Positions 1-64,000 of a stretch of 64,000 bases of DNA are shown piece after piece. The notes beneath the pieces are model-generated. The model was not told where the DNA came from. It saw only the letters and a program-made list of their open reading frames with translations, and searched no databases. Made by a program: the position numbers and the translations under genes. The stretch spans positions 5,030-69,029 of the forward strand of contig DATKML010000024.1 in assembly GCA_035541875.1 (NCBI GenBank), in the 5' to 3' direction. This stretch comes from Candidatus Binataceae bacterium. GTDB taxonomy: Bacteria; Desulfobacterota; Binatia; Binatales; Binataceae. Numbering within the stretch: the first letter of the stretch is position 1; each line of letters opens with the position of its first letter.

Positions 1-981
1 AATCCGCACTTCTGCAAATCGGCGCTGAGCCGATACACGCAACACGATTTTATCGCTATGGTCGAACGCCATCGGATCGCCTATCACGAGAAAACCCTTG
101 GACAACTCTTCTGCGACGGGTCGGCGCGGGCAATCGTCGAGATGCTGATGCGGGAGTGCAATGACGCGGGTGTTGTTACGCTCTTAGGATGCGCGATCAG
201 CGAGATTCGCCGGAGCGACGGTTTCCGCGTCGAGACCAACCGCGGCCATTTTAGGACGCAGGTGGTCGTAATCGCGACCGGAGGATGCTCGATTCCGAAG
301 ATGGGAGCGACGCGTTTTGCCTTCGATCTCGCGCGACGCTTTGATCTACCACTGGTTGAGCCTCGACCCGGACTGGTGCCGCTGCGTCTCAATGGCGAGG
401 AACTGAGTCTTTGTAGTTCCTTGAGTGGCGTCTCGCTCGAAGTCGAAACCCAATGTGATCGTCAATCCTTTCGCGAAGCGATGCTGTTTACCCATCGGGG
501 CTTGTCTGGCCCTGCGATCCTGCAAATCTCGTCGTATTGGCGAGCCGGAAAAGAGATTGAGATCGACTTGGCGCCCGAGCTTCGTAACGCTATTCGATGG
601 CTCAAGCAGAAGCGGCAGGAACGCGCTAAGGCTCTTCTATCCAGCGTACTAGCGGAACTTTGGCCGACACGTTTGGCGCAGGCGATCGCCGCGCCGTGGA
701 ATGATCGGACGATGGCGAACCTGTCCGATCGGGAACTGGCCGCGCTCGCGCAACGAATCAAGCATTGGACCGTCTGTCCTAGCGGGTCTGAAGGATGGGA
801 CAAAGCGGAGGTGACCGTCGGCGGCATCGATACTGATGCGCTCTCGTCGCGAACGATGGAATCGCGCGAGGTGCCGGGTCTCTACGCGATTGGGGAAGCG
901 GTGGACGTAACCGGATGGCTCGGCGGGTATAATTTCCAATGGGCTTGGTCCAGTGGATGGTGCGCCGGACAAGCGGTTTGA
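1..981 (+). CDS. HI0933/YhiN-family flavoprotein (NAD(P)/FAD-dependent oxidoreductase), 5'-truncated by the window edge
   Basis: Frame 1 is open from base 1 (NPHFCKSALSRYTQHDF...). The C-terminal two thirds of a YhiN-like protein are present, ending TGA at 979-981. Confidence 0.7.
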   Translation, partial: NPHFCKSALSRYTQHDFIAMVERHRIAYHEKTLGQLFCDGSARAIVEMLMRECNDAGVVTLLGCAISEIRRSDGFRVETNRGHFRTQVVVIATGGCSIPKMGATRFAFDLARRFDLPLVEPRPGLVPLRLNGEELSLCSSLSGVSLEVETQCDRQSFREAMLFTHRGLSGPAILQISSYWRAGKEIEIDLAPELRNAIRWLKQKRQERAKALLSSVLAELWPTRLAQAIAAPWNDRTMANLSDRELAALAQRIKHWTVCPSGSEGWDKAEVTVGGIDTDALSSRTMESREVPGLYAIGEAVDVTGWLGGYNFQWAWSSGWCAGQAV

Positions 982-999
982 TGTGAGTAGCAATCGCGA

Positions 1000-1848
1000 A
1001 TGGTACCGAAAGAATCTTCCGACCTTGATCCGATAGCGATCCTTTCCGACTTTGGATACCGCGATCACTACGCTGGTGTGATGAAAGGCGTTATCGCTTC
1101 GATTGCGCCCGCGGCTCAAGTGATCGACATAACTCATGGAATTCCGGCGCAGCAAATAGCAGCGGGTGCCCTGATCCTGAGTCAGAGCTGGCGCTTCTTT
1201 CCTCCGAGGACAATTTTTCTGGCTGTGGTCGATCCGGGCGTCGGGACTGATCGGCTTCCAATCGCGATCGAGACTCGAGCCGGCGCCCGTCTTGTCGGTC
1301 CGGATAATGGATTACTTGCGCCTGTGGCTCACGCAGCCGGAATCGAGCAGATCGTCGAACTGCGTAACCCGGAATATCGGCTGCCGGCCGCCAGCTCAAC
1401 TTTTCATGGTCGCGATATCTTTGCTCCTGCGGCGGCCTGGATCGCTCGCGGCGTTCCACCCGATACCTTGGGTCCGCGAATCGATTCAATCGAAGAGCTG
1501 GATCTGGCTGCGGGCGTAATGCACGCAGCGCATACGCTGGCGGGCCGCGTCATTTACGTCGATACCTACGGAAATCTGGTGACGAATCTCTCGCGCCAGC
1601 AAGTCCAAGCATTTGCTGAGGGCGTCGAGCACGATAGTCTGTGGGTAAGAGTCGGCGGCAGCCCGGCTTTCAAGGTGGGTGGAACCTACGCTGAGGTTGC
1701 CGTGGGCGGCTCGTTAGCCCTCTTCGGCAGCTTCGAGATGCTGGAAATTGCGGTTCGTGACGGCGACGCGGCTGCTGTGTTCAAGGCCGGGATTGGTGCG
1801 CCGGTGATAATCGAGAAAGCGGAACACGGAAAGAAAAAAAGGCATTAA
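1000..1848 (+). CDS. SAM hydroxide adenosyltransferase family protein (DUF62; fluorinase/chlorinase-like fold)
   Basis: N-terminal ILSDFGYRDHYAGVMKGVI motif and overall 282-aa length are typical of DUF62 SAM-cleaving enzymes. The stop overlaps the next start (TAATG). Confidence 0.75.
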   Translation: MVPKESSDLDPIAILSDFGYRDHYAGVMKGVIASIAPAAQVIDITHGIPAQQIAAGALILSQSWRFFPPRTIFLAVVDPGVGTDRLPIAIETRAGARLVGPDNGLLAPVAHAAGIEQIVELRNPEYRLPAASSTFHGRDIFAPAAAWIARGVPPDTLGPRIDSIEELDLAAGVMHAAHTLAGRVIYVDTYGNLVTNLSRQQVQAFAEGVEHDSLWVRVGGSPAFKVGGTYAEVAVGGSLALFGSFEMLEIAVRDGDAAAVFKAGIGAPVIIEKAEHGKKKRH

Positions 1849-2960
1849 TGGAAGATTCGGGCCTCCCGCGGGAAAATCCTCAGATAGTCACTGAAATACC
1901 GCGCTTCGATGGCTTCGCCGAGCCCTATCGTGCTCCGGTTCAACCAGCCAAGCCACCAATTCATATCCCGCGGACCAACCGCGTTCTTTTTGCGCTGACC
2001 CTGCTTACGACGACACTAGCCGGAGCCCAGAGTGCAGGGGTTGAGGTTTCATTTGCGCATCCGCTGGATGCGCTGGTCGGCCTTTCCCAGGGACTCTCGT
2101 TTTCGATACCGCTGATGTCGATTCTGCTGGCGCACGAGATGGGCCACTTTTTGATGGCGCGTCGGTACGGCGTCGATACCAGTCTGCCTTATTTTATCCC
2201 TGCGATATTTCCGTCGATCTTTTCGATTGGGACTTTTGGCGCTTTCATCCGTATGCGATCGTTGCCGAAGACCCGCCGAGCGATGTTCGATATCGGTGCG
2301 GCTGGCCCTTGGGTCGGGTTCGTAATCGCCCTAATCGCGATCATTATCGGTTTGAAGTTATCCGAAGTCACTCCACTGGACACTGCATCCGGTGGAATCG
2401 AGCTCGGTAATTCCATCGTCTTCTGGTCGCTCTCGCGAGTAATCCTCGGCGTTGACCCCGACACAGTGAATATCACTTTGCATCCAGCGGCTTTTGCGGG
2501 ATGGATTGGATTGCTGGTCACAGCCCTGAACCTTCTCCCGGTAGGCCAGCTCGATGGAGGGCACGTCGTTTATTCGCTATTCGGACCGCGATGGCATCGG
2601 CGCATATCGCGCGCCGTATGGATGGGATGTCTCTTTATGGTATTGGTGCCGAAGCTTTTGGCGCTTTTGCCCGGAGTTCCGGAAATCAACTACTGGCCCG
2701 GTTGGATCATGTGGTTCCTGCTCATCCTGGTGCTCGGCCTGGGCCATCCGGTGACTCAGGATGCTGAGACTCCTCTTGCGGGCAAGCGTCGATTGGCTGC
2801 ATGGGCGACGGTGCTGCTCTTTATCGTGACCTTCACGCCCGTTCCCCTCTCCTTTGTTGCTCCGAAGGAGCCGATCCCGCCGAGCGAAGGACCAACCTAC
2901 AGCGTGATTCATCACGCACCGCCGAATAGTTCGTTACCGAGACATTCGCGAGCGCTCTAA
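1848..2960 (+). CDS. Site-2 protease family (M50) membrane metalloprotease
   Basis: Multi-pass membrane protein with an HExxH motif (LLAHEMGHFLMA). It is translationally coupled to the upstream gene. Confidence 0.75.
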   Translation: MEDSGLPRENPQIVTEIPRFDGFAEPYRAPVQPAKPPIHIPRTNRVLFALTLLTTTLAGAQSAGVEVSFAHPLDALVGLSQGLSFSIPLMSILLAHEMGHFLMARRYGVDTSLPYFIPAIFPSIFSIGTFGAFIRMRSLPKTRRAMFDIGAAGPWVGFVIALIAIIIGLKLSEVTPLDTASGGIELGNSIVFWSLSRVILGVDPDTVNITLHPAAFAGWIGLLVTALNLLPVGQLDGGHVVYSLFGPRWHRRISRAVWMGCLFMVLVPKLLALLPGVPEINYWPGWIMWFLLILVLGLGHPVTQDAETPLAGKRRLAAWATVLLFIVTFTPVPLSFVAPKEPIPPSEGPTYSVIHHAPPNSSLPRHSRAL

Positions 2961-3004
2961 GTGGTGCATCGGGCTCCGGATCGTATCTGGTCGGATGCTG
3001 CACG

Positions 3005-3736
3005 TTGAGAGAACTCTCGACAGGATGTTACGATCGTGCGGCGATGGCGTTAGTTGAGCGGAGCTTCTATGAACGACAGGGGGCCGAAGCACTTGCGATG
3101 GGCCGCGAGTTCGACTGCTCGATGGAGTCGACAAACGCGGCGGTTAGCGCGATGACGCAGCGCTATACCGACGAATTCGCGTCGGTGCTGGACGTCGGAT
3201 GCGGCGCTAACCTCGCTTACGATTTGCCACTTGTTGCAGCCGGAAAGCGCGTGGTTGGAGTCGATTTTGCACTGAACTTTCTGCGTCTTGCGCCCGCCGA
3301 TCGGCACGGTGTCGATCTGGCTCAGGCTGACGCGCTGCGATTGCCCTTCCGCGGCAATTCCTTCGATGCGGTCATCTGCTCTGAGACGGTCGAGCATGTA
3401 GACGATGACCGAGGAGCAATCAGCGAAATCGCACGCATTTTGAAGCCTGCGGGATTGCTCTTTTTCACCGTGCCGACATTGTGGAGCGCCGCACGGATTA
3501 TCGAAATGATGAAGACGCGCAATCTCACCATCCGACTGATGGAAGGACACGTGCGCGAATATTCGCCGCGGGCCGTACGCAAGTTACTGTCGCCCCATTT
3601 TGCGATCGAAGCGTGGTATCCGGTTGGCTGCGGATGGACCGGGCCGGTCGGAAAGCGAATCGAGAGTCTGATTCAGAGTGGCTTGCTGCGTCGCTTTTCT
3701 AAGTCGGTCGCCGTGGTAGCGCGAAAGACCCGCTGA
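3005..3736 (+). CDS. Class I SAM-dependent methyltransferase
   Basis: VLDVGCGAN glycine-rich SAM motif and a DAVICSETVEHV motif II (Methyltransf_11-like). Confidence 0.75.
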   Translation: MRELSTGCYDRAAMALVERSFYERQGAEALAMGREFDCSMESTNAAVSAMTQRYTDEFASVLDVGCGANLAYDLPLVAAGKRVVGVDFALNFLRLAPADRHGVDLAQADALRLPFRGNSFDAVICSETVEHVDDDRGAISEIARILKPAGLLFFTVPTLWSAARIIEMMKTRNLTIRLMEGHVREYSPRAVRKLLSPHFAIEAWYPVGCGWTGPVGKRIESLIQSGLLRRFSKSVAVVARKTR

Positions 3737-3740
3737 GCGC

Positions 3741-3950
3741 TCAGAGCGACCACCATCGCCGCAGCGCGACGACAGACCATACGCCTTCAACCAGGCCGAA
3801 GGGCCATGCGCCTTGAAGGAAACCATAGGTCGAGCCCAACATGCACGCGACTGCGAAAGCCAGCACATACCAGTGCGAGCGATCTTCCAGGGCGTAGCAG
3901 ATGAGCATCGAACTCACAGCGAACAAGCCAAACAGGGTAAGGCGATCCAT
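3741..3950 (-). CDS. Small hypothetical membrane protein (69 aa), immediately downstream of the P450 on the same strand
   Basis: Two predicted TM helices. It lies 41 bp downstream of the P450 stop on the same strand, so is probably co-transcribed. Confidence 0.4.
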   Translation of the reverse strand: MDRLTLFGLFAVSSMLICYALEDRSHWYVLAFAVACMLGSTYGFLQGAWPFGLVEGVWSVVALRRWWSL

Positions 3951-3991
3951 AATTTTGCGATGCCTATTTGAGCTTGTACGCGGTGGCGAGT

Positions 3992-5371
3992 CTATGCCGC
4001 AGCGGCACGATGGATCGTTTCGACCGCCATCATGATGCCTTTACGTGGTCTCAGCGTGATGAGCGGCTCTGGTTCCACAGGGTTGGTCTGCGCAAGTCGC
4101 AGGCGGTAGTTCTGCAGGACCGTGGCGAGGATGAGGCGCGCTTCGAGCTGCGCGAACTGATCGCCGATGCAAAGTCGTGGACCGCCGCCGAACGGAAAAT
4201 AGGTGTAACGCGGTCGCTTGGCTATCTCCTCAGGTCGGAAACGCTCAGGGTCGAAGCGATTCGGATCGCTCCAGAAATCCGGATGACGGTGGGTTACCCA
4301 TTGGCTCAGCAGGACATTGGCGCCCGCCGGGATGCGGTAGCCCATAATCTCATCGTCGGCGATCACCGCACGGGAGATTGCCCACGCCGGCGGATAGAGG
4401 CGCATCGCCTCCTGCAGGACCATCGTGAGGTAGGGCATCCGCGCGATATCCTCAACCGTCGGCAACCGCCCACCGAGCACCTGATCGAATTCGGTGCGTA
4501 GCTTCCCTTCGACTTCCGGCGCACTCGAGAGCAAGTAAAAGGTCCATCCTAGGGCGTTGGCGGTGGTCTCGTGTCCCGCAAGTAGCAGTGTCAGCACTTC
4601 GTCACGGATCTGCTTTGGCGGCATCGGTTCGCCGGTGTCCGCGTCGCGAGCAGCCAATAGCATCGAGAGCAAATCGCCATGATCACGGTCTTCGCGCACC
4701 CGCTCCTCGATGATGCGATCGACGAGCATGTGAAGGCTGCGGTTTGCTCCCTTGAGTTTGCGATTGTGCGCCGTCGGAAGAAACGGCAACAAAAGGCTGA
4801 TGGCGTCGGTCCCGAATAGGCGAACCACTACGCCCAGCGCTTCGGCGACCGTAGCTGCGTCGTCGCCAATCTCTAAATCGATAAGGGTGCGACTGGCGAT
4901 CCGCAGGGCCACTCGCATCATTTCTGCCGTGATATCGAAGGGCTCGCCAGCCTGAAAGCGTGCGTGCCATCCATCCAGCATCCGGGCTGTTTCGTCGATC
5001 ATGATGGCGCCGAATTCCGCAATACGCTGGCGATGGAACATCGGCTGGATAAGCCGTCGCTGCCGCAGCCAAAGCGGATTTTCCGCTGTCAGTAGGCCAT
5101 TGCCGAGCAGCGGCTTCAGCATCTGGTAGTCGAAATTGTTCTTGTTGTAGTTCGAGTGATTCGAGTGCAGGACTCGCTCGACTCCGTCAGGGTGGGACAG
5201 AAAAAAGATTGGCGTGCGGAGAAAGCGGTAGTGCACCACCGGCCCGAAGCGGTGCATATCCTCGATGAGGCGTTCGAGGGGCCGTTTATACATCGCTGCG
5301 GCACTGCCGAAAATGAAGCCCCCACCTGGTCCGGGGGCAATCTGGGCCGACATCGTCGATTGAGCGTTCAT
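3992..5371 (-). CDS. Cytochrome P450
   Basis: Heme-binding loop FGGGPRLCIGDQFA and an ExxR-like region, in a 459-aa protein. Confidence 0.85.
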   Translation of the reverse strand: MNAQSTMSAQIAPGPGGGFIFGSAAAMYKRPLERLIEDMHRFGPVVHYRFLRTPIFFLSHPDGVERVLHSNHSNYNKNNFDYQMLKPLLGNGLLTAENPLWLRQRRLIQPMFHRQRIAEFGAIMIDETARMLDGWHARFQAGEPFDITAEMMRVALRIASRTLIDLEIGDDAATVAEALGVVVRLFGTDAISLLLPFLPTAHNRKLKGANRSLHMLVDRIIEERVREDRDHGDLLSMLLAARDADTGEPMPPKQIRDEVLTLLLAGHETTANALGWTFYLLSSAPEVEGKLRTEFDQVLGGRLPTVEDIARMPYLTMVLQEAMRLYPPAWAISRAVIADDEIMGYRIPAGANVLLSQWVTHRHPDFWSDPNRFDPERFRPEEIAKRPRYTYFPFGGGPRLCIGDQFAQLEARLILATVLQNYRLRLAQTNPVEPEPLITLRPRKGIMMAVETIHRAAAA

Positions 5372-5458
5372 TCATTTATTCTACAAATTTTCCTTGACCG
5401 GTTACATCAACGAACTAGAGTCGAGCAAACCGCAATTTTTGGAGCAAAAGGTTTAACG

Positions 5459-6469
5459 ATGAAGACCAAGAAGATGGGACGGACGGGACTCAAAGTCTCC
5501 GAGATTTGTCTCGGCACGATGACCTTTGGGATGCAGTGCGACGAACCGACCAGCTTTGCAATTATGGACGCCGCCGTGGAGAACGGTGTTGATTTCTTCG
5601 ATACCGCCGACGGCTATCCGATGGGCGGGACGTTTGCGACCCTTGGGCGCACGGAGGAGATCGTGGGCAAGTGGCTCAAAGGGAGGCGCGATAAGATCGT
5701 GCTGGCGACGAAATGTTGGGTGCCGATGGGCAAAGAGCCCAATAATCGCGGGCTCTCGCGCAAGCATATCTTCGATGCTATCGAGGCCAGCCTGCGCCGT
5801 CTCCAGACTGATTACATCGATCTTTATCAGGCGCATTCGCCGGATCCCGATACGCCGCTCGATGAGACGCTGCGTGCCTATGACGACCTGGTCCATCAGG
5901 GCAAGGTTCGTTACATCGGATGCTCGAATTTCAAAGCCTGGCTGCTCGCGAGCGCCCTCTGGATCAGCGATAAAGAGGGGCTTGCGCGCTTCGATTGCGT
6001 CCAGCCGCGCTACAATATCCTGTTCCGCGAAATCGAGAATGAGGTGCTGCCGCTGTGCAATAACTGCGGCGTCGGTGTAATCGCCTACAATCCGCTCGCA
6101 GGTGGCTTCCTTACCGGCAAATACTCGGCCGATTCAAAGGCTCCGCCGGAGAGCCGCTTCGGCTTCATCAAGGGGCCGGCAAGCGACCTCTATCACAAGC
6201 GTTACTGGCAGGATGCGCAGTTCGCGGCGGTGGATCATCTGCAGCAGTTCTTCAAGCCGCGTGGTAAGTCGCTGACGCAGGTTGCGATCGCGTGGGTGCT
6301 GGCGCAGCCAGACATCACGTCCGCGATTCTGGGCGCGACGTCGGCAGCGCAGCTGCAGCAATCACTGCCTGCCACCGAGCTTACGCTCGACAAGGAAGAG
6401 ATCGATTTCTGCAACGACATCTGGTACCGGCTGCCGCGTCTGAGCGATCCGCTGGTGGCAACGCGATGA
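5459..6469 (+). CDS. Aldo/keto reductase
   Basis: MKTKKMGRTGLKVSEICLGTMTFG is an AKR N-terminus. The ATG at 5459 is in the same frame as the long track ORF starting at 5156, whose upstream extension overlaps the divergent P450. Confidence 0.85.
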   Translation: MKTKKMGRTGLKVSEICLGTMTFGMQCDEPTSFAIMDAAVENGVDFFDTADGYPMGGTFATLGRTEEIVGKWLKGRRDKIVLATKCWVPMGKEPNNRGLSRKHIFDAIEASLRRLQTDYIDLYQAHSPDPDTPLDETLRAYDDLVHQGKVRYIGCSNFKAWLLASALWISDKEGLARFDCVQPRYNILFREIENEVLPLCNNCGVGVIAYNPLAGGFLTGKYSADSKAPPESRFGFIKGPASDLYHKRYWQDAQFAAVDHLQQFFKPRGKSLTQVAIAWVLAQPDITSAILGATSAAQLQQSLPATELTLDKEEIDFCNDIWYRLPRLSDPLVATR

Positions 6470-6485
6470 GGTCAGGTCAGTAGGA

Positions 6486-9400
6486 ATGGATTCTCGACGA
6501 ATACTAATCGCCAATCGCGGCGAGATTGCGATCCGCGTGATGGAAGCGGCGGTCGAACTCGGCCTGACGACGGTCGCGGTCTTTTCCGAAGACGACGCCA
6601 AGTCGTTGCATACGATTCGCGCCGACGAAGCGTATCAGCTCAACGGATCAGGTCCGGCTGCTTACCTCGACGGTGAGCAGATAATCGCACTGGCGAAAGC
6701 GCATAATTGTGCTGCGATTCATCCGGGGTACGGTTTTCTCAGCGAGAATGCAGATTTCGCGCGACGCTGCGCCGATGCGGGCATCCTTTTTGTAGGCCCT
6801 CGTCCCGAATTGCTCGAACTCTTCGGCGACAAGGTACGGGCGCGGCTCTTCGCGCAGGAGTGCGGCATCCCGGTTATCGAGGGCGCCGCAAATGCCGTAA
6901 CCCTCGATGAGTTGAAATCATTCTTCGACGCCGCGCCGCCCGGACTGGGGGTCGTGATCAAAGCGGTCGCAGGTGGCGGCGGTCGCGGGATGCGCGTGGT
7001 TACGCGGCGCGAGGATTTGGATCAGGCGTTCCAGCGATGCCAATCAGAAGCGCGCGCCGCCTTTGGCCGCGGCGATGTCTACGCCGAACATTTCATGCCC
7101 TCGGCGCGGCACGTTGAGGTCCAGATTCTGGGTGACCGCAGTGGTCGCATCACCCATCTGTGGGAGCGCGAGTGCACCATCCAGCGGCGCCATCAGAAGC
7201 TGATCGAGATCGCGCCGAGTCCCGGCATTACAACGGCCGTGCGATCGAAGCTGCTCGATGCGGCGGTGAAGATCGCTCAGTACGCACGCTACGAGACGCT
7301 CGGCACCTTCGAATTTCTGGTTAATTCAAAGGGGGGTGATGATGCGCGGTTCGCGTTTATCGAGGCGAACCCGCGTCTGCAGGTCGAGCATACGGTTACG
7401 GAAGAGGTAACCGGCGTCGATTTGGTACGGGCGCAGCTTGACCTCGCATTCGGCAAATCACTTGGAGAGGTCGGTCTCGAAACGCCTGAGGTACGGCGCG
7501 CCGAAGGGTACGCGATTCAGATGCGGATCAACGCCGAATCGATGGCTCCCGATGGATCGCCAAAACCGGCGCAGGGCACGATCAATCTCTTCGAGCCGCC
7601 CTCGGGGCGAGGTGTGCGGGTCGATTCGGCAGCCTACTCCGGCTACGCGACGAATCCGCGCTTTGATTCTCTGCTGGCGAAGCTGATCGTGCATTCGCCG
7701 ACGTCGCGCTTCGAAGATGCGGCCGCTAAGGCTTATCGCGCCCTATGCAAATTTCGTATCGAGGGTGTCGCGACCAATCTCGGCTTTCTACAGGCCCTCC
7801 TGAAGCATCAGGCTTTCATCGATCACCACGTCCATACCGGCTTTATCGATGAGCAACTCGCAGAGCTCTCGGAAGCCGCCAAGGAGAGCCATCGCCGATT
7901 GTACTTCGGACGCGTCGCGACGCCGCAGATAGTCGGTGCGAAGATCGACGCGATCGATCCCTTGGCCGTGCTCGTTCACGGCAAATCGCAAGCTACGGAT
8001 GGAGACACCACCGTTGGTGTTGTTGCCCCGAGCATAGCCACGCTCCCCGCAGTCGAAGGGCCGGAAGGTACGATCCCCGTAGCCGCACCGATGCAGGGAA
8101 CAATCGTCTCGATCGATGTGACCGAAGGCACTTCCGTGACGCCCGGACAGCAACTGGCGGTGATGGAAGCGATGAAGATGGAGCACGTCATCGCGGCGCC
8201 GGTCAGTGGAATCGTGCGATCGGTGACGATCGCCAAGGGCGATACGGTGGCGGAGGGACATCCGCTCGTGTTTATCGAAGAGCGCGCAGTCGACTCTGGA
8301 AGCGTCGTCACAGAGGCCGACCTCAACCTGGAGGTGATTCGGCCTGACCTCGCTGAAGTGATCGAGCGACACGAGATAGGACTCGATGCGGCGCGACCGG
8401 AGGCCGTTGCGCGTCGCCGAAAGACGGGGCAGCGCACGGCGCGCGAGAATCTCGCGGAGCTTTGCGACCCCGGCTCGTTCGTTGAGTACGGGCCATTAGG
8501 CGTCGCCGCCCAGCGCCGTCGCCGCACGATGGACGATCTCATCCGCAATACTCCGGCGGATGGCCTGGTCACCGGCCACGCGACGATTAACGCCGATCTC
8601 TTCGGACCCGAACGCGCTCATACCGTGGTGCTGGCCTATGACTTCACAGTGCTGGCCGGCACGCAGGGCCATCTGAACCATCGTAAGAAGGATCGGATGT
8701 TCCAACTCGCGCGCGAATTGAGGGTGCCTCTCGTACTGTTTGCCGAGGGCGGGGGAGGGCGACCGGGCGATACCGACGGCGATTTCAGTTCGCGCACTTT
8801 TTTCGATTTTCCGCGCTTGAGTGGCCTCGTGCCGATGGTCGGCGTCGTGTCGGGTCGATGCTATGCGGGTAATGCTTCGCTGCTCGGATGCTGTGACGTG
8901 GTAATTGCGACGCGCAACTCGAATATCGGAATGGGCGGCCCTGCAATGATCGAGAGCGGTGGTCTCGGGGTTTTTCGTCCCGAGCAGATCGGACCGCTGA
9001 GCGTGCAGATTCCAAGTGGCGTCGTGGATATCGCCGTCGAAGATGAAATCGAAGCGGCGCACGTTGCGCGCAAGTATCTCTCGTATTTTCAGGGCGCCGT
9101 GAAGGATTACGAATGCGCGGATCAGCGGATGCTGCGCAAGGCGATTCCCGAAAATCGTCTACGTGCGTATGACATCCGCAACGTGATCGCGACGCTGGCC
9201 GATACCGACTCGGTGCTCGAACTGCGGCCGCACTTTGGCCGCACTATTATCACCGCATTCATTCGTATCGACGGCCGCCCGATTGGACTGGTGGCGAACA
9301 ACCCGATGCATCTGGCGGGAGCGATTGATAGCGATGGTGCCGACAAGGCTGCGCGCTTTATCGTGCTCTGCGACGCGTTCGATATACCGCTGCTCTATCT

Positions 9401-9881
9401 TTGTGATACTCCCGGCATCATGGTCGGTCCCGAAATCGAGAAGACGGCGCTCGTGAGGCATTCGTCCCGCATGTTCCTGGCCGGGTCGAATGTGCAGGTG
9501 CCGTTCCTCAAGATCGTGTTGCGCAAGGCCTATGGCCTCGGCGCGATTGCGATGTCGGGTGGGGCCGATGACGCGGCGGTCTTTACCGTCTCATGGCCGA
9601 CGGGCGAGTTCGGACCGATGGCGCTCGAGGGGGCGGCCAAGCTCGGTTATCGCAACGAGCTGGCGGCGATCGACGATCCGGTCGAGCGCAAGAAGAAGTT
9701 CGACGAGATGGTCGCCAATCTTTATCAGCGCGGTAAGGCTTTGAATGTCGCGACCCATTTTACGATCGACGATGTAATCGATCCCGCCGATACACGGCGC
9801 TGGATTTCGGCGGCGTTGCGCTCGACACCGATCGCAGAGCGGCGCAAGAACAAGAAATACCCGTTCATCGATAGCTGGTGA
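6486..9881 (+). CDS. Single-chain multidomain acyl-CoA carboxylase (biotin carboxylase + biotinyl/BCCP domain + carboxyltransferase)
   Basis: The N-terminus is ILIANRGEIAIRV (biotin carboxylase). The middle carries EAMKMEHVIAAPVSG (biotin attachment). The C-terminal ~500 aa resemble an acyl-CoA carboxylase beta (crotonase-fold CT) domain. Total length is 1131 aa. Confidence 0.8.
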   Translation: MDSRRILIANRGEIAIRVMEAAVELGLTTVAVFSEDDAKSLHTIRADEAYQLNGSGPAAYLDGEQIIALAKAHNCAAIHPGYGFLSENADFARRCADAGILFVGPRPELLELFGDKVRARLFAQECGIPVIEGAANAVTLDELKSFFDAAPPGLGVVIKAVAGGGGRGMRVVTRREDLDQAFQRCQSEARAAFGRGDVYAEHFMPSARHVEVQILGDRSGRITHLWERECTIQRRHQKLIEIAPSPGITTAVRSKLLDAAVKIAQYARYETLGTFEFLVNSKGGDDARFAFIEANPRLQVEHTVTEEVTGVDLVRAQLDLAFGKSLGEVGLETPEVRRAEGYAIQMRINAESMAPDGSPKPAQGTINLFEPPSGRGVRVDSAAYSGYATNPRFDSLLAKLIVHSPTSRFEDAAAKAYRALCKFRIEGVATNLGFLQALLKHQAFIDHHVHTGFIDEQLAELSEAAKESHRRLYFGRVATPQIVGAKIDAIDPLAVLVHGKSQATDGDTTVGVVAPSIATLPAVEGPEGTIPVAAPMQGTIVSIDVTEGTSVTPGQQLAVMEAMKMEHVIAAPVSGIVRSVTIAKGDTVAEGHPLVFIEERAVDSGSVVTEADLNLEVIRPDLAEVIERHEIGLDAARPEAVARRRKTGQRTARENLAELCDPGSFVEYGPLGVAAQRRRRTMDDLIRNTPADGLVTGHATINADLFGPERAHTVVLAYDFTVLAGTQGHLNHRKKDRMFQLARELRVPLVLFAEGGGGRPGDTDGDFSSRTFFDFPRLSGLVPMVGVVSGRCYAGNASLLGCCDVVIATRNSNIGMGGPAMIESGGLGVFRPEQIGPLSVQIPSGVVDIAVEDEIEAAHVARKYLSYFQGAVKDYECADQRMLRKAIPENRLRAYDIRNVIATLADTDSVLELRPHFGRTIITAFIRIDGRPIGLVANNPMHLAGAIDSDGADKAARFIVLCDAFDIPLLYLCDTPGIMVGPEIEKTALVRHSSRMFLAGSNVQVPFLKIVLRKAYGLGAIAMSGGADDAAVFTVSWPTGEFGPMALEGAAKLGYRNELAAIDDPVERKKKFDEMVANLYQRGKALNVATHFTIDDVIDPADTRRWISAALRSTPIAERRKNKKYPFIDSW

Positions 9882-9913
9882 TCGGAACCTGACAACTGGA
9901 AAGGACGGCAGCG

Positions 9914-11149
9914 ATGACGGCTCGGGAACGTCAGGGATGGGTGATCGTCGGTACGCTGTTTTTGGTCTTGGTCTTCGTTTTCGGCGGCGGCTACAACACG
10001 ATGCCCGTGTTTCTGCCGGGCTTGCTGAAGGCGTTTCCCAACTGGACGCATAAGCAGGTCTCGATTTTGCCCAGCGTCCTGGCCGCATCGGCGGGGTTGA
10101 GCGTGCTGCCGGTCGGATGGCTCCTCGATCGTATCGAAGCTCGTATCGTGATGGTAATCGGCGGGCTCGCTGCCGGCACAGCGTTTCTTCTCGCTAGTCA
10201 GGCGAATGGTCTAGGGACACTGATCGGTGCCTACCTGCTCGTTGGAGTCGGAATCTCCGCTGGAACGATTCTGCCGGCGGCATACGTTGTTGCGAATTGG
10301 TTTACGGCTCGTCGTGGACTCGCGATGGGAATCACCAACGCCGGCTCGACCACCGGCGGGATGGTGATGACGCTCGTAGCGGGTTATGCGATTCGCAACT
10401 GGGGTTGGCGCACAGCCTATATGACAGTCGGGCTGCCGATGATTCTTATCGCAGTGCCGGCGATTGTGCTCGTCGTACGTAGCCGACCTGCCGAAGCGGC
10501 TGAATCACGTACCAAGGTATCGACGGATCTGGCTGGCTTCGAGACCGGAGAAGCACTCAGGACGCGCTCATTCTGGATGATCGCGATCGCGAACTTTTGT
10601 TTCGGGCTGTCGGCGACGGGCACGGCGATCCATATGGTCGCCTACCTCGAGGGGGTCGGCTACAGCAATGCGACTGCCGCTCTGCTGATGAGTCTGATGT
10701 TCGGGCTGGCCGCGATCGGCAAAGTAGTGTTCGGGATGTTCGCCGACCGCACGAGCGCTCGTTTTTCGCTCAGTCTCAATTATGCGCTCCAGGCAGGGGG
10801 ACTAGTCCTGGTCTTTGCGATTGGTCGCTCCGGCGTGATGCCACTCTTTGTCATAGCCTACGGACTGACCGTAGCAGCTCCATTGATGCTGTTGCCACTA
10901 GTGCTGGCCGAATCGGTTGGGTTGCGCCGCTTTGGACTCCTTGGAGGCTTCGTCGGATTGACGCAGACTTTCGGTGCGACGCTGGGACCTATGGTATCAG
11001 GCGCGATCTTCGACGCCACTAAAAGTTATTCGCTAGCGTTCGACCTCTTTATCGCGATTAACCTGATAGGCGCAGTCGCGGCCTTTGCCTGCCGACCCTT
11101 CTCCGCTGCTCAAAGCGTGGCTGAACCTATCCAATCTGCTGTCGGCTAA
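9914..11149 (+). CDS. MFS transporter
   Basis: A 411-aa protein with about 12 predicted TM helices and an MFS-like repeat structure. Confidence 0.7.
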   Translation: MTARERQGWVIVGTLFLVLVFVFGGGYNTMPVFLPGLLKAFPNWTHKQVSILPSVLAASAGLSVLPVGWLLDRIEARIVMVIGGLAAGTAFLLASQANGLGTLIGAYLLVGVGISAGTILPAAYVVANWFTARRGLAMGITNAGSTTGGMVMTLVAGYAIRNWGWRTAYMTVGLPMILIAVPAIVLVVRSRPAEAAESRTKVSTDLAGFETGEALRTRSFWMIAIANFCFGLSATGTAIHMVAYLEGVGYSNATAALLMSLMFGLAAIGKVVFGMFADRTSARFSLSLNYALQAGGLVLVFAIGRSGVMPLFVIAYGLTVAAPLMLLPLVLAESVGLRRFGLLGGFVGLTQTFGATLGPMVSGAIFDATKSYSLAFDLFIAINLIGAVAAFACRPFSAAQSVAEPIQSAVG

Positions 11150-11272
11150 TCGCCCTAGCTTCGCCTTTGCTACGCCGCTCTTTCGCTCCGGGCTCGAGTC
11201 TTATCGCTGTAATTAAGTAGTAGGATTAAGTCTGAACCAGCGATAGTTTCTATTTAGTTGTAGTAAGTCTAA

Positions 11273-12643
11273 TTGGCTCAGCTTGCGGCTTTGGCCAGTG
11301 ACACGATGAAAATCGAGCGGCGCTACTTTATTTGTTTGATCGCAGCTATTGGATTCCTGTCCTACCTTGCAGGTTTCGTCACCACTACGCTGCAGGTCTT
11401 TCCCTACAGTTTCTTCCGCGAAGCCTTTGTGAGTCTGCATCCCAATGACCCGGTCGTCGCACTTGAGGACTCGGATATGTACGTCCGTGTGGCGCCCGGC
11501 AAAACCGGGGTGACCCGTGCCGATTCCTCGCGTACTTATGACGGCTATACTTTGTTTTCCTCGGCATCCGGTCCGAACGCATATCTGGTGGATATGGCGG
11601 GCCGAATCGTTCACGAGTGGTCTCTACCGTACAGCAATGTCTGGAACTCCAAATCAGCGATAAAGGAGCCCGTTGGCTCCAATCTGATTTTTTGGCGTAA
11701 GGCATACCTGTATCCCAACGGCGACTTGCTTGCCATATACGAATCGTGGGCCGATCATCCGTTCGGCTATGGGTTGGTTAAGGTCGATCGCAACTCGCGT
11801 CCGTTGTGGTCTTACCTTGACCACGTGCATCACGACGTTGAAGTTGCACCCGACGGTCGGATCTATGCGTTGAGTCATCGATGGGCCAACGATGTGGTGC
11901 GAAGTTTGCCCGATTACGTTGCTGACGGACATTATGAAGACTTTGTGAACGTCATATCGCCCGACGGCAGGTTGTTACAGCGCGTGTCCGTTCTGGATGC
12001 GCTGGGCAATTCACCTTATGCGCGACTGATCGGTTTGCAGCGTACTTATTTTGATCCGCTACATAGCAACGAAATAACGCCGGTATCGGCAGAATGGGCG
12101 CATCGGCTGGGCGCACGAGGCAACAACAACGTATTGGTGTCCTTACGCAACCTCGATTCTCTAGCGTTGATTGATACCGATGCGGCATCGGTGGTCTGGC
12201 TGAAACGAGGCCCCTTCGCTCGGCAGCATTGTAGTGACGTACTGCCGAACGGCGATATTACGGTCTTCGACAATCTTGGCGACATGGCTCACGGCGCATC
12301 GTCGCGTGTTATCGAATTCAAGCCTCAATCGACTCAGATCGAATGGGAATTTCCCGGGGACAGCAACGAGCAGCTACACAGTCCGATTCTCGGATGCGCC
12401 CAGCGCCTGCCCAACGGCAATACGCTGATCACGGAAGGTGAGGGCGGCCGCGTCTTCGAGGTGGCGACCGATAAGCAAGTGGTGTGGGAGTATTACAACC
12501 CCATGCGTGTCGGCAAGGCGCGTAATTTCACACCGGTGGTTTTTTCCGGACGGCGTTACTCACCGCAAGAAATCCATTTCGAATTCAATCGCGATCCGCA
12601 GGCGAACCTGCGGGTGGCTTCCGCGACGAAGGAGCGACGATGA
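11273..12643 (+). CDS. Arylsulfotransferase (ASST)-like beta-propeller protein with an N-terminal membrane anchor
   Basis: Repeated LPNGN[TI]L / DxxHHDVE / HSNEI blades are typical of ASST-like propellers. The N-terminus has a TM segment and the start may be the internal Met at 11306. The stop overlaps the next start (ATGA). Confidence 0.5.
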   Translation: MAQLAALASDTMKIERRYFICLIAAIGFLSYLAGFVTTTLQVFPYSFFREAFVSLHPNDPVVALEDSDMYVRVAPGKTGVTRADSSRTYDGYTLFSSASGPNAYLVDMAGRIVHEWSLPYSNVWNSKSAIKEPVGSNLIFWRKAYLYPNGDLLAIYESWADHPFGYGLVKVDRNSRPLWSYLDHVHHDVEVAPDGRIYALSHRWANDVVRSLPDYVADGHYEDFVNVISPDGRLLQRVSVLDALGNSPYARLIGLQRTYFDPLHSNEITPVSAEWAHRLGARGNNNVLVSLRNLDSLALIDTDAASVVWLKRGPFARQHCSDVLPNGDITVFDNLGDMAHGASSRVIEFKPQSTQIEWEFPGDSNEQLHSPILGCAQRLPNGNTLITEGEGGRVFEVATDKQVVWEYYNPMRVGKARNFTPVVFSGRRYSPQEIHFEFNRDPQANLRVASATKERR

Positions 12644-12909
12644 ACCTCATTAGTACGGAGCGGCAATTGCTCCGCTACCTGCCCGTGATGACGGTGATTG
12701 TTCTCATCGCCCAGCCGGGCCTGGCGCATGCGTATGTCGGGCCCGCGGCGACGATGAACTTCTTTGGTGCGGCATTCGGCCTTATCGCCGCCATTCTCTC
12801 GGCGATCGGGGTCCTACTGTTCTGGCCGATGAAGATCTTCTTGCGCTTTGTCTGCCGTGTGATTTCTCCAGCTCAGGCCCGGACGGTGGAAAGCGAAAGC
12901 GCCGGCTAA
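12640..12909 (+). CDS. Small membrane protein (89 aa)
   Basis: A signal-like/TM N-terminus plus a second TM helix. ATGA overlap with the upstream gene indicates co-translation. Confidence 0.45.
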   Translation: MNLISTERQLLRYLPVMTVIVLIAQPGLAHAYVGPAATMNFFGAAFGLIAAILSAIGVLLFWPMKIFLRFVCRVISPAQARTVESESAG

Positions 12910-12921
12910 CCCGTTAATAAT

Positions 12922-13383
12922 GTGATCGCAGCGCTCAACCATATTGTCGCGCAGGTCGATCATCAGCTGGGCATCCTGATGCCCTGGTGGCTTGTCCTCA
13001 TTCTCTGGGGACTAATCGCTGGCGGGCTTTCTGCCGTAATCTATTGGCTCACGGCCCCCGAAAAGCGCTTGGCGGAGGCACGTAAAGAGGCTGCCGACGC
13101 TCGCCTGCTCCTGAATCGCTATATCGACCACGACGCCGAGTTTGGGCGTACGATGAAGCAAGCTTGGACATCGATTCGCCTATCCCTCAAGGAGGTTGGG
13201 CTCAGTGCCGGCCCGACGTTATTCTCCTGCGTTCCCGGTCTTGTTCTTATCGGCGCGGTTGGGCGGACCCCACAAGATCGACTTGTAGTCGATCTGCCCT
13301 GGTGGTGTAGCGGGGAGGCCGTGTTCTTTGCCTCGGCAATTCTCGCCGCGCTGGCGCTGCGACGGGTGCTGGCTCATCGATGA
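12922..13383 (+). CDS. Hypothetical membrane protein (153 aa)
   Basis: Two or three TM helices. The stop overlaps the sulfotransferase start (ATGA). Confidence 0.45.
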   Translation: MIAALNHIVAQVDHQLGILMPWWLVLILWGLIAGGLSAVIYWLTAPEKRLAEARKEAADARLLLNRYIDHDAEFGRTMKQAWTSIRLSLKEVGLSAGPTLFSCVPGLVLIGAVGRTPQDRLVVDLPWWCSGEAVFFASAILAALALRRVLAHR

Positions 13384-14597
13384 GCTCCGCGCCAGCAACG
13401 CCAGCCGCCTCGAATCCCGCCGACGGGTTTTACATCAACCGATGGATCCATTCACTCGGCGGCCTGATCGAACGCCATCCGGGCTGGATGATCCGGTTGA
13501 GCCGCTCGGAATCGAAGGTTCTCTCTGGGCAATTATCCAAAATAAAGATCGAGCAGCCGATTTTTATCGCGGGCCTTGCGCGATCGGGTACCACGATACT
13601 CCTTGAGGTTATCGCGGGGCTCGATGGGATCGGGACACATCGTTATCGCGACTATCCGGCGGTGATGACGCCGTATCTCTGGGATTGGTGGCTCGCCAAG
13701 GCTGGTGCGAAGGCCGGCGAACGCGTCGAGCGGGCTCATCGTGACGGAATCTTTGTCGACGCGGATAGCCCGGAAGCGATGGAGGAGGTGATCTGGATGA
13801 CCTTCTTCTCCCATTTGCATGATCCGTCACAGCGCAACGTCCTCGATGGGTCGAGCAGCAACACGGCGTTCGAGACTTTCTATCGCGATCATCTGCGCAA
13901 GTTGCTGATTGTACGACACGCCCACCGATACGCGTCGAAGGGTAATTACAATCTGGCGCGACTCGCCTATATACATCGGCTTTTTCCCGATGCGCGCTTC
14001 ATCGTGCCGATTCGGCATCCGGCGACGCACATCGCCTCGCTGATTAAGGAGCATCGTCTGTTCAACGAAGCCGCCGCGTCTGATCCACGAACCGTCGAAC
14101 ATCTGCGGCGCGTAGGTCATTTTGAATTTGGCGCTGACCTGCGGCCAATCAACGTTGGCGATACCAGTAAAATTGAGGAAATCCAGCAGCTCTGGAAAAG
14201 CGGCGAGGAAGTTCGCGGATGGGCACGCTATTGGGCGATGATCTATGGCTATGTCGCGGATCAACTCGAGAGTGATACTGAGCTACGCGACGCGACTCTG
14301 ATCGTGCGCTTCGAGGATCTCTGCACTGATCCAGCGGCGACACTCGAACACATCTTCGCGCACTGCCGCCTCGCCGACGAAAAAGCGATTGCCAACTGGG
14401 CCGAGCGCCTGCACTTACCGACTTACTACATCGCCAATTTCTCCACCGCAGACGAAGCGATAATCGAAGAAGAGGCGCGAGCGGTTCGGCGTCGCTTCGG
14501 CTACGACGACTCCGGGTCGCAACCACTTTTAGACATCGTCAGCCGTTCTGCCGATAAGGAAATCGATTGTCTTCAGCCGGTCGATCCTCCTTACTAA
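13380..14597 (+). CDS. Sulfotransferase family protein (PAPS-type)
   Basis: A 5'-PSB-like P-loop GLARSGTT and an RHPATHIAS motif that matches the 3'-PB motif. Length is 405 aa. Confidence 0.65.
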   Translation: MSSAPATPAASNPADGFYINRWIHSLGGLIERHPGWMIRLSRSESKVLSGQLSKIKIEQPIFIAGLARSGTTILLEVIAGLDGIGTHRYRDYPAVMTPYLWDWWLAKAGAKAGERVERAHRDGIFVDADSPEAMEEVIWMTFFSHLHDPSQRNVLDGSSSNTAFETFYRDHLRKLLIVRHAHRYASKGNYNLARLAYIHRLFPDARFIVPIRHPATHIASLIKEHRLFNEAAASDPRTVEHLRRVGHFEFGADLRPINVGDTSKIEEIQQLWKSGEEVRGWARYWAMIYGYVADQLESDTELRDATLIVRFEDLCTDPAATLEHIFAHCRLADEKAIANWAERLHLPTYYIANFSTADEAIIEEEARAVRRRFGYDDSGSQPLLDIVSRSADKEIDCLQPVDPPY

Positions 14598-14608
14598 ATC
14601 CAGAAGCT

Positions 14609-15148
14609 ATGCGAATCGTGAAGAAGCTGGCCTTGATTGCCGTGGGATACGGTGTGGCTGTAGCCGGAGGTATCGCCGCGGCAGCCATCAATGATCTGCC
14701 GATCCCGAATTCTATCCAACAGACCTCAGGGGGCATGGCCGCCTTCGGCGACATGGTCCTGTTCGTGCTGGTCACCGGGCTGCTAAGCTTGGTGCCAACG
14801 TGGCTTTTGCTCAAGCTATGGCTCGATAAAGCTCCGCGCACCTTGGTCGCTGCGGAACTCCTGCTTGCCGCGATTGGACCCGCGAGTTGGATCGCCGTTG
14901 TTTATCTGGCGGCAGGGCCAGCCCCGCGGGATCTACCCAACGCCTTTGCCGGCGTGCTCGGACTAATCATAGCGTTCGGCGCGATCCCACGGATGGTGCT
15001 CGGCCCGGTCCTCTTGATCGTTGAGGGTGTGACCTTTCTTTTCATCCGGGAGCGCCTTGCGCGGATGCTGCTCTCGGCGGCGATGTTGATGGATATCATC
15101 CCGTTGAGCATGTTCGCGCTGCATATCGCGGCCGCAAGAATCGGATAG
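14609..15148 (+). CDS. Hypothetical polytopic membrane protein
   Basis: Four to five TM helices. The ATG at 14609 was preferred over the track start at 14567, which overlaps the sulfotransferase. Confidence 0.45.
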   Translation: MRIVKKLALIAVGYGVAVAGGIAAAAINDLPIPNSIQQTSGGMAAFGDMVLFVLVTGLLSLVPTWLLLKLWLDKAPRTLVAAELLLAAIGPASWIAVVYLAAGPAPRDLPNAFAGVLGLIIAFGAIPRMVLGPVLLIVEGVTFLFIRERLARMLLSAAMLMDIIPLSMFALHIAAARIG

Positions 15149-15172
15149 GCCCGCGAGGGAAAAACCGCCGCT

Positions 15173-16372
15173 TCAGATTATTCCTTGCAGCCTGAGTCGC
15201 TGGAGTTCCGCGTCACCCAAGCCCAGTAGTGAAGAGTAGATTTCGCTGTTGTGCTGACCGAGTAGCGGCGCACTCTTTACCTCGACTGGTGAGTCTTCGA
15301 GCTTGACTGGACATCCGGGTATCGTAACTCTCCCACGCACCGGATGGTCGATCGTCACGATCATCTCGCGCTCGCGCAGATGCGGGTCGTTGAGCAGTTC
15401 GACGCTGTCGAGTACTGCGCCGCAGGGCACATCGGCCTCGCCGAGGATCCGCATCACCTCCTGCTTGGTGTGCTGCGATGTCCAGCTCTCGACGATCGCA
15501 ACCAGCTCCTCAAAATGATCGCGGCGTGATTTGCGATCAGTAAATTTCGGATCGGTCGCGACTTCGGGACGGCCCATCGTCTTGAAGAGCGACTCCCACA
15601 TGTCCTGATTCGAGCAGTAGATATAGACGTAGTCGTTGGGGCCGCCCGGAGCACACTTGAAGATATCGCCAAGTGGTCCGGCGCCGAGACGATTACCGAC
15701 ACGTGGTGTCGCCTTTCCCGTGAGATAGGTCCCCATCATCGGCACGCGGACGAAATTCAGCACCGCTTCCTGCATCGCGACTTCTACCTTCTGCCCCTTA
15801 CCGGTGCGCTCGCGCTGATAGAGGGCCGCAATCACGCCAACGGCTGCATGCATCCCGGTGCCGGTATCGCCGATCGTCGGGCCCGGCTTGAGCGGTGGCG
15901 ATCCCGGGAAGCCCGTCAGCGCCATCGCACCGCCGGCAGCTTGCGCAATCATGTCGAAGCTTTTGTACTGGCTATACGGACCATAGGTGCCGAAGCCCTT
16001 GACCGTCATGTAGATGAGCCGCGGATTGATTTCGCGCAGTCGCTCGTAACCGAGGCCGAAACTCTCCATCGTGCCAAGCGTATAGTTCTCGCTCACGATA
16101 TCGACGTGCTTCACCAGATCGAGAAAGATTTGCTTGCCTTGCTCCGACTTGAGGTTGAGTGTGATGCTCCGCTTGTTCGCGTTCAGCAGGAGGAAGTAGT
16201 AGGAATCGACGCCGGGTTGCTCGGTGATACGCCAGCGACCTTGTTCGCCGCGCTTCGGCTCTTCGACTTTGATCACGTCGGCGCCGAGCCACGCGAGCAT
16301 CTCGGTGCACGAGGGCCCAGCTTCGTATTGCGTTAGATCGAGTACCTTTACACCGGCCAGCGCCTTTTCCAT
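15173..16372 (-). CDS. CaiB/BaiF family (class III) CoA-transferase
   Basis: The N-terminus LAGVKVLDLTQYEAGPSCTEMLAWLGADVIKVE is the family III CoA-transferase signature. Confidence 0.85.
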   Translation of the reverse strand: MEKALAGVKVLDLTQYEAGPSCTEMLAWLGADVIKVEEPKRGEQGRWRITEQPGVDSYYFLLLNANKRSITLNLKSEQGKQIFLDLVKHVDIVSENYTLGTMESFGLGYERLREINPRLIYMTVKGFGTYGPYSQYKSFDMIAQAAGGAMALTGFPGSPPLKPGPTIGDTGTGMHAAVGVIAALYQRERTGKGQKVEVAMQEAVLNFVRVPMMGTYLTGKATPRVGNRLGAGPLGDIFKCAPGGPNDYVYIYCSNQDMWESLFKTMGRPEVATDPKFTDRKSRRDHFEELVAIVESWTSQHTKQEVMRILGEADVPCGAVLDSVELLNDPHLREREMIVTIDHPVRGRVTIPGCPVKLEDSPVEVKSAPLLGQHNSEIYSSLLGLGDAELQRLRLQGII

Positions 16373-16504
16373 CGGAGTTCCCTCTCCTTTTTACGGAACC
16401 ACTGCGCGGGTCCCATTTTTTCATCCTGAGCCAGCGAGCAACGCGAGCTGTGCCGAAGGATCTACGCGAAGCGATTCGACCGAACCCTTTTCAGCAGGGT
16501 TTTC

Positions 16505-17338
16505 TTAATTTCCCCAGACTGTGCCGCCATCGACGTTGATAGCTTGTCCGGTAATCCATTTACCGCGGTCGGTAACGAGGAAGTACACGATCTCGGCGCA
16601 CTCGCTACCGTCGCCTGGATAGCCAAGCGGGATCATTGTCTTGATGAACTTTTCCCAGTTCTCGCCGCGCCCGAGGTCATCCATCCGGAAGGTATCGATG
16701 ATTCCTGGGCAGAGCGCGTTGACACGGATTTTGTGTGGCGCCAGCTCCATCGCCATCGAATGGCTGAGGGCATTGATCGCGGCTTTCGACGAGGCGTACG
16801 CGGCCATGTTTGCGGCTGCGATCTTGCTCGCGATCGATGAGATATTCACGATACTGCCGCCGTCGCGCTGTCTGATCATCTGGCGAGCGGCGACGCGCGA
16901 GAGCAGGAAGGTCCCATCGACGTTGGTTGCATAGACTTTCTTCCATACGTCGAAGGGCAGGTCGATTGCCGCCACTCGATCAGGGCCGCGGGCTGCACTC
17001 GCGTTGTTGATCACGATATCAATCCGGCCGAACTCCTTGATCGTGCGATCGACGAGTTCGTTCACCGCCTTCTCGTCACGGATATCGGAGACCAGCGCGA
17101 GACACTTCGCGCCCTCTTTGCGAATTTCGTCCGCGACGCTGTCGATATCGCGCCATCCGGCGGCTTTCTCGTCGTCCGGATAATCCGCCGGTTTGCGCCC
17201 CGTACCGGTGATAACAATCGAAGCACCGGCCTGCGCCAGCTTCTTCGCAATCGGTCGCCCGATACTGCGCATCCGCCCCGCGCCGGTGATAATGACAACT
17301 TTGCCCGCCAAATCCTGCTTCATTTCCATCACTCCCAT
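16505..17338 (-). CDS. SDR family oxidoreductase
   Basis: A TGAGRxxxIG Rossmann motif and a YxxxK catalytic region in a 277-aa protein. Confidence 0.8.
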   Translation of the reverse strand: MGVMEMKQDLAGKVVIITGAGRMRSIGRPIAKKLAQAGASIVITGTGRKPADYPDDEKAAGWRDIDSVADEIRKEGAKCLALVSDIRDEKAVNELVDRTIKEFGRIDIVINNASAARGPDRVAAIDLPFDVWKKVYATNVDGTFLLSRVAARQMIRQRDGGSIVNISSIASKIAAANMAAYASSKAAINALSHSMAMELAPHKIRVNALCPGIIDTFRMDDLGRGENWEKFIKTMIPLGYPGDGSECAEIVYFLVTDRGKWITGQAINVDGGTVWGN

Positions 17339-17515
17339 CCAGCGCTCTAACGCACATGACGGGATTACATCAAGTAGATTCGCTCCGGCGTTCGACTTAT
17401 GCCGATGCTAGCCGTTTTACGCGCGAGGCGCTTCGATGCTAAGCATCGCGGAGCGGCTTGCTGCTCGGGGCAAAAGCGGTGAGCCGACCCGCTAAGAGAA
17501 GAGGAGTTGAGATCG

Positions 17516-17983
17516 ATGGCAAAAAGTATCGAGCAGACTATTACGGAGTTGGCTGATCGCGATCAGATTCGCGAACTGCCGCAGCGTTACTGTGATTGTG
17601 TCTGGCGTGGCGATGTCGAAGGGCTCGTGAAACTGTTCGCCGACGATGGCGGCTTCACCGTCGTCACCAAGGACGGCGAGAGCACCAAGAAGGGCCACGC
17701 CGAGCTTCTGAAGACCTACAAGGCGGCGCTCGACGCGATTACGCCGCGCCCCTATATCCACAATCACGTGATCGACCTGAAAGGCGGCGGCAAGGCGAGC
17801 GGACGCTGCTACGTCGAGCTGCGCGACGCGACGAATAATCTGAGCTGGCTCGGGACCGGCTACTACAATGACGAATACGTGAAGGTCGGCGACGAATGGA
17901 AGTTTGCGTCGCGCCGTGCCCAGATGGTGCACATGGAACCGAAGCTCGCGGCAGGAAACGCCGGAATCGTGGGGAAGAAATAA
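17516..17983 (+). CDS. NTF2/SnoaL-like domain protein, tandem copy 1 of 3
   Basis: MAKSIEQTITELADRDQIRELPQRYCDCVW... has the SnoaL_4/NTF2-like pattern. ATG at 17516 has AGAGGAG upstream. Confidence 0.7.
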   Translation: MAKSIEQTITELADRDQIRELPQRYCDCVWRGDVEGLVKLFADDGGFTVVTKDGESTKKGHAELLKTYKAALDAITPRPYIHNHVIDLKGGGKASGRCYVELRDATNNLSWLGTGYYNDEYVKVGDEWKFASRRAQMVHMEPKLAAGNAGIVGKK

Positions 17984-17985
17984 TC

Positions 17986-18453
17986 ATGGCCAAAACACTT
18001 GAACAGACGATTACCGAACTAGCCGATCGCGATCAGATTCGCGAGCTGCCGCAGCGTTATTGCGATTGTGTCTGGCGCGGCGATGTCGACGGCATCGTGG
18101 CGCTGTTCGCGGATGACGGCGTCTTTACGATCGCCGGGAATAATCGTGAGACCACGAACAAAGGGCACGCTGATCTGAAGAAGACCTATGCGGCTGGCTT
18201 CAAGAATCTGACGCCACGCCCCTATATCCATAACCACGTGATCGAGCTGAAGGGCGACGGTAAGGCGAGCGGACGCTGCTACGTCGAGTTGCGTGACGCG
18301 AGCGATAATCTGAAATGGCTCGGCACTGGCTTCTATCACGATGAGTACGTGAAGGTCGGAGACCAGTGGAAGTTCCAATCGCGCAGCGCACAGATGGTTC
18401 ATATGGAGCCGAAAATGGTCGCGGGAACCGGCGGAATGGGAGAGAAGAAGTAA
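17986..18453 (+). CDS. NTF2/SnoaL-like domain protein, tandem copy 2 of 3
   Basis: About 75% identical to copy 1. It starts 2 bp after the copy-1 stop (TAATCATGG). Confidence 0.7.
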   Translation: MAKTLEQTITELADRDQIRELPQRYCDCVWRGDVDGIVALFADDGVFTIAGNNRETTNKGHADLKKTYAAGFKNLTPRPYIHNHVIELKGDGKASGRCYVELRDASDNLKWLGTGFYHDEYVKVGDQWKFQSRSAQMVHMEPKMVAGTGGMGEKK

Positions 18454-18455
18454 TC

Positions 18456-18893
18456 ATGGCGAAGAGTATCGAGCAGTTGGCGATGGAACTGACGGATCGC
18501 GAAGCGATTCGGGAACTACCACTCAAGTATTGTGATTGCGTATGGCGCAGCGATTCGACGGGAATCGTCGATCTGTTTACCGATGACGGCGAGTTCATCA
18601 CGAAGGGCTTCAAGACCGAGCAGAAAGCTACGGGGCGCGAGGGCTTGATGAAGCTCTACGGCGGCCTCGGGCAGGGCGCTCTCGCTCCGCGTCCGTATAT
18701 CCACAATCACGTGATCGATCTGCAGGGCAACGGCCGCGCGACGGGACGCTGCTACGTCGAGATACGCAATCTCAAGAGCAATCTCGAATGGGCCGGTACC
18801 GGCTACTACGACGATGAATACGTGAAGGTCGGCGACGGATGGAAGTTCAAGTCACGCCTGTTTCATCCGGTTCACTTCTCGGTGAACCCGTAA
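18456..18893 (+). CDS. NTF2/SnoaL-like domain protein, tandem copy 3 of 3
   Basis: More diverged paralog with the same TAATCATGG junction. Confidence 0.7.
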   Translation: MAKSIEQLAMELTDREAIRELPLKYCDCVWRSDSTGIVDLFTDDGEFITKGFKTEQKATGREGLMKLYGGLGQGALAPRPYIHNHVIDLQGNGRATGRCYVEIRNLKSNLEWAGTGYYDDEYVKVGDGWKFKSRLFHPVHFSVNP

Positions 18894-18993
18894 GTTTGCG
18901 GGTTCCAGCCCCTACCGGTGATCGAAGCATCGTTCTAACTCGCATCCCTCTCCCTGAAGGGAGAGGGATGCGAGTTAGAACGATGCGCAATGG

Positions 18994-19689
18994 CTACCGA
19001 GGGACGCCCATTGCCATCAGGAAATCATCGAGATTATCGAAGCGCATGTACATGTTGTGGCGCTTCTGATTCGCGATCGTCGTGCTCGATTCCGACGAAT
19101 ATGCGTGCCCCGGATAGACGACCGTCTCGTCGGGTAGATTCTTCAGCGTATGGTTGAGGCTGTGGTACATGTCTTCGACGTTCGATCCCGGCAGATCGAC
19201 GCGTCCGCATGAATTCACGAAAAGCGTATCGCCCGAGATCAGGTTGCCCTCGACGAGGAAGCACTGCGAGCCCGGCGTATGTCCGGGCGTATGAATGTAC
19301 TTAACCTCAAGATTGCCGACCTTTATGACGTCGCCAGCTTCGACCTTCAGCAAGTCTGAATCGCTGAGCCCGGTAACTTTTTTGACACCCTCGGCCTCAT
19401 GCTTGTTCACGTTGAGCTTGGCGCTGATTTTTCCGACCATCTCGGCGGCGCCCTGGATACTCTGGCCGAAGAGATTCCCGCCGATATGGTCCTGATGGTA
19501 GTGCGTGACGAGGATCTGCTCGATCGTATAGTCCTTGCTCTGGACGTATTCGATGATCCGGTCGATCTCCCACGCCGGATCGACCACGGCGGCTTTGCGG
19601 GTTGTCGGGTCGCCGATGATATAGACGTAGTTCGCCATCGGCCCAAGTTGTGCCTGTACCAGAGAGAGAGTTTCTGCCGTATTCGCCAC
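18994..19689 (-). CDS. MBL-fold metallo-hydrolase (glyoxalase II / persulfide dioxygenase-like)
   Basis: HYHQDHIGG metal-binding motif, HTPGHTPG, and a C-terminal VYPGHAY motif. Confidence 0.75.
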   Translation of the reverse strand: MANTAETLSLVQAQLGPMANYVYIIGDPTTRKAAVVDPAWEIDRIIEYVQSKDYTIEQILVTHYHQDHIGGNLFGQSIQGAAEMVGKISAKLNVNKHEAEGVKKVTGLSDSDLLKVEAGDVIKVGNLEVKYIHTPGHTPGSQCFLVEGNLISGDTLFVNSCGRVDLPGSNVEDMYHSLNHTLKNLPDETVVYPGHAYSSESSTTIANQKRHNMYMRFDNLDDFLMAMGVPR

Positions 19690-19724
19690 GTTAGTCGCTC
19701 CGCCGTTGTTCGCTTTCGTTCGCT

Positions 19725-20369
19725 CTAGGCCTTCGCCGATGCCTTGCGCGGGGCCGGACGCGACGCCGGTTTACTCAGCCGCAGTCCGCGATCCCACAGA
19801 AATTCGGGCTCGCCGAGCTGTTTGGCAATCCAGCGCGATTGCACAAACAGATGGTCGCTCAGCCTATTGATATAAATAATCACTTTTTCGCTGATTGGCT
19901 CTTCGCGCTTCGCTGCCCAGCAAACCCGCTCGGCACGCCGACAAACGGTACGCGCCTGATGGAGGAAGGCGTTGAGCACACCCCCGCCGGGCAGCGTGAA
20001 TGATTTCAGCGGTTCGAGTCCGCGCTGCATCCGATCCATCTCCTGTTCGAGCAGCTTGGTTTCTGCATCACCTACCTTGTGCATCCCTTCGTATTCGTCC
20101 TCGGGCGGCGTGGCGAGTTCACTGCCAACATCGAACAGTTCGTTTTGGATTCGTCGGAGCATCTCGGAATACCAGCCGAATTCCTTGCCCAGGCGGTCGC
20201 GAAAATCGGGCAAATAAGTTCGGACGATTCCGATAATCGCGTTCAATTCATCGATTGTGCCGTAGGCTTCGAGACGTCCCGATTCCTTGGGGACACGCTT
20301 GCCGCCAACCAGCGCGGTCAGTCCCTTGTCGCCGGTGCGGGTGTAGATCTTGGTCAGTCGTATCGGCAT
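19725..20369 (-). CDS. PduO-type ATP:cob(I)alamin adenosyltransferase
   Basis: N-terminal KIYTRTGDKGLT motif, with a Lys/Ala-rich C-terminal tail. Confidence 0.8.
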   Translation of the reverse strand: MPIRLTKIYTRTGDKGLTALVGGKRVPKESGRLEAYGTIDELNAIIGIVRTYLPDFRDRLGKEFGWYSEMLRRIQNELFDVGSELATPPEDEYEGMHKVGDAETKLLEQEMDRMQRGLEPLKSFTLPGGGVLNAFLHQARTVCRRAERVCWAAKREEPISEKVIIYINRLSDHLFVQSRWIAKQLGEPEFLWDRGLRLSKPASRPAPRKASAKA

Positions 20370-20806
20370 CAGAGCCCGGCCTTAGTGCGAAGCGCCTGAT
20401 AAGCGTTATCGCCGAGTTCATGGGAAATCGGCAGGTTGGAGTCCTCCCATCCTTTGACTGCGATATTCCCGCTGGCGTCACGGGCGCCTCCGTAACCGCC
20501 GCGCACGTTGGTGAGGTCCGCATAGCCGGCTTGCTCCAGCTCCTCGCAAGCGCGCTGTGAGCGGGCGCCGGAGCGGCATCCGACGATGAGCTTGGTCTCT
20601 TTCGGCAAAAGCTTGCTCACGACGGCAAGGAAATCCGGATTTTGCTGCGGATTCCCGGGAATCATGAACATCAGGGGAACATTTATCGCTCCGGCGGGAT
20701 AGCCCGCGGCGAATTCGTCTTCGGTGCGGACGTCCAGATAGACCGCATCGGGATTGGACTTGAGAAGCGCAGCCGCCTCGGACGGTTCAACCTGTTTGAT
20801 AGCCAT
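20369..20806 (-). CDS. Rhodanese-domain sulfurtransferase
   Basis: Active-site loop CRSGARS. Start chosen at the internal Met (MAIKQ) with AGGAAA upstream. The stop overlaps the PduO-type gene start (ATGA). Confidence 0.7.
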   Translation of the reverse strand: MAIKQVEPSEAAALLKSNPDAVYLDVRTEDEFAAGYPAGAINVPLMFMIPGNPQQNPDFLAVVSKLLPKETKLIVGCRSGARSQRACEELEQAGYADLTNVRGGYGGARDASGNIAVKGWEDSNLPISHELGDNAYQALRTKAGL

Positions 20807-20971
20807 GGCTTTTCCTTTCGTGACCGCAGGCTCGTAAAAATCAGTTGCCGCCCAGCTTACCACGAAGCCCGCGATGGGGCAGTTATGATTGCGAAGGGGA
20901 TTTGAAGCTGCGAGACCCAAAGCTCAGCCTCGCAGGAAGCAGCAATCGAGCAGGGTTCATTCGACCGGTTC

Positions 20972-21253
20972 TTACGCCTTGCGCTGAAGCGAGAACTCTT
21001 CCATCAGCTTGGCGGCGCGATCCTGTGCAGATGACATCCTTTGCGTGCGCAGAAAGAATTGCACGACATCTTCGTAAGCGGCCTGACCCGCTGGATTCGC
21101 GACCTCGACCAGCTCTTCGATCAGACTCGGGAATTTCTCGCCCGGAATATAGTAATTCGCCCAGCCAAAGTTGCAGTAGCGATGGAGAATCTTGGCGATC
21201 GTCTTTTCCAGCGATTCGCGCCGGTTACTGCTGCTCTCTTCGTTTTGTGCCAA
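20972..21253 (-). CDS. Hypothetical protein (93 aa)
   Basis: Globular-looking composition, and no better ORF overlaps it. Confidence 0.35.
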   Translation of the reverse strand: MAQNEESSSNRRESLEKTIAKILHRYCNFGWANYYIPGEKFPSLIEELVEVANPAGQAAYEDVVQFFLRTQRMSSAQDRAAKLMEEFSLQRKA

Positions 21254-21356
21254 CGTACCCCTCTCGGTCTTAAACTGTTTCGATGAAAAAGTTATCGCAC
21301 CCCGCGACGCGATGCGGCAAGCCCTAGCATTCGCCGAATCTTTGACGTTCGAATCG

Positions 21357-22268
21357 TCAGGCTGATTTTTCGAGCTTTGGCGGCGTGCGCGCCTCGGGCT
21401 CCTCAGCCCACAGCAGCTTCTGATAATCGAAGCGGGTGCTCTCGATAACGTTGTATTTCACGATCGCAAAATAGGGCGAGAGGTCAAAGTCCCGCGGGCT
21501 GATAAGCGTGGGAGATACCATCCGCAGCAGTCCCGGCGGCCGATGGTTGTCGCGGACGCCGGTGAAGCGCTCCAGCAAGCTCACCACTTTCTTCATCGGC
21601 TCGAAGCCCTCAGGGAACGGCTCGTACCGAGGAACGACCGGAAAACGCACCCGCATAAAGCACTCGGCGATAAGACTCGAACAGATCACCCGCGTCGGGT
21701 CACCGCTGCCGAAGTGCAGCGCCTGTTTACGCCATCGAGCGGGCACCATATGCACCGGCAGGAAATAGCGCGCCAGGTCGAAGATATTCTTGAAATCGTA
21801 TTGTTGGCCGACGTGTTCCATTGCATAGTCGACGACCTGCTTTTGATCGGTTGCGGTGAGTCCGTGTGGCCGGCAGAGACGTAGATTGAAACTGGCGTAC
21901 TTGCTGATGGGCGACAGAACGACACCTTGCTCGACCAGCGCTTCGACCATCAGATGCTGCGCGTCGTCACCATACTTAGCGATCAACTCCGCCTTCAGTT
22001 CGGGACTCCGGCGCAGCGGTTCGTCGCCGACGTAGAGGGCGGAATGTGACCAGCAGCTTTGCGTCAGGTACTTGATACATTCGCTGACCCGCTCGTTACC
22101 CTCAACGAGGATGACGTCGCCCTTGCGCAGACAGCGCTTCAGAGCCGTCATATCGTTCGGGATAGTCAGCGTGTAGCGAGCGATCGGCTTGGTCAGCAGT
22201 TTGACCGCCAGGCTCGACAGTTTGCCGAGAAGGTAGGGGAACGGATTAAGCCTGCCGAGGTACGACAT
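21357..22268 (-). CDS. YiiX/YaeF-like permuted papain-fold (C92) amidase family protein
   Basis: GDVILVEGNERVSECIKYLTQSCWSHSALYVG and YDFKNIF...VICSSLIAECF match the permuted NlpC/P60-like pattern. Confidence 0.5.
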   Translation of the reverse strand: MSYLGRLNPFPYLLGKLSSLAVKLLTKPIARYTLTIPNDMTALKRCLRKGDVILVEGNERVSECIKYLTQSCWSHSALYVGDEPLRRSPELKAELIAKYGDDAQHLMVEALVEQGVVLSPISKYASFNLRLCRPHGLTATDQKQVVDYAMEHVGQQYDFKNIFDLARYFLPVHMVPARWRKQALHFGSGDPTRVICSSLIAECFMRVRFPVVPRYEPFPEGFEPMKKVVSLLERFTGVRDNHRPPGLLRMVSPTLISPRDFDLSPYFAIVKYNVIESTRFDYQKLLWAEEPEARTPPKLEKSA

Positions 22269-22391
22269 TACTGACCCGCGCTGAGCGTTATTCTAACTCC
22301 GCCCGCCTCAATAAAAATATAATTATCGAAGGGCGCAACGGTGGGCTGCTCGCCCACCGAGGGTCCCCAGGTACGCGGGGGAGACAATCAC

Positions 22392-23507
22392 TCAGCCGCT
22401 GAAACCGCCAACGATCCCGTAAAAGGGGACCTGCAGAACCGGCTGACCCGGGTCGTCGGTCTTGATTTCGATCGCACCGCGCAGGGTGCCGTCGGGTGAG
22501 TTTGCCGTCAGCTCGAGCGTGAGTTTGTACTCTTTGCCAGGTTTCATCGGCTCGATCGTCGCAGTGACGATCGGATTGTTGCTTCTCGCGTCGAGCAGAT
22601 TAACCGGCTTGTCGCCCGCATTGATCACGCGCGCAAATTGCACCGCTCCAGCGCGATGCTTCACGATACCGAACGAGACCTGGGGCGGCGCCACGCTGAT
22701 ATCGCCCACGACATTCGCGTAGACCGGTATCGTGACGGGTGCGATATTGCTGGCGACCTTAACCGTATCGCTGAGGCTAGCCGCCGGCGCACTCTTGCTC
22801 AGGGTAAAGGTCAATGCGGCTCCAGGCTTGCCGTCAGTCCGCGGTTGCTGGGTCACCTTGAGGTTGGGACTCGAATTCGTGATCGACGTGATCTTGAAAT
22901 CCTTGTCACCCATCAGGTCGGTTACGAGCACCTGACGTGATACCTCGGTACCGTGCTTCACTTTGTCGAAGACCACCGGTGAAGGATTCGCGTCGACTTT
23001 GACCTTGACGTCGCCCTTGATCGTAAACGCGATCTGCTTGTGCGCGGGATCATTCGTATGGACCGTGATCACGCGCTGCGACGGCCCCTTGTCTGCGCTC
23101 GTATCGAAGATAGCCGCGATTTCGGAGCTGTCGCCTGCGGCCACCTGCCGCTTCGTCGGTTCTGCGACGGTACATCCGCAGGACGTCTGGACTGCCCCGA
23201 TACTTAAAGTGCCTGGCCCGGCATTCTCGATCCGAAAGGTGTGTTTGACCTGGGCACCTTGAAAGACCGATCCGAAATCGAAGGTCGTCTCGGTGGTCTT
23301 GGCTGACGGGGTTCCATGGGAACCGTTTACGAGCTGCGAGAGACCGCCGCTATCGGAATCCGACGAAAGCCCTCCGGGGAGCTGGAGCGGCGCGTTATCT
23401 GATGACTCCGCGAAGCCGCGCGGTGCGTGGGCGATAAGGCCCAACGTAACCGCGCCGACAAGAGCGAAGGAGACGCGACGATAAGGGAACAAACTGCGAC
23501 GATTCAC
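22392..23507 (-). CDS. Secreted DUF1573 repeat protein
   Basis: Signal peptide followed by Ig-like repeats. The first carries FDFGSVFQGAQVKHTFRIENAGPGTLSI...SCGCTV (DUF1573 SCGC signature). Confidence 0.65.
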   Translation of the reverse strand: MNRRSLFPYRRVSFALVGAVTLGLIAHAPRGFAESSDNAPLQLPGGLSSDSDSGGLSQLVNGSHGTPSAKTTETTFDFGSVFQGAQVKHTFRIENAGPGTLSIGAVQTSCGCTVAEPTKRQVAAGDSSEIAAIFDTSADKGPSQRVITVHTNDPAHKQIAFTIKGDVKVKVDANPSPVVFDKVKHGTEVSRQVLVTDLMGDKDFKITSITNSSPNLKVTQQPRTDGKPGAALTFTLSKSAPAASLSDTVKVASNIAPVTIPVYANVVGDISVAPPQVSFGIVKHRAGAVQFARVINAGDKPVNLLDARSNNPIVTATIEPMKPGKEYKLTLELTANSPDGTLRGAIEIKTDDPGQPVLQVPFYGIVGGFSG

Positions 23508-23531
23508 CTTGGAAACTGGATATGATTTCCG

Positions 23532-24911
23532 TTACGACGCTTTCGCGAGTCGCGGAGCCATCGGTGGCGCCACCTCGTCGTATCGTTTGAGGAAGTTGGT
23601 TGAGAAATTGCCTGCGACGAAATCGCGATCCTCGAGGATCTTCAGATGAAGTGGGATATTCGTCTTGATTCCATCGATCTGGTACTCGTGCAACGCCGCT
23701 TTCGCACGGTTGATAGCGAGTTCGCGGGTCTCTGCGTGCACGATAATCTTTGCGATCAGCGGGTCGTAGTGCACAGGTACGCGATAACCGTCATAGAGCG
23801 CGGTTTCGACCCGCACGCCGAGTCCACCGGGCGAATGATGACTGCTGACGACGCCTGGCGACGGCAGATGGGTATCGGGATCTTCCGCATACACGCGGAA
23901 CTCAATCGCTGAGCCTTCGAAATGGACCTGGCGCTGCTTGAGCCGCAACGGCTTGCCCGCAGCAATCTCGATACTCTCCTTAACCAAGTCGATACCGGTG
24001 ACCATCTCGGTCACGCCATGCTCGACCTGGATACGGGTGTTCATCTCGATAAAGTAAAACTCACCGTTCGGAGCGAGCAGGAACTCGACCGTGCCGACGT
24101 TGGAGTAGCCGACGACCTGCGCGGCACGGACTGCCGCTTTGCCCATCCGATCGCGCAGACGGGGTGTCATTACAGGGCAGGGCGCTTCTTCGAGCACCTT
24201 CTGATGGCGCCGCTGAATCGAGCAATCGCGCTCACCCAGATGGATCGCGTTGCGGTTGTTATCGGCCAAGATCTGGAACTCGACGTGACGAGCATTCTCG
24301 AGGAATTTTTCGAGATACATCGTGCGCGAACCAAAGGCGGCTTCGCTCTCGGCGCGGGCGAGCGGGAAGAGCTTCGCCAGTTCGGCGTCGTCGCGCACGA
24401 CACGCATCCCCTTGCCGCCGCCGCCGGCCGCGGCCTTGATCAGCACCGGATAGCCGAGCCGTTTCGCGTCGGCCTGCGCGTCGCGTAGTTCAGTGACGCC
24501 GGTGCCTTCGCTGCCCGGAAGCACCGGAACCCCGGCTCGCTTCATGATGCGGCGAGCACGTGGCTTATCGCCCATCAGGCGTATATGACGCGCGCGTGGT
24601 CCGACGAAATTGACGCCCGATTTGCTGCAGGCTTCGGCAAAATCGCCGTTTTCGGAGAGGAAGCCGTACCCCGGATGCACCGCGTCGGCACCGTAGGTCA
24701 GCACCGCGCTCATGATCGACGGGATACTCAGATAGCTGTCTTCAGCGGCGGGCGGCCCGATACAAACCGATTCGTCGGCCATCCGCACGTGGAGCGCATC
24801 CTTGTCGGCGGTCGAATGGACCGCGATTGTTGCTATACCAAGCTCGCGGCACGCGCGAATAATTCGAATTGCGATCGTCCCGCGATTTGCCACCAGCAGT
24901 TTCTTGAACAT
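23532..24911 (-). CDS. accC: Acetyl-CoA carboxylase biotin carboxylase subunit
   Basis: KLLVANRGTIAIRIIRACRELGI and the rest of the ATP-grasp domain, 459 aa. Confidence 0.92.
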   Translation of the reverse strand: MFKKLLVANRGTIAIRIIRACRELGIATIAVHSTADKDALHVRMADESVCIGPPAAEDSYLSIPSIMSAVLTYGADAVHPGYGFLSENGDFAEACSKSGVNFVGPRARHIRLMGDKPRARRIMKRAGVPVLPGSEGTGVTELRDAQADAKRLGYPVLIKAAAGGGGKGMRVVRDDAELAKLFPLARAESEAAFGSRTMYLEKFLENARHVEFQILADNNRNAIHLGERDCSIQRRHQKVLEEAPCPVMTPRLRDRMGKAAVRAAQVVGYSNVGTVEFLLAPNGEFYFIEMNTRIQVEHGVTEMVTGIDLVKESIEIAAGKPLRLKQRQVHFEGSAIEFRVYAEDPDTHLPSPGVVSSHHSPGGLGVRVETALYDGYRVPVHYDPLIAKIIVHAETRELAINRAKAALHEYQIDGIKTNIPLHLKILEDRDFVAGNFSTNFLKRYDEVAPPMAPRLAKAS

Positions 24912-24955
24912 ATTAGGTCTCCCGCCAGCCTGCTGTACTCACCTTAACAGGCGGC

Positions 24956-25444
24956 TCAGCCAACCTCGATCACTACCAAGGGCTGTCCATACTCGACCGG
25001 TTGCGCATTCTCACAAAGGACCTTCACGACGCGCCCGGCCACCTCGGCCTCGATCTCGTTCATCATCTTCATCGCTTCGATAATGCAAAGTGTCTGCCCC
25101 TTGCGCACGGAGTCGCCTTCTTCAACAAAGGGGGCGGCATCCGGCGATGAGGCACGATAGAACGTCCCCACCATCGGGCTCGTTATCAACCGCTCATTCT
25201 CGGCTAATTCGACGGCGATCGGCTTGCTTGAATCGCGGGCCGCCGGGGCGCGTACATGTCGCGCAGGCGTCGGCAATACGGGTGCCGCCGGTTGGGGTGA
25301 TGGTGCCGGAGTGCTGGCGAAGCTCTGTCCGGCACCGGCTCGTACTAGCCGTACTTTGCCCTTTTTCTTGTCGTCGATTTCGAGTTCGACCAGCTCATAC
25401 TCGCGCATCAGCGCGAGCAATGCCTTGATTTCTCGTGTTTCCAT
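24956..25444 (-). CDS. accB: Acetyl-CoA carboxylase biotin carboxyl carrier protein
   Basis: C-terminal [12 protein letters not shown] biotinyl-lysine motif. Start set at METREIK (ATG 25444) to avoid overlap with aroQ. Confidence 0.88.
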
Positions 25445-25487
25445 CCCAGTCCCACTTGCCGCACGACGGCGGCCCGCACCTCTTCCG

Positions 25488-25988
25488 CTAGTTTGCACTG
25501 GCTCGCGCCGCTACTATCCCGACGGCGGCGCGCAAGGCGAGCACGTAACTCTCCGCGCCGAAGCCCATGATACGTCCTTCCGCCACGTCGGCAATCGTCG
25601 AGTGATGGCGGAACGGCTCGCGCTTATAGACGTTGGACAGATGCACTTCGATTGTCGGAACGTCGACTGCACCGATCGCATCGCGGATCGCAACGCTCGT
25701 ATGCGTGTAGGCGGCCGGGTTGATAATCAGAACGTCGACGCGACCACGGGCCGCCTGAATCCGATCGACGATCTCACCCTCATTATTCGATTGGAAAGTC
25801 TTAACACTCAAGCCCAACTCCCGCCCGAGTTCAACCAGGCGCCGGTCGATATCCTTGAGCGTAGTTCGTCCGTAAATCTTGGGCTCGCGGGTTCCGAGCA
25901 GATTCAGGTTCGGACCGTGCACCACCAGCACTACCGGCTCGCGCCGCTGTGCCGCCGCGTCCGCAACGTCCTTGGTTTTCGTCGCCAT
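25488..25988 (-). CDS. aroQ: Type II 3-dehydroquinate dehydratase
   Basis: [17 protein letters not shown]...[17 protein letters not shown], in the classic aroQ-accB-accC arrangement. Confidence 0.9.
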
Positions 25989-26228
25989 CCCTTATGGCAT
26001 TGAATCTGAGGCCATATAGGGTTTCAAGCGCGCCATCCACAACTATTAGACGTAGCAGCCAGGAAGATGTCTTCCGAGCGCCCGTTCTCTTGAGGCAAAT
26101 GAGAAGCGAAGAATGGCGAAACTAGGACGATCAATAGCTAGCGTAAATTTCCTGCTATCGCTTCGGGATGTTTATAGCTAACATAGCCCTCGTAAACGCT
26201 AATAATTACTCGATTCAAATAGAGAACT

Positions 26229-27098
26229 ATGACCGCAATCGCTCAGCCTGCTTTAATCAAACGAATCGACCCCGATGCCGCACCGGCGCAGTCGCCAGGT
26301 TTAAACCTTGTCGCGCGGGTAGCGTTGTGGACGATTCTTGCGTTTGCGGCTTGTTCGCTCGCACGAGTCCTCATGGAAGGGTCAGTTTTCACGCAATTCA
26401 CGTCGAGCCATCCCCAAGCCTTTTCGAAGAACCAGAAGCGTCAGATGGTGTTCGCTGAAAGCCGACGACCGGCGTCGGCTTCTAGCGCGCATTCCTCGTC
26501 GCGGAAGGTAAAGGGCCCTGCGCCGCACTTCGCATCAGCGGGAAGCCGCCAGGTTGAGGTCGGCGAGGTTCATCGCGACCCAATTGCTCCGTTGCAGGCA
26601 GCCGGAGGGCTCGAGTATCAGGACGCAGCCGGATGGCTCTCGTTCCATCTGGGATATTACGAGGCGGCCGCATCATATCTTTCCGAGGCGATTCAGAAGA
26701 ACCCACGCGACGGTCGCGCCTACGATCAGCGTGCTGAAGTCTATCAACGGACCGGAAAGCCGACGCTCGCGATCACTGATTACGAACATGCACTGATGAT
26801 CGATCCGAAAGACGGCATAGCGATGCAGCGGCTCGCCTGGCTGATGGCGAGTTCACATGCCGGCCGCGATCACAAACGGGCGATTACTCTTGCTCAAGAG
26901 GCCTGTAATCTTACCCAATGGAAGGACGCCAAGGCGGTCGAAACTTTGGCTGCCGCTTATGCCTCCGCCGGTGCTTTCGAAAAGGCAATCGCAATCCAAG
27001 GTCAGGCGCTCGCTTTGCAACATGACGCATCGCAGGCAGCGGCTCGGTTAGCTCTCTACGCACAGCATCGGACAATCGAAGGGAAGCCTGCCCTTTAG
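26229..27098 (+). CDS. Tetratricopeptide repeat protein with an N-terminal membrane/signal segment
   Basis: Several TPR-like helical repeats (AIQKNPRDGRAYDQRAEVYQRTGK...). Confidence 0.6.
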   Translation: MTAIAQPALIKRIDPDAAPAQSPGLNLVARVALWTILAFAACSLARVLMEGSVFTQFTSSHPQAFSKNQKRQMVFAESRRPASASSAHSSSRKVKGPAPHFASAGSRQVEVGEVHRDPIAPLQAAGGLEYQDAAGWLSFHLGYYEAAASYLSEAIQKNPRDGRAYDQRAEVYQRTGKPTLAITDYEHALMIDPKDGIAMQRLAWLMASSHAGRDHKRAITLAQEACNLTQWKDAKAVETLAAAYASAGAFEKAIAIQGQALALQHDASQAAARLALYAQHRTIEGKPAL

Positions 27099-27222
27099 CT
27101 TCGGGCAACAAACGAAGGAACGCCACGCCGACGACAAAGTTCGTGTGGCGTGTTTCATTTGAGCTGACACCATCAGCCAGCTATCGTGCTGCGCGAAACC
27201 CTCGCTCGATTGGAGCCGTCCG

Positions 27223-28389
27223 ATGCCGACGAAAGAACGCTTTACTGTTGCCATTCCCGACGCAGCGCTTGCCGATTTGAAGGATCGCCTCGCACGAACC
27301 CGCTTTCCGGGCGACTTCGGGAATCCCAACTGGGAGTATGGCACCAACACGGCTTATCTGAAGGAGCTGGTCGAGTACTGGCGGACCCAATACGACTGGC
27401 GCAAGGTCGAGCGCCAGATTAACAGCTACGCCAACTACAAGACTGAGATCGACGGCGTTCCAATCCACTTCATCCACGAGCCTGGCAAGGGGCCGAATCC
27501 GATACCGCTAATCCTTACCCACGGATGGCCATGGACGTTCTGGGATCTCCATAAGGTGATTCGTCCGCTCGCTGATCCGGCGTCCTACGGCGACGATCCG
27601 AAAGACGCTTTCGACGTCGTCGTGCCGTCGCTACCCGGCTACGGCTTCTCCACGCCACTGACCAAGACTGGAGTGAATTACTGGACCACGGCGGATCTGT
27701 GGGTGAAGCTGATGCAGGACGTGCTCGGCTACAAGAAGTTTGCAGCCGAGGGCGGCGATTGGGGCGCGATTATCACCGAGCAACTGGGCCACAAACACGC
27801 CGACAAGCTGATCGGTATCTATCTCCATCTGCTGATCCAACTCACGCTTTTTGGCGAGGGTGGTCCCAAGCCCGAAGATTTCGGACCCGGTGAAGAAGGA
27901 TGGGCTGAGCGCGGCAAGCACTTCTTCGAAGAGGAATCGGGTTATTCCGCAATCCAGATGACCAAGCCGCAGACGGTCGCAAGCGCTCTCAACGATTCAC
28001 CGGCGGGACTCGCCGCATGGCTGGTCGAGAAGCGGCGCACCTGGAGCGATTGTGGCGGTGACATCGAGAAGCGCTTCTCGAAGGACGATCTCTGCACAAC
28101 GGCAACGATCTATTGGCTCACTGAGAGTTATGGCACCTCGGCGCGCTATTACTACGAGGCCGTGCACAATCCCTGGAAGCCATCGCATAACCGCACGCCG
28201 ATCGTCGAAGCTCCGACCGGTGCCGGCGTGTTTTTGAAGGAAGTCTTTCTAATGCCGCGTAAGTGGGCGGAACGCTATCTGAATCTGAAGCGCTGGACGA
28301 TCATGCCCTCGGGCGGCCACTTCGCACCGATGGAAGAACCGCAAGTCCTAATCGACGATATCCGCGCGTTCTTTCGCACACTGCGCTGA
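27223..28389 (+). CDS. Epoxide hydrolase (microsomal-EH-like alpha/beta hydrolase with EHN domain)
   Basis: N-terminal EHN region (TVAIPDAALADLKDRLARTRFP), the HGWPWTFWD oxyanion region and an alpha/beta-hydrolase core. Confidence 0.8.
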   Translation: MPTKERFTVAIPDAALADLKDRLARTRFPGDFGNPNWEYGTNTAYLKELVEYWRTQYDWRKVERQINSYANYKTEIDGVPIHFIHEPGKGPNPIPLILTHGWPWTFWDLHKVIRPLADPASYGDDPKDAFDVVVPSLPGYGFSTPLTKTGVNYWTTADLWVKLMQDVLGYKKFAAEGGDWGAIITEQLGHKHADKLIGIYLHLLIQLTLFGEGGPKPEDFGPGEEGWAERGKHFFEEESGYSAIQMTKPQTVASALNDSPAGLAAWLVEKRRTWSDCGGDIEKRFSKDDLCTTATIYWLTESYGTSARYYYEAVHNPWKPSHNRTPIVEAPTGAGVFLKEVFLMPRKWAERYLNLKRWTIMPSGGHFAPMEEPQVLIDDIRAFFRTLR

Positions 28390-28398
28390 ACCGTTAGT

Positions 28399-29286
28399 TC
28401 AATCCCCCTTCTCTTTAGAGAGGGGGGCGGGGGGTAGGTCCGATCGCAACGCCCGCTGATATACATCCCGGCGGCGGGCGCCAGTCAGCTTCGCGATCAC
28501 CTCGCTCGCGTCCTTAAGGCTCAATCCGCGATCGCGCAGCAGCACCATCGCCGTGGCTTCATCGAAGCCGCTCTTGCTCACCGATTCGGCGTGCGTTTCG
28601 ATTGCTCCCGCCACGACGATGGTGACTTCGCCGAGCGGTTCTTGCGCAGTAAAGCGGGCGAGCAACTCCGCAAGCGATCCGCGTGCGACTTCCTCATAGG
28701 TTTTGGTCAGTTCACGCGTGACCACAGCGTTACGATCGGCTCCAAAAACTTCGATCATCGTCTCCAGCGTTTCGATCAAGCGCCGCGCCGCCTCGTAAAA
28801 GACAATCGTGCGTGACTCTGATCGCAGCCGCTCCAATGCGCGTTTGCGGTCGCCCGCTTTCGCGGGGAGGAAACCTTCGAAGACGAAACGATCGGTGGGT
28901 ATTCCCGCAATCGATAGCGCGGCGATCACTGCCGAAGGCCCGGGCACAGCGCTCACGCGGATTCCTGCGCTGATCGCGGCTTGTACCAGTCGATAGCCAG
29001 GGTCGGAGATCGCAGGCGTACCCGCGTCGGCGACGAGTGCGATCGTTTCGCCGGCTTCCATCCGCGCGATCAGCTCGGGAATGCGCCGCGCCTCATTATG
29101 CTCGAAGTAACTTACCATCGGGGTGGTGATCTGATGCTCGGTGAGCAACCGGCCTGTGCGTCGGGTATCTTCGCAAGCGATCGAATCGGCCTCACGCAGG
29201 ACACGGATCGCGCGCGCACCGATATCTTCGGCGTTGCCGATCGGCGTCGCGACGACGTAGAGGGTTCCGATGGATTGGGTCTTCAA
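28399..29286 (-). CDS. rsmI: 16S rRNA (cytidine1402-2'-O)-methyltransferase
   Basis: GTLYVVATPIGNAEDIGARAIRVLREADSIACEDTRRTGRLL is the RsmI tetrapyrrole-methylase-fold signature. Confidence 0.88.
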   Translation of the reverse strand: MKTQSIGTLYVVATPIGNAEDIGARAIRVLREADSIACEDTRRTGRLLTEHQITTPMVSYFEHNEARRIPELIARMEAGETIALVADAGTPAISDPGYRLVQAAISAGIRVSAVPGPSAVIAALSIAGIPTDRFVFEGFLPAKAGDRKRALERLRSESRTIVFYEAARRLIETLETMIEVFGADRNAVVTRELTKTYEEVARGSLAELLARFTAQEPLGEVTIVVAGAIETHAESVSKSGFDEATAMVLLRDRGLSLKDASEVIAKLTGARRRDVYQRALRSDLPPAPLSKEKGD

Positions 29287-29406
29287 CTCATTCGTCCCGA
29301 TCGACGCTTCTAGCAGCCGTTCTCTACCAGACGATAGAGGCGGAAAGAAAAACGGGGGCGCCCGATGGGCACCCCCGCTGGTTTAGCAATCGGAAACCCG
29401 ATGCGC

Positions 29407-31686
29407 TTAGGCCGCAGCCTTGTGCGTTCCTGATCCTGCTTCATCAGAGCCGATAGCGCCGCGCTTCGACAGGATAACTGCCACTGTGAGCAGCACGACC
29501 GACAGTACGACGATGGCGAGGCGTCCAGCGTTGTACTCCGCAACCGCCGCCGTGGTGAACGGAGCAGCGAGAATACCGACGAGGTTCATAACCTTGATCA
29601 TCGGGTTCAGCGCCGGGCCGGCCGTATCCTTGAAAGGATCGCCAACGGTATCGCCTACGACGGTCGCTCTGTGCACGTCAGTGTTCTTACCACCGAGGTA
29701 GCCATCTTCGACCTTCTTCTTGGCATTGTCCCAGTTAGCGCCTGCATTCGACATGAACACGGCCATCAGCTGACCCGTCAGAATCGTACCACCGAGGAAG
29801 CCGCCGAGTGCACCCGCACCCAGACCAAAGCCGACGAGCAGCGGAGCGAAGACCGCGAGGATCGCGGGGCTGAGCAACTCCTTCTGCGCCGAAGCGGTAA
29901 CGATATCAACGCACTTGCCGTAGTCGGGCAGTTCCTTGCCTTCCATGATCCCCGGATGCTCGCGGAACTGGCGGCGCACTTCAAACACGACCTGATAGGC
30001 CGAGCGGCCGACCGCTTTGATTGCGAACGAGCTGAAGAGGAAGGGCACTGCAGCGCCGATCAACAGACCGATGAAAACCGTAGGGGAATTGATCTGTACT
30101 CCCATGTCGCCAAGAGGCGCTTCGTCGATAAAGGAGCGGAACAGCGAAACTGCTGCGATAACCGCCGTCGCGATCGCAAGCCCCTTGGTCAGCGCTTTGG
30201 TCGTGTTGCCGATAGCGTCCATCCACGAAAGCGTACGCGACGCCTCTTCCTGATGGATTCCGCCCATCTCGAAGATACCGTGCGCGTTGTCAGTGATAGG
30301 ACCGTAGGTATCCATCGCGAGGATGAAGCCCGTGGTGGTCAGCAGTCCCAGACCGGTGAGCGCTATACCGTAGAACTGCAGCGCAAGTGAGCCCTGGAAC
30401 ATCACGAGTGCGCCGATGATCGCAGCCACGATCAGCATCGCCGCCCAGGTAGAGGATTCCATGCCTTCGCCGAGGCCGGAGATGATCAGAGTCGCTGGGC
30501 CGGTGCGCGCAGCGTTAGCGGTCTCGATAACGGGGCCGCGATCGGGATGGGTGAAGTAGTTGGTCAGCCACAGGGTGAAGATCGCAAGCAATACGCCGAA
30601 GGTCGCCGTGAGGCCAAACCGCCAGTCGGGCGCGCCTGTGGTCGGGTCGGTCATGTATAGATAATTGACGATGAAGAAGCCGATTACCGAAGCCACGGCA
30701 GAGGTCATGAAGCCGCGATTGATTGGCTTCATCGGGTCTTCCATCTTCCCGGCCGGAGCTTTAACCGCCATGATGCCGAGAATCGAGGAGAAGACGCCGA
30801 CTGCGCGAAGGATGAGCGCGAAGACGATAAGCTTCATCGCAAACGCGCCAGCACCCGCACCATAGAGGGTTTGGAAGTCTTTGTCGGCCACGGCGTAGGC
30901 CGCGAGTATGATCGCTGCTACCAGCGTTACTTCGTACGATTCGAAAACGTCAGCCGCCATACCGGCGCAGTCACCGACGTTATCGCCGACGTTATCCGCA
31001 ATTGTCGCAGCGTTACGCGGATCGTCTTCCGGAATCCCCGCCTCGACTTTACCGACGAGGTCACCGCCGACGTCTGCTGCCTTGGTGAAGATACCGCCAC
31101 CGACACGCATGAAGAGTGCGGCCAACGATCCACCGAAGCCGAAGCCGACCAGAACCTTCATCGCATCCTGCTGGTAAACCAGGAAGATGACGGTTGCGCC
31201 GAGCAGGCCGAGTCCGACCGTGAACATGCCTGAAACGCCTCCGGCCTTGAACGCCAGTTCCATCGCGTCCTTGAAGCTGGTCAAAGCGGCGTTCGCGCTG
31301 CGGACGTTGCCCTTAACGGCCAACCACATCCCGACGAACCCTGCGCCGTAGGAGGCACTGACGCCAAGCACGAAGGCGATTGCAATTCCCAGCGATAGAT
31401 CGAGGCGGTCCGGATAGACGCGCTGGTACATGATGAAGAGACCGACCGCGATCAAGATGACGAAGAAAATCATCGTCTTGACCTGCCGCTTGAGGTACGC
31501 CATCGAACCTTCGTAAACAGCGTCGGCGACGTCGGTCATTGACTTGGCGCCCGGGTCCGCCGCTAGCACGGTCCGCACCAGGACCAAGCCGTAGCCGATC
31601 GCCAGTATCGCCGAGATCAGAACGCCCCACAGAATCAACATCTGATTCTGTGTCAGCGCCGGCAATATAATCTTCGCTTCACTCAT
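29407..31686 (-). CDS. hppA: Membrane-bound H+/Na+-translocating pyrophosphatase
   Basis: GDTVGDPFKDTAGPALN and other V-PPase motifs. Start set at MSEAKIIL (ATG 31686) rather than the 50-codon upstream extension. Confidence 0.9.
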   Translation of the reverse strand: MSEAKIILPALTQNQMLILWGVLISAILAIGYGLVLVRTVLAADPGAKSMTDVADAVYEGSMAYLKRQVKTMIFFVILIAVGLFIMYQRVYPDRLDLSLGIAIAFVLGVSASYGAGFVGMWLAVKGNVRSANAALTSFKDAMELAFKAGGVSGMFTVGLGLLGATVIFLVYQQDAMKVLVGFGFGGSLAALFMRVGGGIFTKAADVGGDLVGKVEAGIPEDDPRNAATIADNVGDNVGDCAGMAADVFESYEVTLVAAIILAAYAVADKDFQTLYGAGAGAFAMKLIVFALILRAVGVFSSILGIMAVKAPAGKMEDPMKPINRGFMTSAVASVIGFFIVNYLYMTDPTTGAPDWRFGLTATFGVLLAIFTLWLTNYFTHPDRGPVIETANAARTGPATLIISGLGEGMESSTWAAMLIVAAIIGALVMFQGSLALQFYGIALTGLGLLTTTGFILAMDTYGPITDNAHGIFEMGGIHQEEASRTLSWMDAIGNTTKALTKGLAIATAVIAAVSLFRSFIDEAPLGDMGVQINSPTVFIGLLIGAAVPFLFSSFAIKAVGRSAYQVVFEVRRQFREHPGIMEGKELPDYGKCVDIVTASAQKELLSPAILAVFAPLLVGFGLGAGALGGFLGGTILTGQLMAVFMSNAGANWDNAKKKVEDGYLGGKNTDVHRATVVGDTVGDPFKDTAGPALNPMIKVMNLVGILAAPFTTAAVAEYNAGRLAIVVLSVVLLTVAVILSKRGAIGSDEAGSGTHKAAA

Positions 31687-31958
31687 CGAGAATCTCTCTC
31701 CTGCTCTTGTGTGGACGGCGGCGCTGAGATTCTTTACAGCCGCCCCACGAGTTAAAAAAATGCCCGAGCCTGAAGTGGCCGGGTTTAACCGCCGGAAGTT
31801 TAGGTTTTCCTTCGCACGATGTCCAGTGGAGCGCACCCTCTCTTTTGCGCTTCGCGCGACATTTCTGCGCAGCCCTTATCCGGTTTCATTGCTTCTCGCA
31901 AAACCGTCGTTAGCTGGTTGATCGTCCCGGCAGGCGCATGTTTACTAGAGCCAAAACC

Positions 31959-33263
31959 ATGAACGTTAATATTGAGACCCCGAACGCGCTTCGTCGCAAG
32001 CTGACCATCGAACTCGAGCCCGCTGAGATCAACAGCGAACTCGATCGGACCTATAACGAACTCCGTCGCTCCGTGCAGCTTCGCGGCTTTCGACCCGGCC
32101 GCGCTCCGCGCAACTTGCTGGAGAAGTTTTTCGGCGATCAGGTGCGTGGCGACGTCTTGCAGAAACTGATCCGAGAATACACCGGCAAGGCGCTGGCCGA
32201 AAATGATCTCCAGCCGATAGTGCAGCCCGAGATCATCACGGAAGAGAGCGATCTTAAGAAGGCGCAGTTGAAGTTCAGCGCGATCTTCGATCTGAAGCCG
32301 GAGTTCGAAGTTCAGGATTACGCTGAGCTCAAAGTCCAGAAGTCGACCGTCACCGTCTCTGACGAGGAAGTGGCGTCTACTCTTGAGAACCTTCGTGAAC
32401 GCAACGGCAGCCTGAAAAAAATTGAAGATCGTAAGGTCGTAGCCGATGGTGATTTTGTCGTGGCGACGTTCGAAGCCTTCCACGAAGGGAAGGGCGTTCC
32501 CGACACCAAGTTCGCCGACCGTATCGTGCGCGTAGCTCCGAATGAACCGGCTCACGGCCTCGACGAGGTTCTGCGCGGTGCCGAGGTTGGCGTCGAAGTG
32601 CGGAAGGAGCGGAGCTATCCCGAGGACTACGTCGAGCGCGAGGTTGCCGGCAAAACCGTCGAATGGCGCGCCACGGTTAAGGATATCTACGAGCGCGTGC
32701 TGCCGAATCTGGATGACGAGTTCGCCAAGGATCAGGGGCAGTTCCAGAACCTCGATGAATTGCGCGCGGCGATCCGTAAGGATCTCGAAGCGCATGCGCA
32801 GCAGGAGGCCGATAACCGGGCGCGCCAGGGCCTCATCGATCTCGTCATCGAACGAAATCCTGTCGAAGTTCCTGAATCGCTGATCACGGCCGAGCAGCGC
32901 ACCATCGAAGCGGAGATGGCCAATGCGCTTGAGTCCGCCGGAATCCCTCACGAGATGGCGCATCAGCGTGCAGCGGAGAATCCGGAAGAGACCCGCAAAC
33001 GCGCCGAGAAGCGGGCGCGCAGCGCACTGGTCATCGATGCGATCGCCACCAAGGAAAATATCGAGGTCAGCGACGACGAAGTTGCGGAGCGGATTGCGAC
33101 GATGGTTACGCGGGGCGGTCGCCAACGCGATCGGATCGCGGAGTTTTACCGCGCCGAGGAAAATCGCGAAGCGCTGAAGCAGGTGATGCGCCGCGAAAAG
33201 ACTATCGGGGTGTTGATGGAGCGGGCTCAGAAGGAAGAGCCCGCTGAGTCGGCCTCGGCGTAA
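31959..33263 (+). CDS. tig: Trigger factor
   Basis: MNVNIETPNALRRKLTIELE... ribosome-binding domain, then PPIase and C-terminal domains. Confidence 0.9.
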   Translation: MNVNIETPNALRRKLTIELEPAEINSELDRTYNELRRSVQLRGFRPGRAPRNLLEKFFGDQVRGDVLQKLIREYTGKALAENDLQPIVQPEIITEESDLKKAQLKFSAIFDLKPEFEVQDYAELKVQKSTVTVSDEEVASTLENLRERNGSLKKIEDRKVVADGDFVVATFEAFHEGKGVPDTKFADRIVRVAPNEPAHGLDEVLRGAEVGVEVRKERSYPEDYVEREVAGKTVEWRATVKDIYERVLPNLDDEFAKDQGQFQNLDELRAAIRKDLEAHAQQEADNRARQGLIDLVIERNPVEVPESLITAEQRTIEAEMANALESAGIPHEMAHQRAAENPEETRKRAEKRARSALVIDAIATKENIEVSDDEVAERIATMVTRGGRQRDRIAEFYRAEENREALKQVMRREKTIGVLMERAQKEEPAESASA

Positions 33264-33286
33264 ATAATTGTTTCAAAAGCGCACAT

Positions 33287-33340
33287 CCGCGGAGGCTGGT
33301 CGCGTCTTCCGAGTTGGACCAGCTCCGCGGTTGTTTTTTT
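33287..33340 (+). terminator. Rho-independent terminator downstream of tig
   Basis: Imperfect inverted repeat CCGCGGAGGCTGGTC...GACCAGCTCCGCGG followed by TTGTTTTTTT. Confidence 0.6.
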
Positions 33341-33503
33341 GCACAAATCTACCAATCTCACGGGACAATCCTTGACCACTCCTGCACCGCGGATGTGTGT
33401 CTTTGCAGTTGCTGATATGGCTCAAACGGGTTAGGATTTTATTAAACAAAATCCATGATACTGAGCGCGCAGGCGCGAAAGTTTTGGGTGTTATCGAGGA
33501 AAG

Positions 33504-34100
33504 ATGAGCAATTTAGTGCCGGTCGTTGTAGAGCAGACTGGCCGCGGTGAGCGGGCCTACGACATCTACTCACGTCTCCTTAAGGACCGGATCGTCTTCC
33601 TCGGTTATCCCATCAACGACGACGTCGCTAATCTCGTTACTGCACAGTTCCTTTTCCTTGAAGCGGAAGACCCGGAAAAGGAGATCAATTTCTACATCAA
33701 TTCACCCGGCGGTTCGGTTACCGCGGGGCTCGCGATTTACGACACGATGCAGTTCATCAAGCCGCCCGTGTCGACGTTGTGCCTCGGGCAGGCCGCGAGC
33801 ATGGCGGCAATTCTGCTACTGGCCGGTGAGAAGGGTCGTCGCTACGCGCTGCCGAATTCGCGGATCATGATGCATCAGCCGCTCGGCGGGGCGCAGGGTC
33901 AGGCTACTGATATCGATATTCAAGCGAAGGAGATACTCCGTATTCGTGAGGAGCTGAACAGCATCATTGTTCGCCACACCGGACAGAATCTGCGTAAAAT
34001 TGAACGTGACACCGACCGCGACATGTTTTTAACTCCGGAACAAGCGGTTGAATACGGGCTGATCGATGAGGTAATCGTTAGCCGAAGGCCCTCCAAGTGA
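33504..34100 (+). CDS. clpP: ATP-dependent Clp protease proteolytic subunit
   Basis: [20 protein letters not shown]...[14 protein letters not shown] contains the catalytic Ser motif. Confidence 0.93.
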
Positions 34101-34115
34101 GCGGCGGGAGACAGT

Positions 34116-35366
34116 ATGGCGAAGCATGATGACCGCTCGGGCAATCTAGTTTGCTCCTTCTGCGGCAAGAGCCAGGATGAGGTTCGCAAGCTTATTGCCG
34201 GCCCCACGGTTTATATCTGTGACGAATGTATCGACCTCTGTAACGATATCATCGCGGAGGAGACCGATAACGAAGAGGCCTTCAGCCAAAGTTCGGCAGT
34301 GCCGAAGCCGGCGGAGATCAAGCGCGTACTCGATCAGTACGTGATTGGGCAGGAGCGTGCGAAGAAGATCCTCTCCGTTGCGGTCCACAACCATTACAAA
34401 CGTATCGATTCGCAGAGCGTGACCGGCGAGGTCGAGCTCCAGAAATCAAATATCATGCTGATCGGGCCGACCGGCGTGGGCAAAACCCTGCTTGCGCAGA
34501 CACTGGCCCGCTTCCTCCAGGTTCCGTTCACGATTGCCGACGCTACCTCGCTCACTGAGGCCGGCTACGTCGGTGAAGACGTCGAAAATATCATCCTCTC
34601 ACTGCTGCAGAACGCCGATTACGATATCGAGCGATGCCAGCGCGGTATCGTTTATATCGACGAAATCGACAAGATTGCGCGCAAAGGCGATAACCCTTCG
34701 ATCACGCGCGACGTATCGGGCGAGGGCGTACAGCAGGCGCTGCTGAAGATCGTCGAAGGAACGATGGCGAGTGTGCCGCCTAAGGGTGGCCGCAAGCATC
34801 CCCAGCAGGAGTTCCTGCAGGTCGATACCACCAATATCCTCTTCATCTGTGGCGGTGCTTTCGTCGGCCTCGAAGACATTATCCGTCGACGACTGGCGGG
34901 CAAGACGATGGGCTTCCGCGCCGATCTGACGAATCGTGATCCGCGCACCGTATCCGAACTGCTTGCTGAGACGCAGCCGGAAGATCTGCTGCGCTTTGGT
35001 TTGATTCCTGAATTCGTCGGGCGCCTGCCGGTAATTGCGACCCTGGGCGAACTCGATGAAGACGCACTCGTGCGGATCCTGATGGAACCGAAGAACGCGT
35101 TGGTGCGGCAGTATCAGAAACTGTTCGAGATGGAGAACGTCCACCTGAAATTTGCTCAGGGTGCACTGAAAGCCATCGCGCGCGAGGCGCTCAAGCGCAA
35201 GTCTGGTGCGCGCGGACTTCGTGCTATCATGGAAGCCATCATGGTGGATTTGATGTACGACATTCCGTCCCAACCCAATATTAAGGAGGTCATGATCTCG
35301 GAGGAGGTTGTTACCCAGAAGGAGCAGCCATTACTCGTCTATCAAAAGACCGCTGAGACCGCTTAA
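34116..35366 (+). CDS. clpX: ATP-dependent Clp protease ATP-binding subunit ClpX
   Basis: N-terminal C4 zinc finger (CSFCGKS...CDEC) and a Walker A motif GPTGVGKT. Confidence 0.93.
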
Positions 35367-35392
35367 GCGGTAGGAGACCGGGATAAACGGAA

Positions 35393-37873
35393 ATGCTTTT
35401 CCGCAACGATAAGAAAGACAATCGCGACCCCGCGAACGAAGCTGTTCCACTGCTGCCGCTCCGTGAGCTGATCGTATTTCCTCACGAGGTTTATCCGATC
35501 TTCGTCGGCCGCCAAAAGTCCATCAAGGCACTTGAGGCTGCCGAATCGAGCAAGAAACCGATTCTACTGGTGGCGCAGAAAGACGCGCGCGTCTCTGAAC
35601 CCGGTCCGGCCGATATCTATAGCGTCGGCACGCTGGGAACGGTGGTGCAGTTGCTGCGTCTGCCGGACGGGACCGTGAAGGCCTTGCTCGAAGGTAAGAA
35701 GCGTGCGCGCATTCAGCGTTACGTCGCGCAGGACGACTTCTTCCAGGTCGAGGTCGAAGAGATAGAAGAGACCTCCGAACGCGGGACTGAAGTCGAAGCG
35801 TTGATGCGCTCGGTCAATACCGCCTTCGATAACTACGTCCGCCTCAACAAGAAGATTCCGCCCGAGATGGTGACGTCGATCGCTTCGGTCGATGATCCGG
35901 CTTATCTCGCCGACAAGCTGGTCGGTCATCTCGGCATCAAGCTCGAAGACAAACAATCGCTGCTCGAATGCTTCAACCCTGCGGAACGCCTGGAGCGCAT
36001 CCTTGGCTACATGCGTTCGGAGTTGGAGATTCTCGAAGTCGAAAAACGCATCCGCTCCCGGGTTAAGAAGCAGATGGAGAAGACCCAGAAGGAGTACTAC
36101 CTCAACGAGCAGATGCGCGCGATTCAGAAAGAGCTCGGCGAGAAAGACGAATTCAAGAACGAGATCCAGGAGCTCGAAGAAAAACTCCGCCAAAAGAAGA
36201 TGTCGGCGGAGGCGCGTGATAAGTGCGAACGCGAGATCAAGAAGCTTAAGATGATGTCGCCGATGTCCGCTGAGGCGACAGTCGTTCGTAACTATCTCGA
36301 TTGGTTCCTGGCGCTGCCTTGGTTTGAACACACCGAGGATAAGCTCGATATCCAGGAAGCCGAGGGCGTTCTCGAAGAAGACCACTTCGGCCTCGAGAAG
36401 GTTAAAGAGCGTATCCTTGAGTACTTGGCGGTGCAGACGCTGGTCGGCCAGCTCAAGGGACCGATTCTCTGCCTAGTTGGACCTCCGGGGGTTGGTAAGA
36501 CCTCGCTCGGTAAGTCGATCGCACGAGCGACCGGCCGCAAGTTCGTCCGCGTATCGCTCGGCGGCGTGCGCGACGAAGCGGAAATCCGGGGCCATCGCCG
36601 GACCTATATCGGCGCACTGCCCGGCAAGATTATCCAGTCGCTCCGCAAGGCGGGTTCGGGCAATCCAGTTATTCTGCTCGACGAGGTCGACAAGATGTCG
36701 ACCGATTTCCGCGGTGACCCGTCGTCGGCATTGCTGGAAGTGCTGGATCCCGAGCAGAACAGCACCTTCAACGACCACTACCTCGATTGTGACTACGATC
36801 TGTCGAAGGTGATGTTCGTGACGACCGCGAACGCACTCGAGCGTATCCCGCGGCCGTTGCAGGATCGTATGGAGATCATCCGTATCCCGGGCTATACCGA
36901 GGCGGAAAAACTCCAGATCGCGAAGAAGTACCTGATCAAGAAGCAGATCGAGGCTAACGGTCTAAAAGAAGAGAACATCGAGTTCTCCGACAAGGCTCTG
37001 CTTTCGATTATCCGTAACTACACGCGCGAGGCAGGGGTTCGTAATCTAGAGCGCGAAGTCGCTTCGATCTGCCGCAAGGCCGCAGTCGAAGTGGTTAAGA
37101 CGGATCGCAATGCCCATGTGAAGGTGTCCCAGTCGAGCCTCGCCAAGTTTCTCGGGCCTTACAAGTTCCGTTTTGGCGTTGCCGAGGCGGAGCCACAGGT
37201 CGGTGTTGCTACCGGCCTTGCCTGGACCGAACTTGGTGGCGAGCTGCTCAATGTCGAAGTCACGATCCTGCCGGGTCGCGGCAAGCTGACTATTACAGGC
37301 CAGCTTGGCGAAGTGATGCAGGAGAGCGCGCAGGCAGCGCTATCGTACGTGCGGTCGCGCTCGGAACAACTCGGCCTGCGTCCGGACTTCTATCAGAAGA
37401 TCGATATTCATATTCACATTCCTGAGGGAGCGATTCCCAAGGACGGTCCGTCTGCAGGTATCACACTCGCGACGGCCCTTGTCTCGTCGCTCTGCCGAGT
37501 GCCGGTTAAGAACGACCTTGCGATGACGGGTGAAATCACTCTGCGCGGACGCGTTCTGCCGATCGGCGGGTTGAAGGAAAAGGTGATGGCGGCGCATCGC
37601 GGCGGAATCAAGACCGTGCTGATGCCCAAGGAGAACGAGAAAGATATCGAAGAAATTCCAGCTCCGGTCCTCAAGGGCGTTACGCTCGTGCGGGTCGAGC
37701 ATATGGACGAGGTGTTGAAGCAGGCACTCACGCTGACTGATCCTGAGACCTTCCTGAAGCCGGCAACAGGGGAGAGTGCGCCAATCATTTACACGGACTC
37801 TGACAAGGAAGAGCCGTCCGTAGATGAGGACGACGAGACGGTTGTGCCGCACAATCCGCCGAATCTGTCCTAG
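35393..37873 (+). CDS. lon: Lon protease
   Basis: LON N-domain, GPPGVGKTS Walker A and the catalytic PKDGPSAG serine region, 826 aa. Confidence 0.93.
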
Positions 37874-37897
37874 GTTGTAATGTAAACCGCGTCTGTT

Positions 37898-37939
37898 GGG
37901 GCGGACCGGCCAGTCGCAGCGGTCCGCCCTATTTTTTCC
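37898..37939 (+). terminator. Rho-independent terminator downstream of lon
   Basis: GGGCGGACCG...CGGTCCGCCC stem followed by TATTTTTTCC. Confidence 0.6.
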
Positions 37940-37986
37940 GGGGGAAAACATAGCCGAGGGGAGGCCTGTTCAAGGCGACGCGTCAC

Positions 37987-38292
37987 ATGACAAAAGCCGA
38001 TTTGATAGAAGCTCTGGCGAACAAATTGGGGATCAATCGCGGGGAAGCCGAAAAGGCGGTTAATATCGTGCTCGACGATATCGTTAATGCGCTCCATCAA
38101 GGTGAGCGCGTTAACATCTCCGGATTCGGCACCTTCTCGGTATCGACGCGTCAGGCGCGTACCGGGCGAAATCCCAAAACGGGCGAATCGATCGAGATTG
38201 CGGCCAGTCGCTCAGCCAAGTTCAAGCCTGGCAAGCAACTTAAGGACTCACTGAACGATAGCGTAGCGGCTTCAGCCTCAGCAGCGGACTAG
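37987..38292 (+). CDS. hup: HU family DNA-binding protein
   Basis: MTKADLIEALANKLG...GFGTFSVSTRQARTGRNPKTGESIEI is HU/IHF-fold. Confidence 0.9.
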   Translation: MTKADLIEALANKLGINRGEAEKAVNIVLDDIVNALHQGERVNISGFGTFSVSTRQARTGRNPKTGESIEIAASRSAKFKPGKQLKDSLNDSVAASASAAD

Positions 38293-38344
38293 CTACACAG
38301 CCCCGGTCCAAGCACAGGACCGGACGAACTCAATTCAGCACGAT

Positions 38345-38383
38345 ACGGGCGGTTAGCTCAGCGGTAGAGCATCGGCCTTACAA
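38345..38383 (+). repeat. attL: 5'-half copy of tRNA-Val (39-bp direct repeat of the intact tRNA-Val at 49868-49906)
   Basis: ACGGGCGGTTAGCTCAGCGGTAGAGCATCGGCCTTACAA is identical at both sites. The left copy lacks the 3' half of the anticodon stem and the T arm, so it is not a functional tRNA. Confidence 0.8.
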
Positions 38384-38397
38384 TCGGATACGTCATC

Positions 38398-38427
38398 CTA
38401 TCTGGCGTTATCTAGGGCTATCTGGCT
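38398..38427 (+). repeat. Three tandem 10-bp repeats (CTATCTGGCG / TTATCTAGGG / CTATCTGGCT) just inside attL, candidate integrase arm-type sites
   Basis: Direct repeats read from the sequence, positioned within 15 bp of the att core on the element side. Confidence 0.4.
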
Positions 38428-38471
38428 AGCAAAAACGGGCCTTTTCTCGATTTGAGATTACGTCGGATTAC

Positions 38472-39296
38472 CTACGGTTCGCTCGAACTGGGCACTGAAC
38501 TGGGCAGAGGAAGCCGTTGCCTGCCGACTTTCAGCGTTGGTGATGACCTCTTGGAGCGGCCTCGCCGAGAGTTTTCTAGTGAGGAAAACACAGCGGCATC
38601 TAGGACACATGGGTATACCCTACACGCTTCGCACAACTCGCGAATACTTTTTAGTACAAATTTATAAAAATTTGGATCGGCGAGCGCGGCAGCGGTGATT
38701 TTAATCGGATAATATAGTTCCTCGTTCAGCCATCTTGTCACGCGACTGTCTAGTGGTATCTCATATCTGGTCAAATGCAATTCTTGCAAGACGTTCCTAG
38801 ACTGTTTGGGTCCGAATCCACGCAGATGACGAGCGATGTAATCGGCTACTTGCTCCTCAACTTGCCAGGAGACCAGCGAGGTTAGTCGATTGCATCGTTC
38901 AAGAATTTGATCTCACGCGTTGTCCTTTCGCAACCTATGCCAGTTTTCAGCTAGGTCCGATGGGATTTTGCGTTTGAACCGTTTCAAGTTGTGGTCTTCA
39001 AAGACCTGCTTGATAAACTCTTCGACGTTTTCCTCTAGCCCAATAGCCGCATAGCTGAGTGGAAATGGCTGCTGTTTGGAAAACAGAGTAACCGCACTCT
39101 CTGGTCCCGAATCTTGAAGCGTAGTAAGCCGCATCTTTACCAGAACTTCCCAAAATCGCTCGCGTGTAACCTCCGCCTTGTTGTCGACGACGTTCATATG
39201 TTGCCGTTCTATGACCAAGAGCGCTTCGGCCTGAGCTGTTACTAGGTTATGGACGTTGTCCAAATCGGCTTGTTCTATGACGAATTGAAGTTTCAT
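38472..39296 (-). pseudogene. Ogg2-family N-glycosylase/DNA lyase (HhH-GPD) interrupted by a single in-frame TGA
   Basis: Track ORFs 38913-39332 and 38472-38789 share a frame and are separated only by TGA at 38913-38915. Continuous translation gives ...KRFKRKIPSDLAENWHRLRKDNA*DQILERCN...LRGFGPKQSRNVLQELHLTRYEIPLDSRV... with a helix-hairpin-helix and catalytic Asp, alignable to archaeal-type Ogg2. The 3' tail runs into repeat DNA near attL. Confidence 0.5.
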
Positions 39297-39394
39297 TTCA
39301 AATTGTCTCCTCAATGTGCGGTGCCGATGCAACTCAAAAACTCTGTAACCTTCATCTCTTCGTCTGCTATCGCGTCCAAAATGTACAACCGGTC

Positions 39395-40141
39395 CTAGGA
39401 TCTCGCGCGTACCCTAGCGTCAACAATCCTCAGAAGATGATTTGCGAGTAAAACAATCTCTAGAGCTTCGGCGGGATCGTCGAGATTTACATCGCGGTGA
39501 GAATGCGGATTTTTATACGAACCGATGGCGCCCGCGAAGAGATTAGCGCGCGCCTCCTTCTCTCCTTGCTCGACCGACGAATCGGTGAGCGCGCCAGTTT
39601 TGGGGTCGAAAGCCTTTCTCATGAGAGTCACGCCGAGTTGGTCGTTGCCAAGACTGGCGGCCTCGCGAACGGCAACTTCCACCGCCTTCATCGCGACAAA
39701 CACCGCCACATCGTATTCGCCTCGCAGAAAAGCTTTCCAGACTGAGTCGTATATCTTTGGCTGGAGAATTTCGCGAGGGAGTAGCTTTGAAGTCCTGAAT
39801 TCCGAGAATTGGGCTCTCGTTGTGATTTTTCGGGCACGGCGGCTGAGCCGCATATTGGCGCTTTGACCCATATCCGGTACAGCGAGTCCCTGCGCCTTCA
39901 ACCATGCCCACGCTTCAGAGAATGCCAAGGTAACTTCCGGCCATGACGGTTCCGGGTACGGTACTGCGACGAAACCGCTTTGAATTCGCCTCCTAAGATC
40001 GAAAGTTGATTCTTGAACTGAAGAGTTTGGAAAGTGGTTCTGCCACAGAAGGATCAATGTTTCTCCGAGTTCCTCGGGTTCCATGGCGAGGAGGATCTTC
40101 TCGTCTTGGATTTTTCGGCATACTTCGTCAAATAGGTCCAC
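39395..40141 (-). CDS. Hypoth_Ymh (TIGR02391) HEPN-type domain protein, Abi-like
   Basis: The C-terminal ~110 aa (LQPKIYDSVWKAFLRGEYDVAVFVAMKAVEVAVRE...LFAGAIGSYKNPHSHRDVNLDDPAEALEIVLLANHLLRIVD) match the conserved Ymh family. N-terminal ~130 aa unassigned. Confidence 0.6.
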   Translation of the reverse strand: MDLFDEVCRKIQDEKILLAMEPEELGETLILLWQNHFPNSSVQESTFDLRRRIQSGFVAVPYPEPSWPEVTLAFSEAWAWLKAQGLAVPDMGQSANMRLSRRARKITTRAQFSEFRTSKLLPREILQPKIYDSVWKAFLRGEYDVAVFVAMKAVEVAVREAASLGNDQLGVTLMRKAFDPKTGALTDSSVEQGEKEARANLFAGAIGSYKNPHSHRDVNLDDPAEALEIVLLANHLLRIVDARVRARS

Positions 40142-40327
40142 GGCCTCAGCATAGTATATTAAGCGCCCAACAGATGCCTTGTTCGCCGTCGGGCCGAGAG
40201 CGGCTTTCGTAGCATCGGCCCGTTTAGCCGATGACCTGGAAAAACTCTAATCAGGTAAAAGCCTCTTAAAGGCCAGTGCCCAATCGCTGGCCACTCTCAT
40301 CATAGGCACTCTTAGCCGTAAAGATCG

Positions 40328-40356
40328 AAAAAACCCCGGCAGGGTTTCTACCGGGG
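40328..40356 (-). terminator. Rho-independent terminator after the zinc-finger gene (minus strand)
   Basis: CCCCGG...CCGGGG stem with a T-run on the minus strand, directly after the stop at 40379. Confidence 0.55.
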
Positions 40357-40378
40357 TTCTAGGTGGAACCAGATGGGC

Positions 40379-40642
40379 TCAGGCAGCAGCAACCGTCGGG
40401 GTCGTAGCCTTGGCGGCGCGGCGCGCCTTTTGAGTTTCAGCCGCCACTTGCGCCTGATCCGCTGCGACCTTGGAGGCGTGCTCGGCAACCGCGCGATCCA
40501 GTTCACGCTTTTCGGCCTTCGCGCGGCGACGATCCTTGGCGCAATCCAAGCAATGCTGGGAAATGTCATACACGCGAGTGTTCTTGGCCGTCCGCAGATG
40601 GCCGCGTTGGCAATGGGTGGTTGCCCGTTTCCCGTCGCTCAA
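40379..40642 (-). CDS. Phage-type small zinc-finger protein (HNH-like Cys/His motif)
   Basis: THCQRGHLRTAKNTRVYDISQHCLDCAKDRRR resembles the CxxGH...N...CxxC small HNH-like proteins of temperate phages, with a basic C-terminal tail. Confidence 0.5.
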   Translation of the reverse strand: MSDGKRATTHCQRGHLRTAKNTRVYDISQHCLDCAKDRRRAKAEKRELDRAVAEHASKVAADQAQVAAETQKARRAAKATTPTVAAA

Positions 40643-41023
40643 CCGCGCTGCCGGGTTGTCCTTCGCTGGTGGGACAGCCTTGGCCTTCCTACGACGGCCC
40701 TTCGTCGTGGGTTAGGCGGCAACCGGGGTCTGCTGCGGCTCATGCTGGGTTTCGACCGTTGGCGTCGCCTCGGCTACGGGTTCCGGCGTCGGACCGATGG
40801 GCGTCGCTGGCAAACTGGGCGTGATCGCCTCGATGGCGGGCTGCGGGTTTGTGATTTGGTTCTGGGGTTTGCGTGATTTTACCATGTGCGTGACCTCCTG
40901 ATGCTGTGTGTTATCCGTGAGTGAACGCACTAGAGCAAGAACCAAGCGTTGGGTTTTCGCAGGAGGGGGAGTCGGAAGGCGAAAAGATTTCTAGTGCATT
41001 AGACGCGCCGCTGGTTAAACTAC

Positions 41024-41569
41024 TTGCTAATGGGGCGGCGTAAAGCGAAATTCACAACGACACTATTCCTAACCGGGATCGCGCTCAGCGGGAGCGGATG
41101 TATGACTATGATCGAACATCACCGCCGGGCGACCATCGAGAACAACGATCTCGCGGCGCGCAAAGCCTGCCTCGACCTTCCCACAGAGCAGATTTCCGAT
41201 TGCCTCGCGCAGGCCAAAGCGGCCAACGATCAGGCGGTGGCCGACGAATTGAAATTCGAGCACCACGTTGAGGTGACGCGCGAAGTCGTCGGCGGGTTGG
41301 CTGGCGGCCTGTCACAGGGCGCGCAATCGTTCGCGCAATCACGGCAGAACGTGATCGACACCCAACAACGACTCGACGAATCGTTCAACTCCAGCGGCGG
41401 GATGCGAATCGATCCACCACCACCGCCCGATCTGCCGACGTTCAACGGCGGACGGCCGGTTCAGGTGGGCGATCCTGTTCCTGATCGTCCGGGGTGGGTT
41501 CACGGACCCAATAACACCGAGGTGCCCTTACCTCCCGAGCCTGCGCCAGTTGGTACTTTCGGCCAGTAG
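41024..41569 (+). CDS. Hypothetical secreted protein or lipoprotein with a Pro-rich C-terminus
   Basis: Signal peptide ending LSGSGC (imperfect lipobox). Pro-rich tail PPPPPDLPTF...PLPPEPAP. Confidence 0.45.
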   Translation: MLMGRRKAKFTTTLFLTGIALSGSGCMTMIEHHRRATIENNDLAARKACLDLPTEQISDCLAQAKAANDQAVADELKFEHHVEVTREVVGGLAGGLSQGAQSFAQSRQNVIDTQQRLDESFNSSGGMRIDPPPPPDLPTFNGGRPVQVGDPVPDRPGWVHGPNNTEVPLPPEPAPVGTFGQ

Positions 41570-41604
41570 GCCGCGCGTTATCGGCTTTATCTGTTTGCGA
41601 GTGC

Positions 41605-41647
41605 AAAAAGGTTGCCGGGGCGCAGGCAGGAGAACCGACGCCCCGGC
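41605..41647 (-). terminator. Rho-independent terminator (minus strand) after the small ORF 41688-41891
   Basis: GCCGGGGCG...CGCCCCGGC stem with an A-run on the plus strand (a T-run on the minus strand). Confidence 0.5.
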
Positions 41648-41687
41648 GTGGTCGCGTCGAACGAGGATGATCGCGCGACCGAGATTG

Positions 41688-41891
41688 TTACGCCGTAAGC
41701 GCGACGATGTTCCATCCCTGTGACAAATACGACGCGAGCTGGTTATTGCCCAGCTTGGCCGTCGTTGAGTCGAATGTGTATTGACCGCTGCTCGGCGCAA
41801 CCTCGACGCCGCTGTACCAGATCGGATTCAAACTGTACGTCGCGGGCGGAGCCAACGTGACGGACGTATAATTCGGATTCGGTGAAGCCAT
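41688..41891 (-). CDS. Small hypothetical protein (67 aa)
   Basis: Followed by its own terminator. Composition is Ser/Thr/Asn-rich and non-repetitive. Confidence 0.35.
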   Translation of the reverse strand: MASPNPNYTSVTLAPPATYSLNPIWYSGVEVAPSSGQYTFDSTTAKLGNNQLASYLSQGWNIVALTA

Positions 41892-41943
41892 AATTTTTCT
41901 CCCTTTGAAGCGCCGCGATGGCGCGATTGAGTAGCATCGACAT

Positions 41944-42348
41944 CTATTTCAATAGACCCATTTGATCGCGTTCGGACGCGCTGAACTCCGCGCGGAGGCA
42001 TTTCTGGAGCGCCCTCGCGGCCTCCGCGTCGGACGTATAGGTTCCCTGCGCTGCCTTCTGGATGACCCGTTTGAGCCGGGCGTTGCGAGCGTTCCGGGTT
42101 GCGGTTCCGGCATGGATCACGGCGACCCCGGCGGCCATGCGAATCTTCTCGGCCCGTTCATCGGCATCCAACCCACCCAGCCCGGATATTGATGCCGATT
42201 TGGTGATCCGCCCGAGATGGCCGGGATTCGATTGGCCTGTACGTTGTGGAACCAGCCGGGCACGGGCTTCCGCGAATGAACGCCGCGAATCGCGCTTCTC
42301 TAAAGCCGTGAAGCCGCTCGGATTATCCGGGCGATCAACCAGCACCAC
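41944..42348 (-). CDS. Hypothetical protein (island cargo; start uncertain, frame stays open upstream without an ATG)
   Basis: A 134-aa ORF. In-frame upstream extension reads TVHFVGIDQFNRVVLVDRP, so the true start may be a GTG. Confidence 0.35.
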   Translation of the reverse strand: MVLVDRPDNPSGFTALEKRDSRRSFAEARARLVPQRTGQSNPGHLGRITKSASISGLGGLDADERAEKIRMAAGVAVIHAGTATRNARNARLKRVIQKAAQGTYTSDAEAARALQKCLRAEFSASERDQMGLLK

Positions 42349-42471
42349 GCGGTTGAATTGATCGATGCCAACGAAATGAACCGTGCCGCCGCGGCCTTGG
42401 CGAGGGCGGCCTCGTTCTCAATCTCAAACGTCAGCCCGTCCGTCGTGGTAATGACGCGGCCCTCGGTCCGT

Positions 42472-42687
42472 TTAATCTGGTGGTACTGCATTTGCTCGTT
42501 CCTTTTCATCGATCAGGTCGGTGCCGTGATCGACCAGCAAGATGTTTTTGATCTCGGGGTGTTCTCGGTGAAAAATTGCCTCGGCCTCGTCGCGATTGGC
42601 GGCCAAGATCCCGATGTAAGGCGGCCACGTCAGCCAAACACCGCCGCCGGGGCGGTGCCATAGATGGGCGGTCAAAATCCGGCTCAT
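42472..42687 (-). CDS. Hypothetical protein (about 71 aa from MSRILTAHLWHRPGGG...)
   Basis: The distal part of track ORF 42472-42816 looks protein-like. The Arg/Gly-rich upstream extension looks non-coding. Confidence 0.3.
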   Translation of the reverse strand: MSRILTAHLWHRPGGGVWLTWPPYIGILAANRDEAEAIFHREHPEIKNILLVDHGTDLIDEKERANAVPPD

Positions 42688-42859
42688 CCCTTCGGCTCCT
42701 CGGTCCGTTCCACGTCGGATGATTCCTTCGCGGCAGCCACCCGCTGCTCGATTTCCGTGGGGCTTAGTTCCCGCACGGGTCCGTTCTTGCGCTGAAATCG
42801 ACGCGTGAACCGGCACCGGTAAATTCCGTTATTCGCTAATTGCCGGGGCGATCGTGGTG

Positions 42860-43093
42860 TCACGCGACCGCTCCTTGCGGCCCGGCGGCCAACGCCTTGA
42901 GCCAACGCGCACGACGAGGCGCAGCCAATTCACCGACCAGCCAATCCACAAGGGACGGCAACGCGAAGGCGTTGAATCGGGCGTTGATAGGCGTAACCGA
43001 AGGGCCACGGGATTGGTGGCGTAACCGCCATAACCCAACCCGCGTGATCCCGAGAATGCTAGTTAAATCGGCCGTCGATGCGATTGCGTCCAT
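42860..43093 (-). CDS. AlpA/excisionase-family helix-turn-helix regulator
   Basis: MDAIASTADLTSILGITRVGLWRL is a canonical AlpA-type HTH. Confidence 0.6.
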   Translation of the reverse strand: MDAIASTADLTSILGITRVGLWRLRHQSRGPSVTPINARFNAFALPSLVDWLVGELAAPRRARWLKALAAGPQGAVA

Positions 43094-43457
43094 CGTGACA
43101 AGATGTTAGCAACGTCGTTCCATTCCTTGAAGGGGCGGCTCGATATCCGGGCGGCCCCGAGAAAACCGAGGCACACAAACGCCGTGTGTGCCCGTTTCCA
43201 ACCCGCCTTGGCATCCTTGCCCGAGGCTCGTTCCCGCAATTCGGCCAGCGTAGCCAGCCATCGAAGACCGTCGCGTTCCGGCAACCTCTGTCATCGCTAA
43301 AAAACCTATCGCTAACCCTGTCTGCCGGTTAGCCTTTGGCGATAATGGAACTCACACCGGTTCACCAGTTCGGCGATTGGTACGCCAAGCGAGAAGACTT
43401 GGCCTATTACGTCAACGACGAAACCTCGAGCGGCTCTAAGGTTCGCCAATATGAGCG

Positions 43458-44249
43458 ATGATCGCGGCAACGCCCGGCACGCTAATCGTTGGGTGTTCGG
43501 CGGCGTCGGCGATGCAGGTTTACGTTGCTGATTGTGCCAACCGGCACGGCCTACCGGGCATTGTGTATGTTGCCGGGCGCAAGAAACCGACGCCATCAAC
43601 CAAATACGCCATGACGGCCGGGGTTGATGTTCGGCCCGTAAGTCCGGGCTACCTCACAACCGTTCGAGCGAGAGCGCGCGCCGAGGCGCTAAGAATCGGC
43701 GGGTGTGTCGGGTGGAGCGAATCGACGGCCAAAGAGGACACCGCAGCCCAGTGCGCCAACATTCCGGACGATGTGAAGCGTATCGTGGTGCCGACGGGAT
43801 CGGGGGCTACGCTGAAGGGGATCGTTGATGGCATGAAGCGCCTCGGGCGCAGCGTGCCGATTCTGGCCGTTGCCGTTTCCGGTATGTACGAAGACGTTGA
43901 TGGTGTAGAGGCGATCCACCTAACCCGCGATTACGACGACGAAGAGGCCGCCATATTACCCGACGGAAGCTATCTCGATCCCTATTACGCCGCAAAGGCG
44001 CTCAAGTTCGTCCGCCCCGGCGATTGTTTGTGGGTATCGGGTAGGCGCTCGATCTTGGCGATCAAGAAAATCACGCGCACCAAAATAGAACTCCTGCGCA
44101 AGAACCCAACGTTAGGACGTTGGCGTGATTCCAAATGCACCACGTTGCTATCGGGGGCTCAGCAGCGGGCCGACAATCGATCCGGGGCCGAACCGCTGCT
44201 GGACGGTTCCGCGAATACTTGTGGCCATCATATCGAGGGCCTTGGTTGA
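43458..44249 (+). pseudogene. Fragment of a fold-type II PLP enzyme (ACC deaminase / D-cysteine desulfhydrase family) lacking the N-terminal PLP-lysine region
   Basis: KRIVVPTGSGATLKGIVDGMKRLG matches the glycine-rich loop and LDPYYAAKALKFVRPGDCLWVSGG matches the LDPVYTGKA...HTGG motif. The N-terminal ~100 aa are missing. The 3' end overlaps the convergent terL by ~100 bp. Confidence 0.45.
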
Positions 44250-45896
44250 CGCGGGCGCTGGATCGGCTTCCTTCATAGGCGGTCCGTCCGGTTCCGGGCA
44301 CGGACCCCGATGCCAGAACCTCGCGCCGCCGTCGGTGAGGTAGTTTTTCTCCATCACGGGCCGTTTGCATTTGCCGCAGATACGTTCTCGGCGGATCAGG
44401 TTTTGCACGATCTCCGATTCCCGCCGCTCGACGCCGGGTACGCGCAGCCCAACCGCCACGGCGGCCCACTGAGATGCGTCCATGCCCCGTTGCCCTTCTT
44501 GGACCGCACCCAGCGCGGCCTGCGCCAACGCAACAATCACGTCGATTTTATGCGACGTTTTCTCCTTCGCGATGCGCCACCCACGGGTGGTTTCCAAGGC
44601 GACACAGCGCGAGATCGATAGGCGCATATCGGCGTCGGGGTACAGGATCAAATTCGCGCCCTTGATGATTTCGTACAGGTTGGAACTGGCTTCCGTGAGG
44701 TTCGGCACCGACTGCGGAAATTCGATCATCGGCAACCCGTTCCCGCGAAGGCGCTGCGCTACGGCCACAAGCTGGTACGGATCATATCGCACCTCGCGGA
44801 TGCTGAACCGGGTTCGCATCTCCAACAGGGTGCGCTCGATGGTCGCCTCGAAGTCGAGCGGATCGTCCGGCGATGGCTGGAAAATCCGATGCCAAACGAG
44901 CCGCACCTTCTTGGCGTCGCGATCCCAGCCGCAAACCACGATCGCGGTGCTATCGCGTTTGACCGATGCGTCAACGCCAACCCAGACGGGAAGCCGTTGA
45001 TCGGCCAGGATGGGATGTAGCGCCGAATCGACGCAAGCGTCCCACCACTCGATGGGTACGAACTCCGATTCTGACGTCACCCACCTGTTTTCAACGTGGC
45101 GAAGGTAGGCGTTTTGCCTAGTAGATTGGCGCATCTGTTCGCGCCACGCATCGGTTTGCCACGGAGCCGGACCGGTATGCGTCCAATACGCCAACATTCC
45201 GGGCTGCTCGTACAAATCCGGGCCGACCACCTTCCCGGCGATCCCGCGTTTGTAGAGCCCTTCGAGCAACTCGGATTCGCCCTCGAAGCCTGCATAGGTG
45301 ACGGTTAAGCGCCCGGATACCTTGCGCGTGGGTGAAAACACGCCCTCATCCCACAACCTATGCGAGGCCTCCGATGCGAACGCCCACAATTCGTCCCACA
45401 CGGTTAGCGTCGGGTTCGCCCCTGCGAAGCCCTTGAAATCGTTCGCGACGGCCGAGATGAACGCGCCGGTCGAAATGAACGTGATCCGATCCGCCGTTAC
45501 CTTGGCGGAGTTTCGCAGCAGGGGCGACGCTTGAACGATCCTGGCGGCGGCTTGGAACACGCGACCAACGGCCTGATCGTAATCGTTCGCGAGGGCGTAT
45601 ACCTCGGCGTAGGGGCCGCCGATCACCACGGCGACGTAGATTGCGACCATCGCGGCTAGGGCGGTTTTGCCGGATTTCTTCGGCGCTGAGTAGAGCATCT
45701 CCGGGAACGGCAAACGGCCGTCCGGCGTCAAAACGAGAGCGCGGCGCAGGAACTCGATTTCGGCAGCGTACAACTCGAAGGGTGATCCCGTTTCCGGGTT
45801 GATCGAAACCTCATGGACGAAGGCTACCGGATCTGCGCGCCAACGAGCCGCAGCCTTGGCCTGTTCACTCGATGGGTTCGGCTTGCTTGATGGCAC
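44148..45896 (-). CDS. terL: Phage terminase large subunit
   Basis: Walker A-like APKKSGKTALAAM, Walker B TVWDELW, RNase H-like nuclease region VWVGVDASVKRD, and a C-terminal Cys cluster CGKCKRP...HRGPCPE. Confidence 0.75.
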   Translation of the reverse strand: MPSSKPNPSSEQAKAAARWRADPVAFVHEVSINPETGSPFELYAAEIEFLRRALVLTPDGRLPFPEMLYSAPKKSGKTALAAMVAIYVAVVIGGPYAEVYALANDYDQAVGRVFQAAARIVQASPLLRNSAKVTADRITFISTGAFISAVANDFKGFAGANPTLTVWDELWAFASEASHRLWDEGVFSPTRKVSGRLTVTYAGFEGESELLEGLYKRGIAGKVVGPDLYEQPGMLAYWTHTGPAPWQTDAWREQMRQSTRQNAYLRHVENRWVTSESEFVPIEWWDACVDSALHPILADQRLPVWVGVDASVKRDSTAIVVCGWDRDAKKVRLVWHRIFQPSPDDPLDFEATIERTLLEMRTRFSIREVRYDPYQLVAVAQRLRGNGLPMIEFPQSVPNLTEASSNLYEIIKGANLILYPDADMRLSISRCVALETTRGWRIAKEKTSHKIDVIVALAQAALGAVQEGQRGMDASQWAAVAVGLRVPGVERRESEIVQNLIRRERICGKCKRPVMEKNYLTDGGARFWHRGPCPEPDGPPMKEADPAPASTKALDMMATSIRGTVQQRFGPGSIVGPLLSPR

Positions 45897-46326
45897 GGTC
45901 CTTCTCCTCGGCAGCGGCGTTCAACGCGGCAAACTCACCGGCCAGATCCCTTCCCTTGTCGGACAACCCGGCTAGCTGCCTACGGGCTGCCGGGGTTAGC
46001 CCTAGTTCGCGGGCAATGGTTAGCTGCGCCGCCCGCAGCGCCCGATATTCGCCGAGGAGTTTCCGGGGTTCACCCTGATCGGTCGTCGGACCCTCGTCGC
46101 GCAGGCGTCCGTAGATAACGGTGGCGAGGATTTCAAGCTCGCACCATGCTCGGGCAGCCGGGCCGTCGCTATCGACCAACCACGGGCAGGCGCGGCGCAT
46201 CTTACCGAGCAGGTGATAAACCCGACGATCCCGGACGGCAACACCCTTCTTCAAGGCGACATATAGGCTTCTGGTGTTGTTCTTCGCCATTACAAACCCC
46301 GTGCGGATCACTGTAACCAGCGTCAA
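45865..46326 (-). CDS. terS: Phage terminase small subunit, P27 family
   Basis: ARELGLTPAARRQL and the overall layout match P27-family TerS. It overlaps the terL start, and the true start may be MAKNNT (46290). Confidence 0.6.
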   Translation of the reverse strand: MTLVTVIRTGFVMAKNNTRSLYVALKKGVAVRDRRVYHLLGKMRRACPWLVDSDGPAARAWCELEILATVIYGRLRDEGPTTDQGEPRKLLGEYRALRAAQLTIARELGLTPAARRQLAGLSDKGRDLAGEFAALNAAAEEKDRAIKQAEPIE

Positions 46327-46535
46327 CCAAAGCTGTAAGCAGCGCCGCCCGAAGCTGGTCGCAAGGCGTAGATTATCGAAGGGATGGCCAGCGACTGGGC
46401 ACTGGCATCAAAAAGCCTTTGACTTTATTGAGGTTTTTCGGCGTTATCGGTTTTGATGGCCGATGTACTGTTGAACGGGGCTTTGACAAGATAGCCGGAC
46501 CCCACAAATCCTCTGATTGCGCCATTCTCCCGTTC

Positions 46536-46712
46536 ATGAAGCAGCATCACACCGAGCGCGAACAGCGCTTTCTCGATCTTGCTAGTACCCTAGCCAACGA
46601 GTTCGCGCCTCGCTCCGCCAAGTACGATACCGAAGAAGCTTTTCCCTTAGAGAATTACGCCCAGTTGAGAATCTCTTCATTGACTCGGGTTGTTCATTCA
46701 TGCCAGATCTGA
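46536..46712 (+). pseudogene. N-terminal remnant of an acyl-CoA dehydrogenase
   Basis: MKQHHTEREQRFLDLASTLANEFAPRSAKYDTEEAFPLENYAQLR is a typical ACAD N-terminus, then degenerates and terminates after ~58 aa. Confidence 0.45.
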
Positions 46713-46760
46713 TGCCGCTAGTCTTTACGTACTCCCGTTCGCTGCGAGAGGAGGATTCTA

Positions 46761-47297
46761 ATGAGCCCGGAAACCATTCACGACAAGTTACGGCTCTACC
46801 CCGTGATTGCGTCAATAGTCTTCTTCTGCTTGGTAAAGTCGGCGTTTGCGGCCGGGCCCGTAACGTCGCCATTCACTGCTACAGGTTCTGGCGTGAGTGC
46901 GGGCGCTCTAAGCACATGTTCACAGTGCACTACTGGCCACACGTGTATATGCGTGCCTCTTAGCGGTACGGGCAAAGCTAGCGTGATTGGCACAGTGAAT
47001 TGGACGACAACGGTGGTTCTCGACGAAACCAACCCAGAGGCAGGTGACTGCATCGATACGTACGGCACGGTAACGCTAACGGCCAAGAGCAGCTCCAAAA
47101 ACGCTCTTTCGATAGATTATCATGGTTTTGAGTGCTCGGTAGGCACCAATTACACCCTCAACGGAACGTACGTGATCAATCCCGCCAACTCTACGGGAAA
47201 ATTCCTAAACTACAAAGGCTCGGGGAACCTAGCCGGCAGCGAGGATTCCAACAGCGACATTTTGGGTAACCTAAGCGGTACAATCCAAACGCCGTAA
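46761..47297 (+). CDS. Secreted Cys-rich hypothetical protein
   Basis: Signal peptide (cleavage after SAFA), Cys/Thr/Gly-rich mature region, locally lower GC. Confidence 0.5.
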   Translation: MSPETIHDKLRLYPVIASIVFFCLVKSAFAAGPVTSPFTATGSGVSAGALSTCSQCTTGHTCICVPLSGTGKASVIGTVNWTTTVVLDETNPEAGDCIDTYGTVTLTAKSSSKNALSIDYHGFECSVGTNYTLNGTYVINPANSTGKFLNYKGSGNLAGSEDSNSDILGNLSGTIQTP

Positions 47298-47315
47298 ACC
47301 CATCCACCCACCGAG

Positions 47316-47346
47316 CAAAAGCGTAAGCCGCGCTACCGATGGGCGC
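47316..47346. terminator. Bidirectional hairpin terminator between convergent genes
   Basis: Perfect inverted repeat GTAAGCCGCGC...GCGCGGCTTAC with T-rich flanks on both strands. Confidence 0.55.
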
Positions 47347-47357
47347 GGCTTACTTTC

Positions 47358-47741
47358 TTATGAACACAACGCCGGAGCCGAGTCGCTGCTCCTGTACCAT
47401 AGCCAGCGCGCGCCAAGATTTTCACCTGAGTCAAAAACGGAGTCGACAAACTTGGTAGTTGCTAAGTACGGCTTTTCTATAATCGTGATCGAAAACTGCC
47501 AAATCGTCCCTTCGTCCAGCGCGTCCATCAACTTATTGGCTATCTCCGCGACTTTCGACGCGGGCTGAATCTCGTTCGCATGTATTTCGGGCACTCCGAG
47601 CTCGGCCCTATAACCGTTCAGAACGGAACTGACGATTGGCTCGATATCGTCAACTGACAGAATCGCTCCTTGGCGATAGAAGGCAGGAGGAGCAAAGATG
47701 TTCTTCCCGCTGTGCCCACTCTCGTCCGCGTAAATGTGCAT
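47358..47741 (-). CDS. DUF3800 family protein, short form (127 aa)
   Basis: N-terminal MHIYADESGHSG (the IYxDESG motif) and ELGVPEIHANEI (the EIHAxE motif). Full-length family members are usually about 220-260 aa. Confidence 0.55.
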   Translation of the reverse strand: MHIYADESGHSGKNIFAPPAFYRQGAILSVDDIEPIVSSVLNGYRAELGVPEIHANEIQPASKVAEIANKLMDALDEGTIWQFSITIIEKPYLATTKFVDSVFDSGENLGARWLWYRSSDSAPALCS

Positions 47742-48174
47742 TAAGGTCCTCTAAAAACGAACTGAATTCAAAATGATCGGCCATTGGAGCTGGGCCCGTT
47801 AGTAACCTATTGGGCGCTCCTCCCCAAGCAAGGCTGAGAATTAGCGCTTCCGTGCCGTCAAGGAGCCGGATCCGATACGTCCTCTCGGTCGTGGTAGCGC
47901 TTGAGATAGATCAGTACGTCTTGGTGAACGCGAGTGACGCCTTTACCCTTACGCTTGATAAGCGCGGCCGCCCTCATCGGTGCTGACAAAAAAGCCGTCG
48001 CCAAAGTTGATACCTGAACAAGCTCGCAACCTGCGAGCATAAAATTCACCCGCATTTCGACTTCGCGCTTTTCGACTTCGGGCTTGGGGAATTTGTAGGG
48101 ACGACGCCCCTAAGGGTAATAGAAACTCGATTTTCCTCCATCCCTGACGCTACAGTTCTGTCTAGGAGATTAAC

Positions 48175-48591
48175 ATGAAGCTAGCGCTGATTCACAATCG
48201 CGACGATCAAGGGTATTGCCGGGCATGCGAAGCCCTATCCGAGGCGTTCGGTGTCGGATTCTGCCGAACCGATGGATCGCACGTCAGGTTAACCGAGCTG
48301 GTTGCCGAATCCGATCTCGCGCAAACCCTATGCAATGAAACCCGGCTGATGGCAATCCTACGGCTAACCTCGCTCGCCTCGAATCTGGCCGCCGGGATGG
48401 CCGAGGATCAGCCTCGATCATCGGAACCCGCGCCCCTGATCGATGCAGCGCAAATGGCGAAGCACCTGAACTTACCGGAGTCGTGGGTGCGTAGCGAACA
48501 GCGCGCAGGGCGAATTCCGTTTGTCCAAGCCGGGCGATACGTGCGTTTCAACGCCGCCGAGGTTGAGGCGGCCATCCGGCAGCGGAGCTAA
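48175..48591 (+). CDS. xis: Excisionase-family DNA-binding protein
   Basis: C-terminal LIDAAQMAKHLNLPESWVRSEQRAGRIPFVQAGRYVRFNAAEVEAAI is a MerR-like excisionase HTH. It lies directly upstream of int, with AGGAGA RBS. Confidence 0.6.
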   Translation: MKLALIHNRDDQGYCRACEALSEAFGVGFCRTDGSHVRLTELVAESDLAQTLCNETRLMAILRLTSLASNLAAGMAEDQPRSSEPAPLIDAAQMAKHLNLPESWVRSEQRAGRIPFVQAGRYVRFNAAEVEAAIRQRS

Positions 48592-48682
48592 CCAAATGGC
48601 AAAGATCCAAAAACATCACGGCGACGGATGCGATCAGAAGAATTGCGACTGCCCGTACAGGCTCGATTATTGACCGCTCGGT

Positions 48683-49831
48683 ATGAACGGCCCACGCAAA
48701 CGGATCGAGTTCCCCACGAAGAAGGCTGCCGAGAAGTTCCTTGCGGAGACGGCACACAAGGCATCACGGGGCGAATACATCGATCCCGGCAAGGTGCCAC
48801 TATTCACCGTGGTGGCGGAGCAATGGTTTCGCTCCAAGGTAGATTTCCGGCCGTCTCACGTTGTCGATCTCCGAGGCCGCCTCGACAAGCATTTGATCCC
48901 GGCGTTCGGATCGCGGCGGCTCGATGAGATCCGTGTGATTGATATCGAGAAGCTCCGAGATGATCTACGCGACAACGGTCACGCGCGCACCACGGTTAAC
49001 CGCGCTGTCCAGATCGTGAACGCTATCTTCAAGTTGGCTATTCGGCAGGGGCGTTGCGCTATCAATCCAACGGAGCGGGTAGATCGGATCAAACAAACCG
49101 CAGCCGAGATCCGGCTCGACGACGATGGCGACGATCCGACGCCGGATGACATCCTGAACCCGGACGAGATTCGACGGTTGCTCGACGCTGCTATTCCGGG
49201 GTTTGATCGCAGGTTGTTCATGATGGCCTTCGTTTCCGGTGCACGCCAAGGCGAACTATTCGCGCTTCAATGGACGGACATCGAGCTGCCCAAGGACGGC
49301 AGCGCAGCAGGGCGGATGCACATCAGGCGCACACTATCGTGGAGCCACCCCAAGGGCGAATCGCCGCGCCCACGATTCTATCCACCCAAAACCAAGGCAG
49401 GCCTACGATCCATCGAGATCCCACCTGGATTAGTTGCGGCCCTGAAGCGCTGGAAGCTCCAATGCCCGGCGTCGCCTATCGGGCTTGTGTTCCCACGATC
49501 AGATGGGCAGCCTATGTACCGTGAATTTATGCTCCGTCGGCGTTTCTATCCGGCCCTCAACCGCGCGCGCTTGCGCCGCGTTCGATTCCATTCCCTGCGC
49601 CATTCATGCGCGTCCGCTATGATCGCGGCAGGGGCGTCGATCACCGAGGTCCAGCATCATCTCGGACACGCATCCCCGGCTATGACGCTGGGCACCTATT
49701 CCCATTGGTTCCGAAACGCCGAGGGTAGCGGGGCGGTCCAGCGCTTGAGCCGGATGGTCGCCGAGGGGAACTGGGCAGAAACTGGGCACTTGAATGAATC
49801 GGATTCTGCCGAAGAGGCGGTTTCAGCTTGA
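48683..49831 (+). CDS. int: Tyrosine-type site-specific integrase
   Basis: C-terminal catalytic region HSLRHSCASAMIAAGASITEVQHHLGHASPAMTLGTYSHW (R..HxxR..Y). It ends 38 bp before tRNA-Val. Confidence 0.88.
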   Translation: MNGPRKRIEFPTKKAAEKFLAETAHKASRGEYIDPGKVPLFTVVAEQWFRSKVDFRPSHVVDLRGRLDKHLIPAFGSRRLDEIRVIDIEKLRDDLRDNGHARTTVNRAVQIVNAIFKLAIRQGRCAINPTERVDRIKQTAAEIRLDDDGDDPTPDDILNPDEIRRLLDAAIPGFDRRLFMMAFVSGARQGELFALQWTDIELPKDGSAAGRMHIRRTLSWSHPKGESPRPRFYPPKTKAGLRSIEIPPGLVAALKRWKLQCPASPIGLVFPRSDGQPMYREFMLRRRFYPALNRARLRRVRFHSLRHSCASAMIAAGASITEVQHHLGHASPAMTLGTYSHWFRNAEGSGAVQRLSRMVAEGNWAETGHLNESDSAEEAVSA

Positions 49832-49869
49832 AAAAAGCCTCGATAAATCGGAGGCTTAGCTGACTCGAC

Positions 49870-49944
49870 GGGCGGTTAGCTCAGCGGTAGAGCATCGGCC
49901 TTACAAGCCGAGGGTCGCAGGTTCGAAACCTGCACCGCCCACCA
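49870..49944 (+). tRNA. tRNA-Val (anticodon TAC)
   Basis: GGGCGGT acceptor stem pairing with ACCGCCC, D-loop AGCTCAGCGGTAGAGC, anticodon loop CTTACAA, T-arm GGTTCGAAACC, and an encoded CCA. The 5' half is the attR copy of the direct repeat. Confidence 0.9.
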
Positions 49945-50157
49945 ATAATCGATACGGTCTGTTGTCGGCAGAGCGGACGCAGCGCGTCTAGCCAACGATC
50001 CACGATAACCGGGACTGGCGCGCCTCACCTAGAACGCGCCGCGCCTTCAAGCGGAGACCGCGATCGCGCGGTTGATATGCACCTGCCGCATCGACGTATC
50101 AGGCAACCCCTCTAAACAATTTGAAACCTAGACCCGAACCGACTACTAGTTCGGATT

Positions 50158-51225
50158 ATGAGATTCGGACTTAATTGCCCAGCGCGTATCGATTCCTGGA
50201 AAGACATGACGGTGGCCGAGGATCTCGGTTTCACGAGTGTCTGGTTTTACGATTCGCAGATGCTCTACAGCGACATCTACTCGACGATGACGCTGGTTGC
50301 TGAGCACACGAAGCACATCAAGATTGGCACGGGAATCGTCGTGCCCAGCAATCGTATCGCGCCGGTCACTGCGCACTCGATCGCGACCATCAACCAGCTT
50401 GCGCCGGGGCGTGTGATCCTCGGGATCGGTACGGGCTTTACCGGCAGGAACATGATGGGTCTGCCGCCCGTCAAACTGGACGATCTGCGTGAGCACGTGC
50501 GTATCTGCCGGGCACTGCTGCGCGGCGAAGATGTGCTTTTCCGTGAGGGCAAGCGGGAGCGCTGGATTCGTTTCATGCATCCGAATCATGGGTACATCAA
50601 CCTTCAAGACAACATCCCTATCGCGATCGCGGCGCAAGGCCCCAAGGCTCTCGCGCTTGCCGGTGAGATTGGCGATGGCTGGATGGCTCCGGTGGCCGGG
50701 GTCGAGGAATTCAAACAGAACATCGGGGTTGTGAAGGCCGCGGCCAAGCGTGCCGGCAACAATGCGCCGAATTTCAGCACCACGATGTTCGCGGCTGCCT
50801 GCGTACTAAAGCCGGGCGAAGCGCTAACCTCAGCCCGTGTGATCAGCCAGATGGGCCCGATGGCCGCAGTCGCACTGCACGCGTTATGGGAAACTTCCGC
50901 GGTAGCCGCACAGCTTCCCGCATCGCTGCAGTCGATTTACGAAAAGTATCGCGACGAATATGTCGCCAAGCTCGACGTGCCTGCCGATCGTCGCTACCTG
51001 AAAGTCCATGAGGGCCACACGATCTACGTTAAGCCCGGCGAAGAACGCTATCTGACTGCCGAAGTGATCGGCGCTTTCAGCATGACGGCGCCGCGCGACG
51101 AGTTAATCGAACGTATCAAGAAGTTAGAAGCGGCAGGGATGGAAGAGATTTCGTTCAGCATCCCCAACGACGGCGCCCGCGAACGAATCGAGGAGCTCGG
51201 ACGCGAGATCGTAGCGCATTACTAG
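50158..51225 (+). CDS. LLM-class flavin/F420-dependent oxidoreductase (luciferase-like)
   Basis: MRFGLNCPARIDSWKDMTVAEDLGFTSVWFYDSQ TIM-barrel signature. Confidence 0.75.
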   Translation: MRFGLNCPARIDSWKDMTVAEDLGFTSVWFYDSQMLYSDIYSTMTLVAEHTKHIKIGTGIVVPSNRIAPVTAHSIATINQLAPGRVILGIGTGFTGRNMMGLPPVKLDDLREHVRICRALLRGEDVLFREGKRERWIRFMHPNHGYINLQDNIPIAIAAQGPKALALAGEIGDGWMAPVAGVEEFKQNIGVVKAAAKRAGNNAPNFSTTMFAAACVLKPGEALTSARVISQMGPMAAVALHALWETSAVAAQLPASLQSIYEKYRDEYVAKLDVPADRRYLKVHEGHTIYVKPGEERYLTAEVIGAFSMTAPRDELIERIKKLEAAGMEEISFSIPNDGARERIEELGREIVAHY

Positions 51226-51234
51226 CCGACTCGT

Positions 51235-53214
51235 TCAGTCGCGGCGACCGTGATTCCAAGCCGCGGCGCAGGAGAGAATATCGAAGGATTGTCCCTGCTG
51301 CATCGGTCCAATCTTCTCGGCAAAGCCCTCGTCGGCGGCACGTGCGTCAGCGTTGCCTCCATGATGGACCCAGCGACCATATGCGGCAGGTCCGCCGTTG
51401 TAGGCCGAATAGACTGATCGCGCCAGGGCGCGCTGATCCGTTGGGGAGCCGCCCGATCGATTCGGCGCATTGAGCAGCAGGCGTTCCAGGATGCCGGTGC
51501 CGGCACTGGCGTTGTAGACGATGTCCCACTTGAGTCGCGGCAGGCTATAGAAGCCCCGCCAGACGTATTTGTTGACCTGCATGAGGCCGATATCGCCGCT
51601 TGCCGATTCAAGGAACATCACGCGCTGCTTGCGAATTTCGAATTGGCGCCAACAGCTTTCTTGCCACGCCGTGGTTTTGACCAGTAGCGGCATGATCGAT
51701 GCTTTGCCGTTCTGGCCGGGATCATTCACGTCGCTAGCAACCAGCGTAAGGAGCTGATTCAGCGCTACCCGATAGCGTGAGGCGTTGCAGTCGTTTACCA
51801 CGGTGCGATGAAGGTCGTGGCCGAGTTGTCGCAACGTGCCCTGCGATCCGGTGGCGGCGGCCTCAGCTGTCTTTGCGTCTAGCAGGGACACAAGCCGATC
51901 CAACAGTCTGAGCAGGTGCGATCGATCGGTGCTGCTCAGAGGCTGCGGAGAGGGTGACGGAAGGGACGAACTAGTCGGTGTTGGTGACGGCGGCTCCTCG
52001 TCGGAGCTATCGAGCGGCTCATCGCTCTCAAGCGGTGGCGCAATACCAAGGAGAGTTCGCAGTTCGGGGTCTTCCTCGAAGTTGTAGATGAGCGGATCGG
52101 CACTAATCTGCGGTGCCATAATCCGTGCGAGGCGTCGAAGATCTTCGGCCGAGATATGGATTCCCAAGACCGGTGCCGCCTGATCGAGAGCAAAGAGCGC
52201 GTCACCCGCCGATATGAACGAGAGGAATTCGAGCGTGCGATCACCGATAGCACCGCGCGCGGCAGCCTCTTCGATAATATCGCGTAGGCGTGTCCATTCA
52301 TCGAGGAAGAGCAACCGCACCGGATCTGGCCCACTCGCGGGCTGAGTGAGGGCGTCTACCAACCGCTGACGGCTGTCGAGGAGGACATCGAGCAGCTTCT
52401 GGCGAACGCTCGGATCGGGCACGGCCGTCGCAAACTGCTTGATTGCAAAGACCAGAAAGCTGTCCCAGTTCTGCAGAGCCGTCTGCCATTGCTGCGCAGC
52501 AGCTGCAGCGGCCGCTTCCCCCGAAGGAGCAGTTGCCCCAACGGTCGGAAGCTCGGGAACCTGCATCTGAAGCGTGATACGCATCCCTGTATCGCTTGGG
52601 ATGACCGGACCGGCGGGCTTGAGGGTCGCGATTGCCTGCCTGACTCGCGCCGCATCATCAGTGTTAGCCGTTCCGAACTGGGCAAGCTGCCCGAGCTGTC
52701 TCACGGATGGTGCTAGGTCATAGGAGAAAGTCTGAATCGCCGGGATAAAGTTCTGCTTGATCAGATCGAAGCCGTGTCCGATCAGTGCGCTTTTCTGATG
52801 CTGACTATTGAATAAATTGATGTCGGTGACTCGCAGCTTAAGGGCGAGAGCGCTCATGTAGGGGTCGAGTGAGGCCTCGATAATGCCCGTCCAATCAATC
52901 GGGCCAACGCAGTGATCGCCGACCGGGAAGCCCAAGACCAGCTTGCCATCAGCCTCGAGCTTGGTACCGCTGCCTTCCCGGCTGAAACGCGGATTCGTCG
53001 CGTCGAGGTATTGGCAATCGTTGCCGCCTTCCCACAGCCTCGCTCGGCCTCCGGGTTGCGTGAAAACGGTGGCCTTCATTGCCGCATCGAGGGTGAGGTA
53101 GTTGAGATTGAGGGGTAGCTGGATCGTCGCCGCGCGCGTCGATGAAGCGAGCACGAGCATTACCGTCACACACAAGGCGAGCCATGGCCATCGACGACAT
53201 TTCCGCTCCCGCAT
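51235..53214 (-). CDS. Secreted protein with a C-terminal lytic transglycosylase (SLT) domain
   Basis: Signal peptide. C-terminal ESASGDIGLMQVNKYVW carries the SLT catalytic Glu motif. The N-terminal ~480 aa are unassigned. Confidence 0.65.
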   Translation of the reverse strand: MRERKCRRWPWLALCVTVMLVLASSTRAATIQLPLNLNYLTLDAAMKATVFTQPGGRARLWEGGNDCQYLDATNPRFSREGSGTKLEADGKLVLGFPVGDHCVGPIDWTGIIEASLDPYMSALALKLRVTDINLFNSQHQKSALIGHGFDLIKQNFIPAIQTFSYDLAPSVRQLGQLAQFGTANTDDAARVRQAIATLKPAGPVIPSDTGMRITLQMQVPELPTVGATAPSGEAAAAAAAQQWQTALQNWDSFLVFAIKQFATAVPDPSVRQKLLDVLLDSRQRLVDALTQPASGPDPVRLLFLDEWTRLRDIIEEAAARGAIGDRTLEFLSFISAGDALFALDQAAPVLGIHISAEDLRRLARIMAPQISADPLIYNFEEDPELRTLLGIAPPLESDEPLDSSDEEPPSPTPTSSSLPSPSPQPLSSTDRSHLLRLLDRLVSLLDAKTAEAAATGSQGTLRQLGHDLHRTVVNDCNASRYRVALNQLLTLVASDVNDPGQNGKASIMPLLVKTTAWQESCWRQFEIRKQRVMFLESASGDIGLMQVNKYVWRGFYSLPRLKWDIVYNASAGTGILERLLLNAPNRSGGSPTDQRALARSVYSAYNGGPAAYGRWVHHGGNADARAADEGFAEKIGPMQQGQSFDILSCAAAWNHGRRD

Positions 53215-53721
53215 GATCCGCCTCCAACGCCAACCCCGACTCTCGGATCATGATAACAGTGACCGTCGCTCGATGCCTTTCGAGATCCCTCTCCCTTGAT
53301 AGGCGAGGGCGAAGCGACGAAGCCGCAGGCTCGTCGCGCGGGTGAGAGTACGCTCACTGGCCGAGGATCGAATCGCCCGGCAGGTCGCCGATCTGCTGAC
53401 CCTCGAAGTAGGTCGTTCGTCCATCAGCCAGGCTTCGCTTGTACTGCTCCCCAGTCAGCATCGTCGCCTCCTAATCGCGCTCTCGATTCGTAGGAGCGAA
53501 CCAGAACCGAGTCGAGGTTGCAAGGCTCGGAACCTCAACGACGCGATCCTCAGGCGGACGGACATCGCGCCGTCTAGGTCAATCGCCTTGAGGGCTAGCG
53601 CATTCGGCGAAAAGGTACGGCAAACCGCGTCAATGTATCGCTGTCGCATCCTACCGTCTTCAGGGATCGTGAGTGCTCCCTCTACCTTTTCTCACTGACG
53701 CCAAGCGTCAGGAGGAAAACG

Positions 53722-54282
53722 GTGAGCGCAAAACTTCTCATCTACTCGATCGTTGCGATTAGCAGTCATTGGATTGCGGCTTTCGTGCAAGCCTTTTTGC
53801 ATCGATTACTCGGTCACAATCGAATCGGCGGCCCACTTTGCTCGACCCATACGGGTTCGCATCACGCGATTTACTCGGGCGAAAAACTCTCCGCGAGCGC
53901 CTATAGCGTCGACGAAAAGAGCCTGACCGCTGCGTATTTGGCACCGGCCCTAATTATCGGAGTCGTGGCTTATTGGGCGCTGCCGTGGCGCATTTTTCTC
54001 ATCGGGTCAGTTGCGTTGACGGCTTCTTACATCGCGCATGTTTATGTTCATACGCATTACCATCTCGACCAGACGCCGCTTGCGCGATGGGGATGGTTTC
54101 GGCGGCGACGCGTTCTCCATTTCGTCCATCATCAGGACGGCCACAAGAATTTTGCGATTCTGAGTTTCGGATGCGATCGCCTGATGGGCACCTACCGCGA
54201 CCCGGATCCGATAGTTTCTCGGTCGAGTAGGCTCTCGTCGTCACGGAAGGCGAGTTCTCGATCGCTCAAGGAGACCTGCTAG
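53722..54282 (+). CDS. Fatty acid hydroxylase / sterol desaturase superfamily membrane protein
   Basis: Histidine boxes HRLLGH, HTHYH and HFVHHQD within TM helices. Confidence 0.6.
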   Translation: MSAKLLIYSIVAISSHWIAAFVQAFLHRLLGHNRIGGPLCSTHTGSHHAIYSGEKLSASAYSVDEKSLTAAYLAPALIIGVVAYWALPWRIFLIGSVALTASYIAHVYVHTHYHLDQTPLARWGWFRRRRVLHFVHHQDGHKNFAILSFGCDRLMGTYRDPDPIVSRSSRLSSSRKASSRSLKETC

Positions 54283-54361
54283 AGGCTTTCTTCTAAGGCT
54301 CGATAGCGTCGATCGCAATCGTTCCATCGAAGCTGGTTGTCGAGCATCACAGGAGCGTGAT

Positions 54362-54476
54362 GTCATTCTGAGCCCTTCGGCTGCGCTCAGGATAAGCTCC
54401 GCGAAGAATCTCGGTTACCACTAGACTCGACGCCCTTTCGGGATTCTTCGCTCCGGCGGCCTCCGCTCAGAATGAC
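54362..54476. repeat. 115-bp palindromic element with 12-bp perfect terminal inverted repeats (GTCATTCTGAGC...GCTCAGAATGAC), MITE/REP-like
   Basis: Nested inverted repeats (CCGCGAAGAATC vs GATTCTTCGC) and two short hairpins with TTCG-type loops. It sits in the convergent spacer between the hydroxylase gene and serS. Confidence 0.45.
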
Positions 54477-54500
54477 ATCGCGGGTCGTCGATCGATAGGG

Positions 54501-55772
54501 CTATTTGGGTCCAATCAAAGTGGCGCCGCCCATGTACGGACGCAGCACCTCCGGAATCACGATACTGCCGTCGGCCTGTTGATAGTTTTCCATCACTGCG
54601 ATCAGCGTGCGCGGCAGTCCTAGGCCAGAGCCATTGAGCGCGTGTACGAATTCCGTCTTGCCGCCTTTTTGCGGACGGTAACGGATATTCGCCCGGCGCA
54701 TCTGGAAGTCCGTGCAGTTCGAACAGGAGCTTACTTCGAGCCATTCGCCGAGCCCTGGCGCCCACATCTCGATATCGTAGGTCGCGGCGCTGGCGAAGCT
54801 CATATCGGCGGTGCAGAGTTGCAGCACGCGGTACGCGATGCCGAGTCGCTTGCAGATCTCGGCAGCATTATCGACCAGTGTCTTCAGTTCATCGTCGGAG
54901 GTCTCGGGGCGTACGATCTTTACCATCTCGACCTTGTCGAACTGATGCCCCCGCTTGATTCCGCGGACGTCGCGACCGGCCGACATTTTTTCGCGGCGAA
55001 AGCAGGGCGTATACGCCGTGAGGTAGAGCGGTAGCTGATCGATATCGAGAATCTCGTCGCGGTACATACTGGTCAGCGGAACTTCCGCCGTCGGGATAAA
55101 CCAGAAATCCTCCTCGATATCGCGATACATCGTGTCGGCGTTCTTCGGCAGATGACCCGTACTGGTGGCCGTCTCTGTCGAGACCATCAGGGGCGGGATG
55201 ATCTCCGTGTAGCCCTGCTCGCGCTTGAGATCGAGCATCCAGGCGATCAGCGCTCGTTCGAGTTGCGCGCCGAGTCCACGCAAAAGATAGAAGCGCGTGC
55301 CCGAGAGCTTCACGCCGCGATCGAAATCGATAATCTCGAGTTTCTCGCCGAGTTCCCAATGGGGCAGCGGATTAAAGTCGAACTTTTTCGGCTCGCCTTC
55401 GCTGCGCACGACGACGTTGTCGGCCTCGCCCGCGCCGGTCGGCACGTACTCGCGCGGGATATTGCGGATACCGAGCATCAGATCGGTAAACTTCTGCTCG
55501 ACATCCGAAAGCTGGCGCTCCCCTGCGCTAATCTTAGCGCCCAGTTCACGCATCTCAGCGCGTTTCGATTCCCGCGCCTCGGGCGTCATCTTGCCGAGTT
55601 CTTTCGATTCGCGAGTCCGCCGCGCGCGCATCTCGTCCAGTTCGAACTGGAGGCGCCGCCGCTGCGCATCGGCTTCAAGCACCGCATCGATCTCGGCCTC
55701 GGGCACCCCGGCGCGGCCGAGCTCCTTCTTATAGTAGTCAGTCTGTTCGCGAATCAGTTTGATATCGAGCAT
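54501..55772 (-). CDS. serS: Serine--tRNA ligase
   Basis: N-terminal coiled coil [10 protein letters not shown]..., and class II aaRS motifs. Confidence 0.93.
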
Positions 55773-56205
55773 TCAGAAAGCATCCTTTATAAGTTCGACC
55801 GTGCGGAGCCGACCGCTTCCGGTAATCGCTACGACGTCGAAGCGGGTCGCGACGGCCTGCGCATGGCGCATCGCGACGTAGTTCGCCGCCGCGCTCCTGC
55901 TTGTGGTCATCGACCGCCTCGCGCGGCGACCCAGCTTCGATTCCTTCGCGGGCCTTCACCTCGACGAAGACCAGCGTCTCGCCGTCGAGCGCGACGATAT
56001 CGTTCTCCGCATTGGCCGAGCGAAAGTTACGCGCAAGGATGAGGTAGCCGCGGCGTCGCAGGTAGCGCCGCGCGATCGCCTCGCCTCGCGGCCCGAGGGC
56101 AGGCTCGCGCCGCCACGGCATCTCCTCGTACCAGCGATCGAGGAATTCAACGACGATCACGTAAGGCGTGCGGATCCAATCACTGATATGCGCTGCAGCG
56201 TTCAT
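55773..56205 (-). pseudogene. yraN: YraN (UPF0102) endonuclease family gene with an apparent frameshift in a GCG repeat
   Basis: N-terminal frame gives [22 protein letters not shown]...VFVEVKAR. The conserved C-terminus ([39 protein letters not shown]) is in the +1 frame and ends in TGA immediately abutting the serS ATG. The frames switch within GAGCGCGGCGGCG near 55895-55910. Confidence 0.55.
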
Positions 56206-56492
56206 CGCTTGTCGATCGACCGGACCAATCTTAGCTCTCGCACCGAGTTAGCAAAACTGCCGAAAAGGCAGCGTCGGCGCCTGGCGGCAATCCTGCGAGC
56301 GTCTTCAGAGAGACGGCAGCGGTATCGTCAACGCGTCATAGACCGTGATGCGGGGACCATAGGCGGCCTGAAAGAAGCCGATACTGTCGGCGGGGCGAAT
56401 CAGATTGGTGCGATCGAAAAGGTTGAGCAGCGTGACGCGGTTGGTGAACTTTCCGGAATCACAATGTCTCGTGCAGCGCTGAGATTGAACTG

Positions 56493-58665
56493 CTACACCT
56501 TGGGCGGCTGATGCTGATTCGCGAAGCCGCTCCGCAATCCGCTGCTGAAAAGACCGTCGATACTAAACAGATAATCGTGCCATCGGTAGGCCGTGCCGCC
56601 CGACGCTCCAATCAGGGGTGTATGGTCGAGGACGATATAGTGGCGATCGATATACGCGAGCTCATCGGGTGGAAAGTTGTACTGGCCGGAAGCCAGCCCA
56701 ATATCTTCTTCGCGAGCAAAATAGAGGTTCCATCGCGCCGTGAAGTTCTCGACGTTGTAGGTCAGGGAGTTTCCGTTACCTCCACCGTAACCTCTGACGT
56801 AATTGAACGGCACGTCGATTGGGACGAAGCCAAACTCGCCCTCGTCCAGATAATGCCGATCGATCCTGAAATAGTTGTCCTGCGCGAACGTCAGCCGCGG
56901 CGAGATTTTGTAAATGAAGCCGGTGTCCCAAGTGCAATCAGTCTCGGCGTAGGGCCCTCCGCCGCTCGGCGATCCCACGGCTCCAGTAGTGTTCTGAAAG
57001 AGTTGCGATGTATTCGCGGGGATCCCCTGAAAGTTTGGGACCTGGAAGTTGCGCGCAAAGCCCGCATGTACAACCAGCGATTCCGACGCTTTGCAGGTAG
57101 CGTTGATCGTGGGGCTGAATTGACTGTCGAAGGTAAAGCCGGTGACACGGTCCCATCGCGAGCCGAAGTTCAGACTGAGCCGCTGATTAATCGCCCACGT
57201 ATCTTCGAAGTAAAGGCCGTATACGAGATTAAATTTGTTCAGGTTCGCCGTGATGCTGATCGGCGTCGTAGCCGGAACCCCTGCCTGCAGGCGAAAGACC
57301 TGCGAAGTCTGGTCCGATTCGACTCCGTACTCGCCGAGGTAAGTTCCGCTGCGAAACGTATGCGGTCCATTTCGGTACGTCAGATCGGTTTCGAGCGTGT
57401 TCGAGAGATCAGAAGTGAAGACGTTCGAGGCGACGCCCTGATAGATCAAGTCGCCGATCGAGTCGGGATAGAAAGTCTGGGTGTTGTAGTGTGCCGAGTA
57501 CGCTATCTGGTACTCCCACGAAGAACCGACCGCACCATTCATCGCGAGGACACCGAAATAGTCCTGCTGATTGAGGCCGGAATCGATCGCGCTCGACGGA
57601 TGCGCCGCCGGATTCACCCCGGCCAGTTGATACTCGGGAATCTGATTCGGTTGATTGGGAAATCGATTGAACGCCAAGGTCATGCCTGACAGCAGACTAA
57701 TTTTGGTCTCCGTATTGAGCGCGTACGAGAGAGAGCCGAAGCCTTGCCCTTGCGTAACCGCGTCGTGAATCGGATCGGGCGCGGGTACCGCCGAGCTGAA
57801 GCCCAGATTCGATTGAGTAAAGGTTCGGTGGCGAAGTATTCGACGTTTCCTTTGCAGCCCCCGACTTGAAATGATCCTTGCGAGGTGTCGCGTTGCCCGC
57901 CCATCAGGGTCGCCGCGTTCGAACCACTATCGCAGCCGCTCTTCGTGTGGATATCGATCACCCCGGGAGTGCGATACCCAAACCTGGCGGGAAGCACGCC
58001 GTCGAGGAGGCTCACGCTCTCGACGAAGCGAGAGTTCAGCAGCTGGGTGAAAGTCGGGTCGGTGTTGATGTCTAGCGGGAGCATGATGCCGTTCATCTGG
58101 TACTGGATCCCCATATGTTCGCCGCGAATATGAATCTCCTGGTTCTGATCGAGGGCGACTCCGGGCATCGGGAGCATCACTTGATTGAGAGGCGTCGCTT
58201 CGCCCTGTGGCAGTTCATTGATATTTGCAGCGCTGAGCGAGTACCGGTTCGCGCCGGAGCGTGAGATGCCGTTTTGAGGCATCAGGGCGGCACTGACGGG
58301 AACGGTCAGTGCCTTTCTAGGCTGAAGCGTAACCTGGAGCGCCGCCTTGTCGGGGCGAGGTATCGTGATTGTCAGTTCGGCCGGGACAAAATCGCGCTTC
58401 GCCACCGTGAGGATGAAGCTGTCGGAAGGTACAGCGTCGAAGTGAAACCGTCCGCGAGGATCGGTGCTCGTGCGGACGACCTGCCCTCCAGCTTTTGCGG
58501 CGAGACGCACGCTAGCATCCGCGACGGGTCTCCGAGTGGATCTCGGACTTCCCCCAAGAGGCTACTAGATGATGGCTCTTGCGCGTCGAGACAGGTCGGG
58601 CTCAAGGCCATGGCCGCAAGCAATAGAAGAAAAAGCGATGATCGACGATAAGCCATTCGAGTCAT
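56493..58665 (-). pseudogene. TonB-dependent receptor (carboxypeptidase-regulatory-like + plug + barrel), fragmented and truncated
   Basis: Signal peptide ORF (58372-58665), CarbopepD_reg/plug ORF (57680-58510) and partial barrel ORF (56493-57683) are in three different frames. Total length is ~700 aa versus ~1000-1200 for intact family members. There is no C-terminal aromatic residue. Confidence 0.5.
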
Positions 58666-58865
58666 AGGACAACTCCCTATGCGCCCTACGGCTGGTGCGA
58701 TTACCTGCCGCCATCGGTGACGCGAGTGGCTTTGGCCTTAAAATTACTCAGCGAATTCTCCTAATCAAGTGCTCCACAACGCATCTGACCGAAAGAGAAC
58801 GGGTTGTGGGCGTTTCTTTATCTGCGCTGACTTGCGGGTGAGCCGATGTTACGATTGCCGATAAC

Positions 58866-59162
58866 ATGAGCGAAACGCGAATTAATCTCGAACAGGTGCA
58901 GCACGTTGCGCGCTTGGCACGACTGGAACTTACTGAGGATGAGGAACGCCATCTGCAGGCCGACCTCAGCTCTATCCTTACTTATATCGACAAGCTCAAT
59001 CAGCTCGATACGAGCGCGGTCGAGCCGACAGCACAGGTCGGCGACGTGGGCACTCCGATGCGCGAGGACGAGGTGACGAACCGCCCCGATCCCGATGCGA
59101 TGCTGCAGAATGCTCCGGCGCAACGACGCCATCTCGTGGTTGTGCCCAAGATTATCGAGTAA
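58866..59162 (+). CDS. gatC: Asp-tRNA(Asn)/Glu-tRNA(Gln) amidotransferase subunit C
   Basis: 98 aa, VQHVARLARLELTEDE signature. Confidence 0.88.
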   Translation: MSETRINLEQVQHVARLARLELTEDEERHLQADLSSILTYIDKLNQLDTSAVEPTAQVGDVGTPMREDEVTNRPDPDAMLQNAPAQRRHLVVVPKIIE

Positions 59163-59183
59163 ACCAGGATTATCGAGTAACTG

Positions 59184-60641
59184 ATGTCGGACCTCTTTAG
59201 ACTTACGATTGCCGAGGCGCGCGACCAGCTGGCGCGACGCGAAATCTCGGCGGTGGAACTGACGCGATCGTGTCTCGATCGTATCGCGGATCTGGAGCGT
59301 CGCCTCAACGCTTTCATCACGGTCTGTCCGCGCGAGGCGATGGAGCAGGCGGAGGCCGCCGACGCGCGCCTCGCGAAGGGTGCTGCGCCTGCGCTGTGCG
59401 GCATTCCGCTCGCGATCAAGGACATCTATCTAACGCGCGGATTACGCACGACCTGCGCCTCGAAGATTCTCGGCAATTTCGTCGCGCCTTATGACGGGAC
59501 GGTTATCGCCAAGTTGCGCGCAGCCGGCGCCGTTTTCGTTGGCAAGGCGAACATGGACGAGTTTGCGATGGGCTCGTCGTCAGAGAACTCTGCCTTCGGC
59601 CCGACGCGGAATCCATACGACTTGCGCCGCGTCGCCGGAGGATCGTCGGGCGGATCGGCTGCGGCGGTTGCGGCGGACGAATGTATTGCCTCGTTGGGCA
59701 CCGATACCGGCGGTTCGATTCGCGAGCCGGCTTCGTTCTGCGGCGTCGTGGGGATCAAACCGACCTACAGCCGCGTTAGCCGCTTTGGCGTGATCGCCTT
59801 CGCTTCGTCCCTCGATCAGGTTGGTCCGTTTACCAAGACGGTGCGCGATGCGGCTATCCTGCTGCGCGACCTGGCAGGAAAAGATACCCACGATTCAACC
59901 TGCTCAGCGCGTCCGGTACCGAACTACGAAGCGGCATTGACCGGCGACATCAAAGGATTGCGGATCGGTGTGCCGCGCGAATATTTCGTTTCGGGGATGG
60001 ACCGCGAAGTCGAAGATGCGGTCCGCGCGGCGCTCACGCATATGAAAGGGCTCGGCGCGAAACTCGTCGAGATCTCGCTGCCGCACAGCGAGTACGCTAT
60101 CGCAACTTATTATATACTCGCGACGGCCGAGGCGAGCGCGAACCTCGCGCGCTACGACGGTATCCGCTACGGACTCCGCGTCGAGGCCGACAACAATATC
60201 GATCTATATAATCGTACGCGGGCTAGAGGCTTCGGCGCCGAGGTTAAGCGCCGTATCATGCTCGGGACCTTCGCACTTTCGAGCGGTTACTACGACGCCT
60301 ACTACCTGAAGGCGCAGAAAGTCCGCACGCTGATTCGCCAGGATTTCGAGAAGGCCTTTACGCAGTGCGATATTATCGCGACCCCGGTCGCACCGACGAC
60401 GGCCTTTAATCTCGGCGAGAAGATCAATGACCCGCTGCAGATGTACCTCTCGGATATCTTTACGATCTCGGTGAATATGGCGGGGCTCCCAGGGATGTCG
60501 GTGCCGTGCGGCTACGACAGCAAGGGGATGCCGATCGGGTTGCAGATTATTGGTGCGCCCTTTAGCGAAGAGACGATGCTGCGCGCTGGCGACGCGTACG
60601 AGGGCTCCGGGGCGATCAAACGGCAACGTCCGCCACTGTGA
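59184..60641 (+). CDS. gatA: Asp-tRNA(Asn)/Glu-tRNA(Gln) amidotransferase subunit A
   Basis: Amidase signature [13 protein letters not shown]. 485 aa. Confidence 0.92.
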
Positions 60642-60698
60642 AAGCTTAAGGCGCAGCACCACCGGTTACGATAGAATCAGAAGCTGGTCAAAACGAAG

Positions 60699-62135
60699 AT
60701 GCCCTCAGAAGCATATGAAGCGGTAATCGGACTTGAAGTCCATGCCCATCTGGCGACGCGATCGAAACTGTTCTGCGGATGCACGAATGGGTTCGGTGCA
60801 GGTCCCAATGAAAATGTCTGCCCGGTTTGCATGGGGATGCCCGGGGTGTTGCCGGTCCTGAATCGCGAGGCGGTTGAGTTCGCGATCCGGATCGGACTCG
60901 CAGCACACTGCCAGATCGCCAACTATTCGATTTTCGATCGCAAAAGCTATTTCTATCCCGACCTACCGAAGGGCTATCAGATCAGCCAGTACGAGCAGCC
61001 GATCTGCAAGGGCGGTTATATCGAGATTCCGAGCGACGGTGGCAAGAAGCAAATTCGCCTCGTTCGGATCCACATGGAAGAGGACGCCGGCAAGAATATC
61101 CATGAGGAGGGTGGAAGCCTTGTCGATTTCAATCGCTCGGGAGTGCCGCTGGTCGAAATCGTCAGCGAGCCCGATATCCATTCGGCGGAAGAGGCGGGAG
61201 CCTATCTCCGCGAATTGCGCGCGCTGCTCCGCTACACCGGCGTGTCCGAGGCGCGGATGGAAGAGGGGAACCTGCGTTGCGACGTAAACGTATCGGTCCG
61301 ACCGAAGGGTTCGGACAAGTTCGGCACCAAGACCGAAATCAAGAACCTCAACTCGATCCGCTTCGTCGAAAAGGCGACGGCTCACGAGATCGCGCGTCAG
61401 ATTGAGGTGTTGGAATCAGGCGGCCGAATCGCGCAGGAGACCCATCTGTGGGATCCTGTGCGCGAAGAGACGCGTCCGATGCGCTCGAAGGAGTTCGCCA
61501 ACGATTATCGGTATTTCCCTGAACCGGATTTGCCGCCGCTTCGCGTCGAGGACCAAACGGTCGAGCAGATTCGTACCTCGATGCCCGAACTGCCGGCCGA
61601 ACGTCGCGAGAAGCTCACACGCGATCACGGTCTGACACCCTACGAAGCGGGCGTTCTAACCGAAGAGCGCGAAGTCAGCGATTACTTCCTCGGCGTGGTC
61701 GAGGTAGGACTCAAGAATTACAAAACCGCGGCAAACTGGGTTATGACCGAAGTCCTGCGGGTAGTGAACGAGAGCGGCAAATCGATCGACGGGGCGGTGC
61801 CGCCTGCAGCTGAGACCGGTGCACTGCTCAAGATGGTCGAAGAGAGCACGATCAGCCTCAACGCTGCCAAGATGGCGTTTCCGGCGATGTGCAAATCCGG
61901 CAAAGGGGCCGCGGCGACGGTCGGCGAGCTCGGTTTGCTTCAGGTTTCGGATGAAGCCGCGATCACGGCTGCCTGCGATCAGGTGATCAACGCCGATCCC
62001 GCCAAGTTGGCCGAATATCGGGCAGGCCGCGATAAGCTTTTCGGTTTCTTCGTCGGTGCTGTGATGAAAGCGATGGGGGGGAAGGGAAATCCGCGGATGG
62101 TCAACGAGATCCTCAAGCGCAAGCTTGCGGGCTGA
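60699..62135 (+). CDS. gatB: Asp-tRNA(Asn)/Glu-tRNA(Gln) amidotransferase subunit B
   Basis: YEAVIGLEVHAHL... GatB N-terminal domain and C-terminal YqeY-like domain. Confidence 0.92.
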   Translation: MPSEAYEAVIGLEVHAHLATRSKLFCGCTNGFGAGPNENVCPVCMGMPGVLPVLNREAVEFAIRIGLAAHCQIANYSIFDRKSYFYPDLPKGYQISQYEQPICKGGYIEIPSDGGKKQIRLVRIHMEEDAGKNIHEEGGSLVDFNRSGVPLVEIVSEPDIHSAEEAGAYLRELRALLRYTGVSEARMEEGNLRCDVNVSVRPKGSDKFGTKTEIKNLNSIRFVEKATAHEIARQIEVLESGGRIAQETHLWDPVREETRPMRSKEFANDYRYFPEPDLPPLRVEDQTVEQIRTSMPELPAERREKLTRDHGLTPYEAGVLTEEREVSDYFLGVVEVGLKNYKTAANWVMTEVLRVVNESGKSIDGAVPPAAETGALLKMVEESTISLNAAKMAFPAMCKSGKGAAATVGELGLLQVSDEAAITAACDQVINADPAKLAEYRAGRDKLFGFFVGAVMKAMGGKGNPRMVNEILKRKLAG

Positions 62136-62175
62136 CCATAGCGGGCGCCGTTCTTAAGGCGCGTCCCAAAGAGCC

Positions 62176-63267
62176 ATGACCGAAGTCAGAGAGGTTGTGC
62201 GCAATCGCGCAGCCGAACTCAAGCTCAAGTTCGTTAACAGCGATGTACTGGTTAAGGAGGTCAATTGGCTTGGGGACCTCGTGATGAGCCTGCCGGCACT
62301 ACGCGCGATTCGTGCTGAGTTCCACGGGTGCAGGCTATCGGTGATGGTCCGCGCCGAACTGGCCGGTTTCTTTGAGGGCCTTAACTGGATCGACGACGTT
62401 ATTACCTACACCGGTACGCGCGGGCTGGGACGGACGATGCGTGCGGCGGGGGAAATTCGCCGCCGTCACTTTGATCTCGCGATTCTTTTTCCTAACAGCT
62501 TCGAGTCTGCGCTCTGGGTGACGCTGGGCGGGATCCGGCAGCGAGTCGGTTACGCGACAGATCGTCGATCATTCATGCTAACGAATCACGCCAAGCCGGC
62601 TCGCGATGCGATCGAGGGTCATCAGTCGCAATACTGGCTCGGTCTGGTCCGGGACACTTTGGGTATCGAGGCCGGGAGTGACGCGACCGAGCACACCCTG
62701 GAGGTTGCGGTTAAACCGCTCGTGAAAATGCGCGAATGGTTGGCGGAGCGGCGCGAGCATCCCGACAGCCCGATTGTCGCGGTTGCACCAGCGGCAGCCT
62801 ATGGACCGGCGAAGGAATGGGCGCTGGTCCGTTACGCTTCATTGATCGATATGATGGCCGATCGCTTCGATGCCGAATGCGTCCTGGTCGGTGCGCCCGA
62901 AGATCGCGCGAAGTGCGATCAGGTGGCGACAACGGCGCGTAACGGGGCGATCAACGCTGCCGGCGAAATCAGCCTTAGCGAATTTATCGCTCTGCTTTCG
63001 CTATGTAATGGCTTCGTGGGAAACGATTCCGGCGCGATGCATGTGGCGGCGGCGCTCGGTGTTCCGACCATCGGAATTTTCGGTTCGACTAATCCGATAC
63101 GCACCGGGCCCCGCGGCGGTCAGGCACGCTACCTCTATCGTCCGACTGAATGCAGTCCTTGCCTCGAGCGGACCTGCAAATTTGGTCATTACGATTGCCT
63201 ACGGGCGATCAGTCCCGAAGTCGTCCTCGATGCGCTCGAGCAGTTCGGCGTATTCAATCCGCACTAA
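62176..63267 (+). CDS. Glycosyltransferase family 9 (ADP-heptose:LPS heptosyltransferase-like)
   Basis: GT9 fold signatures (GDLVMSLPALRAI, C-terminal GNDSGAMHVAAALGVPTIGIFG). Confidence 0.8.
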   Translation: MTEVREVVRNRAAELKLKFVNSDVLVKEVNWLGDLVMSLPALRAIRAEFHGCRLSVMVRAELAGFFEGLNWIDDVITYTGTRGLGRTMRAAGEIRRRHFDLAILFPNSFESALWVTLGGIRQRVGYATDRRSFMLTNHAKPARDAIEGHQSQYWLGLVRDTLGIEAGSDATEHTLEVAVKPLVKMREWLAERREHPDSPIVAVAPAAAYGPAKEWALVRYASLIDMMADRFDAECVLVGAPEDRAKCDQVATTARNGAINAAGEISLSEFIALLSLCNGFVGNDSGAMHVAAALGVPTIGIFGSTNPIRTGPRGGQARYLYRPTECSPCLERTCKFGHYDCLRAISPEVVLDALEQFGVFNPH

Positions 63268-63308
63268 CTGATCTGACATCTGTAAGCTGTCGTCCCTCTG
63301 GAGGACCC

Positions 63309-64000
63309 ATGAAACTGAGCGAACTGGCCCGAAAGCTCGACCTTCCGCTGCGCGGTGATGGCGCTGTCGAATTGATCGCTCCCGCTCCAATCGAGACCGC
63401 AGGACCCGGGATGATCACCTTCGCTACCGGGCCCAAGTACGCCGCCGCTCTCCGTGCCTCGGCCGCTTCGGCTGCTATCGTCAGCCGGGAAATCGCCGAT
63501 GAGGCACAATGCCCGGTACTGGTCAGTTCAAACCCGACTTTCGATTTCGCACGCGTTCTCGAAGTCTTTTTCCCGCCATATCGTCCGGCGCCGGGGATTC
63601 ATCCGACGGCGGTTATCAGCTCCAGTGCCAAGATCGGAGAGAATGCCTTTGTCGGTGCCTACGCAGTTATCGGCGACGAGGTCGAAATCGGGCGCAACGC
63701 TGTAATCCATCCGCATGTGACGATCTATACGGGAGTACGTATCGGCAATGACTTCACCTGCCACAGCCAGGTTTCGATTCGTGAACGGGTCACAATCGGC
63801 GATCGTGTAACGATTTTGAACGGTGCGGTTATAGGAGCGGACGGCTTCGGTTTCGTGGAGCACGGCGGAACCCTGATGAAGGTTCCGCAGGTGGGTTCGG
63901 TGATGATCGCCGATGATGTCGAAATTGGGGCGAACACGACAGTTGATCGTGCCACTATGGGTGCAACAGTTCTCAACCGTGGAGTGAAGCTCGATAACCT
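63309..64000 (+). CDS. lpxD: UDP-3-O-acylglucosamine N-acyltransferase, 3'-truncated by the window edge
   Basis: ATG at 63309 and the frame stays open to the window end. Left-handed beta-helix hexapeptide repeats (IGENAFVGAYAVIGDEVEIGRNAVIHPHVTIY...). Not present in the ORF track because no stop is reached. Confidence 0.85.
   Translation, partial: MKLSELARKLDLPLRGDGAVELIAPAPIETAGPGMITFATGPKYAAALRASAASAAIVSREIADEAQCPVLVSSNPTFDFARVLEVFFPPYRPAPGIHPTAVISSSAKIGENAFVGAYAVIGDEVEIGRNAVIHPHVTIYTGVRIGNDFTCHSQVSIRERVTIGDRVTILNGAVIGADGFGFVEHGGTLMKVPQVGSVMIADDVEIGANTTVDRATMGATVLNRGVKLDN

Follow-up and report, generated by a model that had tools for sequence, protein, structure and literature searches.

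An 11.5-kb site-specific island on the 5' side of a tRNA-Val gene in a Candidatus Binataceae bacterium, with a probably impaired lambda-type integrase

What is the block of DNA that separates a complete tRNA-Val gene from a second copy of that gene's own 5' half, and can it still move? We address this in a window of 64,000 nt, the whole stretch analysed, from an uncultured Candidatus Binataceae bacterium (GCA_035541875.1 DATKML010000024.1:5030-69029). The block is a mobile island of 11.5 kb in the tRNA-Val gene, lying on its rarer upstream (5') side. We interpret it as a site-specific Binataceae island that uses a lambda-type integrase on tRNA-Val(TAC), is satellite-like or cut down, and is probably impaired for excision in the present copy; we assign this reading a probability of about 0.8.

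The island is bounded by a 39-bp direct repeat with exactly two occurrences in the window, spaced 11,523 bp apart; no match to the 39-mer arose in 100 dinucleotide-preserving shuffles. ARAGORN calls a single tRNA in the window, and its coordinates place the repeat at two upstream bases plus gene positions 1-37 (-2 to +37), with its 3' end on the last base of the anticodon loop (49906). The features concerned are as follows.

38345..38383, + strand: attL identity block (exact repeat), the displaced 5' part of the native tRNA-Val and not a functional tRNA
49868..49906, + strand: attR identity block, forming the 5' part of the working tRNA-Val, with the element supplying what lies upstream of the crossover
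49870..49944, + strand: intact tRNA-Val(TAC) with encoded CCA and anticodon loop at 49900-49906 (ARAGORN and fold)

An earlier sequence-only reading had described an exact repeat whose right copy is the tRNA 5' half, and the two exact copies and the ARAGORN call agree with it. It had also stated that the left copy cannot fold as a tRNA: this copy is not called as one, and its fold is no better than that of shuffles (z -0.43, against -3.86 for the cloverleaf of the real gene). The core context that it proposed is likewise recovered, with Lon and HU on the left and a Bac_luciferase/LLM gene on the right.

The same reading had predicted that related genomes without the insertion would show hup, tRNA-Val and the LLM gene in succession. 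A precise empty site of this kind, the uninterrupted target that the TIGER mapping method looks for in related genomes, is present in four independent metagenome contigs (L002, L003, L004 and L010), each with hup followed by an intact tRNA-Val and no insert, and then, in the two contigs that extend far enough (L002 and L004), by the LLM gene. The flanks of L002 and L003 are 99.4-99.8% identical to the window; L004 and L010 show ~92% identity across Lon-hup and 81-84% on the right flank. When L002 is aligned to the window, the alignment stops at 38383 and resumes at 49869, with an overlap of 38 bp. The window tRNA-Val is identical to the tRNA in the empty sites, and because the 39th base (38345/49868) is A in the window and A or C in the empty sites, attP and attB share 38-39 bp of identity. 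It is possible that the empty sites represent the ancestral state and did not arise by excision. In a further contig (L006) the same attB holds a different but related element.

As judged from the motifs, attP is laid out in a lambda-like manner. Four of the five exact window copies of the motif AACTGGGCA form tandem pairs ~100-130 bp from the core, on both sides.

38486..38506, + strand: P' arm, two tandem AACTGGGCA sites at 38486 and 38498, a layout common to L017 and L113
49769..49788, + strand: P arm, two tandem AACTGGGCA sites at 49769 and 49780, within the 3' coding end of int (peptide NWAETGH)

Equivalent tandem motifs occupy the P-arm position in L175, L177, L179, L017, L097, L099, L019 and L185, and the same architecture recurs in L017, with a 42-bp 5'-half repeat and two copies of TTGGACAC per arm, and in L113, with a 43-bp repeat containing one mismatch. 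Position and conservation suggest that the AACTGGGCA pairs are putative arm-type integrase sites, and on the same grounds the crossover most likely lies in the anticodon loop. The identity block ends at the loop's 3' edge (49906), as expected for such a crossover, and reaches 1-2 bp past the 5' end of the gene, which is the pattern of the anticodon-loop sublocation and is also seen in L017; in L177 and L023 the blocks are the mirror image, on the 3' side, and begin at gene positions 31-32.

In the mechanism that we propose, an attP of ~260 bp would comprise the P arm with its two tandem sites in the 3' end of int, the 38-39-bp copy of the tRNA 5' part, and the P' arm with its own two tandem sites. 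Strand exchange would most likely occur inside the 7-nt anticodon loop, with the arms of the anticodon stem serving as core-type sites on either side. Integration would shift the native tRNA 5' half, together with whatever drove its transcription, 11.5 kb leftward; the tRNA would be rebuilt unchanged directly downstream of xis-int, with the element contributing both its 5' half and the region upstream. In front of this rebuilt gene no promoter-like site turned up.

Insertion on the 5' side is the usual habit of this integrase subclade and not a peculiarity of the locus, which makes the window insertion less unusual. The Binataceae relatives of the integrase mostly lie co-oriented with, and just upstream of, tRNA genes: tRNA-Val in L175 and L179, tRNA-Leu in L177/L178, tRNA-Ser in L017/L097, and tRNA-SeC in L099. 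A sister lineage sharing the L017 arm motif uses the usual 3' side. This habit had escaped the sequence-only reading.

Between the repeats we recognize the following features.

38913..39332, - strand: ORF of 127-139 aa in the low-GC left arm, a called gene in L001/L189, no family matches
39395..40141, - strand: 248-aa protein with a C-terminal Ymh HEPN-like domain (PF09509 2.3e-26, TIGR02391 2.9e-18)
40213..40293, + strand: left copy of an imperfect internal inverted repeat, with an anticodon-arm-like hairpin and an arm-motif-like hairpin
40373..41569, + strand: two ORFs (167 aa; 155-181 aa) called in L001, no family matches
41688..43093, - strand: run of small ORFs with gene calls in L001 and L190, no family matches
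43458..44249, + strand: 263-aa ORF resembling PALP below threshold (PF00291 at 1.5e-6, short of the gathering score; phrog_3650)
44148..45896, - strand: apparently intact TerL with ATPase and nuclease domains (PF03354, PF20441; phrog_9 5.6e-55)
45865..46326, - strand: probable TerS overlapping the TerL start (sub-threshold Terminase_4 and Terminase_6 in Pfam)
46385..46465, - strand: right copy of the internal inverted repeat, just upstream of TerS
46582..48055, both strands: small ORFs of 96 aa (-), 178 aa (+), 127 aa (-) and 65 aa (-) between the packaging genes and xis (gene calls), no significant family matches
48175..48591, + strand: HTH_17 excisionase-like gene, candidate Xis/recombination directionality factor (PF12728 3e-6)
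48596..49831, + strand: tyrosine integrase, full-length frame (tblastn of P0002), with an in-frame TGA at 48671-48673 (codon 26)

The HTH_17 gene stops 4 bp before the int start, matches two excisionase families of PHROGs (phrog_66 and phrog_1840), and is conserved beside int in L175, L177, L179, L017 and L185. Of the genes named earlier, the integrase and TerL stand, and TerS is retained by weak matches, with TerS-homologous ORFs at the same position in L175, L183 and L187; an excisionase plus a separate AlpA-type gene does not, as no second gene turned up in the element beside the single HTH_17 gene. The Ymh protein gives weak PADLOC matches (PD-Lambda-3_B, Aga_HEPN) and is a candidate for defence or abortive-infection cargo. 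The 263-aa ORF overlaps the 3' end of TerL on the opposite strand, and two of the small-ORF segments (42472-42816 and 42860-43093) have relatives in the TerL-bearing element L183 (tblastx, 4536-5202). Across the element, GC runs by segment at 0.51, 0.61 and 0.53 against a chromosomal ~0.585, in keeping with the low-GC patches noted earlier, here the two arms; the left copy of the internal inverted repeat sits at the shift from 0.51 to 0.61.

Searches of the element with Pfam, PHROGs and NCBIfam found no capsid, portal, protease or connector genes, of which remote homologues among the unassigned ORFs are possible, no tail or lysis genes, and no primase or replication gene, unlike in L183 and L185. 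At 11.5 kb, with TerS, TerL, xis and int as its only phage-typical genes, the element falls short of a complete temperate prophage, and it is not a phage. It could be a decayed prophage remnant, in which internal deletions took the structural, lysis and replication genes and left the att ends, xis-int and TerS with TerL. We take this possibility seriously without expecting it to be right. The nonsense codon in int marks the onset of decay; a replication gene missing here is present in the relatives L183 and L185; the composition is mosaic; a lone TerL lies among metabolic genes in L187 and L188; and the closest IMG/VR relative of the TerL (L181, 55% identity) sits in a phage-like fragment alongside replication genes (VapE and AAA_24). 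Against this, of the 147 columns with 95% conservation or more across 119 homologues the TerL agrees with 146, and the integrase, in the rest of the protein, agrees with 93 of 94 highly conserved columns, which points to minimal decay. Moreover, the orphan TerS-TerL with xis-int, with no portal following TerL, recurs in the diverged L175 and L185, whose TerL proteins are ~50% and ~72% identical to that of the window; TerS-TerL without structural genes also occurs with another integrase in L183. No structural-gene matches were found in L183 and L185, which span at least ~12-13 kb each and whose contigs end before the far boundary. We favour a satellite-like island or a cut-down derivative, with a putative satellite lifestyle, and place it in a recurrent Binataceae group in which this integrase family and this TerL family occur together.

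Whether the present copy can still move turns on codon 26 of the integrase, a truncation that the sequence-only reading had missed, the true frame starting at 48596. The TGA derives from a CGA-to-TGA change at a near-invariant Arg column, is also found in L011, L012, L013 and L014, and is present in every assembly that covers the codon. None of the homologues has a stop at this column, and together with the near-invariant Arg this argues for a mutation and against a conserved signal for recoding. What remains is an ORF of 382 aa (48683-49831) from an ATG at family residue 30, in a family of proteins of ~418 aa; it matches PF00589 (2.5e-20), PF22022 and PF14659 and retains all the catalytic columns, invariant or near-invariant (R188, K236, H303, R306, H329 and Y339 in its own numbering). 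In the AlphaFold model of P0002 the N terminus forms a unit of three strands followed by a helix (3-6, 21-25, 35-39, 42-57); the model aligns to Tn1549 Int and to lambda Int in its full length (1z1g, 1z1b, 5j0n). On this predicted fold the TGA cuts the window frame after strand 2, so that the arm-binding domain would lose two of its three strands and would not be intact. A His/Cys/Cys/Cys insertion that may be a zinc knuckle is near-invariant in the N-terminal domain of the subclade.

The element would nonetheless be fully mobile if the TGA were bypassed, by read-through, selenocysteine insertion or reinitiation at ATG 48683, to yield enough active integrase, which we think unlikely. The stop context is UGA-C, the ATG begins 10 nt after the stop codon, and a tRNA-SeC gene exists in Binataceae relatives (L099); the remaining integrase is intact, including its catalytic residues, both pairs of putative arm sites are perfect, as are the two copies of the core, and the element is present in some and absent from other near-identical strains. 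However, a near-invariant Arg with no homologue stop in its column does not favour a programmed bypass, the only Shine-Dalgarno-like GGAG precedes ATG 48596 and not 48683, and the predicted N-terminal domain would lose strands 1 and 2. Lambda-type integrases need the arm-binding domain for both integrative and excisive recombination, which also counts against full mobility. The window copy is probably excision-impaired, with at best an N-truncated integrase.

The attL junction is reproduced in the independent assemblies L001 and L005 and the attR junction in L012 and L014, which come from different samples and pipelines (ENA, JGI, Logan). No excised circle or attP junction was seen; contigs just break inside the repeat. 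That there is no mobile element, only a chimera introduced by assembly or binning, or a tRNA 5' half duplicated locally by non-site-specific recombination, is effectively refuted by the independently crossed junctions and by insertion boundaries that match the empty site to the base, as well as by the integrase and flanking arm-motif pairs at the junction and the same geometry at other tRNAs in relatives, even though short contigs ending inside the repeat (L007, L008, L009, L013 and L190) show that assemblers struggle there.

Among known systems, the PICI core set comprises int, an alpA/merR-type regulator, a primase-replicase, TerS and a capsid-modification gene, and cfPICIs carry terL with genes for capsid, portal, protease and head-tail adaptor/connector but none for tail or holin (SatelliteFinder, PMC10085698). 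The window element resembles these in being integrated and ~11.5 kb long, in having int, an HTH regulator/excisionase, a probable TerS and probable defence cargo, in its terL, otherwise a cfPICI marker, and in having no tail or lysis genes. Its int is present but probably defective. It falls outside PICIs in that Pfam, PHROGs and NCBIfam revealed neither a primase-replicase nor a gene for capsid modification, and outside cfPICIs in that no capsid, portal, protease or head-tail adaptor/connector gene was found. Its integrase shares with lambda and Tn1549 Int the three-part organization of N-terminal arm-binding unit, core-binding domain and catalytic domain (R-K-H-R-H-Y), an adjacent excisionase-like HTH gene, and a ~260-bp attP in which putative arm motifs are repeated on either side of the core; its predicted fold can be aligned to the full-length lambda protein. 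It differs in having only 16-19% sequence identity to these enzymes, in the His/Cys/Cys/Cys insertion of its subclade, and in its target, the anticodon loop of a tRNA whose 5' half is included in attP.

Klebsiella islands of clade I.d integrate upstream of the arg2 tRNA gene, an exception among the tDNA islands surveyed (10.1101/2020.11.02.365908), and the window element likewise lies upstream of its target tRNA gene; theirs is a D-loop sublocation in arg2, whereas ours has an anticodon-loop boundary, and the hosts are unrelated. Islands with a 5' fragment are a known minority type, already documented: Islander lists 159 of them against 3,760 with a 3' fragment (159/3,919; PMC4383910), which bears out the earlier remark that 5'-half duplication is uncommon. 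The window element differs from these in its host, an uncultured Binataceae absent from the 2014 Islander paper, which surveyed complete genomes (PMC4383910), in its nonsense-truncated integrase, and in having its putative P-arm sites inside the int ORF. It shares with them a full tRNA gene with a same-strand 5' fragment upstream (38345-38383), a tyrosine integrase inside, and a size within 2-200 kb. Its att identity block is centred on the anticodon loop, as at the Islander 'A' site, which corresponds to the anticodon-loop sublocation class of tRNA-targeting integrases (Williams 2002, as summarised in PMC4383910 and PMC7192596).

The 39-bp sequence ACGGGCGGTTAGCTCAGCGGTAGAGCATCGGCCTTACAA occurs in exactly two copies in the window, at 38345-38383 (attL) and 49868-49906 (attR), and none of 100 dinucleotide-preserving shuffles gave a match (0/100). 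The right copy lies in the lone tRNA gene called by ARAGORN in the 64 kb, an intact tRNA-Val(TAC) at 49870-49944 on the plus strand, and comprises two upstream bases and gene positions 1-37, its 3' limit being the final base of the anticodon loop. Beyond 38383 the sequence following the left copy is unrelated to tRNA-Val, ARAGORN calls no tRNA there, and its fold scores like the shuffles (z -0.43 versus -3.86 for the real tRNA-Val gene). The sequence-only reading had claimed an exact direct repeat of this length duplicating the 5' half of tRNA-Val, with a left copy unable to fold into a tRNA, and both statements hold. As the base two positions 5' of the tRNA is A or C across the empty sites, the attP/attB identity amounts to 38 or 39 bp.

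Features of the element and its right border
38486/38498: tandem pair of the 9-mer AACTGGGCA, left end of the element, 103-123 bp right of the left core copy
44148-45896, minus strand: TerL, with ATPase and nuclease domains; 146/147 highly conserved family columns agree
45865-46326, minus strand: probable TerS, overlapping the TerL start; below Pfam thresholds
48175-48591: HTH_17 excisionase-like gene, ending 4 bp ahead of the real int start
48683-49831: tyrosine recombinase ORF (PF00589, PF22022, PF14659; phrog_1)
49769/49780: tandem pair of AACTGGGCA, int side, 111-131 bp left of the right anticodon loop
49900-49906: anticodon loop CTTACAA of tRNA-Val, counted through the cloverleaf from sequence and fold

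An HU protein identical to the one encoded just left of the repeat is present on 15 public metagenome contigs, of which four (L002, L003, L004 and L010) pass from hup directly to an intact tRNA-Val. On L002 and L004, the only ones long enough, ~260-310 bp separate the tRNA from the next called gene, and there is no insert; its product is a Bac_luciferase match in L002, and is cut at the contig end and without a Pfam record in L004. L002 matches the window at 99.8% identity over the left flank and 99.4% over the right, its alignment stopping at 38383 and restarting at 49869 with an overlap of 38 bp, and it represents a base-precise empty attB. An 11,523-bp unit is inserted between position 37 of the tRNA-Val gene and the remainder of that gene, with duplication of the 5' segment. 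L004 and L010 share ~92% identity with the window over Lon-hup, with short right-flank matches of 81-84%, and as these diverged contigs are empty too, hup directly followed by tRNA-Val represents the ancestral order. The order foreseen for insertion-free relatives, namely hup, tRNA-Val and then (in L002) the Bac_luciferase gene with nothing inserted, was accordingly recovered.

Occupied junctions recur in independent assemblies (ENA, JGI, Logan), attL in L001 and L005, and attR in L012 and L014. The labels carried by identical proteins assign the organism to Candidatus Binataceae. On a further contig, L006 (ENA ERZ27256505, 2254-2323), the left flank is 99.6% identical and merely 28 bp of the inserted element are present, the core being followed by ACGGATACGCCATG... 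versus TCGGATACGTCATC... in the window's element; this different sequence points to a second related, diverged element at the same tRNA-Val attB in another strain. The element itself (38345-49906) is 100% identical across the independent assemblies compared (L001, L011, L005, L012), and the window differs from the contig ERZ27256510 by 9 SNPs in ~20 kb of flanking chromosome versus 0 within the element. We do not accept this as a sign of recent transfer, as it more likely reflects a mixed-strain consensus in the flanks, which are shared with element-less strains. A search of IMG/VR with the attL/attP junction pattern, for an excised circle or other insertion sites, gave no match, and a look-up of the 127-aa left-end protein returned the same locus only, plus one contig ending within the repeat.

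The exact 9-mer AACTGGGCA has five copies in the 64 kb, four of which form the two tandem pairs. In an excised circle these pairs would flank the core as putative P (int side) and P' (left-end side) arm sites, and the core together with both would give an attP of ~260 bp. The int-side pair lies within the int ORF, where it encodes the peptide NWAETGH, and integrase homologues carry (A/G)AGTGGGCAnAAAGTGGGCA at the equivalent position; the presence of this arm-like DNA motif accounts for the conserved WAxSGH peptide near the homologue C-termini. The layout is shared by other elements. In a tRNA-Ser(GCT) element (L017), whose Int is 45% identical, 42 bp spanning gene positions -1 to +40 are repeated 10.3 kb upstream, and each arm holds a pair of TTGGACAC; in another element (L113; Int ~30% identical), the repeat of the 5' half measures 43 bp with a single mismatch, and the pairs are of AATGTCGGCA. 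The motifs are established in their position, their pairing and their conserved layout, and from this we predict where Int would bind and cleave.

The integrase ORF ends 36 bp short of the right repeat. The sequence-only reading had described a tyrosine integrase abutting attR, an adjacent excisionase and a separate AlpA-type HTH; the first two stand, the latter as an excisionase-like gene, but no second HTH/AlpA gene was found among the small ORFs of the element, which has a single HTH_17 gene. The closest 120 integrase homologues are mostly ~410-430 aa long and begin with MASIxKFHxxxCxGxxCxCxWxLDYRPLG, including a near-invariant His, three Cys and the Arg at YRP. The frame in the window opens at an ATG at 48596, preceded by GGAG, and reads MAKIQKHHGDGCDQKNCDCPYRLDY-TGA-PLGMNGPRK, with the in-frame TGA (48671-48673) standing at the near-invariant Arg column. 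The simplest explanation is one CGA-to-TGA change. As the TGA is common to every other assembly covering this position, it is not an assembly error; decoding as selenocysteine is unlikely, given the near-invariant Arg of this column in homologues.

An AlphaFold model of a full-length homologue, P0002 (73% identity; mean pLDDT 75, with 77-86 over the first 50 residues), displays three strands (3-6, 21-25, 35-39) and a helix (42-57), followed by the core-binding and catalytic domains, and aligns over ~370 columns with full-length lambda integrase, and also with Tn1549 Int. We take the N-terminal strand-strand-strand-helix unit to be the arm-binding domain; judged by this model, the window Int would restart at best from family residue 30, losing strands 1 and 2. 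The catalytic Arg/Lys/His-x-x-Arg/His/Tyr columns are all kept, and the window Int agrees at 93/94 columns of at least 95% conservation, which marks an otherwise healthy gene with one recent lesion. Given this broken arm-binding domain, we lean towards the view that this copy is unable to excise efficiently. Such a nonsense allele would serve as a warning that perfect att sites need not mean a mobile island.

Between predicted strands 1 and 2 (P0002 residues 8-19), the family alignments A1 and A3 contain a near-invariant His-x3-Cys-x4-Cys-x-Cys motif, which is found in the window's integrase subclade and is missing from that of L017 and L019. It may constitute a zinc knuckle inserted in the predicted arm-binding domain.

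We posit that Int would bridge the putative arm and core sites and exchange strands in the anticodon loop, with the element supplying working tRNA positions 1 to ~31-37 and all upstream sequence, and the native 5' half of tRNA-Val left beside hup as an orphan. With its native upstream region displaced, tRNA-Val would now have to be transcribed from element DNA, with a promoter in the spacer or at the 3' end of int, or read-through from xis-int, as the possible source. A scan for sigma-70-type promoters and terminators in the int-tRNA spacer and around attL detected no promoter-like site. This need to transcribe the tRNA from element DNA is the likely reason for the rarity of the 5' mode.

Close Int homologues are encoded directly upstream of, and co-oriented with, a tRNA gene on further contigs, and other relatives show the convergent arrangement.

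tRNA genes adjoining integrases of the family
tRNA-Val(TAC): L175 (Int 73%) and L179 (Int 61%); int upstream, co-oriented
tRNA-Leu(CAA): L177 and L178; int upstream, co-oriented
tRNA-Ser(GCT): L017 and L097; int upstream, co-oriented
tRNA-SeC: L099; int upstream, co-oriented
tRNA-Arg(CCT): L018, L019 and L185; int convergent, the usual 3' arrangement

The integrases of L018 and L019, a related lineage on the 3' side, have 58% identity to the L017 Int and share its TTGGACAC arm motif, and the L185 Int is 52% identical to the window's. By these comparisons the window's integrase subclade habitually uses the 5' side, and the side used can flip. The use of opposite tRNA halves by 58%-identical integrases with the same motif fits the view that a dyad symmetry of the anticodon stem-loop lets the attP orientation flip in evolution. 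The tRNA-Leu(CAA) of L177 (JGI 3300082281; 11293-11378) is occupied at both sides, upstream by a 5'-side integrase of the window's family, and downstream by a separate ~9.5 kb 3'-side element, which encodes an unrelated integrase of its own as well as a Prim-Pol protein and is delimited by 56 bp at 20808-20863 that repeat gene positions 31-86. Such mirror-image blocks, starting or stopping at the anticodon loop, are predicted by crossover in a dyad-symmetric stem-loop. Among more distant relatives in metagenomes both orientations are frequent, with 17 co-oriented versus 11 convergent.

On two further contigs, L015 and L016 (9914-12081), the Ints share 56-57% identity with the window's and have the His/Cys N-terminus too. 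No tRNA was found downstream of either integrase, nor any RNA gene in an Rfam scan of the L015 downstream region; a 264-aa ORF in the same orientation comes next, its start lying 135 bp past the int stop. The target of these integrases may be a protein-coding gene at its 5' end.

One product of the element's low-GC left arm, 248 aa long, has a HEPN-like domain (Ymh/TIGR02391) and matches defence-system profiles weakly. The ~15 remaining ORFs gave nothing in Pfam, PHROGs, NCBIfam or PADLOC, and no portal, capsid, protease, tail, lysis or replication genes were found in the element with these resources. With 2,029 proteins at E <= 1e-30, the TerL family is a very large one, and those of its proteins that come from Binataceae turn up repeatedly in small integrated elements devoid of structural-gene matches.

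TerS-TerL elements of Binataceae
L185: Int of the window's family, HTH_17, D5-type primase, TerS, TerL
L183: another integrase, HTH_17, replication initiator, TerS, TerL, methyltransferase
L175: Int of 73% identity, HTH genes, TerS, TerL

Searches with the ORFs of these three elements returned only replication-initiator and primase matches, with none to capsid or portal. The TerS-like ORF is kept in position and sequence in L175, L183 and L187, and the nearest cultured-phage terminases and integrases are merely 25-29% identical to the window's.

On L187 and L188 (10001-11557), a TerL 70% identical to the window's is accompanied by a TerS-like ORF; the genes around them are ordinary metabolic ones, no integrase lies within 10 kb, and the terminase may have been domesticated or be a remnant left stranded. 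TerL homologues mostly cover ~78% of the window TerL in local alignments and are ~510-530 aa versus 582 aa long; the tail of ~110 aa past residue 470 (44148-44486) looks poorly conserved, although homologue C-termini fall at a median window residue of 564 in the global alignment. The last ~100 nt of TerL are overlapped on the opposite strand by a 263-aa ORF (43458-44249) with a sub-threshold PALP-like match, and in this overlap either of the two may be the coding one.

An imperfect inverted repeat (66-81 nt, 73-76% identity) is present within the element at 40213-40293 (plus strand) and 46385-46465 (minus strand), its copies marking the borders of a high-GC central segment (GC 0.61; arms 0.51 and 0.53). 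Each copy immediately precedes a gene block that faces inward, and each folds into three hairpins (z ~ -3.7), the first mimicking the tRNA-Val anticodon arm, with AGCATCGGCC identical, and the third holding TGCCCA(A/G)T, which is the arm-type motif in reverse complement. The 81-nt repeat was found in the window's element only, and could represent a shared leader, relics of att sites, or regulatory sites bound by Int. Regarding the 6.25-kb central segment as an invertible or inverted module is unnecessary, as the orientation of TerS-TerL relative to int is that of L185, and the differing 'loops' of the copies make recombination between them unlikely.

From its gene content we call the element satellite-like, and the small TerS-TerL elements lacking structural genes may be a new kind of satellite. 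The main rival is that the element is a cut-down prophage. Our fuller proposal is of an undescribed Binatia satellite family with TerS and TerL but no capsid, whose integrase would combine arm sites in its C-terminal coding sequence, a His/Cys insertion and switching between 5' and 3' tRNA halves, possibly also using the 5' ends of protein genes; we hold this tentatively, at a probability of about one in four. If true, 5'-side integration of a satellite family would put host tRNA transcription under the element. What this analysis adds is a nonsense allele of int, an attP that can be read and has putative arm sites within the integrase reading frame, a switch between the 5' and 3' sides inside a single integrase clade, and a recurring type of Binataceae element with TerS-TerL but no capsid genes. 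To our knowledge, the host phylum has no cultured members, and it has no described mobile elements as far as we found. The locus offers a cleanly mapped minority 5'-side tRNA-gene integration, with a matching empty site and readable attP; the comparison across the family is of more use than the single locus, and the integrase-attP-attB sets (tRNA-Val, Ser, Leu, Arg) could serve as a source of recombination tools.

By the SatelliteFinder definitions as they appear in PMC10085698, the element differs from PICI in having no primase-replicase, and from cfPICI, whose terL marker it possesses, in having no capsid, portal or connectors. Duplication of the 5' half had been called uncommon, and this agrees with the Islander tally reported in PMC4383910, of 159 islands with a 5' fragment versus 3,760 with a 3' fragment, the configuration filter described there explicitly allowing 5'-fragment islands. 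A Klebsiella survey likewise describes an integrase clade inserting upstream of arg2 (10.1101/2020.11.02.365908). Islands with a 5'-tDNA fragment are an established minority, and the window's island is a real, cleanly documented member of this known type.

Follow-up and report, generated by a model that had tools for sequence, protein, structure and literature searches.

The window analyzed here, a 64-kb stretch of DNA, comes from a bacterium whose Lon relatives (83 to 86% identity) place it in Candidatus Binataceae. On its minus strand lies a reading frame of 275 codons, which begins with an ATG at 39296-39294, ends with a stop codon at 38474-38472, and contains a single internal stop, a TGA at 38915-38913 (TCA on the plus strand). 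The original prediction had described this arrangement as two open reading frames (ORFs) that share a frame and are split only by the TGA, and its coordinates proved exact once read on the minus strand. The motifs it had quoted were also recovered: GFGPKQSRN lies at 38819-38793, IPLDSR includes Asp183 at 38750-38748, and the RFKRK segment occupies the position of GIRFSNR in a relative, a stretch that is matched by GVRFHNRK in an archaeal Ogg of solved structure. If termination is normal, a 127-codon N-terminal fragment is the expected sole product. The next in-frame ATG, GTG, or TTG on the 3' side of the TGA is a TTG at 38789, 41 codons on and already past the catalytic Lys164. The features of the locus, in window coordinates, are as follows.

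38347-38383, plus strand: attL, 37 nt that repeat the 5' half of tRNA-Val(tac)
38384-49869, no strand: integrative element of 11.5 kb, strain-variable and either satellite-like or a prophage remnant, with empty sites in contigs L085 and L086
38472-39296, minus strand: reading frame of an Ogg2-fold DNA glycosylase, very probably a pseudogene; 275 codons, counting both the internal TGA and the terminal stop
38475-38585, minus strand: 37-aa nonhomologous C-terminal tail; pLDDT below 50 over residues 250-273
38748-38750, minus strand: codon of Asp183 (in IPLDSR), which aligns with the catalytic Asp of Ogg2
38793-38819, minus strand: helix-hairpin-helix (HhH) motif GFGPKQSRN, with Lys164 (38805-38807) at the position of the catalytic Lys in solved Ogg2 enzymes
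38913-38915, minus strand: in-frame TGA at the codon of family-invariant Trp128 (TGG); Trp in 81 of 81 homologues, TGA shared by contigs L083 and L084
38916-39296, minus strand: 127-codon N-terminal fragment, without the HhH motif and the catalytic residues
39307-39312, minus strand: GAGGAG Shine-Dalgarno sequence, read from the sequence, 10 nt 5' of the ATG
39395-40141, minus strand: Hypoth_Ymh/TIGR02391 protein with a HEPN-like C-terminal domain (Pfam E value of 2e-26), upstream neighbor of the glycosylase gene
40379-40642, minus strand: small HNH-endonuclease-like ORF (PHROG 826, E value of 7e-7)
44148-45896, minus strand: terminase large subunit (TerL)
45865-46326, minus strand: terminase small subunit (TerS), weak match
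48175-48591, plus strand: HTH_17 excisionase-like protein
48683-49831, plus strand: tyrosine integrase; the gene stops 38 nt short of the tRNA
49870-49906, plus strand: attR, the identical 37 nt, forming the 5' half of an intact tRNA-Val (49870-49944)

The interrupted gene lies at the edge of a tRNA-Val integrative element

As had been proposed from the first reading of the sequence, the glycosylase gene is carried on a phage-like integrated element and stands beside a HEPN-type gene. The element encodes an integrase, an excisionase-like protein, TerS, and TerL, and the glycosylase gene sits at its attL edge, adjoining the Ymh/TIGR02391 gene. The Ymh protein gave weak PADLOC matches to Aga_HEPN and PD-Lambda-3_B, and the position that we take to be that of the R-x4-6-H HEPN motif reads YKNPHSH, with Lys for Arg. 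No portal, capsid, or tail genes were found in the 11.5-kb element, possibly a prophage with deletions or else a phage satellite. The 3' end of terL is overlapped by an ORF on the plus strand (43458-44249) that resembles PALP at a sub-threshold score.

The features that mark a tRNA-targeting integrative element were all found, in that the integrase gene adjoins a tRNA gene, the att repeats are derived from that tRNA, and relatives possess an empty site. Two contigs from strains that are 99.5 to 99.8% identical carry an empty attB (L085, 8954-8991; L086, 5575-5613), where HU runs straight into the tRNA gene. Since the insert is missing from such closely related strains, the element is strain-variable. 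Comparison of window positions 33913-44296 with contig L083 showed that the island part (5.9 kb) is identical and that the adjoining 4.5-kb lon/clpX flank differs at 4 sites, a pattern which suggests that the element may be younger than the strain split, or may have moved between strains, already carrying the TGA.

We also noted that the att core corresponds to nt 1 to 37 of tRNA-Val, through the anticodon loop, and that the integrase gene reads toward the 5' end of the tRNA. It follows from this core and orientation that the working tRNA takes its 5' half, and the region upstream of it, from the element, a less usual arrangement.

The stop falls on a tryptophan conserved throughout the family

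Translated through the stop, the product matched 457 proteins of approximately 250 aa, with a best E value of 1e-68 and 55% identity to the best homologue. For half-by-half matching and alignment with MAFFT, we used the 81 family members that were recovered from genome loci (L002 to L082). The N-terminal half of the query (127 aa) matched residues 1 to 122 and the C-terminal half (146 aa) matched residues 121 to 230, colinearly in all 81 members, and the two ORFs are thus not a chance juxtaposition.

In the MAFFT alignment, the column of the stop holds Trp in every one of the 81 homologues, and in an alignment of 24 sequences the stop falls on the nearly invariant Trp of a G-E-W motif. The codon is TGG at each of the 49 loci where tblastn placed the stop column unambiguously, and none of the 81 homologues has TGA at this position. 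The residue that the TGA replaces, which the original prediction had proposed to establish by alignment, is therefore a tryptophan, and its view that the stop lies on a conserved residue rather than in a linker was borne out. The stop would be explained most simply by a single G-to-A transition that changed TGG to TGA.

Aside from the stop, the query retains 14 of the 15 fully invariant columns of the family and 35 of the 37 columns in which conservation reaches at least 95%. Of the two deviations from the latter set, one (H174) is common to the query and its closest intact relative, P0001, and the remaining query-specific deviations are conservative (F/Y, I/L, and E/D). With the conserved columns kept and the deviations this mild, the lesion looks recent. 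No intact TGG allele came to light when JGI metagenomes were scanned with NNN in place of the stop, so that our assignment of TGG as the ancestral codon draws on distant relatives.

A comparable lesion is present elsewhere in the family. In the homologue from Methyloligella solikamskensis CCUG 61697, an isolate genome (L007, 6001-6750), a conserved Gln is replaced by an in-frame TAA (RLTSI*RSGP). This independent stop fits a picture in which the gene is dispensable and decays by single nonsense hits that would recur within the glycosylase family.

The C terminus of the query differs from that of its relatives, as its 37-aa tail, which ends in Pro, stands in place of the conserved DGxxWTxxNxx[FWY] end of the family. 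No frameshifted remnant of the conserved tail was found in the other frames. The aberrant tail is possibly a second lesion and sign of decay, or else a lineage variant; because about a fifth of family members also have variant C-terminal ends, we treat it as only a possible sign of decay.

The same TGA is present in other assemblies

One alternative is that the stop is a sequencing or assembly error, the true codon being TGG and the gene intact. Such an error would require just one base difference, and the gene otherwise looks intact. Nevertheless, gene calls on three further public contigs include an identical 127-aa truncated ORF, and we read two of these contigs. The first (L084), which Logan assembled from run SRR8879131, matches the window with 100% identity up to its end at the att repeat and has the same TGA. 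The second (L083), an 84.7-kb contig from ENA (ERZ27256510), also has the TGA and shows 4 differences from the window, all of them in lon/clpX. The assemblies that share the TGA may go back to a single study and to samples that are related to one another. One would not expect a random consensus error to turn up again in an independent Logan assembly and in a contig with SNPs elsewhere, which makes a plain error very unlikely. Judging from these assemblies, then, the TGA appears to be a real allele and not a sequencing error, and a mixture of TGG and TGA within the population is formally possible.

TGA is an ordinary stop codon in the window

Among the long ORFs in the window, TGA is the commonest stop (23 of 50); it terminates clpP as well as two genes of the element, those for the integrase and TerS. 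The sole tRNA gene in the 64 kb is that for tRNA-Val, with no suppressor tRNA in the window, and the host genes for tRNA-Trp and RF2 are located outside it. UGA-to-Trp reassignment is recognized by a suppressor tRNA(UCA), by the loss of RF2, and by the absence of UGA from the ends of coding sequences, and 0.5% of bacterial genomes, belonging to four phyla, use such a code, RF2 and UGA stops both having been lost (PMC13092985). Both signs that can be read within the window point the other way, as UGA is in use as a stop and no suppressor tRNA is encoded. With TGA serving as an ordinary stop and no extra tRNA in the window, we ruled out code reassignment as well as a phage suppressor.

Functional read-through of an otherwise standard code is a separate matter. 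Under this explanation, UGA would be read as Trp by near-cognate tRNA-Trp, or by a variant of it with a 4-bp anticodon stem, and the stop would act as an attenuator that holds a potentially toxic glycosylase at a low level. The change from TGG to TGA is the only nonsense change from which the wild-type residue can be regained through misreading by tRNA-Trp, the gene is otherwise intact down to a strong Shine-Dalgarno sequence, and approximately 6.5% of standard-code bacteria have tRNA-Trp only in the 4-bp-stem form, which reads UGA in Escherichia coli (PMC13092985). These points are opposed by the uniform absence of TGA from the Trp codon of the homologues, by the heavy use of TGA as a stop and the lack of a suppressor tRNA in the window, and by the narrow range of the known reassignments. 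In addition, we found no stimulatory structure on the 3' side of the stop: the 70 nt that follow the UGA fold no better than shuffled sequence (z = 0.15), and no Rfam family, SECIS models included, matched positions 38200-40300 at an E value of ≤1. We consider functional read-through unlikely, while tolerated low-level read-through is possible in a gene with one lesion in an otherwise conserved sequence.

The same searches bear on selenocysteine, for which the original prediction had suggested looking for SECIS-like structures; no such structure emerged from either the Rfam search or the folding comparison. That the in-frame stop happens to be UGA is what would recommend insertion of selenocysteine. 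Apart from the unremarkable 3' sequence and the lack of a match to any bacterial SECIS family, the homologous residue is always Trp and never Cys, and the position is distant from the active-site Lys and Asp. Selenocysteine is thus effectively refuted, and we assign it a negligible probability.

Finally, the gene could be a deliberately split enzyme whose N- and C-terminal polypeptides assemble, as might be supposed from the good conservation of both parts. Because the TTG at 38789 lies beyond the HhH motif and Lys164, the second polypeptide would lack both, and no homologue is split. In the absence of a usable restart codon after the TGA we ruled out this arrangement, which we regard as highly improbable.

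Of the three origins that had been proposed for the TGA, a recent nonsense mutation is supported by these results, whereas a sequencing error is made unlikely by the recurrence of the stop in other assemblies and recoding as selenocysteine or tryptophan found no support.

The predicted fold is that of Ogg2 glycosylases

The query had no match in Pfam, NCBIfam, PHROGs, PADLOC, or the sequences of the PDB, and a profile of the family searched against PDB sequences found no glycosylase. The fold was therefore established by structure prediction. An AlphaFold2 model built on the family alignment (pLDDT 88.5, pTM 0.83) had as its top PDB matches in Foldseek the Ogg2 structures of MjaOgg (3knt and 3fhf), Thermotoga TM1821 (3n0u), and SsoOgg (3fhg), each with a probability of 1.0, TM scores of 0.73 to 0.76 normalized to the target, and 13 to 17% identity. 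OGG1, MutY, and EndoIII ranked below these enzymes. The model has the two-domain, all-helical HhH-GPD fold, which spans about 205 aa in Ogg2 and approximately 250 aa, with extra segments, in the query.

The catalytic residues were placed by a weak phmmer alignment (E value of 0.012) between a relative, P0115, and PDB entry 9o00, in which GFGPKQSRN falls on GLGMKEASH and IPIDSR on IIDRH. Two deposited variants, 9o02 (K to S) and 9o01 (D to N), carry their changes at the aligned Lys and Asp, which correspond to the catalytic pair K129 and D147 of MjaOgg (PMC5069365). The Lys and Asp of this dyad, Lys164 and Asp183 in the query, are invariant across the family. According to the model and the alignments, the query has both the fold and the Lys/Asp dyad of a bifunctional HhH glycosylase, and we infer that the full-length ancestor was a bifunctional glycosylase/AP-lyase.

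Other features set the family apart from Ogg2 proper. The query matches neither of the curated Ogg2 models, PF22175 (cutoff of 27 bits) and NF002305 (cutoff of 183 bits). Only 3 of 24 relatives reached PF22175 at all, all of them below threshold (best, 25.6 versus 27 bits), and P0115 scored 29.6 bits against the NF002305 cutoff of 183. In MjaOgg, His133, four residues after the catalytic Lys, stacks on 8-oxoguanine (8-oxoG), and the C-terminal Lys207 discriminates 8-oxoG from G (PMC5069365). The first of these positions is Asn in all 76 family members compared (N168 in the query), and the last residue is F, W, or Y in 50 of 78 members and Lys in 5 of 78. Trp128 itself lies in a 15-residue segment that lacks an Ogg2 counterpart in the alignment of P0115 with 9o00, the sole sequence alignment to a solved Ogg and a weak one. 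The claim that the product aligns with Ogg2 along its length therefore held for the fold, the HhH motif, the Lys, and the Asp and was overstated as to length-wise alignment, there being no match to a curated Ogg2 or HhH-GPD model.

The sub-threshold scores, the Asn in place of His133, and the C terminus that seldom ends in Lys indicate that these proteins form a distinct, uncharacterized family with a predicted Ogg2 fold, for which 8-oxoG should not be assumed to be the substrate. As a signature, its members combine invariant GFGPKQxRN and EIPxDxR motifs with Asn at the His133 position and an aromatic C terminus.

The family is bacterial and shows no consistent defense neighborhood

The glycosylase family is bacterial and is spread over many phyla. 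Relatives are encoded on 2 of the 2.9 million contigs in IMG/VR and in none of 50,697 GenBank phage records, and we therefore rejected the idea of a typical phage gene. A two-gene system of Ymh and the glycosylase was likewise ruled out, because Ymh adjoins the homologue at none of 80 loci and no other neighbor is conserved.

Indeed, no neighbor family recurs in more than three to four of the homologue loci. Among the occasional neighbors are transposases, AAA_15/AriA-like ATPases, Nmad2 domains, and a type I methyltransferase. Counting the genes immediately on either side of the homologue at the loci L002 to L082, an Nmad2 (nucleotide-modification-associated) protein, which is also a PADLOC mad3 match, adjoins it at three loci, and AAA_15/AriA-like ATPases do so at two. 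The Nmad2 and AriA-like neighbors are weak hints of a DNA-modification or defense context for some members. The family as a whole has no PADLOC match and no consistent defense-island neighborhood.

Discussion

We conclude that the locus is very probably an ordinary, recent nonsense pseudogene, in which TGG became TGA at the codon of invariant Trp128 in a gene carried as mobile-element cargo in Binataceae. What probability remains belongs mainly to tolerated read-through and to an undetected error or polymorphism. From sequence comparison we infer that the ancestor read TGG and that the mutation is recent. In the sequence of events that we propose, a recent G-to-A transition would have turned the Trp128 codon of an Ogg2-fold glycosylase gene from TGG into TGA. 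Because the host uses TGA as its commonest stop, translation would end after 127 residues, before the HhH motif, Lys164, and Asp183, and the truncated product would be unable to act as a glycosylase. If any full-length protein is still made, its only source would presumably be the ordinary misreading, at a low level, of UGA by tRNA-Trp, with the Trp restored. The gene itself would be nonessential cargo, decaying at the attL edge of the tRNA-Val element.

An annotation of the locus should join the two ORFs into a single entry, a pseudogene of an HhH/Ogg2-fold glycosylase, without counting the TGA as evidence for selenocysteine or for code reassignment in Binatia. The analysis also yielded two by-products. 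One is a widespread bacterial family of approximately 250 aa with a predicted Ogg2 fold and altered lesion-recognition residues, for which Pfam, NCBIfam, PHROG, and PADLOC have no model; the other is a small, cleanly delimited, strain-variable tRNA-Val integrative element. We regard the glycosylase family and the element's use of the 5' half of the tRNA as mildly noteworthy, and nothing else.

Compared with other nonsense pseudogenes among prophage and island cargo, this case looks familiar: the accessory gene is intact but for one premature stop, and the element that carries it is strain-variable. Nothing essential differs, except that a change from TGG to TGA can be partly masked by misreading by tRNA-Trp.

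With the Ogg2 enzymes (3KNT/3FHF, 3FHG, and 3N0U; PF22175 and NF002305), the family shares the all-helical two-domain fold, an HhH motif after which the catalytic Lys (GxGxK) and Asp (I-D) come at equal spacing, and a GxRF sequence in the N-terminal domain. Unlike those enzymes, its members are approximately 45 residues longer, with an N-terminal extension and the insert that holds invariant Trp128. They also have Asn for His133 and usually an aromatic C terminus for Lys207, and both their identity to Ogg2 and their scores are low, at 13 to 17% and below the curated thresholds.

A further comparison is with Brig1, a defensive DNA glycosylase of the uracil-DNA-glycosylase (UDG) superfamily rather than the HhH class (PMC11078745). 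Like Brig1, the gene described here is a stand-alone glycosylase gene in a variable, mobile context, in this case next to a HEPN-type gene at the end of a prophage. A leaky stop might, through misreading by tRNA-Trp, keep a harmful element-borne glycosylase at a trace level, and the enzyme may then excise a purine other than 8-oxoG, perhaps one modified by a phage, as a Brig1-like defense alongside the HEPN-type gene; we give this scenario only a slim chance. In contrast to Brig1, with its UDG superfamily fold, the family is of the HhH type, has no PADLOC match, and is almost absent from viral collections.

Follow-up and report, generated by a model that had tools for sequence, protein, structure and literature searches.

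A lysine-variant Ymh-family (TIGR02391) gene as candidate one-gene anti-phage cargo of a tRNA-Val island in a Candidatus Binataceae genome

HEPN enzymes are metal-independent endoribonucleases, which are usually dimers with a composite active site. With regard to the published work closest to this study, profile analysis put the Ymh family, in which an Rx4-6H motif is conserved, in the HEPN superfamily and tied it to restriction-modification (R-M) and abortive infection (Abi) contexts (Anantharaman et al. 2013, PMC3710099). The same paper describes Ymh domains fused to AbiJ-NTD1 and AbiJ-NTD2, as well as TIR-like or deoxyribosyltransferase-like domains on the same NTDs. PD-Lambda-3 is a phage-defence system of Vassallo et al. 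2022, catalogued with a PD-(D/E)XK nuclease domain (PMC10952713). Other systems to be compared are ApeA and the lactococcal AbiD, AbiF and AbiV, and the HEPN-MNT pairs of type II/VII toxin-antitoxin (TA) systems. Our literature search found no experimental paper on TIGR02391/Ymh, this subfamily included, and sequence searches, whether with the single sequence, the full-length profile or the C-domain profile, retrieved no Ymh protein of solved structure; matches to DNTTIP1 and TPR proteins in these searches were judged to be noise.

In this study, a Ymh gene was investigated in a window of 64,000 nucleotides, which is the whole stretch of Candidatus Binataceae DNA that was analysed. The gene and its parts are as follows.

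39395 to 40141, minus strand: Ymh/TIGR02391-family gene, 248 aa, GTG start, stop codon included (ORF call and HMMs)
39776 to 40141, minus strand: N-terminal domain, aa 1 to about 122, helices and a beta-hairpin at aa 87-99, with the motif SEAWAWLxAQGLxVP...LSRRA
39416 to 39766, minus strand: C-terminal Ymh (HEPN-type) domain, aa 126-242, a helical bundle (PF09509, TIGR02391 and domain model)
39491 to 39514, minus strand: predicted active-site motif K210-N-P-H-S-H215-R-D217, a lysine variant of the HEPN Rx4-6H motif

A reading made earlier from the letters alone (the sequence-only reading) had proposed this open reading frame and quoted the peptides LFAGAIGSYKNPHSHRD and EALEIVLLANHLLRIVD from it, and all three are present in the sequence. 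Its assignment of the protein to the Ymh/TIGR02391 family, for which it had proposed an HMM check, was borne out when that check was run, as both profiles scored far above their curated cut-offs: PF09509 (Hypoth_Ymh, Pfam) over aa 126-239 with E 2.3e-26 and 92.4 bits (cut-off 25), and TIGR02391 (NCBIfam) over aa 126-242 with E 2.9e-18 and 66.1 bits (cut-off 39.45). A protein search with the window protein gave 6256 matches, with homologues at E 1e-89 and below, which rules out a chance ORF. One public protein, P0001 ("TIGR02391 family protein [Candidatus Binataceae bacterium]", from a MAG), is 100% identical over 229 aa, and its annotation begins at Met20 (229 aa). Since residues 4-19 are kept in the homologues and an M-D-L start is common to 13-15 of them, the GTG at 40141 is to be preferred as the start. 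PHROGs gave the protein a marginal match only (E 0.022), and the GC content of the gene is 0.53 against 0.60-0.64 in the phage-type genes of the island in which it lies, which fits a later-acquired cargo. The window gene is an ordinary member of an already annotated family, itself a candidate one-gene anti-phage family.

The C-terminal 115 aa thus agree with the Ymh family, and the window protein shows the family pattern of an [R/K]-N-P-x-x-H loop followed by an A-x-HLL-R-x-D helix, with K in the first position. The sequence-only reading had pointed to a KNPxxH motif, which is indeed in the sequence (as KNPxSH); that its lysine takes the place of the canonical arginine had gone unremarked. Y-K-N-P-x-S-H-R-D is invariant in all 121 subfamily sequences aligned, although these are only 50-63% identical overall, and as K occupies the Arg column throughout, the canonical HEPN arginine is a lysine in this subfamily. 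Among the proteins that carry the same N-terminal domain, this column holds 143 K and 5 R. The literal Rx4-6H motif is hence absent from the window protein, which reads K-x4-H (K210...H215). This differs from the family's usual RNPxxH: distant Ymh proteins (Herpetosiphon, Leptospira, Hymenobacter and Halosimplex plasmids) show R-N-P-x-x-H in the same column, and N211, P212, H215 and A226 are invariant even against the Leptospira, Hymenobacter, Halosimplex and Herpetosiphon proteins. From the alignments, it is clear that K and R are positionally equivalent and that the loop is under strong constraint.

An AlphaFold2 model of the C-domain alone reached a pLDDT of 90.4, and in both this model and the full-length one the KNPxSHRD loop sits between the last two long helices (192-210 and 223-247). 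The PDB matches of highest TM (0.49-0.57) to the C-domain model were the HEPN proteins 1ufb, 2hsb, 1wol and 1o3u, and the same Foldseek list also holds 4nqf, 2q00, 7bxo and AbiV (9bj7); with E values of 0.99-5.8, these matches are supportive and not significant. That Ymh belongs to the HEPN superfamily, as the sequence-only reading had it, is supported by the profile analysis of Anantharaman et al. 2013 (PMC3710099), with weak structural support from our models.

Comparatively, the minimal bundle of the HEPN-MNT pairs is among the best TM matches (1o3u, 1wol, 2hsb, 7bxo), but the window gene has no adjacent MNT or other partner, carries an extra N-terminal domain and has Lys for Arg. ApeA, AbiD, AbiF and AbiV are also one-gene HEPN proteins without an antitoxin and with presumed abortive infection; they differ, however, in belonging to other HEPN families (no HMM match to the window protein), with the canonical Rx4-6H and different N-terminal regions. 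PADLOC gave weak matches over the Ymh domain, to PD-Lambda-3_B (aa 135-243, E 9e-6) and to Aga_HEPN (E 1.3e-5). The former likeness to PD-Lambda-3 protein B is restricted to the C-terminal domain, and a PD-(D/E)XK gene adjoins neither the window gene nor its homologues; the neighbours in the window have no PADLOC or Pfam nuclease match, so that the second gene of that two-gene system is missing here.

With respect to the N-terminal half, the statement that it has no recognisable family was upheld, as neither Pfam nor NCBIfam matched aa ~1-125 at any E up to 10. The suggestion that it might form a new HEPN fusion did not survive, because the domain is present in all of the best 120 homologues and matches 199 cluster representatives at 50% identity. 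These best 120 of the 6256 homologues are 244-298 aa long, with 50-63% identity and mostly 75-100% query coverage, and the alignment shows the N-terminal half in every one of them, with E76, W80, L81, G85, L86, L99, S100 and R102 as invariant residues. When the N-domain alone was used as query, the 199 representatives (E<=1e-3) were nearly always proteins of ~250 aa that begin with it, and six plasmid records were retrieved by tblastn. It is missing from the Ymh proteins of Leptospira, Hymenobacter, Halosimplex and Herpetosiphon, in which the subfamily of the window gene differs from the rest of the family.

The structure prediction that had been proposed for this domain was run with AlphaFold2 on a 35-sequence alignment, and the full-length model (pLDDT 89.9) consists of a winged-helix-like N-domain and a helical bundle in the C-domain. 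In the model, the N-domain looks like a winged helix, and the weak top PDB matches of the full model in Foldseek were winged-helix proteins (GntR/FadR regulators, a ROQ domain and Brr2); these are non-significant, nothing below E 0.06 being found for the full model against PDB and BFVD.

P0322, one of the N-domain cluster representatives, has this N-domain in front of a CAP12/Pycsar-effector TIR domain (PF10137, E 3.9e-38). Of the 120 TIR proteins retrieved with P0322 as query, about 27 begin with a region that the HMM of the Ymh-subfamily N-domain recognises (E 8e-33 to 7e-4). To one of these TIR proteins, P0391, the window protein is 30% identical over 121 aa in BLASTP (E 4e-14), and the aligned part includes SEAWAWL..QG..VP. 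Since it is also fused to CAP12/Pycsar-type TIR effector domains, the N-domain is an exchangeable module, and these fusions suggest that the C-terminal half of the Ymh protein acts as an effector. This resembles the AbiJ-type architectures, in which a mostly helical N-module of ~100-140 aa is swapped between effectors, the effectors here being Ymh and CAP12-TIR. The window HEPN domain is nevertheless of the Ymh and not of the AbiJ family, and the window N-domain has no Pfam match. By analogy from the shared fusion partners, Ymh and TIR-like domains, it is plausible that the window N-domain corresponds to AbiJ-NTD1 or AbiJ-NTD2. Its occurrence in both Ymh and TIR effectors suggests a sensor module, and we tentatively consider it possible that the winged-helix-like 'EAWAWL' module is an infection sensor plugged into interchangeable suicide effectors, either a Lys-variant Ymh HEPN RNase or a CAP12/Pycsar-type TIR NADase.

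Taking the two halves together, the account that we favour, and to which we give about an even chance, is that of a self-contained single-gene conflict module made of the N-module and a Ymh-type HEPN domain, carried as island cargo for putative abortive infection. The role of the protein is probably abortive infection or superinfection exclusion. The winged-helix-like N-terminal module of ~120 aa would be the sensing, adaptor or nucleic-acid-binding part and would be autoinhibitory, and the C-terminal domain would be a metal-independent RNase, whose active site the invariant K-N-P-x-S-H-R-D loop would form where it joins the last two long helices. This site probably lies across the interface of a dimer, as is the case for other HEPN enzymes. 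Upon phage infection, the N-module may release the HEPN domain, which would then cleave RNA and stop growth, and the growth stop would protect the host population and the resident island from superinfection. Several observations speak against this account: a lysine stands where the catalytic arginine is expected, the Foldseek matches to HEPN structures are non-significant, the window copy has the changes H127Q and P12Q, many homologues lack a defence neighbour, and a promoter scan for the sigma-70-type consensus recognised none.

Non-enzymatic HEPN relatives do exist, such as the MtlR-type regulators, and the protein could instead be a non-catalytic nucleic-acid-binding or regulatory protein serving the mobile element or the host, with the winged-helix-like N-domain binding DNA or RNA and the HEPN-like bundle as a dimerisation or ligand-binding domain. 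The replacement of the Rx4-6H arginine by lysine throughout the subfamily would agree with this, as would the weak whole-model matches to GntR/FadR-type regulators. The K-N-P-x-S-H-R-D loop, however, is absolutely conserved, its histidine included, as expected of an active site; relatives have R in place of K, and the fusion of the N-domain to TIR effectors speaks for an effector in the C-terminal half. We regard the regulatory alternative as unlikely, though the genomic contexts described below also bear on it.

The distribution of the homologues is wide. In the species-genome collection, 292 Ymh relatives were confirmed, from Acidobacteriota, Alpha-, Beta- and Gammaproteobacteria, Binatota, Nitrospirota and Planctomycetota; relatives also occur on plasmids of Streptomyces, Rhizobium and Methylococcus, and gp29 of the temperate Burkholderia phage KS9 is a homologue over its full length at 45% identity. 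Their neighbourhoods were surveyed at about 80 loci of the same collection by all-against-all clustering of the ORFs within 3 kb. No neighbour family was found in more than ~15% of these loci, which agrees with the earlier remark that no antitoxin partner is visible; a conserved adjacent antitoxin gene, as expected of a toxin-antitoxin system, is lacking. Genes of mobile elements or of defence make up the recurrent immediate neighbours (Pfam and PADLOC, raw counts): integrases were recorded at 10 of 79 and AbiEii at 5 of 77, and RepB, HsdR, ZorD, DpdE, QatD and capP at one to three loci each, with ZorD, DpdE, QatD, capP and a type I REase as single cases. The remaining neighbours are housekeeping genes.

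Some individual homologues lie in a CBASS island, on a plasmid beside TA and R-M genes, and in a ThiF/MPN cluster of a plasmid, and the window gene resembles many members of the family in standing solo and in having relatives in mobile-element or defence neighbourhoods. Many others are found alone among housekeeping genes at plain chromosomal sites, without a defence neighbour. A solo Ymh protein in such a housekeeping context cannot be toxic at all times, and its being there would fit a role outside defence just as well. The lack of an antitoxin or partner gene and the many copies among housekeeping genes are thus further points in favour of the regulatory alternative, as are the 10-12 of 80 loci at which the Ymh gene lies directly upstream of a tyrosine recombinase gene and is apparently co-transcribed with it.

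This recombinase, a Xer-like protein of ~320 aa, is the sole recurrent neighbour in the clustering (12 of 80 loci). It mostly lies 9-58 bp downstream of the Ymh gene on the same strand, and DNA similarity between such loci ends at the edges of the two-gene unit; the pair on the Methylococcus plasmid has a 4-bp overlap and two TA pairs beside it. A pair conserved across phyla with such sharp edges, its place beside TA pairs, and the integrase-bearing island that holds the window copy might suggest that the Ymh protein is a maintenance factor, which stabilises the mobile element by addiction and penalises its loss rather than acting against phages. We consider this very unlikely, given that no antitoxin-like partner is present to make loss lethal, ~85% of the copies have no adjacent recombinase, and several copies sit in plain chromosomal contexts. 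The putative single-gene abortive-infection module stays our preferred account of the gene, and its upstream surroundings in the window are as follows.

40142 to 40378, minus strand: non-coding leader/promoter region upstream of the Ymh gene, folding better than shuffled sequence (z = -3.6)
40240 to 40290, minus strand: element of ~50 nt, TGGCCAGCGAYTGGGCACTGGC...CTTTKAC, shared with 46383-46430 (plus strand), in sense orientation upstream of both genes
~40328 to 40357, minus strand: intrinsic terminator of the preceding HNH gene, with a 10-pair stem (predicted fold) including CCCCGGUAG/CUGCCGGGG, a 5-nt loop and U6
40379 to 40642: small HNH-like protein

The upstream spacer that had been described for the gene is present, with its end at 40378 and not at 40327. 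The terminator of the HNH gene forms the 5' part of this non-coding stretch, and because this strong intrinsic terminator separates the HNH gene from it, the Ymh gene is its own transcription unit. A promoter scan, which covered sigma-70-type promoters only and is uninformative for this phylum, found no consensus match in the region. Tandem repeats (TRF) were not found in the spacer, nor was any Rfam RNA even at E<=1, so nothing points to an RNA (type III) antitoxin.

At the level of the whole insertion, the features below were recorded.

38345 to 38388, plus strand: attL, the displaced 5' part of tRNA-Val, a 44-nt direct repeat with 39 nt identical to 49868-49906
38472 to 39332, minus strand: HhH/OGG-fold glycosylase-like pseudogene, a single frame of ~274 codons with an in-frame TGA at 38913-38915
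44148 to 45896: TerL
45865 to 46326: TerS
48175 to 48591: HTH_17 excisionase-like protein
48683 to 49831, plus strand: island tyrosine integrase (PF00589, E 2.5e-20; phrog_1, E 7e-70)
49870 to 49944, plus strand: attR, the intact tRNA-Val(TAC), directly after the integrase gene

The att copies bracket an insertion of 11.5 kb downstream of lon-hupB, and with its att repeats and integrase this tRNA-Val island confirms that the Ymh gene is cargo of an integrated element. The best explanation is that the island is prophage-like and the Ymh gene is accessory cargo at its attL end; among the island ORFs scanned with Pfam and PHROGs, no capsid or tail genes were recognised. The gene had been placed just inside attL, and it does lie at that end, about 1 kb inside attL with the glycosylase-like pseudogene in between.

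This pseudogene, which the sequence-only reading called Ogg2-like and took as a possible member of the same unit, has a GC content of 0.48-0.49 and no family match in Pfam, NCBIfam, PADLOC or PDB. Its homologues are uninterrupted stand-alone proteins of ~250 aa which span the position of the stop; 8-oxoguanine glycosylase or N-glycosylase/DNA lyase is the label of a few of them, and PF22175 was seen in two of the homologues listed. A toxin encoded by the Ymh gene with the downstream gene as partner or antitoxin could be imagined, in that 62 bp separate the two genes, which share a strand and are each lower in GC than the rest of the island. But the downstream frame has the lower GC of the two and is broken by the TGA, which recurs with the rest of its sequence in an assembly from another sequencing run; tblastn found its relatives at 0 of 86 Ymh loci, its homologues stand alone, and PADLOC, Pfam and NCBIfam hold no link between the two genes. 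A conserved unit is ruled out by the in-frame stop and the absence from the 86 loci, and as a reading of this pair a two-gene system is most improbable. With no conserved neighbour, no glycosylase relative nearby and no sign of an RNA antitoxin, the Ymh gene is solo.

The decay of the adjoining cargo gene, in an island without recognised capsid and tail genes, also raises the question of whether the Ymh copy is itself a decaying, functionally impaired cargo at the island edge. The window protein deviates at five positions that are at least 90% conserved, among them P12Q and H127Q, the latter replacing a histidine that the whole Ymh family conserves. Against this, the ORF is full length and keeps 48 of the 48 columns invariant in the 35-sequence alignment, KNPxSHRD included, and three independent assemblies or samples give the identical sequence; impairment of this copy therefore seems quite unlikely, and we continue to read it as a candidate single-gene conflict module.

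The window gene alone adds little, as it belongs to a common family which is already annotated and has been predicted as a HEPN conflict nuclease since 2013. Its appeal as a target lies in its being compact and partner-less, in the N-domain held in common with TIR effectors, and in the Lys-variant HEPN motif. If the sensor-module reading is true, these proteins would form a widespread one-protein candidate abortive-infection family, ranging over Acidobacteriota, Pseudomonadota, Binatota, Nitrospirota and Actinomycetota as well as a Burkholderia phage, and lysine would be able to stand in for the supposedly essential HEPN arginine. Thousands of genes would gain an annotation from the characterisation of one member, which would also probe how strict the Rx4-6H rule is.

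With reference to domain architecture, the Ymh-subfamily N-terminal domain also forms the N-terminus of TIR-domain proteins of the CAP12/Pycsar type (PF10137), including the database proteins P0322, P0391, P0394 and P0415 and about 23 others. Since this domain is carried by both Ymh and TIR proteins, it is a module that has been exchanged between two effector classes. Variation was also recorded in the HEPN motif itself. The database protein P0353 (343 aa) shares the N-domain of the window protein, displays the canonical R in its motif (YRNPHSHRR) and bears an additional, Cys-rich and zinc-ribbon-like C-terminal tail. This protein shows that R/K exchange occurs within the lineage. The window allele has its own peculiarities: codon 127 (39761-39763), which falls in the L-H-P motif that opens the Ymh domain, encodes Gln at a position occupied by His in 112 of the 119 subfamily members and in distant Ymh proteins, and codon 12 (40106-40108) encodes Gln where Pro is conserved (113/119). 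These two replacements may be functionally relevant or may reflect relaxed selection.

Regarding the neighbors of the Ymh homologues, a Xer-like tyrosine recombinase of about 320 aa was detected after the Ymh gene in 12 of the 80 homologue loci, as well as on a Methylococcus plasmid. In most such loci the recombinase follows directly, with a gap of 9-58 bp or a 4-bp overlap, as listed here.
L008, L014, L015, L026, L058, L069, L074, L075 and L085, genomic loci with the recombinase directly after the Ymh gene (about 6001-6750)
L088:6-1705, Ymh-recombinase pair
Between loci of different phyla, the similarity is confined to this 1.7-kb pair, suggesting that Ymh and the recombinase form a two-gene mobile or co-selected unit. 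Ymh homologues are also recurrently adjacent to another abortive-infection module: the AbiEii nucleotidyltransferase toxin is the gene immediately upstream in 5 of 77 loci (e.g., L009 and L071), on the same strand in some cases.

The island harboring the window gene has the tRNA-Val 5' half as its insertion site (38345-38388 / 49868-49944), and the relevant features of the island are as follows.
38389-49867, 11.5-kb element with integrase, excisionase-like HTH_17, TerS, TerL and small HNH protein
38472-39332, minus strand, HhH/OGG-fold glycosylase-like gene adjoining attL, a single reading frame with an in-frame TGA at 38913-38915
43458-44249, plus strand, 263-aa putative ORF overlapping the TerL 3' end on the opposite strand
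40240-40290 (minus strand) and 46383-46430 (plus strand), repeated element, about 50 nt long (TGGCCAGCGAYTGGGCACTGGC...CTTTKAC), that contains a 7-bp inverted repeat
The att repeat extends from the 5' end of the tRNA-Val gene through to the anticodon loop, and therefore the functional tRNA owes its 5' half to the island; the original half, displaced, is still present after hupB. At attR, 38 bp separate the end of the integrase gene from the intact tRNA. No capsid or tail genes were recognized among the ORFs scanned in the 11.5-kb element. This element is what remains of a prophage or, alternatively, a satellite-like element retaining packaging genes only. The putative ORF overlapping TerL, which the public assembly likewise annotates as a gene, matches PLP-dependent enzymes with a score below threshold (PALP; 28 bits vs. 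a cut-off of 35). Homologues of the glycosylase-like gene are uninterrupted and about 250 aa long; a few bear the annotation 8-oxoguanine glycosylase, and PF22175 is present in two of those listed. Its GC content (0.48-0.49) is the island minimum.

Both copies of the repeated element lie in sense orientation, upstream of the Ymh gene and of the ORF at 46761..47297, and its core, ACTGGGCAC, recurs at 38486-38497 and 49780-49791, in each case about 100 bp inward from the adjacent att site. The element could serve as an operator or as integrase arm sites, in which case the cargo gene, Ymh, would be linked to the regulation of the island.
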